Source: Antedon mediterranea (lineage: Eukaryota > Animalia > Echinodermata). Taken from it: a DNA stretch of 64,000 bases. Every line of letters starts with the position of its first letter. Position 1 is the stretch's first letter. This document shows, in pieces, positions 1 to 64,000 of this stretch. Both the position numbers and the translations under genes were made by a program. The stretch lies in NCBI RefSeq assembly GCF_964355755.1, contig NC_092674.1, forward strand, positions 29,574,001 through 29,638,000, in the 5' to 3' direction. The notes under the pieces were generated by a model, which was given only the letters and a program-made list of their open reading frames with translations, ran no database searches and was not told the origin of the DNA.

Positions 1-152
1 CACAACCATAGAGATAATCACTATAATATCTCTATGACATAAGACACAGACGTGTCACAGGTGTGACCATATGCTAATTTTGTTTTACCAGTAAGCCAAT
101 AATAGGCTTTTATAATTTATTTATTATTTATTTCTTTTATGATTTTGATTAG

Positions 153-713
153 TATGACGGGTAAAGAAGATGCAATGGTGGCTAGCGTATACAACCACGG
201 GCCATTGGCTGTGGCAGTAGATGCCTCAACATGGCAAGATTACATAGAGGGCGTTATCCAACATCACTGTTCGCCGAAATTTACCAACCATGCTGTGCAG
301 ATTGTTGGCTATGACATATCAGGTGAAAATACTACCTTATATCCTCGGGTATAATCCCACTTCGGGTATAATCCCACCCCTACTTTATGTCTGATTTCAC
401 AACAAACCAATCATTTTTTTCCTGAACCCGGGTATAGTCCCACCACACAAAGTCAGCCCAATTTTGTGTTGGAATATACCAGAGGATATACGGTATATTA
501 ATATGTGTGTATTAGTATGAGTAAAACTGTATACATTAAACAAACAGCTAGCATTGCAATGTATATTATTTTTGTTTTTCTCTAGGTGGTACACCATACT
601 ATATTGTTCGGAACTCATGGGGTAAAGACTGGGGGTTAGATGGCTATGTCAAAATCAAGATTGGTGCAAATATGTGTGGCATTGCTACGATAGTAGGCTC
701 CTTGGATGTGTGA
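153..713 (+). CDS. CTSO: Cathepsin O-like papain-family cysteine protease, last two exons (153-322, 586-713); 5' part lies outside the window
   Basis: AG/GT-bounded exons translate in frame as ...[35 protein letters not shown]|[34 protein letters not shown]; catalytic His (NHAV) and Asn (RNSWG) present; WQDY.GGxIQHHC-like segment is typical of cathepsin O. Confidence 0.9.
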
Positions 714-835
714 TATTATGCACAAGGTGACACCAACAGTACTATGTTCTAATATAACAAAAGCATTTTATCAACCTGGTGCCAACGTTTTCTTTCTAGA
801 GATGAAGTTAGTAGATTTAGTTTCTGGCCCTTTAA

Positions 836-1110
836 TAATAAATAATATCCTGGATTTATATAGAGCGCATAATGTTGTGAAACCTCTAAGCGCTGAACAT
901 TATTACCCCGGTCATTTTTGCATCAAACACGTATGGAAACATACACCCATAATGCAGCTAGTAATCAGCGCAAAGTTGTGTCTTGACCTACCCATTTATA
1001 CACCTGGGTGGAGAGAGTATCTTGCCTAAGGATATAAGCAATGCGGCAGAGTTGGATTCGAACCGCGATCTCACGATCAGTAATCCAACGTCCAACACAC
1101 TGCGCCACAC
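836..1110 (-). mobile_element. tRNA-derived SINE
   Basis: Minus strand begins with a tRNA-like head (A-box TGGCGCAGTGTG, B-box GGTTCGAATCC) and ends in an (ATT)n tail at ~836-848. Confidence 0.7.
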
Positions 1111-2169
1111 ACCCTTACACCTTTAAACATTATAGGTCATAAGCACTATATTCATTAAGAGTGTGTACCTACCCATGAGTAGAGTAAAGTGACACGTAAT
1201 AGAGTGTAGCCAGTCAAGTTTTACAGCTTGGTGTTTAACAAATGAAAATAAAAATAGATTATATTATAGCGGTAGAACTTCCAGTTAGACAACATTAATT
1301 ATTGATGCAATTGTGAAGGTACACAACTGAAACTAATATTACTTAAAGCCAATTTACACAGACAAGCGGTAACGGTCATAAAAATATGTTATGTTATTCC
1401 TTATGACCATTTACACAAAGTGCGAGTAGTAAATTGAAAAGAAAAATTATAGTAACCAGAATTATAATGTAAATATACAGTATTAGTAGACAGAAAGATG
1501 AGGGGAAAAAAGTGAAAAGTTTCCAATATTTTAAAATTGGACATGATATATTTGATAATTTCTTATTGAAATCATTTTTTAGTCACATAGTGAGTTGTCA
1601 CATATAAAGATTTACAATTAAAATTGTCAAAAATACCGTATTTATTCAAAATAAAGGTAGTAAAGGTATAGACTTTTTTTTGTACACCATAACCACTTTT
1701 TTGATACAATATTTAACCCAGTTTGATACAAGGCAAGCATGTTAACCTCTATCAAATTTGGTTATTCCTATATGATAAATATGAACAATGAAAACATGAA
1801 ACATCACCACAAAATCTCTATGAGAATACAATGTGTTATTATTTATTAAGGCCACTTGTAGGACCAAAATATTATTTTGACCCAGTACAAAAAACAATGT
1901 TCAAAGTGTTCGAATTAACTAGAAAGTGCATCAATGATTATGCACTTCTTTAAAATTAAATTTTCCATTAAACAAGCACTAAGGTATTATAATTACAGTA
2001 TTCCCTTACTACTGTATAACAAGCCAAATATACAAATATAATGGTAAAGTTAAACCCTGTTCTCCTACACTAGTACTGTAAATTAGAAATGCATACAAAA
2101 CAAACAAAATATTTACAATCTATAGGTCTCTATACAAAGATCTTTTAAATTACATATAATTTAATATAT

Positions 2170-2440
2170 TTTTTTACACAATAATGACTTGTTTTTTACA
2201 TGATGACCTTTTTTGCATGACGACCTGTTTACATGATGACCTTTTCTTTACACAATGACTTGTTTTTACATGATGACCTTTTCTTTGCATGATGACCTGT
2301 TTTTACATGACTTTTTCTTTACACAATAACTTGTTTTTTACATGACATGTTTTTACATGTTGACCTTTTATTTACACAATGACTTGTTTATACATGATGA
2401 CCTTTTCTATACATGATGACCTGTTTTTACATGTTTTACT
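2170..2440. repeat. Degenerate minisatellite, ~17-21 bp unit (TTTTACATGATGACCT)
   Basis: About 14 diverged tandem copies visible directly. Confidence 0.85.
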
Positions 2441-2739
2441 TGATGGCCTAACACAATACAAGAGGCAACTAAATCAAAAATTGTAACTACCTAATTCAGG
2501 AGCTGCAGAAAGGCTGCAGTCTAAATAGAAATTGACGTTAACAACGGCAACTAAATTGCATTTATAACAGTCCTTGTACTGTGTGTTTATTTGCTACAAT
2601 GATCTCTGTACAACTTACATAATTACAACTACATAAATTAACACAGCACAGAACAAATTTTAAACTGCCCAGTGATATACTAATTCAGAACCTATCTCCT
2701 TGATATGTAAATGTCCAAATCATTAGACCAATTGGATAG

Positions 2740-3040
2740 CGACCTTATATATTTGCAACTGAATTAAACGTAGATCTTCAGGCTACTTGTACTTTGGTAC
2801 TTTTTCAACCTAGTCTAAAGATATATGGCGATCGAGCCTTTGTGGTTGCAGCTCCGAAACTCTAGAAAAATATTCTTAATTTTATTAAAAGTCACCTTCA
2901 ATCAAAGTTTTTAAAAATCTTTTAAAAACACACCTTTTTTTTTCTTTGTATTCAATCCGATATCTCTTAATCTCATTAAATAAAAAATCTAATTGCTTTC
3001 GGACAATATGCTGATTGATAAAAGTGCTATATAAATATGA
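2740..3040 (+). mobile_element. L2/CR1-group LINE 3' fragment, decayed
   Basis: Translates YGDRAFVVAAPKL*...FKNLLKTHLF, the typical ORF2 C-terminus of L2-group LINEs, followed by an AAGTGCTATATAAAT 3' end. Confidence 0.65.
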
Positions 3041-3520
3041 TAATAACTCTATCTAAAATAAATAATGAAATAAAAAATTAGGAACAACAAATATATATTG
3101 TTTCCTCGATATAAAAACTAGAATACAACCAACTAAAATCTGGACACCCATATTTGGAAAAAAGTTTTATTTTATTTAAAACTTTCTTTGATTATCCTGA
3201 TTCAATTATGTAGTTTTATATTTGTGTGTCATTTTGTTTATATTTTGAACCACATAAATCAAATATAAAATCAAATATATTTATTTTCTATTGCTGGTAC
3301 ACATTAAAAGTAAGTGGCTGGCTAAACTGTATTTTAGATGAGATTGCATAAATGTCACATAAATTGTGCCCTAATTACCATTAATATTAACATATATGTT
3401 TAGGGTCTCGCAGTAAATTAGGTTCGATAAAAGGCAACGACTAATTTATAGTTTAAATACACAATTCATTTTTTTTTATATACACAATGTATGACAATCC
3501 ATTAATGGATCAGTGGAGTG

Positions 3521-10246
<6,726 letters not shown>

Positions 10247-11293
10247 ATTAAAATGTGTGTTTTAATTTAGCGAAGTTTTTTCTTGTTGCCCCTTGTTGTC
10301 GGATCAATACTCAATGAATGAATGGCGTATGAAAAATACGATATGTTTATTCATGTCGAACAATTGGACATTGGCCAATAAAATTCCTTTATTTAGCCGC
10401 GCCTCCAAATGGGACCCAGTGAAGCATGGAGGTATAAAATAGCTATTTTTATACCTTACACCTTACTCCATGAATGAAGCGTTTCATATAAACATTTGAT
10501 TTTATTTCAATATTTTAATTTGCAGCTTGTACTTTATTTTATTACTATCACAAAATACGGGTATAACTTTATGATTTAAGATTTAGGGCGATAGTATGGT
10601 AGTGACCGAAAAAAGATATTGGAATGACTGAAACCATACAAAAGACAACGCAGTTTGCGTTTTATATCCCAAATAGAAACGAATGACGCGTTTCAGGTAC
10701 ACATGGAAGAAGCTCTCTAAAATTATTACGACGACAAAACAAAAGTCCACCTTGAAAACGAGAGGGAAACGATATTTTGTTTATTTATAATACTATGTAC
10801 TTAAAGGTATATTATACAAATGTTAAATATATATACATCGAATTGCTACTTTAAACTGTTTACAGTAGCAAAGTTTAGGCCCACCCAATCTAACAGGCAG
10901 AAAGGGATAGCTCATCCGCCTATTATGCCCTACTACTAGCTAGGCCGCACTTGCCTAAATTTTAGGCTAAAGTCTTAGTTAGGGCCTACTCCACAAAATT
11001 CAAATTTACCGCCTCGCTGCGGCCAATCGACTCCTAATACAGTACTGCAGTAAAAAAGCTGCTTAGGCCTAGCATTTCGTTAACTAGGTCTAGGCCTAGA
11101 AAGATAATTGTGGGTAAAAAATAAAATAGAAAAATATTAATTTTCTTTTTTTAAATAATTGTACATAAAAATCGTGATTTTATTTAAATTTGTTTATGTT
11201 ATGACTTTTTAATTTTAAAGTTCTAATAATAAATCTAGGCCTATCTACAACTTTATTATAGGGAACAGCGGATAATCAGTGTTTTTGTATTCA

Positions 11294-14200
11294 ATGGGTG
11301 AAGGACGTTGCATCATATTGGCTACGGTCCTAAAGGTTCATAATGCTGTTCCGTTGTATCCTTACTGTCAACGGTGCTACTCAAAACTGGAATTGAAATC
11401 AAAGAAAATATTGTAAGATATAAAAAGAGCAGCAGACTATACACATGTACTTGTTATGTGCGTAAGCTATCAAGTTAGATAGCTCCATGCTTCTTATACT
11501 CAATTGAATAATATACAAATAATGAATGTTTATGAGTGCAATGGTACAAATAATGGCACGAGGTGAATGATGAAAGGTTATATCAACGAGGCAAAGCCGA
11601 GTTGATATAACCTTTCATCATTCACCAAGTGCCATTATTTGTACCATTACACGAATACAAAACATTCATTATTTGTTTTATATAACATCTAGACGTTTTT
11701 TTTTCGTACACAAAAATGTTTCAAAAAGTACTATTTAACGATCGTTGAATAGTGCGTACTATTGCACGCCATGTGACCCACATTCGTCCAATCAAATGAC
11801 AGGAATTTATATAGGTGTTATATAACATTCAACATTTTACACTGTATTTTTAAAATATTTAATCATGTCAGATCATGCAGGGGATTACTCCATTCCAAAG
11901 TTAAAACAAATGGATATCAAAACACATACAGTCCATCAGCTATCTGATTACCATTACATAGCAATACCAATTGGGAACCGAAACAACAAAAATAACACTG
12001 TACAAATCATTATAGAAATACCCTATGCAGAGCTAGGTTATGTATTATCATTGTATCATACTGAATACTGAAATGCTTTATTTAGTGTCCATCATCATCA
12101 TAAAATAACAACAGAAATTCTTCTTGAAGATTGACAATTATTAGTACAATAATAAATAAATATATAATATAATATATTACAGTAAGTACACACACATAAT
12201 TGCACAAAAAATATAAGTTATGAAACACGGTGTGAAAAAAGACTAAAGGTATTAAAATTGAATAGGATTCAGGAGATTAGATTCATACTTAAAATATTTG
12301 CATATAAATGAAAATTAGAACATGTAGCAAGTCCCTTGCCTTCCATAACAAATCATAACTCTTCCCACAATTCTTATTTAAGGTGGCAGTGTAACCAGTG
12401 TTCAAATAAGGTGAAAGACGCGGAAGTTAACTATCGTTTTCGTCTTTCCATGACAATTGGAGATACGCAGGGTGTAGCAGACTTGTGTGTATTTGGACAG
12501 CACTTGCATTCTATATTTGGATCAACTGCGAATACATTTCAAAAGTAATAGTTATAGATTTAAATTTGTTAATATTCATTATATTATCCAACTGTTGTAG
12601 TTGACTCTAGCTGTTGTAACACTGTAATACAGTAGAACCCATTTCTAATAAGGTTCCATTTTTCCTGTAAATCGAACAAGGAGGATATAATGTTTTAACA
12701 CTACATGTAAAACTCATATTCAGTGGGCAGCCATATTAAGGGGACACTTTTTTGGGTCGTGAATGTGTCCCCTTATTAGAGGTTCTACTTTAAAACTCCA
12801 TTTCTAGCCAGCGATTCGGTGCGCGTATAAAATAAATAATTATTTTACATTTTATTCATCCACAGATATTTGAAACACGTTGAAGATTCGCATCTTGATA
12901 TCGATATCAACTCTCTTCTTCAAGCAGCAGAATCTAACAGCCTAATTGGAAATCAATTCTACTTTGGTATTAATATTGCTCAAAAGTATTCTAAATATCA
13001 AATCAAAGGGCTTAACGATCTTGTTGAACATTATTCAAAAGTTAATAAAAGTATTGTAGCTTGCCAAGCTATAGAGCCATTTCAAAGCTCACAAAATATG
13101 AACATCTTGCAATATCTAAAACACAGTATCCATTGTCTTACAAAAGCTATCATAGCGCCCTCATGTTCATCAGCTTTGTGCTTCTGTAAGTGCAGTGAAG
13201 AGACTCGTAGAAAGCAATCTTTTAGGAAAAGTAATTCTTTCATCTGTAGCGCAGAATCCACACGATCAAACACGCAACAAAAACTATCAAACAAAAAAAC
13301 AAACTCGCTTGCAATTAGTTATGAAGAATCTTTTCAAAAGACTCTTAGCCAGCAATCAACAGCATCAAATGCCGTTCACCAAAGTTTCATAAAAGGTATA
13401 CATGTACAACCTGATGATGAACTTTGTACCCAATCTTTTAAAAATGATAATATCGAAACTGTTAATTTAACCGACAATGATGAAAATAAATATTTCAACA
13501 AAGACAGAACAGTTGAAACTTGCATAGATGTACACCAGGATTGTGAACCTGCCATCTTCCCAAATGACCTGCCATTCTCTGAAGATCTTGAGATGTTTCT
13601 GCAGAAGGTTGATGCCAAGCATGCACTAGAGAATGCACAGAGTCACGTTCAAAGATCAATAAAAAAGATAAAACCAAATCAAAAGCTTTCAAACGCTTCA
13701 ATAAGTGAAGACAAAGATCAAAACAAAACATCGGACAATTTATCGAAACATCATTCAAAAGATTCTAAAGAAGAGCATGTTGATCTTCTTCCTGTTAATG
13801 TTTCTCCGATTAAGAATTCTGACCCCACTAACGAAAGTTATCTTAATGAATTACCATTTTCAGAAGAATTAGAGTTATATTTTCAGGATTTAGAAAATAC
13901 TGAATCTCCTCTTCCTGTCAAAGTCTTGTCTAAATGTACTACAGAATATGTTGATTTAGCTGGAAGGGAAAACCAGCAAACATGCAGTAGTAAACCAGTA
14001 TCGATTGGACATGTATCAAATCTGAAAAGAAGATTAAGTAGTTATAGGATGGTAGAGCCATGTGGTTACTCTACACCTATACATCCTGGTTCGCCAAAAT
14101 ATAAAGATATACTTAGAAAGACCTCGTTGAAAGATTGCCATAAGATTAATTTAAATACAAAAGCAAACCAAATTGGTGATAATAAGGTTGGTGGGAATTT

Positions 14201-14822
14201 AAGTTTTACCTCAGAGGGCGACGTTCGGATGCGCACGCCTGCAGATTGTTCTCCAGATTTGTTCTCATCACAGAATAGTAGCGTGTTTGCGTCGGGTAGC
14301 AAATCTGTAAAGAAAACTAGATCCCTATCAAAAGACCTAATGGAGAAGATGTTGAAATTAAAACAAACTGAAACTCACAGACACGATAGCAAAATGAAAC
14401 CTAATTCTTTACCCCAAAAAACTGATGGTATGAACAACTCCGATATCTTCACCCAACCATTATTTGATTCCCCTAATGAGATCTGCTCCATTTCCTTTGG
14501 AACCAATAAAATTCCAACAAACTTGAAAAGGAATCTATCAATACACAACTTTCCAAAAGAAGAACATAGTCTCAAAGAAGTAAAACATTCTAGCCAAAGA
14601 GAGGTTCTAGAACCTTTATCTAATCAGCTGTCTACCCCAGATCTTTTTTCACAATCATTTTGCCATAGTAAGTCTAGAATTTTTAATAACTTTGATGGAA
14701 GTCCAGATTTATTTTCTTCATGGTGTGAGACTAGTGAGGCAATTGACAATAATAGTTTGGTGAAATATTTTAAAACCGATAATTCCTTAAGCATACAGTT
14801 GTTTTCGGAGGATAGCGATTAA
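11294..14822 (+). CDS. DDIAS: DNA damage-induced apoptosis suppressor (noxin); exons 11294-11412, 12383-12544, 12866-14822
   Basis: N-terminal RPA1C-like OB fold with C4 zinc motif: ILATVLKV..LYPYCQRCYSKL..WQCNQC..NYRFRLSM..VFGQHLHSIFGSTA..LIGNQFYFG..IVACQ; long disordered last exon with repeated LPFSEDLE and SPDLF motifs; GT-AG introns in phase. Confidence 0.9.
11517..11825 (+). repeat. ~300-bp dispersed repeat containing a ~160-bp hairpin
   Basis: Arms AAATAATGAATGTTT...GGTTATATCAAC / GTTGATATAACC...AAACATTCATTATTT; near-identical inverted copy at 59587-59885. Confidence 0.85.
12630..12790. mobile_element. Tc1/pogo-type MITE
   Basis: TA|CAGTAGAACC...CTAATAAGG at the left, CCTTATTAGAGGTTCTACT..|TA at the right. 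Confidence 0.6.
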
Positions 14823-15716
14823 ATCGTTTGCCATAATTTTGAGAATAATGCTAGGCTAGTGCCAAAAGATCCAAATATTGTGCCTATCTTCCGGGGGGTG
14901 GGTGTTAGGGGATCGTAATTTTTTTGCATAAAGAACATCACAAGTGGTATGGGTTCAATCAACAGTACACTTTATTGGCCAACTGGCCCATTGTACCCAT
15001 CTGGGGTTCTACTTTAGGTTCAGAAAGGGTATACTATGAGTTTACATAGGTGAAAGCTGATGAAGTCAGAAATATTTTGAAATTTATTTATATATAATAT
15101 GGTATAGCAATGTGAAAATGCAAATAATTTGTTTTTGTGAATACATTTCAATGTTACAATATGAATTATGTGTGTTTATGAATGTACTTTGGAATAAATA
15201 AAGATGTAATAATAAATATATTTTTGTTTAATTTATTTTACAGGTACGATGATGGTATTGAACAAAATATTGCAAATTGTAAACAAAATCTATAAAAGGT
15301 TCTTAACAATTATTCTAAGTTTCAGTTCTTAAGCTCTGTAATGTGTCCATGAACACGATGATGTCATATCACTACCATATTTGGGCACATCATACTTTTT
15401 TGTCACATAAAGTTTGATAGTGTAGACAGAGCTTTACACATTTTATAAGCTAGAACTTAAAAACATGGGTTGAATGGATAAATACAAATTAATTAAATAA
15501 ATTTTAATAAAATATTACATAAATATATAGACATTACATATTTGCACAAATAATACTGAATATATAAAATTATTTGCCTTTATCAGAAACAAAACTGAAT
15601 GCAAGCAAACCTGTAATCATTGAGTTTTGAAAATAACATAGTCGAGAACGGTGTTAAACGGGATCGTACATTGATGTTATTTGTTGTATATTGTTAAGTT
15701 TATCCTATTCTTTATC

Positions 15717-16537
15717 CTCGACCCTCTTTTTAGTCCGAAAATCTATCACCATCTCTTTGGTTTTTGAAACGTTCAATTCCAAATAATTTAAATCACAATA
15801 TTCAACAAATCGTTTAATTTCTGAAATATAAAAATGAAAATCATCATCCCCCCTGATTAACCCAATGAGGAGGAGGTTTGGTCATTGGATTAAGTCAGCG
15901 GTATAGACTGAAAATAGAAATGGAGCCAACACCGTACCCTGGGGTGCGCCTGTGTTTGTAAAAATTAATTCCGAGATGGCTCCTGTACTTAACTTAACAT
16001 ATTGACTACGATTTACAAGAAAATTATATATAAAGAATATTAGTGAGCGCGGGAGTTCCATATTAAACAATTTATAAATTAGAAGGTGAGGTTGGATAGT
16101 GTTGAAGGCGGAGCTAAAGTCATAATACATGATTCTCACAGAGTGACCGAATTTAGCTACGCCTTCAAGATGAGAGTATATCTTTTCGAGTTTAAGCAAT
16201 ATAGCATCTTCAGTATTTCGTGAACTTCTGTACGCGAATTGCAGTGGGTCTAAATATTGGGAGATTAACGGCTTTAACTTATTGAGGACAATCCCTTTCA
16301 CACACTTTCATAACAAGAGGTTAAAGCAATTGGTCTGAGGTCGTTCACACATTTTACACTATTCTTTTTCGGGACAGGAACTATACATGATTTTTTCCAA
16401 ATGTCGGGCAGTAAATTATTTAAGAAACAAACATTAAAAATGGTAGTAAAGATTCCAGCTAACTGTGAGGAAGATGTTTTAATAACTTTTGATAAGATAA
16501 AGTCCGGGTCAGTTGCTTTAGAAGCTTTGTGGTAAGA
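15717..16537 (-). mobile_element. Non-LTR retrotransposon reverse transcriptase fragment (Rex1/Babar-like), frameshifted
   Basis: WKKSCIVPVPKK..NDLRPIALTS, LDPLQFAYR..TEDAI, DFSSAFNTIQPHLL, TGAPQGTVLAPFLFSVYTAD, LELNVSKTKEMVIDFR; frameshift near 16300 and no YADD motif. Confidence 0.9.
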
Positions 16538-17432
16538 ATTCTCAATAGTCAATTTGGTATATTGTATATACCTGTTTTTTATCATAAAATCTACTCCTAT
16601 TGTTGCCCCTTGACCTGGTGGAAATAAACCCTAAAAACAAACAATAATTTGAATAATTATTCATATTTATTAAAGATGTATTGTCTCCCAAACATGAAAA
16701 ATGAAGATTAATAAAATCACACTTTAAATATGCCAGTTTGCAGTTTTAATAAAGTTATTCACTTCTGTAAAAAAAAAAAAAATAATTCACTTTTAAAAAG
16801 ACAAAAGAAAAGGTTAAAGACCCCTTCCCTGCAATTTTGGACGTTTTTTGGAAAATAATACATATATACATCACTTTAAAACATTAAACCATGTCATTCC
16901 TTGTCTTAAATGTACGTTTTATGGTAAATTATGATAAAAAGTGAGAAACAATGCACTACCTAAGTAGCTCGCGGCGATCGACCTCTCGTGGACGGTCTTA
17001 GGCCTAGCCTAGCTAGACTTAGTTTTGTAGGCCTAGCTGGTAAACATCGATAACGTACGAACATCGTACGCTAGCAGGTATATAAAATATACCAAATTGG
17101 CTAGTTGAGAATTCTCAACTATTACCGCAGTACACCTGTACGACGAAGCCTACCGGCATAATGGGATAGGCTGATTTCCTTGTTAACTTAAGGGGTCATT
17201 TAATTACTGAATTATGATTGGTAGTAAAGGAAATTTACTGGAATCCTATTGGATGGTAAGGTGGTAGTAGGACCATGTCCATCCCATTGCAGTAATAAAG
17301 TTGAGCCACCTGCGACCATTACAATGTCCTACCATGTTAATGTAGGAGTGGGGAAATGTTATGCTTACTACTGTTTCTTTTAATAATTTAGTACAATTAA
17401 TAAGAATAAAGAATACACTTAACAACAGGGCC

Positions 17433-20400
17433 TATACAACAAATAACATTAATGTACGATGTAGTTTAACACTGTTCTCAACTATAGTCATTTTGGTATA
17501 CTTGAGCACATTGATAAAGAATAGGATAAACTTATCAATATACAACAAATAACATTAATGTACGATCCCGTTTAACACTGTTCTCAACTAGACTATAGCC
17601 ATTTTGGTGTACTTGAGCACAGTGATAAAGAATAGGATAAACTTAACAATATACAACAACAATGTACGATCCCGTTTAACACTGTTCTCAACTATAGTCA
17701 TTTTGGTATACTAGAGCACAGTGATAAAGAATAGGATAAACTTAACAATATAGGCCTACAACAAATAACATTAATGTACGATCCAGTTTACCACTGTTCT
17801 CAACTATAGTCATTTTGGTATACTTGAGCACAGTGATAAAGAATAGGATAAACTTAACAATATACAACAAATAACATCAATGTACGATCCCGTTTAACAC
17901 TGTTCTCAACTATAGTCATTTTGGTATACTTGAGCACAGTGATAAAGAATAGGATAAACTTAACAATATACAACAAATAACATTAATGTATGATCCCGTT
18001 TAACACTGTTCTCAACTATAATCATTTTGGTATACTTGAGCACAGTGATAAAGAATAGGATAAACTTAACAATATACAACAAATAACATTAATGTATGAT
18101 TCCGTTTAACACTGTTCTCAACTATAGTCATTTTGGTATACTTGAGCACAGTGATAAAGAATAGGATAAACTTAACAATATACAACAAATAACATCAATG
18201 TACGATCCCGTTTAACACTGTTCTCAACTATAGTCATTTTGGTATACTTGAGCACAGTGATAAAGAATAGGATAAACTTAACAATATACAACAAATAACA
18301 TCAATGTACGATCCCGTTTAACACTGTTCTCAACTATAGTCATTTTGGTATACTTGAGCACAGTGATAAAGAATAGGATAAACTTAACAATATACAACAA
18401 CAATGTACGATCCCGTTTAACACTGTTCTCAACTATAGTCATTTTGGTATACTTGAGCACAGTGATAAAGAATAGGATAAACTTAACAATATACAACAAA
18501 TAACATCAATGTACGATCCCGTTTAACACTGTTCTCAACTATAGTCATTTTGGTATACTTGAGCACAGTGATAAAGAATAGGATAAACTTAACAATATAC
18601 AACAAATAACATGATCCCGTTTAACACTGTTCTCAACTTTAGTCATTTTGGTATACTTGAGCACAGTGATAAAGAATAGGATAAACTTAACAATATACAA
18701 CAAATAACATTAATGTACGATCCCGTTTAACACTGTTCTCAACTATAGTCATTTTGGTATACTTGAGCACAGTGATAAAGAATAGGATAAACTTAACAAT
18801 ATACAACAAATAACATCAATGTACGATCCTGTTTAACACTGTTCTCAACTATAGTCATTTTGGTATACTTGAGCACAGTGATAAAGAATAGGATAAACTT
18901 AACAATATACAACAAATAACATCAATGTACGATCCCGTTTAACACTGTTCTCAACTATAGTCATTTTGGTATACTTGAGCACAGTGATAAAGAATAGGAT
19001 AAACTTAACAATATACAACAAATAACATCAATGTACGATCCCGTTTAACACTGTTCTCAACTATAGTCATTTTGGTATACTTGAGCACAGTGATAAAGAA
19101 TAGGATAAACTTAACAATATACAACAAATAACATTAATGTATGATCCCGTTTAACACTGTTCTCAACTATAGTCATTTTGGTATACTTGAGCACAGTGAT
19201 AAAGAATAGGATAAACTTAACAATATACAACAAATAACATTAATGTATGATCCCGTTTAACACTGTTCTCAACTTTAGTCATTTTGGTATACTTGAGCAC
19301 AGTGATAAAGAATAGGATAAACTTAACAATATACAACAAATAACATTAATGTACGATCCCGTTTAACACTGTTCTCAACTATAGTCATTTTGGTATACTT
19401 GAGCACAGTGATAAAGAATAGGATAAACTTAACAATATACAACAAATAACATCAATGTACGATCCTGTTTAACACTGTTCTCAACTATAGTCATTTTGGT
19501 ATACTTGAGCACAGTGATAAAGAATAGGATAAACTTAACAATATACAACAAATAACATTAATGTATGATCCCGTTTAACACTGTTCTCGACTATAGTCAT
19601 TTTGGTATACTTGAGCACAGTGATAAAGAATAGGATAAACTTAACAATATACAACAAATAACATGATCCCGTTTAACACTGTTCTCAACTATAGTCATTT
19701 TGGTATACTTGAGCACAGTGATAAAGAATAGGATAAACTTAACAATATACAACAAATAACATTAATGTATGATCCCGTTTAACACTGTTCTCGACTATAG
19801 TCATTTTGGTATACTTGAGCACAGTGATAAAGAATAGGATAAACTTAACAATATACAACAAATAACATTAATGTATGATCCCGTTTAACACTGTTCTCAA
19901 CTTTAGTCATTTTGGTATACTTGAGCACAGTGATAAAGAATAGGATAAACTTAACAATATACAACAAATAACATCAATGTACGATCCCGTTTAACACTGT
20001 TCTCAACTATAGTCATTTTGGTATAGTTGAGCACAGTGATAAAGAATAGGATAAACTTAACAATATACAACAAATAACATCAATGTACGATCCCGTTTAA
20101 CACTGTTCTCAACTATAGTCATTTTGGTATACTTGAGCACAGTGATAAAGAATAGGATAAACTTAACAATATACAACAAATAACATTAATGTACGATCCA
20201 GTTTAACACTGTTCTCAACTATAGTCATTTTGGTATACTTGAGAACAGTGATAAAGAATAGGATAAACTTAACAATATACAACAAATAACATTAATGTAC
20301 GATCCTGTTTAACACTGTTCTCAACTATAGTCATTTTGGTATACTTGAGCACAGTGATAAAGAATAGGATAAACTTAATAATATACAACAAATAACATTA

Positions 20401-20572
20401 ATGTACGATCCAGTTTACCACTGTTCTCAACTATAGTCATTTTGGTATACTTGAGCACAGTGATAAAGAATAGGATAAACTTAACAATATACAACAAATA
20501 AAATTAATGTATGATCCCGTTTAACACTGTTCTCAACTATAGTTATTTTCATATACTTGAGCACAGTGATAA
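17433..20572 (+). repeat. Tandem array of a 106-bp hairpin-containing unit (~29 copies), left arm of FB-1
   Basis: Unit TATACAACAAATAACATTAATGTACGATCCCGTTTAACACTGTTCTCAACTATAGTCATTTTGGTATACTTGAGCACAGTGATAAAGAATAGGATAAACTTAACAA; period 106 (17861 to 17967). Confidence 0.97.
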
Positions 20573-20579
20573 TATGAAA

Positions 20580-21410
20580 AACATAATAACACTATAATAT
20601 TTGTAGATGAATGACGCGGACACGTACATATATGTTCATAAGTAATTGATATAAATTGACTTTTAAAAGTGGAATTAACACAAATGATTGTAGATAAATA
20701 TGACGTGAATTGCACGTACATTATGTTGATGAGTAGTATATTTATATAAATCGACTTTGAAAAGTGAAATAACACTAATATTTGTAGATGAATATGACGT
20801 GGACACGTACATATATTGATTAGTATATTGATATAAATCGACTTTTAAAAGTAAAATTAACACTAATATTTGTAGATGAATATGACTTGGACACGATTTA
20901 CATATGTTGATGAGTATATTGATATAAATCGACTTTTAAAAGTGAAATAACACTAATATTTGTAGATGAATATGACGTGGACACGTACGGTACATAATGT
21001 TGATGAGTATATTGATATAAATCGACTTTTAAAAGTGAAATAACACTATTAGTTGTACACTATTGATCATATATGAATATGACGTGAATTGCACGTACAT
21101 ATGTTGATGAGTAGGCCTATATTGATATAATTGACTTCGAAAAGTGAAATAACATTGATTTGTAAATGAATATGACGTGGACAAGTACATTTATTGATGA
21201 GTATATTGATAAATCGACTTTTAAAAGTGAAATAACACTAATATTTATAGATGAATATGACGTGGACACGTACATATGTTGATGAGTATATTGATATAAA
21301 TCGACTTTTAAAAGTGGAATTAACACTATTGATTGTAGACGTGAATTACATGTACATTATGTTGATGAGTGTATTGATATAAATCGACTAAACGTTAAAT
21401 AACACTATCT
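20580..21410 (+). repeat. Tandem array of a ~88-bp unit (~9 copies; resumes at ~22220-22390)
   Basis: AACACTAATATTTGTAGATGAATATGACGTGGACACGTACATATGTTGATGAGTATATTGATATAAATCGACTTTTAAAAGTGAAAT repeated. Confidence 0.9.
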
Positions 21411-22394
21411 TGTACAGGTACCCTCACTTGCACTGATGAAGGACTAGTGTTGCCCGAAAACTCTGCTAACTTTTCTGGCTGTTTACTTTATCTTTCTTTC
21501 TTTCTTTCTTTATTAAAAACAAACCAATTGGCAGCAAATCTGCTGAATTGCATGGTAAGGGACAATATACATTCAAAAGACAAGTAAAGTAATAGTCATC
21601 ATTAAACAAAATTATCGCAATTACAAAATATATGTAAATGTAAACATAAAGTTAAAAAAATATAGTCTTATTGCAAGGATATAGTATATACATTATTACT
21701 TAATTCATGGATTAAAGAATAGTCCATGCTTAATTACAGTATAAAAATATAATCTTAAATTTAAGTTGCAGTATTTACATTGGTTTCTTAATTAAAGTCG
21801 ACTTCAGACAATTAAATAATTACAATTATACATTTACAAAAACATTAAATACAAAATTAAATGAGAATTAAGAATAAATTGAGTCAAATTCAAGAAATTT
21901 CTACTAGGCCTATATGTCAAATTAATTAATATCTGGTTACATTATACATTTATTTTCTTTTATTATTTAATCAATACTGTGGCAGCGAGTGAGAAACGGG
22001 ATTGCACTGTTTCCATATCTATTTGTCTTATTTTTGGGACCTGGTATGTATTACTTTTCCGTAAGGCCATATTATGCGTACTCATATTTCTCGGAAACCA
22101 CTCAGCATATCTATACGCATTAGCACATTTCGTTTTGATTTAGCTTTTCGCTTCTTTTTTTGTATCTCCATTGAGACCACAGCATTGTTATTATTTAAGT
22201 ATTTTGCCTTTGTTATTAAAGGTGAAATAACACTAATGACTGTAGATGATATGACATTTATGTTGATGTATATATTTTTGTATAATATAATATGCACACG
22301 TACATACGTTGATAGGTATTGATATAAATAGATTTTTTAAAGTACGGTAATAGACACTTTATTTGTAGATGAATACGACATGGACAAGTTGCAA

Positions 22395-25240
22395 TAAGTT
22401 TATCCTATTCTTTATCACTGTGCTCAAGTATACCAAAATGGCTATAGTTGAGAACAGTGTTAAACGGGATCGTACATTAATGTTATTTGTTGTATATTGT
22501 TAAGTTTATCCTATTCTTTATCACTGTGCTCAAGTATACCAAAATGACTATAGTTGAGAACAGTGTAAACGGGATCATACATTAATGTTATTTGTTGTAT
22601 ATTGTTAAGTTTATCCTATTCTTTATCACTGTGCTCAAGTATACCAAAATGACTATAGTCGAGAACAGTGTTAAACGGGATCATACATTAATGTTATTTG
22701 TTGTATATTATTAAGTTTATCCTATTCTTTATCACTGTGCTCAACTATACCAAAATGACTATAGTTGAGAACAGTGTTAAACGGGATCGTACATTGATGT
22801 TATTTGTTGTATATTGTTAAGTTTATCCTATTCTTTATCACTGTGCTCAAGTATACCAAAATGACTATAGTTGAGAACAGTGTTAAACGGGATCGTACAT
22901 TGATGTTATTTGTTGTATATTGTTAAGTTTATCCTATTCTTTATCACTGTGCTCAACTATACCAAAATGACTATAGGTGAGAACAGTGTTAAACGGGATC
23001 GTACATTGATGTTATTTGTTGTATATTGTTAAGTTTATCCTATTCTTTATCAATGTGCTCAAGTATACCAAAATGACTATAGTTGAGAACAGTGTTAAAC
23101 GGGATCATACATTAATGTTATTTGTTGTATATTGTTAAGTTTATCCTATTCTTTATCACTGTGCTCAAGTATACCAAAATGACTATAGTTGAGAACAGTG
23201 TAAACGGGATCATACATTAATGTTATTTGTTGTATATTGTTAAGTTTATCCTATTCTTTATCACTGTGCTCAAGTATACCAAAATGACTATAGTTGAGAA
23301 CAGTGTTAAACGGGATCATACATTAATGTTATTTGTTGTATATTATTAAGTTTATCCTATTCTTTATCACTGTGCTCAAGTATACCAAAATGACTATAGT
23401 TGAGAACAGTGTTAAACGGGATCGTACATTAATGTTATTTGTTGTATATTGTTAAGTTTATCCTATTCTTTATCACTGTGCTCAAGTATACCAAAATGAC
23501 TATAGTTAGAACAGTGTAAACGGGATCATACATTAATGTTATTTGTTGTATATTGTTAAGTTTATCCTATTCTTTATCACTGTGCTCAAGTATACCAAAA
23601 TGATTATAGTCGAGAACAGTGTTAAACGGGATCATACATTAATGTTATTTGTTGTATATTGTTAAGTTTATCCTATTCTTTATCACTGTGCTCAAGTATA
23701 CCAAAATGACTATAGTTTAGAACAGGGTTAAACTGGATCGTACATTAATGTTATTTGTTGTATATTGTTAAGTTTATCCTATTCTTTATCACTGTGCTCA
23801 AGTATACCAAAATGATTATAGTCGAGAACAGTGTTAAACGGGATCATACATTAATGTTATTTGTTGTATATTGTTAAGTTTATCCTATTCTTTATCACTG
23901 TGCTCAAGTATACCAAAATGACTATAGTCGAGAACAGTGTTAAACGGGATCGTACATTAATGTTATTTGTTGTATATTGTTAAGTTTATCCTATACTTTA
24001 TCACTGTGCTCAAGTATACCAAAATGACTATAGTTGAGAACAGTGTTAAACGGGATCATACATTAATTTTATTTGTTGTATATTATTAAGTTTATCCTAT
24101 TCTTTATCACTGTGCTCAAGTATACCAAAATGACTATAGTCGAGAACAGTGTTAAACGGGATCGTACATTAATGCTATTTGTTGTATATTATTAAGTTTA
24201 TCCTATTCTTTATCACTGTGCTCAAGTATACCAAAATGACTATAGTTGAGAACAGTGTTAAACGGGATCGTACATTAATGCTATTTGTTGTATATTATTA
24301 AGTTTATCCTATTCTTTATCACTGTGCTCAAGTATACCAAAATGACTATAGTTGAGAACAGTGTTAAACGGGATAGTACATTAATGTTATTTGTTGTATA
24401 TTATTAAGTTTATCCTATTCTTTATCACTGACGTGCTCAAGTATACCAACATGACTATAGTCGAGAACAGTGTTAAACGGGATCATACCTTAATGCTATT
24501 TGTTGTATTATTAAGTTTATCCTATTCTTTATCACTGTGCTTAAGTATACCAAAATGACTATAGTTGAGAACAGTGTTAAACTGGATGGTACATTAATGT
24601 TATTTGTTCTATATTATTAAGTTTATCCTATTCTTTATCACTGTGCTCAAGTATACCAAAATGACTATAGTTGAGAACAGTGTTAAACTGGATCGTACAT
24701 TAATGCTATTTGTTGTATATTATTAAGTTTATCCTATTCTTTATCACTGTGCTCAAGTATACCAAAATGACTATAGTTGAGAACAGTGTTAAACTACATC
24801 GTACATTAATGTTTTGTTGTATATTGTTAAGTTTATCCTATTCTTTATCACTGTGCTCAAGTATACCAAAATGACTATAGTTGAGAATAGTGTTAAACGG
24901 GATCATACATTAATGTTATTTGTTGTATATTGTTAAGTTTATCCTATTCTTTATCACTGTTCTCAAGTATACCAAAATGACTATAGTTGAGAACATGGGT
25001 TAAACTGGATCGTACATTAATGTTTTTTGTTGTATATTGTTAAGTTTATCCTATTCTTTATCACTGTGCTCAAGTATACCAAAATTTCTATAGTTGAGAA
25101 CAGTGTTAAACTGGATCGTACATTAATGCTATTTGTTGTATATTGTTAAGTTTATCCTATTCTTTATCACTGTGCTCAAGTATACTAAAATGACTATAGT
25201 TGAGAACAGTGGTAAACTGGATCGTACATTAATTTTATCC
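22395..25240 (-). repeat. Inverted tandem array of the same 106-bp unit (~27 copies), right arm of FB-1
   Basis: Reverse complement of the 17433-20572 unit. Confidence 0.97.
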
Positions 25241-26091
25241 TTTGCTTTACTGTGCTTTGATTTGATAAGCAAGTTTGGTTGCCCCGCCCCCATATGCTAC
25301 CTACTAAATTAGGATTCCCTAGCTTTTCTATAAAAATTGAAGTACCCACAATGCACGTTATACGGAAGTCATAGTCTTGTAAAATACAGACACAATAGTT
25401 TTTATGGTATTGTTTTCATTTAAATATCACTAAGATTGTCTTAAACTACAAACAACTAAAATTAGTGAAGGTATGCAAGTGTTTCTAAATGTTTACTACT
25501 GATAGTATTAATACAATTTGGATTATATCATTTTCCAGAAAGGTAGAAAAAAACATAAAATAGTTGAGAATTCTCAACTAGCCAGGATGGTATAGGAAAT
25601 ATAGCTCACGCTAGCTATATACCTAGCCTCTAGCCTGACGTTGTATAGTTGCTGCATTAATTGTCTTTCTATTTTTGCCAGACTCCGGAGCTATATATCC
25701 AATACCAAATTGGCGAGTAAATCATGTTTTACTTTAAATTAAATTTATACGCTCTTCCACAAGGTCAATTGTTAGTTATACATACAGACTATATTAAAAC
25801 AATGATTTTGAACACGTAGGGCATTTCTTTAAATTCTTTCCTATTGTCGTTTTGTGGTAATTTACAGCTTTTTATATGTTTAACAAACGTACATAATCAA
25901 TTGCGTCTGCATCATGCTAGACTACAACTTCCGGTAGTGACGTAATCAGCATATTTTTGGTAATAAAACTTTTTCACTAAGCTAGGGAATCTTCTGATAT
26001 CAATATTCATTAGACCGTACTTTAGTTAGCCAATCAAAATAAACGTATAAACAATTTTGCGGCAATGTTACATGTTGTTGAGGTAAAATAT

Positions 26092-29000
26092 ACTGTGTTT
26101 TACAATAACCAATTTGGTTAGAGTAAAACACAATGATAAAGAATAGGAAACATTTAATAATATGATAAATGACATTTACGTAGCAATTTATCACTGTGTT
26201 TTACTATAACCAATTTGGTTAGAGTAAAACACAATGATAAAGAATAGGAAACGTTTAATAATATGATAAATGTCATTACATAGCAATTTATCATTGTGTT
26301 TTACTATAACCAATTTGGTTAGAGTAAAACACAATGATATAGAATAGGCAACATTTAATAATATGATAAATGACATTTACATAGCAATTTAGCACTGTGT
26401 TTTACTATAACCAATTTGGTTAGAGTAAAACACAATGATATAGAATAGGAAACATTTAATAATTTGATAAATGACATTTACATAGCAATTTTAGCACTGT
26501 GTTTTACTATAACCAATTTGGTTAGAGTAAAACACAATGATAAAGAATAGGAAACATTTAATAATAATGATTATTTACATAGCAATTTAGCACTGTGTTT
26601 TACTATAACCAATTTGGTTATAGTAAAACACAATGATAAAGAATAGGAAACATTTAATAATATGATATATGACATTCACATAGCAATTTATCACTGTGTT
26701 TTACTATAACCAATTTGGTTAAAGTAAAACACAATGATATAGAATAGGAAACATTTAATAATAATGATTATTTACATAGCAATTTAGCACTGTGTTTTAC
26801 TATAACCAATTTGGTTATAGTAAAACACAATGATAAAGAATAGGAAACATTTAATAATATGATATATGACATTCACATAGCAATTTATCACTGTGTTTTA
26901 CTATAACCAATTTGGTTAAAGTAAAACACAATGATATAGAATAGGAAACATTTAACAATTTGATAAATGACATTTACGTAGCAATTTATCACTGTGTTTT
27001 ACTATAACCAATTTGGTTAGAGTAAAACACAATGATAAAGAATAGGAAACGTTTAATAATATGATAAATGTCATTACATAGCAATTTATCACTGTGTTTT
27101 ACTATAACCAATTTGGTTAGAGTAAAACACAATGATATAGAATAGGCAACATTTAATAATATGATAAATGACATTTACATAGCAATTTAGCACTGTGTTT
27201 TACTATAACCAATTTGGTTAGAGTAAAACACAATGATATAGAATAGGAAACATTTAATAATTTGATAAATGACATTTACTTAGCAATTTTAGCACTGTGT
27301 TTTACTATAACCAATTTGGTTAGAGTAAAACACAATGATAAAGAATAGGAAACATTTAATAATAATGATTATTTACATAGCAATTTAGCACTGTGTTTTA
27401 CTATAACCAATTTGGTTAGAGTAAAACACAATGATAAAGAATAGGAAACATTTAATAATAATGATTATTTACATAGCAATTTAGCACTGTGTTTTACTAT
27501 AACCAATTTGGTTATAGTAAAACACAATGATAAAGAATAGGAAACATTTAATAATATGATATATGACATTCACATAGCAATTTATCACTGTGTTTTACTA
27601 TAACCAATTTGGTTAAAGTAAAACACAATGATATAGAATAGGAAACATTTAATAATATGATAAATGACATTTACATAGCAATTTAGCACTGTGTTTTACT
27701 ATAAACAATTTGGTTTAAGTAAAGCAGAATGATAAAGAATAGGAATTTAATAATATGATATATGACATTTACATAGCAATTTAGCACTGTGTTTTACTAT
27801 AACCAATTTGGTTAGAGTAAAACACAATGATAAAGAATAGGAAACATTTAATAATATGATATATGACATTCACATAGCAATTTAGCACTGTGTTTTACTA
27901 TAACCAATTTGGTTAGAGTAAAACACAATGATATAGAATAGGAAACATTTAATAATTTGATAAATGACATTTACATAGCAATTTAGCACTGTGTTTTACT
28001 ATAACCAATTTGGTTAAAGTAAAACACAATGATAAAGAATAGGAAACATTTAATAATATGATAAATGACATTTACATAGCAATTTAGCACTGTGTTTTAC
28101 TATAACCAATTTGGTTAAAGTAAAACACAATGATAAAGAATAGGAAACATTTAATAATATGATAAATGACATTTACATAGCAATTTAGCACTGTGTTTTA
28201 CTATAACCAATTTGGTTAAAGTAAAGCAGAATGATAAAGAATAGGAATTTAATAATATGATATATGACATTTACATAGCAATTTAGCACTGTGTTTTACT
28301 ATAACCAATTTGGTTATGGTAAAACACAATGATATAGAATAGGAAACATTTAATAATATTGATTATTTACATAGCAATTTAGCACTGTGTTTTACTATAA
28401 CCAATTTGGTTATAGTAAAACACAATGATATAGAATAGGAAACATTTAATAATATGATAAATGACATTTACATAGCAATTTATCACTGTGTTTTACTATA
28501 ACCAATTTGGTTATGGTAAAGCACAATGATATAGAATAGGAAACATTTAATAATATGATAAATGACATTTACATAGCAATTTATCACTGTGTTTTACTAT
28601 AACCAATTTGGTTATGGTAAAGCACAATGATATAGAATAGGAAACATTTAATAATATGATAAATGACATTTACATAGCAATTTATCACTGTGTTTTACTA
28701 TAACCAATTTGGTTAAAGTAAAACATAATGATAAAGAATAGGAAACATTTAATAATTTGATAAATGACATTTACATAGCAATTTAGCACTGTGTTTTACT
28801 ATAATCAATTTGGTTATGGTAAAGCACAATGATATAGAATAGGAAACATTTAATAATATGATAAATGACTTACATAGCAATTTAGCACTGTGTTTTACTA
28901 TAAACAATTTGGTTAAAGTAAAACACAATGATAAAGAATATGAAACATTTAATAATTTGATAAATGACATTCACATAGCAATTTAGCACTGTGTTTTACT

Positions 29001-30125
29001 ATAACCAATTTGGTTATGGTAAAGCACAATGATATAGAATAGGAAACATTTAATAATATGATAAATGACATTTACATAGCAATTTAGCACTGTGTTTTAC
29101 TATAACCAATTCGGTTATGGTAAAGCACAATGATATAGAATAGGAAACATTTAATAATAATGATTATTTACATAGCAATTTATCACTGTGTTTTACTATA
29201 ACCAATTTGATTAGAGTAAAACACAATGATATAGTATAGGAACATTTAATAACATGATAAATGACATTTACATAGCAATTTATCACTGTGTTTTACTATA
29301 ACCAATTTGGTTATGGTAAAGCACAATGATATAGAATAGGAAACATTTAATAATATGATAAATGACATTTACATAGCAATTTATCACTGTGTTTTACTAT
29401 AACCAATTTGGTTAAAGTAAAACATAATGATAAAGAATAGGAAACATTTAATAATTTGATAAATGACATTTACATAGCAATTTAGCACTGTGTTTTACTA
29501 TAATCAATTTGGTTATGGTAAAGCACAATGATATAGAATAGGAAACATTTAATAATATGATAAATGACTTACATAGCAATTTAGCACTGTGTTTTACTAT
29601 AAACAATTTGGTTAAAGTAAAACACAATGATAAAGAATATGAAACATTTAATAATTTGATAAATGACATTCACATAGCAATTTAGCACTGTGTTTTACTA
29701 TAACCAATTTGGTTATGGTAAAGCACAATGATATAGAATAGGAAACATTTAATAATATGATAAATGACATTTACATAGCAATTTAGCACTGTGTTTTACT
29801 ATAACCAATTCGGTTATGGTAAAGCACAATGATATAGAATAGGAAACATTTAATAATAATGATTATTTACATAGCAATTTATCACTGTGTTTTACTATAA
29901 CCAATTTGATTAGAGTAAAACACAATGATATAGTATAGGAACATTTAATAACATGATAAATGACATTCACATAGAAATTTAGCACTGTGTTTTACTATAA
30001 CCAATTTGATTAGAGTAAAGCACAATGATAAAGAATAGGAAACATTTAATAATATGATAAATGACATTTACATAGTAATTTATCACTGTGTTTTACTATA
30101 ACCAATTTGGTTAGAGTAAAACATT
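26092..30125 (+). repeat. Tandem array of a ~101-bp hairpin-containing unit (~40 copies), left arm of FB-2
   Basis: Unit CACTGTGTTTTACTATAACCAATTTGGTTAGAGTAAAACACAATGATAAAGAATAGGAAACATTTAATAATATGATAAATGACATTTACATAGCAATTTAG. Confidence 0.97.
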
Positions 30126-30359
30126 TTAACTATGATAAATGATATTTAGCACTGTGCTGGATAAAGTAAAACACAAATAAAGAATAGGAAACATATAATA
30201 ATGTGATACATTTACAAACAAATTTAGTATTGTGTTTTACTATAGCCAATTTGGTTACAGTAAAACACAATGATAATGAAACATTTATTATATGATGTTA
30301 TTTACATAGCAAAATATTATATTAAACATATCTTATTATCTAAACGTTATGATAAAGAA

Positions 30360-31610
30360 TAGGATACATATAATGTAATAATATAATAAATACAAGTTAC
30401 ATAGTTTATCATCTTGTTTTACAGAACCAATTTGGTGACACAGTTAAACACAGTGATAAAGAATAGATACTGTTTTAGGTTATATAACCCTAACCCTAGT
30501 TTGAAGCGACATAATAAATTCATCGCGAAAAAGTACGTATCGTATTCAGAAACTTTTGAAATTTGTTAGATATGTTTAATAGGTTCTTACGTCTATAAAA
30601 CAAACAAAAAATATAAATTTCACGAAAAATTCGTGATTTTAATAATTTGCATTTCTAAAAATGTACACTTATGAAATACCATACATTTTCCAACACATTT
30701 TTACTTCATTGATGATTCCCAGAAATCAAATTAAAACAAATTATGATATTTCTTTTACATTATAGATGTAAGAACCTATATTGAACATGTACCAAATTTC
30801 AAACGTTTTTTAAGACGATACGTATTTTTATCGATGAATTAAGTATGTGATCGCTTCAAACTAGGGTTAGGGTTAAATAACCTAACAGTTCCATTCTTTA
30901 ACACTGTGTTTAACTTTTAACCAAATTGGTTTTAGTACAACACAAGGATAAACTATGTACATTTTATTTTTCATATTACATTATAGGATACATATAATGT
31001 AATAATAATAAATACAAGTTACATAGTTTATCATCTTGTTTTACAGAACCAATTTGGTTACCCAGTTAAACACAGTGATAAAGAATAGACACTGTTTTAG
31101 GTTATATAACTCTAACCCTAGTTTGAAACGATCACATACTTAATTCATCGCGAAAAAATACGTATCGTATTCAGAAACATTTGAAATTTGGTAAATATGT
31201 TCAATAGGTTCTTACGTCTATAAAACAAACAAAAAATAAAAGTTTCAAGACAAATTCGTGATTTTAATAATTTGCATTTCTAAACATTTACACTTATGAA
31301 AGACAATACATTTCCAACACATTTTTACTTCATTGATGATTCCCAGAAATCAAAATAAAACTATTAGGATATTTCTTTTGCATTATAGATGTAAGAACCT
31401 ATATTGGACATATCTACCAAATATCAAACGTTTTTCAAGACGATACGTATTTTTAGCGATGAATATTAAATATGTGATCGCTTCAAACTAGGGTTAGGGT
31501 TAAATAAACTAAAACAGTTATATTCTTTATCACTCACTGTGTTTAACTTTTAACCAAAATGGTTATAGTAAAACACAATGATAAACTTATATGTAAATTT
31601 TATTTTTCAT
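30360..31610. repeat. Two tandem ~625-bp hairpin modules (~230-bp arms) inside FB-2; partial third at ~31860-32210
   Basis: 30360-30984 repeats at 30985-31610; each has TAACCCTAACCCTAGTTTGAAGCGA.. on the left arm and ..TCGCTTCAAACTAGGGTTAGGGTTA on the right. Confidence 0.8.
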
Positions 31611-32842
31611 AACATAAAATGTTTGATATTCTTTATAATATTTAATATTATATTTTAGGCCTACTATTAATGACGTATAAATGCACACTACATCTGAAAT
31701 AACTTTCTACTTCATTGGCGATTCTTACCAAAAAAAAAGAACTAATTTTGTTATGTATATAGAGCAACCTATTATAACATGTCTTGTATGATTTTTATCT
31801 CGTTTCAATGACATTTTATACTACAATTCAAATGAAAAAGCATCACAAAATACGTCTGGTATTCAAAAAGTTTCTAAACTCGGTACACAGAAAAAACGAA
31901 TATGTTGAAAATGTATGGTCTTTCATAAGTGTGAATTTTTAGAAATGCAAATAATGGAAGTCATCGATTTGTCTTGAAATTTATAATTTGTTTCGTCTTA
32001 TTGAATATATCTATACAAAATGTCAAACGTTTCTGAATACGATACGTTTTTTTTCTCGATGAATTTATAATGTCGCTTCAAACTAGAGGGTAGGGTAGTA
32101 ACCTAACAAGTATCTATTCTTTATCACTATGTTTAACTGTGTAACCATATTGGTTCTAATAAAAAACAATGATAAACTATGTAAATTGTATGTTTCATAT
32201 ATTACATTTTTGCCAAAAAAAATTATTGGGAATGTCAAATTTCTTTTTCATGACATATATCTACAAATTTCAGAAGCTTTTGAATACGAGTATTTTACGC
32301 AATGTTTTTTTATCCTCATTTTAATATTTTGGTAATGTAATTCACATGCATAAAGTTTTGTATCCAAAAATTGTTTATTCTTGGGTAGAAATGAGGAAAT
32401 AAATAGTATTCCTGTATAATATAATAATCACTAATAAAGTATTTAAAAAAGTGTTGTGTAAACGAACGTTTTTTACACTTCGAATTTTCTGTTACATTAT
32501 GTTTGAATTGAAGCTACAGATATTGAATCATGGACCTATAAATTAGTAATTTATAGGTCCATGATTGAACATATCGTCACTCACCACACATTTTTTGTTT
32601 TGTATTTCGAAAGTATTTATTCTAAAGAACAATTGATGCAAACATCAACTGCGTATCTTATTTCATTAATTAATTATATTAATTATAATTTGGCGATTAT
32701 TCGTCACACGAAGCGTCGAATATCGATTCGTCTCGTCATGGGAAGAAAACGTGCATTGCGCACACTGTTTACGCGTCTCAACAATAAACGGCGAATATGC
32801 GATTCGTCACTAATTATGGAACGCCGTTTTACACAAGTTTTT

Positions 32843-33689
32843 GGCGATGATAAAAATTGCGTCGATGATGAAATTGCGTCGATGAAAATTGCATCGACGC
32901 AATGTAGATTGCGTCGACGCAATTTACATTGCGTCGATGAAAATTGCATCGATGAAAATTGCGTCGATGAAAATTGCGTCGATGAAAACTGCATCGATGA
33001 AAATTGCGTCGATGAAAACTGCATCGATGAAAATTGATGTGATGAATTTAATTGATTATGAAAATTCCAAATGGTTTTAATTCAATCAATGATGAAAATG
33101 ACTACTAGTAAAGTAAATGATGATGTTAATAATGATGTTAATAATGTTATTATGTTGCTAAAAATTGACGGTTTCTGAATATTTTGATATGATAAACATG
33201 TTTACCGCTTGCGCTAGCGCGCGTTATAGACAAGCGCACAGTGAGCGCGCACTAAAACAATGTTGAAATATATGCACTGATTAACATTTTAGTGATTTAT
33301 TGTCAACACATTTTAGCAATGGATCCATTATTGTCCTTTCGGACACATTATATCTTCTAGCTAATTGCTTCCGTTAATCCACCAGTTCAGTAGGCCTACA
33401 TAAAATTCAGATGTCCAGCATCCATGACATCATATTCAAATCATACCGGCAGGGAGATCGCAATTTTCATCGATGCAGTTTTCATCGATGCAGTTTTCAT
33501 CGACGCAATTTTCATCGACGCAATTTTCATCACATTAACGCAATTTTCATTACATCGACGCAATTTTCATCGACGCAATGTTCATCACATCGACTTATAT
33601 TTTCATTACATCAATACTATATTCATCGACACAATTTCATCACATCGACGCAATTTTCATTGCATCATCGACGCGATTTTATCATCGCC
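32843..33689. mobile_element. Small foldback element with inverted arrays of a 15-bp unit (ATGAAAATTGCGTCG)
   Basis: Starts GGCGATGATAAAA, ends TTTTATCATCGCC; 15-mer array at 32860-33040 and its reverse complement at 33460-33680; no TSD resolved. Confidence 0.75.
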
Positions 33690-34069
33690 TAAACTGGCAT
33701 TCCATACTAATTGCGTGTGATCTGATTGGTGTATTATAAATAAATTCATCGCAATGAATTTTTCAGTAGATGTAATGAGACAGAGTTCAGTAGATGTAAT
33801 GACAGTTAATTTAATTGTTCTGCTCTTTTTGTACAAATCTATACTACTTTATATTATGGATTTTGTAGTACTGTTAAAATTATTAAATCTCTGGAAGTGT
33901 GTTTTACGAGTATGTCCGCAAATTTATGCGTTTACGGTTTTAAAATGTGAGTTTTAAATAGCGAACATGATCTTGTTAGGTGCACTACGCACGCAGTATT
34001 CCAAAATGTCTTACTAATTTGGAGAAAATCATATTGTATCATATCATATTATATCCATTCTTTAAATTC

Positions 34070-35315
34070 ATATTCTTTATCCAAAACTAAATTGGTATAG
34101 TAAAACACAGTGCTAGCAATTTATCATATTATTAAATGTTTCATATTCTTTATCATTGTGTTTTACTCTAATCAAATTGGTATAGTAAAACACAGTGCTA
34201 AATTGCTATGTGAATGTCATTTATCATATTTTTAAATGTTTCCTATTCTTTATCATTGTGTTTAACTCTAACCAAATTGGTTATAGTAAAACACAGTGCT
34301 AAATTGCTATGTAAATGTTATATATCATATTATTAAATTCCTATTCTTTATCATTGTGTTTTACTCTAACCAAATTGGTTATAGTAAAACACAGTGATAA
34401 ATTGCTATGTAAATGTAATTTATCATATTATTAAATGTTTCCTATTCTTTATCATTGTGTTTTACTCTAACCAAATTGGTTATAGTAAAACACAGTGATA
34501 AATTGCTATGTAAATGTAATTTATCATGTTATTAAATGTTTCCTATTCTTTATCGTTGAGTTTTACTCTAATCAAATTGGTTATAGTAAAACACAGTGCT
34601 AAATTGCTATGTAAATGTTATATATCATATTATTAAATGTTTCCTATTCTTTATCATTGTGTTTTACTCTAATCTGATTGGTTATAGTAAAACACAGTGC
34701 TAAATTGCTATGTGAATGTCATTTATCATGTTATTAAATGTTTCCTATTCTTTATCATTGTGCTTTACTCTAACCAAATTGGTTATAGTAAAACACAGTG
34801 CTAAATTGCTATGTAAATGTCATTTATCATGTTATTAAATGTTTCTTATTCTTTATCATTTTGTTTTACTCTAACCAAATTGGTTATAGTAAAACACAGT
34901 GCTAAATTGCTATGTAAATGTAATTTATCATATTATTAAATGTTTCCTATTCTTTATCATTGTGCTTTACTCTAACCAAATTGGTTATAGTAAAACACAG
35001 TGCTAAATTGCTATGTAAATGTCATTTATCATGTTATTAAATGTTTCTTATTCTTTATCATTGTGTTTTACTCTAACCAAATTGGTTATAGTAAAACACA
35101 GTGCTAAATTGCTATGTAAATGTAATTTATCATATTATTAAATGTTTCCTATTCTTTATCATTGTGTTTTACTCTAACCAAATTGGTTATAATTTATTTA
35201 ATTTCATTTCAAAAGACATTTACCTAAATTTCTATTTAAATGTCATTTATCAAATTATTAAATGTTTCCTATTATTTATCTGGTTATATAGTAAAACACT
35301 GTGCTAAATTGCTAT
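34070..35315 (-). repeat. Inverted array of the ~101-bp unit (~12 copies), right arm of FB-2
   Basis: Reverse complement of the 26092-30125 unit. Confidence 0.95.
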
Positions 35316-36513
35316 TGTATTAAGGACGAGTTCCGAGAAGATGTATTCAAAGCTACAACCAATCAGAACAGTGTTAATCAATATAGTCCATGGCTACAGC
35401 CAATCAGAAACGTCCAAATCGCAATAACCCCTAGGCTAATAGAAATTATTGGTCCGAGTAGCCTTTTCAACCAGACGTTGCGAGGTTTAAAAAGTAAAAC
35501 ATGATTTACTCGCCAGTTTGGTATAGTTTATATACCTGGACTCCGTTGATACAAATTGGGGAAAACCCGGTATTTTCGTTGAAAAGTTAGGAGTCTTCCA
35601 TTTGTTTTGGCTTCACGATCGATCGAAAAGTGGGCGAATTACAGGTGAAAAACAAAAATATCAATCCGCGCGCAATGCATTTTGGGATTTATAGCGGGCC
35701 GCTATAATTATTAGAATCGATTTATTTTTCACATTTTTAACCGTTTAAAGACGAAAAAAGTTATCGCAATAGGACCATATAGTATTATTTTTACATTACA
35801 TATAGTTTGTGATCTTAAATTAGATCTAAAAAACGTAGGGAATGGGGCTTTAATTTTAACCCAAAAACCAGACAGACAATTTAAGCATTTTTTTGTTTTA
35901 AATTACATTTTTTCAGGTAAATATTTTATTTGATCCAGTTTTAATTCAAATGAATAATTATTACATGACATTAACATGACATATTCAAAAACAAAATTTG
36001 AAAATTATGAAAATTATAATGACAATATATCTTTAATATTAACAACATACAGCACTGCATATTTATTAATTTTAGTTTATTTTTTCTAGTTTGTACGTAC
36101 ATATTAATGCAGTTTGTAGTGTCACAGTGTCAAAGGTGAAGAAGCTCAAATTCATTGGAAAGGGATGCATACTAAAATGTTCCATTGTGAAACTGAACCT
36201 TGCACACAGTTTATTGTGTTGTTTTTAGCGTTCATATTTTATTGGGCAGATAATCTGAACGTAAGTACAAATTATGAATTACAAACAATATGTATTTGCA
36301 TGAAATTCTACTGAACATTGAAAAAAAAAATGTACAGTCTTATTAGAGATCTTTGGGAGTGGAGCTTGTGGGTTTTAAGACATGATTAAACAGTTTTATG
36401 GATTTCTTTGTTCTGTTTATGGGAGGTTTCAATTGGTACGATCGATATAATAGGCCTACTTTGATAGAATTATTTAAAAAACTACATTACATTATATTTT
36501 GCAGTATTTACTG

Positions 36514-38607
36514 ATGGCGGAATGTACGAGTGTTGAAGAAATGATGGATGATGTTGCAAATAGATTCATTGCATGGAAAACCAGTGGACGACTGGCGCAA
36601 ATGTCTTACTTGGCACTTAGGGAAGAAGCAAATAAAAGCTACTTGAACATAATAGGTGAAACTAACACTGACAGCCATTTTCAGAGTGTTCATTATGTTG
36701 GTAGTTATCATGGTGAAGGGATGCCAGAATTTGTCTGTGGCGATAAAGATATGATGGGAGTGTTTCCAACGTTTCCAATAGTATGTTGGAAGCGCTTGTC
36801 AACAAAATGTCAAGAAACAGGGTATGTTGTAGGTGAACAAATAAAAGATGATCCAGCTTATCTAAAGCTTAGGGTAATGGATGAAACATGTCTACACAAG
36901 GACTATCAATGCTTTGTTAACAATGGTTACTTAAAGAGTAGTGATTTCATGGAAAAGCGTTTAGAATTTATGAAGGAATATTCATCTGCATTTGAAATAC
37001 ATGGTCCATCAGTAACAATACCATCTGGTCATCAAGTACCACATACTCTCAAATACGAGCCCATGAATGATATTGTATTTTGCTTGTTGTGCCAATCATG
37101 GCCATCTATCAACTACTTTACAAGAAAGAGGCAAACTAACTGGCCATCAGAGAAGCTCTTACAGAAGATATCAGATGTTGATTGTCATATAGTTGCCGTT
37201 GGACGACCTAACAGTTTGTCAAAGATGAATGAATGGCGGTTGTCATTTTCACTTGCCGAGAAGATACTTTTCCGTGAAATTCCTGAGCAATTTGCTAACT
37301 GTTTGTTTGCATTGAAAGCAATAAAGAAAAAACACAAACTGTACGAGTCCAGGGAACAAAAACCGTTATGTTCATATTTCATCAAGACTGCTTGTCTTTG
37401 GATCTGTGAAAGAATGTCTTGTGGCAACACCATGAATTTAATCAGAAGCGTGTTAGACTGGCTGATAAATTGTTATGAAAACAGACATATGCCACACTAT
37501 TTTATTCCTGAACAAAATTTGATTGGTCATTTATCGAAAGAAAGTTGTGATGACGTGCGTACAACTTTGACAACGATTAAAAAACATCTTTGGACGGAAG
37601 TGATGTCGAGTATTGAAGGTGGGATAGTAGATTCAAGAAGAATAATCAATAAACATATTTGTGATGCATTAACGATAGAAAGAATCGGTCAATCTCATGA
37701 CTATGCAATGCTTGAGGTTAATCTTTTGAAACACCCAACAGCTACAACTAGATGTCTCAAAGGAGTGGTTAATGACTTAAAGAACTCCATAACAGATCAC
37801 ATGGTGTTTGAAATCAACAGATGGGTGTCATGTAGCATTCTGCCATTTGATAAAGCTGTGATTTACTGGATAAGAAATAGTACTAACATTGCAGAAATCG
37901 TCAGCAATATAGAGGGCCTTATATTACCAATTATTAAGAAACTCAAAGAGATTGTAATTGAAGGATATGAAGACATATTCAAGGCAAAATTACATCGACA
38001 TATAGGAGACTTATTGACTTCCACTTTGGTGTGCTTACGTGACAAATACTCATATGAAGACCGGACTAAGTATCAGAATAAAGCATTGCAGTACTACAAG
38101 TTAGGAGCTGAAATGATCTATCCTGATGGACTGTGCGATGACGGAGTGGGACATGAAGCTTATGTTGTAAAGTTTCATTATTTAATGGGTAATCATAAGG
38201 AATTAAAAGATGCAATTGATGATTTTCGGAATGCTTTCCGGTCTTTTGAGGATTATAAACTAAAGTGTATCCCGTTTATAAATATACACACAGGAGATGA
38301 AAGAGAAGATTTGACTTACAGAGAATGGGAGGTTGATAAGTCATTTCAGTGTTTTATCAAAAATCAAAGTAATACAGACTTTTCCTTTAGTTTAATTCCA
38401 ATAGTGTATTACATATATTTCAGAGTAAGACTTAATGATGGCAATGTAGAGTGTGCCTCTAAAATTGCAACCTTAATAGAGAATTTAAAAGAGCATGTCT
38501 ACACCAGCGATATTGAACTATTATTAGGCAATTTTGCTGAATGTTTAATTGGCCTGGTTAAAGTTATGCAAATGATATGTAATGGTACTATCTATCTAAT
38601 CAGGTAG
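36514..38607 (+). CDS. Mab-21 / cGAS-like receptor (cGLR) nucleotidyltransferase with a C-terminal helical extension, 697 aa, single coding exon
   Basis: NTase signature VGSYHGEGMPEFVCGDKDMM and third acidic residue in NDIVFCL; Mab-21 motifs WPS..RKRQTNWPS, CHIVAVG, EWRLSFSLAEKILF, CSYFIKTACLW, PHYFIPEQNLI; splice acceptor TTTTGCAG just before the ATG at 36514. Confidence 0.9.
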   Translation: MAECTSVEEMMDDVANRFIAWKTSGRLAQMSYLALREEANKSYLNIIGETNTDSHFQSVHYVGSYHGEGMPEFVCGDKDMMGVFPTFPIVCWKRLSTKCQETGYVVGEQIKDDPAYLKLRVMDETCLHKDYQCFVNNGYLKSSDFMEKRLEFMKEYSSAFEIHGPSVTIPSGHQVPHTLKYEPMNDIVFCLLCQSWPSINYFTRKRQTNWPSEKLLQKISDVDCHIVAVGRPNSLSKMNEWRLSFSLAEKILFREIPEQFANCLFALKAIKKKHKLYESREQKPLCSYFIKTACLWICERMSCGNTMNLIRSVLDWLINCYENRHMPHYFIPEQNLIGHLSKESCDDVRTTLTTIKKHLWTEVMSSIEGGIVDSRRIINKHICDALTIERIGQSHDYAMLEVNLLKHPTATTRCLKGVVNDLKNSITDHMVFEINRWVSCSILPFDKAVIYWIRNSTNIAEIVSNIEGLILPIIKKLKEIVIEGYEDIFKAKLHRHIGDLLTSTLVCLRDKYSYEDRTKYQNKALQYYKLGAEMIYPDGLCDDGVGHEAYVVKFHYLMGNHKELKDAIDDFRNAFRSFEDYKLKCIPFINIHTGDEREDLTYREWEVDKSFQCFIKNQSNTDFSFSLIPIVYYIYFRVRLNDGNVECASKIATLIENLKEHVYTSDIELLLGNFAECLIGLVKVMQMICNGTIYLIR

Positions 38608-41424
38608 GTATACCTCCATGATCTAATACAGTACAGTAGTACAGTAGAATCTTTACACAGTCCCAGTTAACGCACATTAAGATAAGATAATTATTAATGA
38701 TCAATCATGATAAAATATAATGAGAGGAAGAAAACAATAGCAGAATGTTGATGAATGCATGGACCTATAAATTAGATTATACAATTTATAGGTCCATGAT
38801 GAATGGAGGCAGCAAAAAGGAGGAGGTTGAAAAACATAGAAATGATCATCATGACGATGACCTCTGACCTCACCTGCATGAACCTCCTCACTAAGCATGT
38901 TTTACCAACTCCAGCATTTCCAATGAGTACTATTTTGAATAGGTATTTGTAGTCCTCCATAGCCCGGCAGCGGCACCCCAAATTCAAGATGCTAGTAATA
39001 TTTTCACTAGCATAGATACTAATGTATTGCTGTTGAGTGGAGGTATTGTGTACTCGCTGATCTTCCTAAAAAACCAAGCCTATAAAAGTATAGAATTAAA
39101 TCATGCTGAAATCTTATAATATTCTTCATTCATTTTATATTCACATTCATGCCTGTATTCAATTTAGATGAGATGGATGGATAATTGATACCCTAATTTT
39201 GTCATCTACAAATAGACCTACCCTACATATACTGTTGTAATGTAAAATGGGTTGGGTTGGTGAATCAACCAATGCAAGTTAAAAACCATGCTGCATAGCT
39301 AGCTCAGCAAATGCTCATATCCAGGACATTCGTTTTAAATACTACTATATTTCATTCATCAAACTTACTATTGTATATGTCTATCTAGACACCATTCGAA
39401 ATTAATCGTAATTTGTTGCATAAAAAGCATTACCAGTGGTATGGGTTCAATCAACAGTACACTTTATTGGCCACTGGCCCATTGTACCCATCTGGGGCAT
39501 CTACTTAGGTGCAGAAAGTGTATACTATGTGTTTACATGGGCTAGGGCTGACGAAGTCAGAAATATTTTTGAAATCTATTTATACATGTGTATAATAGCA
39601 ATGTAAAAATGCAGTGCAAATCATTTATGCTAGTTTTTGAGAATACAAATCAAAGTTACAAAATGAATTTTGGACATGTATTATGTACTTTTGGAATAAA
39701 TAAAGATATGTAATAATAAATATATTTTTGTTTAATTTATTTTACAGGTACGATGATGGTATTGAACAAAATATTGCAAATTATAAAAGGTTCTTAACAA
39801 TTATTCTGTGTTTAAGTTCTTAAGATGATGTCATATCACTACCATATTTGGGCATATCACTACCATGTTTGGGCACATCATACTTTTTTTGTCACATAAA
39901 GTTTGATAGTGTAGACAGAGTTTTATACAGTACATTCCATAAGCTAGAACTTAATAATAACATGGGTTGAATGGATAAATACAAATTACTTAAATAAATT
40001 TAAATAAAATACATTACATAAATATATAGACATTACATATTTGCACAAATAATACTGAATATATAAAATTATTTGCCTTTATCAGAAACAAAACTGAATG
40101 TAAGCAAACCTGTAATCACTGAGTTTAGAAAATAACTTGGCAAACATTTTAAATATTACACATCTTAATTTTAATATTTATTATACTATAGAATTTCCTA
40201 AATTTATTTGGAATTAAAAACACTTGTTTTCTTATCATATTAACATCTAAAATCGTAGTACTACTACAGTTACATGAAAAGTAGTATGATAAAAGTTACA
40301 GAATTTTAATACAGTATTACAATACCAACCTTATTTTTATTACTAACTCTTTAGTTACAACCATTTAAAGTTTCCTGGTAAAAATAATTCTATTATTTTT
40401 GTATTTATTCAAATAATTTTTAAATTACAATAGCAACCTTATTTTTATTACTATAGCTCTTATAAGTACAACCATTTAAAGTGTCCTGGTAAAAATAATT
40501 ATATTATTTTTGTATTCATTTAACTAACAACACAATAAAACTGAACAAAACATAGTTTGAATTAGTTCAATCAAGTACTTCATATCTTAACAGAGGCGGT
40601 CGGTCCCTTTTGACAGCAAAAATGAAATTATCTACTACCTACTTCTTGATATCCACTTCTGACAGATTATTAATATTATATGTTCGCATTAAAAAAAATG
40701 TTGGATCCTCCCCTGATACAGTATAAAATTTGATAAGCAGCCCTAATTAAAGCATTGTCATGAACACCAGTACAACATTACATAACAATTTGGGGCTGGA
40801 ATGTGTTTACTAACATTTGTAACAAATTAACTTATTAGAAATGTAACAAATGGTGACTTAAGTTTGGTGGGCAAATCTAGAAATTCTTGAACTTTGAAAG
40901 AGAAAAAATACATAATTCAACAAAACAACAAAATAATTCATGGAACCAAAATATTTGAAAGCAAAGTTTACAGAAAATTCAAAATTTAATAAATTAGGTT
41001 ATCTAATTACATAATTATTAAAGCTAGTTTTTCCGATGCTTAATATTTGGCAGTAAACTCTTATTTATTTTAATATCAACTATTGCAACATTTAACAGCT
41101 TTTCAGTTCATATGAAATAAATTACTAGAAACTAATGTAAAAGATTGCACCTCAAATAAATGTATAAAATCAACAAATTAGAAATTCATTTCAGAATTTA
41201 TTATTTAATTATTTTCCACAATATTATATGGCCTTATTGTCAAAGTAAACATAGTCCTGTTTTCATAGGAAGCTTTAAAATACAGTTTTCAATAAACTCA
41301 CAATAGCACAGCAAATGTAACAAACTTTGTAATATATAATTGGACGTATATAATTTACAATAGGATATATAGCAATATTACAAGGGAGCATTGTATTACC
41401 ATGGAAACAAGTTGAACTTTGACA

Positions 41425-44400
41425 TCATTGCCTACAGCAGCCTGTGACACTGTGGTGCTCCTTGATTGGTACCTCTTCGGCATCTGTCTTTATTTCAACG
41501 TTCCTTACCGTGTTCGTCAATTCTACTGCGATATCAATGAAGAGTTTGTCTACGTTTTCAGCTTCTTTGGCCGACGTTTCCATAAACTGTATCGTCTTTT
41601 CATCTGCAAACGCTTGACCTTCTTCTGATTTGACCTCCCTCTCAGATGCGAGGTCAGTCTTATTACCTATAGAATCCAGAAATATGTAAATACAGATTTT
41701 TTGACAAATGGTTAGGTCAAGGTATAATATAATTATACACAACAGTGGTTAGGCCTATACACACATATATACACTACACAACAATTACTCTAATGTATGA
41801 GGTGGGCTTATATACCCCAAACTGGGCATATACCAGAATCATTACTACAGTATCACTGACCAACTAAAACTGTAACTATCTTTGGACTTGCATAAGTTTC
41901 AACTTCTTTCATCCAGTCTGGTAACGTGTTATAACTGTCTCGTGACGTGACATCATAGACCATAACAAGGGCGTCGGCACTATGATAATAACTCTGTGTG
42001 ATGGAGCGAAAGCGTTCCTGGCCCGCAGTATCCCAAACCTGAAGCTGGAAAATAACATTTTACAATTAAAGGAAAAATAAAATCCTTTAACCTAATATAC
42101 AAACACAAATAAGAATTATTGTTACCGTAATTATTATATGACCTGAAAATGACCTTACTTTGACCTTATCACCTCCAATCTGTAGTGTTTTTATCATAAA
42201 ATCTACTCCTATTGTTGCCCCTTGACCTGGTGGAAATAAACCCTAAAAACAAAAAACAATTTGAATAATTATTCATATTTATTAAAGATGTATTGTCCCC
42301 CAAAAACATGAACATTGAAGAGTATTAAAATCAGACTTTAAATAGGCCATTTTGCAGTTTTAATAAAGAATCACTTCTGTAAAAAAAAAATTTAAAAAAA
42401 GAATTATTTCACTTTAAAAAGACAAAACAAAGGGCTAATTTTAACCATTAAACATTTTTTTGCTTTACATTAGATTTTTTTCAGGTAAATCATTTTTACG
42501 ATCCAGTTTTTGGTCAAAATTACGTGACATTAAAATGGTATATTCAACAAAATAAAAAATAAATTTTTAGGGAGACAATATATCTTTAATATTGACAATA
42601 TACAGCACTGCAATATTAATTTTAGTTTAGTTTTCGCAGTTTGTAGTTCCACAGTGTCAAAGGTGACGGAGGCTCACATAAATTAAAAAACAAATACAGA
42701 CACTATCTTTTAGAAAAAGCATTATACTGTACTATCATACTGAAATGTTTCATTGTGAAACTGAACCTTGAACAGGGAGGGGCCAATTAACAGGGAGGGG
42801 CCAATTAACAGGGAGGGGCCAATTAACAGGGAGGGGCCAATTAAAGCAAGATATACAGGATACTGTGTAGGCTAGGTTTTTGTTTTTAGCTTTCACAAAA
42901 TAGTTTATTGGGCAGACAAGTAAATCTGAAGGTAGGTACAACATATAAATTACAATATGTTTGGGAGTGGAGTGGGAGTTATTTTGGGTTTTAAGACATG
43001 ATTAATGACAAGTAGTTTTGTGGATTTGTTGTTCATACTGTTTGTGGGAGGTTTCAATTGGTACGATAGGCCTACTTTATTTACAAAACTACATTACATT
43101 ATATTTTGCAGTATTCACTGATGGCGGAATGTACGAGTGCTGAAGAAATGATGGATGATGTTGCAAATGGATTCATTGCATTGAAAACCAGTGGACGATT
43201 GGCGCAAATATCTCACTTGGCGCTTATGGAAGAAGCAAATAAAAGCTTTTTTAACAAATTAGGTCAATCTTTGGATATTCGGGGTACTCATAATGTTGGT
43301 AGTTATCATGGTGAAGGGATGCCACTATTTGTCTGTGGCGATATGGATATGATGCTCGTGCTTGTAAAGTTTCCAATAGTATGTTGGAAGTCCTTGCCAA
43401 CAACATGTCAAGAAACAGGGTATGTTGTAGGTGAACAAATAAAAGATGATCCAGCTTATCTAAAGCTTAGGGTAATGGATGAAACATGTCTATACAAGGA
43501 CTATCAAGGTTACTTACAGAGTAGTAATTTTATGGAAAAGAATTTTTCAGAATTTATGAAGAATTTTGCATATGAATTTAAACCACATGGTCCATCATTA
43601 ACAATAACATCTGCTGCACCTCTTACGAATGATATTGTATTATGCTTTTTGTGCCAATCATGGCCATCTACCAACTACTTTACAAGAAAGAGGCAAACTA
43701 ACTGGCCATCAGAGAAGCTCTTACAGAAGATATCAGGTGTTGATTGTCATGTAGTTGCCATTGGACGACCTAACAGTTTGTCAAAGATGAATGAATGGCG
43801 GTTGTCATTTTCACTGGCCGAGAAGGTACTTTTCCATGAAATTCCTGAGCAATTTGCTAACTGTTTGTTTGCATTGAAAGCAATAAAGAAAAAACACAAA
43901 CTGTACGAGTCCAGTGAACAAAAACCGTTCTGTTCATATTTCATCAAGACTGCTTGTCTTTGGATCTGTGAAAGAATGTCTTGTGGCAACACCATGAATT
44001 TAATCAGAAGCGTGTTAGACTGGCTGATAAATTGTTATAAAAACAGACATATGCCACACTATTTTATTCCTGAACAAAATTTGATTGGTCATTTATCAAA
44101 AAAAAAAAATGATGACGTACGTAAAACTTTGACAACAATTCAAAGACACCTTTGGACTGAAGTGATGTCGAATATTGAAGGTGGGCTAATAGATTCAAGA
44201 AGCACAATCAATGAACATATTTGTGATGCATTAATGATAGAAAAAATCAGTCAATCTCATGACTATGCAATACTTGAGTTTAATCTTTTGAAACACCCAA
44301 AAGTCACAAGATGTCTCAAAAGAGTGGTAAATGACTTAAAGAATTTCAGAACAGATTACATGGTGTTTGAAATCAAAGGGTGGGTGGGTCTCACGTAGTA

Positions 44401-45493
44401 TTCTGCCATTTAATAAATCTGTGATTTACTGGGTGAGAAATAGCACTAACATTGCAGAAATCATCAGCAATATAGAGGGCCTTATATTACCAATTATTAA
44501 GAAACTCAAAGAGATTGTAATTGAAGGATATGAAGACATATTCAAGGCAAAATTACATCAACATATAGGAGACTTATTGACTTCCACTTTGGTGTGCTTA
44601 CGTGACAAATACTCATATGAAGACCGGACTAAGTATCAGAATAAAGCATTGCAGTACTACAAGTTAGGAGCTGAAATGATCTATCCTGATGGACTGTGCG
44701 ATGACGGAGTGGGACATCAAGCTTATGTTGTAAAGTTCCATTATTTAATGGGTAATCATAAGGAATTGAAAGATGCACTTACAGATTTTTGGAATGCTTT
44801 CCAGTCTTTTGAGCATTATAAACTAAAGTGTATCCCGTTTATAAATATACACACAGGAGATGAAAGAGAAGATTTGACTTACAGAGAATGGGAGGTTGAT
44901 AAGTCATTTCAGTGTTTTATCAAAAATCAAAGTAATACAGACTTTTCCTTTAATTTACTGTCAATAATACTTTACATACTTTTTAGAGTAACACTTAATG
45001 ATGGCAATGTAGAGGGTGCCTCTAAAATTGCACCCATTATAAAGTTTTTCAACACCAGCGATTTATAACTATTATTAGGCAATTTTGCTGAATGTTTAAT
45101 TGGCCTGGTTAAAGTTATGCAAATGATATGTAATGGTACTAAACTATCTAATCAGGTAGGTATACCTCCATGATCTAATACAGTACAGTAGTTTTGTAGA
45201 ATCTTTACACAGTCTGAGCATGGAGGTTTTTATAGCTTCATGCTCTAAATTATAACGCACAGTATACAGTACTGTATGTCATTAATGGTCATTAATGATC
45301 AATCATGATAAAAAACAAAAGCTGAATGTTGATGAATGGAGGCAGCAAAAAGGAGGAATGAAAAACATAGAAATGATCATCATGACGATGACCTCAGTGA
45401 CCTCACCTGCGTGAACCTCCTCACTAAGCATGTTTTACCAACTCCAGCATTTCCAATGAGTACTATTTTGAATAGGTATTTGTAGTCTTCCAT
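41425..45493 (-). CDS. RAB30: Ras-related protein Rab-30; exons 45407-45493, 42159-42242, 41861-42044, 41425-41666
   Basis: MEDYKYLFKIVLIGNAGVGKTCLVRRFTQ|GLFPPGQGATIGVDFMIKT..|LQVWDTAGQERFRSITQSYY..|GNKTDL..ETSAKEAENVDKLF..CCRQ*; all G-boxes and a CCxx prenylation motif; GT-AG introns in phase. Confidence 0.95.
42286..42585. mobile_element. TTAA MITE (Kolobok-like), uninterrupted
   Basis: TTAA|AGATGTATTGTCCCC ... GGGAGACAATATATCT|TTAA. Confidence 0.8.
42771..42842. repeat. 4 x 18-bp tandem repeat AACAGGGAGGGGCCAATT
   Basis: Four exact copies; absent from the paralogous position (~36200) in duplicate A. Confidence 0.9.
43121..45068 (+). pseudogene. Second cGLR copy, disrupted by a +4 frameshift (~44380) and a premature TAA (45066-45068); could still encode a 425-aa Mab-21 core
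   Basis: Collinear with 36514-38607; GGGT is reiterated (GGGTGGGTGGGTC) where copy A reads AGATGGGTGTC; GAA in copy A is TAA here. Confidence 0.8.
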
Positions 45494-46314
45494 AGCCAAA
45501 GGCCCGGTGGCGGCACCCCAAACTTCAAGATGCTAGTAATATTTTCACTAGCATAGATACTAATGTATTGCTGTTGAGTGGAGGTATTGTGTACTCGCTG
45601 ATCTTCCTAAAAAACCAAGCCTATAAAATTAAAAAGTATTATAGTATAGAGTTAAATCATCATGGTGAAATATTAATATTAATGTTACTGTGAAATAATA
45701 ATTCTTCATTCATTTTATCTTCACATTCATGCCTGTATTTAATTTAGATGAGATGGATAAATAATTGATACCCTAATTTTGATTCATTTTGTCATCTACA
45801 AATAAATAGGCCTACCCTACAACTGTTGTAATGTAAAATGGGTTGGGTGGGTTGGACCAACCAATGCAAGTAAAGAAACGTGCTGCATAGCTCAGGAGAC
45901 AGGCGCGGCATGGATATATCGTCTCGCTCGTCAAAATGCTCATATCCAGGACATTCGTTTAAAATACTACTATATTTCATCAAACTTACTATTGTAAATG
46001 TCTATTGGACACCATTCGAAATTAATTAGCAAACAAACATAAGGAAATCCGTCCAGTTTTACCAAATTAATTAGCTTAGTTTAGCCAGCCTCAGCGGCTG
46101 ATGTCAAATTATGAACAAAACAATCAATTGCGCCCTCTGGAAGTACAGATATTATCTCTATCTTTGGATATCTTTGATAATACCATGGAGTTAAACTCCA
46201 TGATTGTATACTGTATATATATATATAAACACATCAGGCATAGACCATTAATTCTAAATCGCCCGGTGATTTACTGAAATTGAATTAATCAATTTATATA
46301 TATATAATATAATT

Positions 46315-46490
46315 CCTTCACTTGCACTGATGAAGGGCTAGTGTTGCCCGAAAGCTCTGCTAACTTTTCTGGCTGTTTACTTTATCGTTTTGATTTAGCT
46401 TTTCGCTTTTTATTTTTGTATCTCCATTGAGATCCAGCCACTGATACCCACAGCATTGTCATTTTTTTCAGTAATTTGCCTTTGGATATA
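46315..46490 (+). mobile_element. Penelope-like element fragment with a minimal type I hammerhead ribozyme motif (46322-46363), between (TA)n tracts
   Basis: TTGCA-CTGATGA-A-GGGC-TAGTGTT-GCCC-GAAA-GCTC-TGCTAA; a second copy is split between 21423-21492 and 22130-22212. Confidence 0.65.
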
Positions 46491-46613
46491 TATATATATA
46501 TAAATCAAAGAGCTGCATAGGCAGGATATAGAAAAAAATCAAGATCAAATAAGTTAAAACTGCCTCAATATAAGTTTATTTTTACGACATGTTTCGGGCA
46601 TAGCCCACCACTC

Positions 46614-46645
<32 letters not shown>

Positions 46646-47154
46646 TGTAGAGTACTGTTGAGCTGTCAGTGTCAGTAAATAAAATTTAATTATGCAATGA
46701 ATTGAAAATCTCAGTTGTGCATTGTTTAAATGAAAAAAAAAACATTTATTTGCAAAAATATGTGAGTAGTCGTGCACAATTGTATATTTTTAAAAGAATC
46801 ATAGAAAAAAATTATTGAAACTTAAATGATTAGCACCTAGATAATAATTTTCATCAACTTTATCACAATAATCATTATTTCTTTGTTCAATTCATTACAT
46901 AAACATTTTTAAAATCTACAATCAGAAAAAAAAAATGGTAAAAAAATGTAAACCATACTAAAAGGTTGAAATCATCAATATGTTGAATAAAAAGTGCATA
47001 AACTTGATATTAATAATAAAAGTATATAATATTAATAATACATTTGCCATACAAAAGATAATATTGAAATGATTTAATATTATTGCTCTTAAGTTTAGTC
47101 ACCATATAACTACTAACTTATGCATTTTGTGTACTAATTACTAATTAAGCATTA

Positions 47155-47847
47155 AGCTCCGTCTATACTATCAAACTTTGTGACAAAAAAATGTGATGTG
47201 CCCATATATGAACATGATGTCATATCACTATCATATTTGGGCACATCACACTTTTTTTGTCAAACTAGTTTGTTAGGTGTAGACAAAGCTTAGTTTATTC
47301 AATGTGTATCATTGTATATCATTAGTTGTCTATCCTATTCATTGAGTAAAGCTATCTACACTATCAAACTTTATGTGACAAAAAATGTGATGTGCCCATA
47401 TATGGACATGATGATGTCATATCACTACCATATTTGGGCATATCACTACCATATTTAGGCACATTTTTTGTCAAACTAGTTTGATAGTGTAGACAGAGCT
47501 TTAGGTTCAGAACCTCTAATTATACCCAATTCACATGTACAAAAAACTTACAAAATGTTACCTTGATAAAAACATGTGAAAAAATATAAAAATGACATTC
47601 TCAAAACAATTTGAATCTTCACAGGTCTAAGTAGCAGCAAGGCATATAAAGCTCTGTCTACACTATCAAACTTTATGTGACAAAAAATGTGATGTGCCCA
47701 TATATGGACATGATGATGTCATATTAATACCATATTTGGGCACACACTGTTTAGTATAACAGTTTTATTCTACACTGTACATAAAGCTGTCTACATCCAT
47801 ATATGGACACAATGATGTCAAACTAGTTTGATAGTGTGGCCAGAGCC
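47155..47847. mobile_element. Cluster of three ~140-bp MITEs (PIF/Harbinger-like, TAA/TTA flanks); further copies at ~6594-6746, 15331-15434, 39820-39920, 48988-49127, 51522-51661, 53537-53680, 54261-54399
   Basis: TIR AGCTCTGTCTACACTATCAAACT ... AGTTTGATAGTGTAGACAGAGCT with internal GTGATGTGCCC/GGGCACATCAC symmetry. Confidence 0.85.
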
Positions 47848-48741
47848 TAAAGATTACATCAATCTAAACACAGCAGTATAATTGTTATGCACGCATTTAA
47901 TTTTAATAGTATGCTGCATGCTCAACTAGATCATATGTTCTGAAATGTTTCTTATACTACATTGCACCTTTTATAAACCATGTTTGCTATTTACATTATT
48001 TATGAATTTATCTGATTTTCAAAGTAATGCGCAGTTTAAAGACACACATACTGTATTTATCATTAAACATGTCTATTATCAAACCACACAAGATACTATT
48101 ATACCTGATGATGATGATGATTTGGATATAAGGCAGTGGAGATGAGACAGATAAGAAAGATAAATGGAGCTGGTAGTGCCCTTTCACGTGACCATGGTTT
48201 TGACATATATACAACACTACCTTTGTCAATGTTCACCAAATTGTATAAATGGGTACCAGATGCAGATTCATTTTTAAATTAAGGGCAATGGAGGGTAAGA
48301 GTGTGGGATGGGGTGCAGGGCCCAAAAACTTCACCCAAGCTTTTGCAATGTAATTCTTAAAAGTTAATTGGGGTCGGGATACACCTATCGGTCAAGCTAA
48401 TGTTGGATGATTTCTACCAACACACCACCCTACTAATTCCGCAACTAAGTACACATATTTACAACAGTACAGGATAAATTATTTAAAGATAAATGCATGT
48501 TATTCTATAATGCAATTAATATCATTATTAATTAAGCTTATACATTACGTTATTTTCTTGTACAATATACAATATTATGTATGTAATATAAAATGTACAC
48601 AAGCATCATAATTTAAACGTAAATATATTATTATACAATGTAATATAATATTACTGTTAATACATATAATATAATATAAAATAATTTGTAATAAAATATA
48701 TATTATGCACATGATTGTCAATAAGTTGTCAGTGAGTTGTC

Positions 48742-61373
<12,632 letters not shown>

Positions 61374-63535
61374 AATTATCAACAAATTCTACAGAATATA
61401 ATAATTATTAACAAGCCCAGCAAAGTAAATTTTTGCCAGATAAATGTGCCGTGCCTGTCCGTCAACTGACTGGTGGAAAATATTATAGAAAATCGACTCT
61501 GTTATTGTCAGGTGCCGCAAACAGCCACAATACACACGCTCCATCGATTCTGAATAAAAACCTATCGCCCACAATAATACATGATATAAATATAGAAGAA
61601 AGGTTTGAATGAGTCATATGTCGAACAAAATGTGTTTCAATATTAGGTTACTAAATTTAATTGAGGGTCATGTTTTTAATGGCGTAAATTAAACATTAAT
61701 GTTAGTGTTCCCTGTGTTTTGGCGCACTATTGGTTACTGGCTATTTGATGTGCCGTATGGACTGAACGCTTATGATTAGGCCTACATGATACAAGTATAT
61801 GCATATACTGTATTACATCTCGTTTGTTAGATTGAATAGGAGCCACGTACAGGCATGTACGCTCAACTAATAAACTGTATACACATTAGTGACGTCATTT
61901 TTCTTCAAAAGAACTTGGTTAAACATGCTAAAGCCCTTAAAAGTACAAGGCGTCCTTTTACCAGCTGCTGAACTGATAGATTGACGCGATGCGTCAAAAA
62001 CGCGAACTACGTCAAACGCGCAAATACTGGGTTAAAAAAGCGCGAACGAGCAAACTCAACAATTTGAAAAAAAGAAAGATGTCTACAATGGTTTATGTTA
62101 ATGACATTTTCGAAACCAATTATGGCATTTAGGCCTATAATATTAAGTATGTTATTATACATTTAATCATGACATTACGTAGCTGTAACAATCACGATTG
62201 AGTATACCACCAATATTTATACAAGGTTGACATAACAATTGTGCACATATGATATTTAATTCATGTGTTAACAAAATCAAAATAATTTAATTATATTTAA
62301 AAGAAAATGATGTAGAGCGCCGTTTAAGCTTGTGTTCACACTCTGAAGCAACGCACTATGAAGTACGCATCCAATTACAAGCGGCAGTTCGAATCTATCG
62401 CGTCGAAACTTGACTGTGTTGCGCTTACGTTACGTCCTTGCGTTTCATCCTAGTGGGGTCGGAAGCTTTAACTCGACAATGATAGTGGTTGATTTTTCAC
62501 TTTCAATGAAATTCAACCTGTTAAAATTATTCACTTGTCCATATATAGGCTTAAAACAGAATAGAAAAGAATAAGTCATTGTTTTCAAGTTTATTAAACC
62601 GTTGTTATTGTCAAACTACATTCCATACTTATGATTGAGCCAATTCAGCCTTTGAATTGTGGTATTAATACGTACACAAACGCGTGAGTGTATTGCGGAA
62701 GACCCCCGATACGCTTGGACGAATTGGTAACGGTCAGGTGAACATATTGCGGTTAATCAAAGTTAAATAAATATATCACAAAGTAGTGCCGATGTATAGA
62801 GGGCAATATTCGCACCTAATCCTACCGTCTATCTACAAACGTAATAAAGTTCCGAGTGTACAATCAATTCAACAATACAACGATAAATAGTAAACAGCTG
62901 TAGCACTATTTCGATATAAGTTAAGATATTGCCCCATTGAATAAAAATCTCGTTTTAAAAATGTGTTCTTGAATATTGAATACAAAAAAGTTGAACCAAT
63001 TTTGCGGAAGTGAATAACTTTATTAAAACTACAAAATGGTCTATTCAACAGTAGTCTTCTTTAACACCAAACATTATTTACTACCAGCTTTATAAGTGCA
63101 GAAAATGATTTATATTTTGCTATAATGGTAAACACTTCAGCTGCTGAACAAACGATTTTAAAGCTTGAACGCAACGCAAGAAAGTAAGCAGCGCATCGCG
63201 CGGTAATTTGACCAATCACGATGTGATCCAAAACTGTGATTGGTCAACTCAGTGAGTTGCGCTCCGTCACTGCGTTGCATCCAAGTCTACTAAAGCTTGG
63301 TTCCCACTAGAGACGCAACGCAAGGACGTAACGCAACATTAGTGATTTGTCATTGGTCAACTCACTCGTCAATACGTCACATCCTGTACGAACATAAGGT
63401 GAACGTACAGTTAGTCAATAATTATACTGAACCCTTGTTTATATCATTAATATTAGTTTGTGTATGCGGCGGAAAACAAATGAGTATTAGGCCTACTTAT
63501 CTTATCATCCGGGGTTACGTACGCTGATATAGGCA

Positions 63536-63656
63536 TATAAAAGAGCAAAGAAGTGAGCAGTTATTGGTCTGTAGTCGTCGTAGTCGTTGGGTAAACTGAT
63601 AAAATATCACAGATAATCAAAGATCTAAGCCATTGGACTAGTCTTCATAGTTAAAG
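63536..63656 (+). promoter_or_regulatory. Possible TATA promoter and first non-coding exon of a downstream gene
   Basis: TATAAAAG at 63536 followed ~115 bp later by a consensus donor AAG|GTAAGT; no coding evidence in the window. Confidence 0.35.
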
Positions 63657-64000
63657 GTAAGTCTTTTTCAGTTTTTTCTTTTCTAAAATCATAATTTTGT
63701 AATGATTATTTCCATCTTTTTTAAACGGATAATTGTTTAATACTGCCATATAAGGCTTAGGAGTTATTGTTGTACTTTGGATTCAACAATACAGCAATGT
63801 ATAACAGAGATAATAGTGATTTTTCTTGATTCAGAAAATGAATGTCCTATGGATATTTTATAGTAATACACTGTATGCTTACAAAAAAAGTTCTTTAATT
63901 TTGGAAATTTCCAATAAGATTGTTATCATAGGTTCTCGCAAATTGGACACTGGCAAAATTAAAGATACAGCTTGTAACTGGTAGGCCTACACGTCACATC

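What the first reader, a model, noticed from the sequence alone, without database searches (positions are those of the whole stretch)
17075..35538. Two giant foldback transposons whose hairpin-repeat arrays carry the same family-specific motif as their own terminal repeats
Seen: FB-1 (17075-25607) and FB-2 (25688-35538) share a layout of 7-bp TSD, asymmetric ends (CAGGTATATA.. at one end, GAGCTATAT.. at the other), and kilobase arrays of ~100-bp units in inverted orientation on the two arms. The units are homologous (CACTGT-hairpin-ACA(G/A)TG then ATAAAGAATAGGA) but differ in the hairpin core. FB-1 has TTCTCAACTA in its unit and the palindrome TAGTTGAGAATTCTCAACTA in its TIR; FB-2 has TGTTTTACT in its unit and AGTAAATCATGTTTTACT in its TIR. 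TIR and array motifs therefore changed together. Established: 7-bp TSDs with long internally repetitive inverted arms occur in Galileo-type P-superfamily elements, but the CAG.../...CTC ends are not ones I can assign to a known family. Inference: the arrays are multimerised, family-specific transposase binding sites, a self-recognition code that keeps the families separate and also seeds satellite DNA. Neither element encodes a protein.
Basis: partly seen in the sequence, partly recalled or inferred. Interest (0 to 1): 0.85.

Follow-up and report, generated by a model that had tools for sequence, protein, structure and literature searches.

The report
Sister foldback transposons with private passwords
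Two gene-less jumping elements of 8.5 and 9.9 kb sit side by side, each carrying about 50 repeats that share a short signature with its own ends and not with its neighbour's; the signature is likely the docking site of each family's own cutting enzyme, a design already shown in fly and mosquito transposons, though the enzyme family here could not be named.

Summary
Real. FB-1 (17075-25607) and FB-2 (25688-35538) are young, multicopy, non-coding foldback DNA transposons. An empty copy of the small element they landed in lies in the same window (55180-55809) and carries each target once, which proves both boundaries and the 7-bp TSD; public contigs show other flanks at the same termini and the same polar CAGG/GAGC ends. 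The families share the outer 27 bp (25/27, 22/27) but differ in a palindrome at positions 28-47 (10/20). The same four base changes separate their 9-bp half-sites in the TIR and in the array unit, so TIR and array changed together. Best reading (0.6): the units are TIR-derived, multimerised transposase sites with family-biased specificity. That mechanism is already demonstrated for Galileo (P) and Muta1 (Mutator); satellite seeding is described for Tetris and Rehavkus, and this scan has noted similar elements on other DNA. Not shown: binding, strict separation of the families (they inserted 73 bp apart), free satellites. Superfamily unresolved (P 0.35, hAT 0.3, Mutator 0.25): no genome, transposase or Repbase/Dfam was available. 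New members of a known kind, with unusual ends.

The parts
17068..17074 (+). FB-1 left TSD (7 bp)
   Evidence: single in empty paralog
17075..25607 (.). FB-1, non-autonomous foldback transposon, 8533 bp
   Evidence: majority contigs start exactly at 17075
17075..17123 (+). FB-1 CAGG-type TIR: shared outer 27 bp plus family palindrome at 17102-17121 (two 9-bp half-sites AGTTGAGAA)
17433..20572 (+). FB-1 left array, 29.8 x 106 bp hairpin units
20573..22394 (.). FB-1 interior: second decayed ~89-bp array (20585-21407) and a captured repeat fragment (21421-21495, 22130-22212) also found at 46315-46484; no coding signal
22395..25238 (-). FB-1 right array, 26.9 x 106 bp, inverted
25559..25607 (-). 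FB-1 GAGC-type TIR, family palindrome at 25561-25580
   Evidence: GAGC end confirmed in majority contigs
25608..25614 (+). FB-1 right TSD
25623..25636 (+). Private 7-bp tandem duplication in the 80-bp host spacer; possible footprint of a third, excised 7-bp-TSD element (or slippage)
   Evidence: absent from empty paralog and from 98.4-99.96% of host-element contig depth in 4 of 4 runs
25681..25687 (+). FB-2 left TSD (7 bp)
25688..35538 (.). FB-2, non-autonomous foldback transposon, 9851 bp, opposite polarity to FB-1
   Evidence: independent flank at 25688 in run X2
25688..25735 (+). FB-2 GAGC-type TIR, family palindrome at 25716-25733 (half-sites AGTAAATCA / AGTAAAACA)
26092..30123 (+). FB-2 left array, 40.4 x 101 bp; holds an exact 714-bp higher-order duplication (28555, offset 699)
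30124..34117 (.). FB-2 interior: nested inverted ~620-bp segments with five decayed units (half-site variant AGTTAAACA) and an unrelated nested element
32815..33706 (.). Nested 892-bp foldback element of another kind (TATGG...CCATA ends, 15-bp inverted arrays, CTAAT on both sides)
34118..35191 (-). FB-2 right array, 10.7 x 101 bp, inverted
35491..35538 (-). FB-2 CAGG-type TIR, family palindrome at 35493-35510
35539..35545 (+). FB-2 right TSD
16818..35849 (.). Host element (~630 bp when empty, TTAA on both sides, very high copy) split into three pieces by FB-1 and FB-2
55180..55809 (-). Empty paralog of the host element (97-98% identical over the two long flanks), carrying each target once
15628..16574 (-). 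Truncated third copy of the FB-1 family: 40 bp of CAGG TIR (16535-16574) inside a Rab GTPase exon, a reverse-transcriptase fragment, and one FB-1-type unit piece (15628-15716) joined across a ~2-kb deletion

Best explanation
FB-1 and FB-2 are two sister families of non-coding foldback DNA transposons, likely moved by cut-and-paste enzymes encoded elsewhere, whose ~100-bp array units are likely multiplied copies of the enzyme's binding site taken from the element's own end. Shown: boundaries, 7-bp TSD, polar ends, many copies about 1% apart or less, a shared outer 27 bp, and a family-specific 9-bp half-site present twice in each TIR and twice in each unit. Inferred: the catalytic part of the transposase reads the shared, polar outer 27 bp; its N-terminal DNA-binding domain reads the inverted half-sites at positions 29-46; each unit repeats TIR positions ~14-37 (with 2 bp more spacing) plus a second, weaker half-site, so some 100 extra sites per element raise enzyme loading and end pairing. 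When the binding domain changed specificity, four bases changed in TIR and unit, and exchange between units and between arms spread the new site through the arrays. Specificity is probably a bias, not a wall. The enzyme most likely belongs to the P/hAT/Mutator group (P 0.35, hAT 0.3, Mutator 0.25, other 0.1; these odds are judgement).
For: Empty site and TSDs. Majority contigs begin exactly at the CAGG and GAGC termini and other flanks are seen at 17075 (X9) and 25688 (X2). High-depth contigs link each TIR palindrome to its own subterminal sequence up to or near the array (records 24, 26, 28, 32, records 17, 19, 25), so the pairing is family-wide. Between families the outer 27 bp are 25/27 and 22/27 identical, positions 28-47 only 10/20; within an element positions 28-47 are 20/20. 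The same four substitutions (half-site positions 4, 5, 7, 8) separate the families in the TIR inner half and unit half A; 15 of 16 diagnostic letters fit in each family over four site classes; under a simple independence model the four parallel changes have probability 4e-5 to 3e-3 (post hoc). The shared tract is only 9-10 bp and the neighbours differ between TIR and unit, short for gene conversion. FB-1 TIR 11-37 aligns to its unit, 0 of 1000 shuffles. The third copy has family-1 TIR and family-1 unit. Precedent: Galileo THAP binds a subfamily-specific site outside the conserved ~40-bp end and again in the tandem repeats (PMC3688188); Muta1 binding and excision rise with repeat number (PMC5499845); Tetris unit derives from its TIR (PMC4079207).
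Against: No transposase found, no binding data. Only two families compared. Half-site A is not significantly more conserved inside arrays than the rest of the unit (variable columns 3/9 vs 30/97, p=1.0; 1/9 vs 29/92, p=0.27); in FB-1 the least variable block is the family-shared CAGTG...AGGA. For FB-2 the TIR-to-unit match alone is weak (217 of 5000 shuffles; 173 and 66 of 1000). Half-site B is degenerate (46 of 52 FB-1 units carry a two-mismatch form; 14 of 43 FB-2 units deviate). The two families inserted 73 bp apart, against strict independence.
Confidence: 0.6

Rival explanations
1. One transposase (or two that cross-react) moves both families through the shared outer 27 bp and the shared unit blocks; the 9-bp motif only tunes affinity, and arrays of a resident element would attract incoming elements of either family.
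For: Outer ends 25/27 and 22/27 identical, enough for one superfamily by Repbase's own rule (PMC4455052). Two families 73 bp apart, a private 7-bp duplication between them and a third relic 500 bp away; chance of one FB-1/FB-2 pair within 100 bp is about 0.0003-0.01 for assumed 30-120 copies in 300-600 Mb (assumed numbers). Similar contig depth and age for both families. Galileo G THAP cross-reacts weakly with K.
Against: Does not explain why the same four bases changed in TIR and unit; 0 of 3 copies in the window mix family marks; a window was picked because it looked odd, so the clustering odds are biased.
Confidence: 0.2
2. The co-variation is mechanical: hairpin template switching and short conversion between the foldback arms copied the TIR core into the unit (or back), and the arrays are selfish, neutral expansions or act only through DNA structure.
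For: All four site classes lie in hairpins (unit cores -6.8 to -14.9 kcal/mol); arms are fully homogenised (left-right identity equals within-arm: 0.951 vs 0.954/0.953 and 0.924 vs 0.924/0.946); no excess conservation of the motif within arrays.
Against: The shared tract is 9-10 bp with different neighbours and a fixed 2-bp spacing difference in both families; binding to such repeats is demonstrated in two superfamilies.
Confidence: 0.15
3. Satellite DNA or an assembly artefact that only mimics transposons.
For: Kilobase tandem arrays, with one exact 714-bp duplication; no public contig spans a whole element.
Against: Empty paralog with single targets, two perfect TSDs, independent flanks at the same termini, 18-26 distinct unit variants per long arm. 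Exact array lengths could still be off.
Confidence: 0.03

Closest known systems
Galileo (P superfamily, Drosophila): PMC3688188 (passages and section 2.6 read), PMC4168063 (passages), PMC3573991 (passages)
   Same: 7-bp TSD; long internally repetitive inverted arms; non-coding two-TIR copies up to 9 kb; short terminal stretch conserved between subfamilies; subfamily-specific transposase site repeated in the tandem repeats.
   Different: Galileo targets follow palindromic GTANTAC; the two proven targets here match 2/6 and 1/6 fixed letters (my count). Ends here are polar (C.. vs G..); the family site is a palindrome at 28-47, not a single site at 63-80; 11-40 repeats per arm instead of 2-9; the true TIR is only ~48 bp and is parted from the array by ~300 bp that differ between ends.
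Tm1, Mutator/Phantom foldback of Meloidogyne: PMC3169594 (passages)
   Same: Asymmetric terminal motifs, one end starting with C and the other (read inward) with G; composite arms with variable repeat number; empty-site proof.
   Different: TSD 8-10 bp, mostly 9; 14-bp units, 1-9 per arm.
Muta1 (Aedes MULE, type 2 foldback): PMC5499845 (passages)
   Same: Palindromic motif at the end plus subterminal repeats that raise transposase binding and excision.
   Different: 8-9-bp TSD, symmetric 145-bp TIRs, 12-bp units.
Tetris (D. virilis; PMC4079207, passages) and Rehavkus/TfSat elements (Tribolium; PMC12581902, passages)
   Same: Kilobase inverted arrays of long units inside a transposon; unit derived from the TIR; concerted evolution between related elements.
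   Different: TSD 8-10 bp in Tetris; escape into long satellite arrays shown there, not here.
hAT families with 7-bp TSD (existence stated in PMC4455052, passage; the name hATw for such a lineage is recalled)
   Same: 7-bp TSD; CAG-type start and unequal ends with repeated subterminal sites are common in hAT (recalled).
   Different: Could not be compared: no hATw end sequences were found in the library.

Membership tests
TIR cut-and-paste DNA transposon, non-autonomous foldback type | Inverted termini flanked by a TSD made on insertion | tested here: met
   empty paralog
TIR cut-and-paste DNA transposon, non-autonomous foldback type | Dispersed copies with the same termini and different flanks | tested here: met
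   contigs start at the termini; one other flank each at 17075 and 25688; third copy at 16574
TIR cut-and-paste DNA transposon, non-autonomous foldback type | Long inverted arms built of tandem repeats, no transposase gene | tested here: met
Galileo (P superfamily) | 7-bp TSD | tested here: met
   2 of 2 complete elements
Galileo (P superfamily) | Palindromic target consensus GTANTAC | tested here: not met
   ACGCTAG and GACTCCG against PMC4168063; only two proven sites
P superfamily | Both ends begin CA (recalled consensus) | tested here: not met
   one end CAGG, the other GAGC in both families and in majority contigs; the consensus itself is recalled, source papers not held
P superfamily | THAP plus P-type DDE transposase in an element with these ends | not testable with these tools
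   no genome; no remnant inside; collection scans empty or chance
hAT (7-bp TSD lineage) | 7-bp TSD allowed | tested here: met
   passage
hAT (7-bp TSD lineage) | Terminal alignment to a known family (positions 1-11, one mismatch) and hAT transposase | not testable with these tools
   Repbase/Dfam not available; searches found no end sequences
Mutator (Phantom/Tm1/Rehavkus) | TSD 8-10 bp | tested here: not met
   7 bp here against PMC5499845 and PMC3169594; a wider 7-12 bp range for Phantom is recalled, paper not held
Mutator (Phantom/Tm1/Rehavkus) | Foldback arms with asymmetric outermost motifs | tested here: met
Mutator (Phantom/Tm1/Rehavkus) | MULE transposase | not testable with these tools
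Helitron/Helentron (hairpins, asymmetric ends) | No TSD on insertion (recalled) | tested here: not met
   7-bp TSD proven by empty site
Transposon-derived satellite DNA | Long arrays freed from the element ends | tested here: inconclusive
   none in the window; unit-to-terminus depth (about 55-200 in X9, 115-285 in X8, overlapping contigs summed) against 57 units in FB-1; depth is no copy number

The most novel reading that the evidence does not exclude
FB-1 and FB-2 represent an undescribed lineage of cut-and-paste transposons with 7-bp TSDs and polar CAGG/GAGC ends, caught just after a specificity switch: a four-base rewrite of the transposase recognition word swept through the ends and about a hundred array sites per element and split one family into two, while the arrays also tether incoming elements and make insertion hot spots. 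A genome-wide family series would then give a natural DNA-word-to-protein code for a transposase DNA-binding domain.
Probability: 0.2. Interest if true: 0.65.

Novelty: new member of a known kind. Interest (0 to 1): 0.38.

Why it matters
How one transposon family becomes two is usually inferred from drift across the whole element. Here the shared and the family-specific parts of the end are cleanly separated and the same four-base change is repeated in TIR and array, so the pair gives a sharp binding test once the enzyme is found. Elements of 8-10 kb with kilobase inverted arms are also likely sources of deletions and inversions; the third copy sits at a 2-kb deletion that broke a duplicated Rab gene. 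The design itself is known from Galileo, Muta1, Tetris and Rehavkus, which limits the surprise.

Tried and rejected
No whole genome is held, so genome-wide pairing of ends, TSD tables, further families and an autonomous copy could not be examined. Scans for the shared CAGG end found 0 matches in viral contigs and 0 in metagenome contigs; a scan for the shared unit block gave 4 loci with one match each, none with arrays or ends, judged chance. My first window pattern was mis-spaced and found 0. Rfam: 29 weak matches, all microRNA-type hairpins far below gathering scores; no hammerhead hit on the captured fragment at 21421. Pfam on 69 internal frames: no transposase; one above-cutoff Pentapeptide hit comes from the 15-bp repeat of the nested element. 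Excess conservation of the motif inside arrays: not found. Run X1 (3 million letters) covered the unit and not the terminus; lack of cover in so small a run is no evidence of free satellite. Low-depth contigs that keep an FB-2 TIR or an FB-1 subterminal stretch and then run on unlike the window (records 14, 17, 23, 27) may be further subfamilies or autonomous ends, but their letters were not shown. An 8-bp TSD and a single composite element were rejected. The CACTGTG/CACAGTG likeness of the unit stem to the V(D)J heptamer (recalled) was set aside: RAG-type elements make 5-bp TSDs (recalled) and the motif is not at the ends. Literature: the end 10-mers occur in 169 papers, 25 listed, none on transposons by title; 602 papers matched echinoderm terms, 20 listed, none containing 'foldback'; these searches do not replace Repbase or Dfam. 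Three key reviews were not held; a DOI recalled for Kolobok gave an unrelated paper, so that label is recalled only. No supplements were read; TIR tables in Galileo, Tm1 and Repbase supplements could bear on the superfamily call.


Full report
Observation. Reading 16800-36000 and extracting the junctions confirms both elements at the stated coordinates. FB-1 (8533 bp) runs CAGG...GCTC between two copies of ACGCTAG; FB-2 (9851 bp) runs GAGC...CCTG between two copies of GACTCCG, so the two lie in opposite polarity with their GAGC ends facing across 80 bp. FB-1 alone would also allow an 8-bp TSD; FB-2 allows only 7. Tandem Repeats Finder gives 29.8 and 26.9 units of 106 bp in FB-1 and 40.4 and 10.7 units of 101 bp in FB-2, inverted between arms. 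The true TIR is about 48 bp (38/47 and 41/47 identity between the ends of one element); beyond it the ends are unrelated for about 300 bp before the arrays start.

Proof of insertion. A self-comparison showed that the left flank of FB-1, the spacer and the right flank of FB-2 are three consecutive pieces of one ~630-bp repeat that is intact at 55180-55809 on the minus strand. The intact copy carries each target once (the FB-1 target differs there in its last base). The host repeat has TTAA on both sides at both loci, which fits a Kolobok-type non-autonomous element (recalled label). Contigs of public runs confirm the empty joints at 25608 and 25687 and show the host to be far more abundant than either family. 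The targets were 73 bp apart. Between them this copy has a 7-bp tandem duplication (25623-25636) lacking in the paralog and in 98.4-99.96% of host depth in 4 of 4 runs: either the footprint of a third 7-bp-TSD element that left, or slippage in a CTAG-rich tract; I put the footprint at about 0.4.

Families. In two runs the majority contig begins exactly at 17075, contigs of the other end begin with the GAGC terminus, and other flanks are seen at 17075 (X9) and 25688 (X2). The polar ends are therefore a family trait. Subterminal depth is about 1750 and 1970 (X8) and 1285 and 1250 (X9) for FB-1 and FB-2, against 11-70 for the rarest variant contigs; depth is no copy number, but tens of copies each is the natural reading. 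Most of the listed majority contigs differ from the window copies at about 1% of positions or less (1/217, 2/239, 1/317, 2/368; 3/120 at the CAGG tip), so both families are young. Three of the runs are one sample and may be the source of the window, so this is not independent support for the assembly. A third, truncated FB-1-family copy lies at 15628-16574: 40 bp of CAGG TIR inside a Rab GTPase exon, a reverse-transcriptase fragment (Pfam RVT_1), and part of an FB-1 unit joined to DNA 2 kb further along the paralogous gene. Earlier scan notes call this genome a feather star; I did not test that.

Co-variation. Between families the outer 27 bp are 25/27 (CAGG ends) and 22/27 (GAGC ends) identical, positions 28-47 only 10/20, while within an element those positions are 20/20. 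Each TIR core is two inverted 9-bp half-sites; each unit holds two more in the opposite arrangement. FB-1: AGTTGAGAA in all 4 TIR halves and in half A of 43 of 52 parsed units; half B is ACTTGAGCA in 46 of 52. FB-2: AGTAAATCA (outer) and AGTAAAACA (inner) in the TIRs, AGTAAAACA in half A of 43 of 43 parsed units and half B of 29 of 43 (the pattern parsed 52 of about 57 and 43 of about 51 units). The TIR inner half and unit half A differ between families by the same four substitutions; outside the half-sites the units differ at 23% of sites, so four identical parallel changes have a probability of 4e-5 to 3e-3 under independence (post hoc, two families only). The unit also repeats the TIR's shared ACCAAA-type box: FB-1 TIR positions 11-37 align to the unit with a 2-bp gap (0 of 1000 shuffles; GAGC end 6 of 1000), FB-2 shows the same layout without significance (66 and 173 of 1000), cross-family 240-569 of 1000. 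The unit is thus best seen as a TIR derivative older than the family split. Against a binding role: half-site A is not significantly better conserved within arrays than other columns.

Mechanism. Shown: insertion with 7-bp TSD, polarity, copy number, motif linkage, no coding capacity. Inferred: a transposase made elsewhere cuts at the shared outer ends; its DNA-binding domain reads the half-sites; the arrays add about 100 sites per element; exchange among units and between arms (left-right identity equals within-arm identity; one exact 714-bp duplication) spreads any new site. The shared tract is 9-10 bp with different neighbours in TIR and unit, which favours selection by a protein over conversion. 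Whether specificity isolates the families is open: their ends would count as one superfamily by Repbase's rule, and their closeness suggests a shared hot spot (assumed copy numbers and genome size; biased by window choice).

Comparison. In Galileo the THAP domain footprints a site outside the ~40 bp conserved between families, the site recurs in the tandem repeats and binds there, and cross-binding is weak (K) or absent (N) (PMC3688188, passages and section 2.6). Galileo makes 7-bp TSDs with consensus GTANTAC and has 9-kb two-TIR copies (PMC4168063, passages; PMC3573991, passages). Muta1 binding and excision rise with repeat number (PMC5499845, passages). Tetris units derive from the TIR and expand (PMC4079207, passages), as do Rehavkus units (PMC12581902, passages). 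Tm1 has asymmetric C-/G-starting ends but 9-bp TSDs (PMC3169594, passages). hAT families with 7-bp TSD exist (PMC4455052, passage). hAT, MuDR, P, Kolobok and Dada share the C/DxxH signature (PMC10045372, passages). PMC3698922 and PMC12905397 (passages) added nothing decisive. So the elements work like Galileo or Muta1; membership in Galileo fails on target consensus and end symmetry, in typical Mutator on TSD length, and cannot be tested for hAT. No paper naming these ends turned up, but Repbase and Dfam were not searchable.

Verdict. The scan has noted a satellite-filled foldback element elsewhere in this genome and TIR-motif arrays in another genome; by sequence nothing like FB-1 or FB-2 was on file. 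New members of a known kind, with an unusual combination of 7-bp TSD and polar ends and an unusually clean four-base switch. Interest 0.38.

Noticed in passing
window 14912-46026: Tandem duplication (85% identity) of a Rab GTPase gene (minus strand, Rab30-like by recall) with a Mab-21/cGAS-like gene nested in its first intron on the plus strand. Losses look reciprocal: the left copy keeps an intact 709-aa Mab-21 frame (36478-38607) but its Rab is broken at exon 2; the right copy keeps the Rab exons but its Mab-21 frame is split (43070-44398, 44340-45068). FB-1 and FB-2 lie in intron 1 of the broken Rab copy.
   Followed up: partly
window 32815-33706: 892-bp foldback element nested in FB-2, TATGG...CCATA ends, inverted 15-bp arrays, CTAAT on both sides; TA..TA ends resemble IS3EU, whose TSD is usually 6 bp, here 5.
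   Followed up: partly
window 30348-32211: Inside FB-2, ~620-bp segments in alternating orientation, each tied to a decayed unit with half-site AGTTAAACA (intermediate between the two families) and to a short telomere-like TAACCC pair; possibly an older state of the unit.
   Followed up: partly
window 21421-22212 and 46305-46490: Short repeat with a CTGATGA...GAAA motif like the minimal hammerhead of Penelope-type retroelements (recalled), interrupted by ~635 bp inside FB-1; Rfam gave no hammerhead match.
   Followed up: partly
window 17077-17093 and 35520-35536: The outer part of the CAGG end is itself a small hairpin in both families, the GAGC end is not.
   Followed up: no
window 6599-6751, 15337-15454, 39822-39932, 47150-47846, 48981-49130, 51513-51663, 53531-53675, 54252-54406: About ten copies of a ~145-bp palindromic MITE, some nested.
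   Followed up: no
window 11508-11828 and 59584-59894: Two copies (94%) of a repeat containing a ~160-bp palindrome.
   Followed up: no
window 49900-57930 (-), 5745-6410 (-), 12840-14822 (+): Exons of a NIDO/AMOP-domain gene, a tryptophan 2,3-dioxygenase exon, and a 660-aa open frame with no Pfam match.
   Followed up: no
records 14, 17, 23, 27: Contigs that keep an FB-2 TIR or FB-1 subterminal stretch and continue with 280-530 unlike letters: candidates for further subfamilies or an autonomous element.
   Followed up: no
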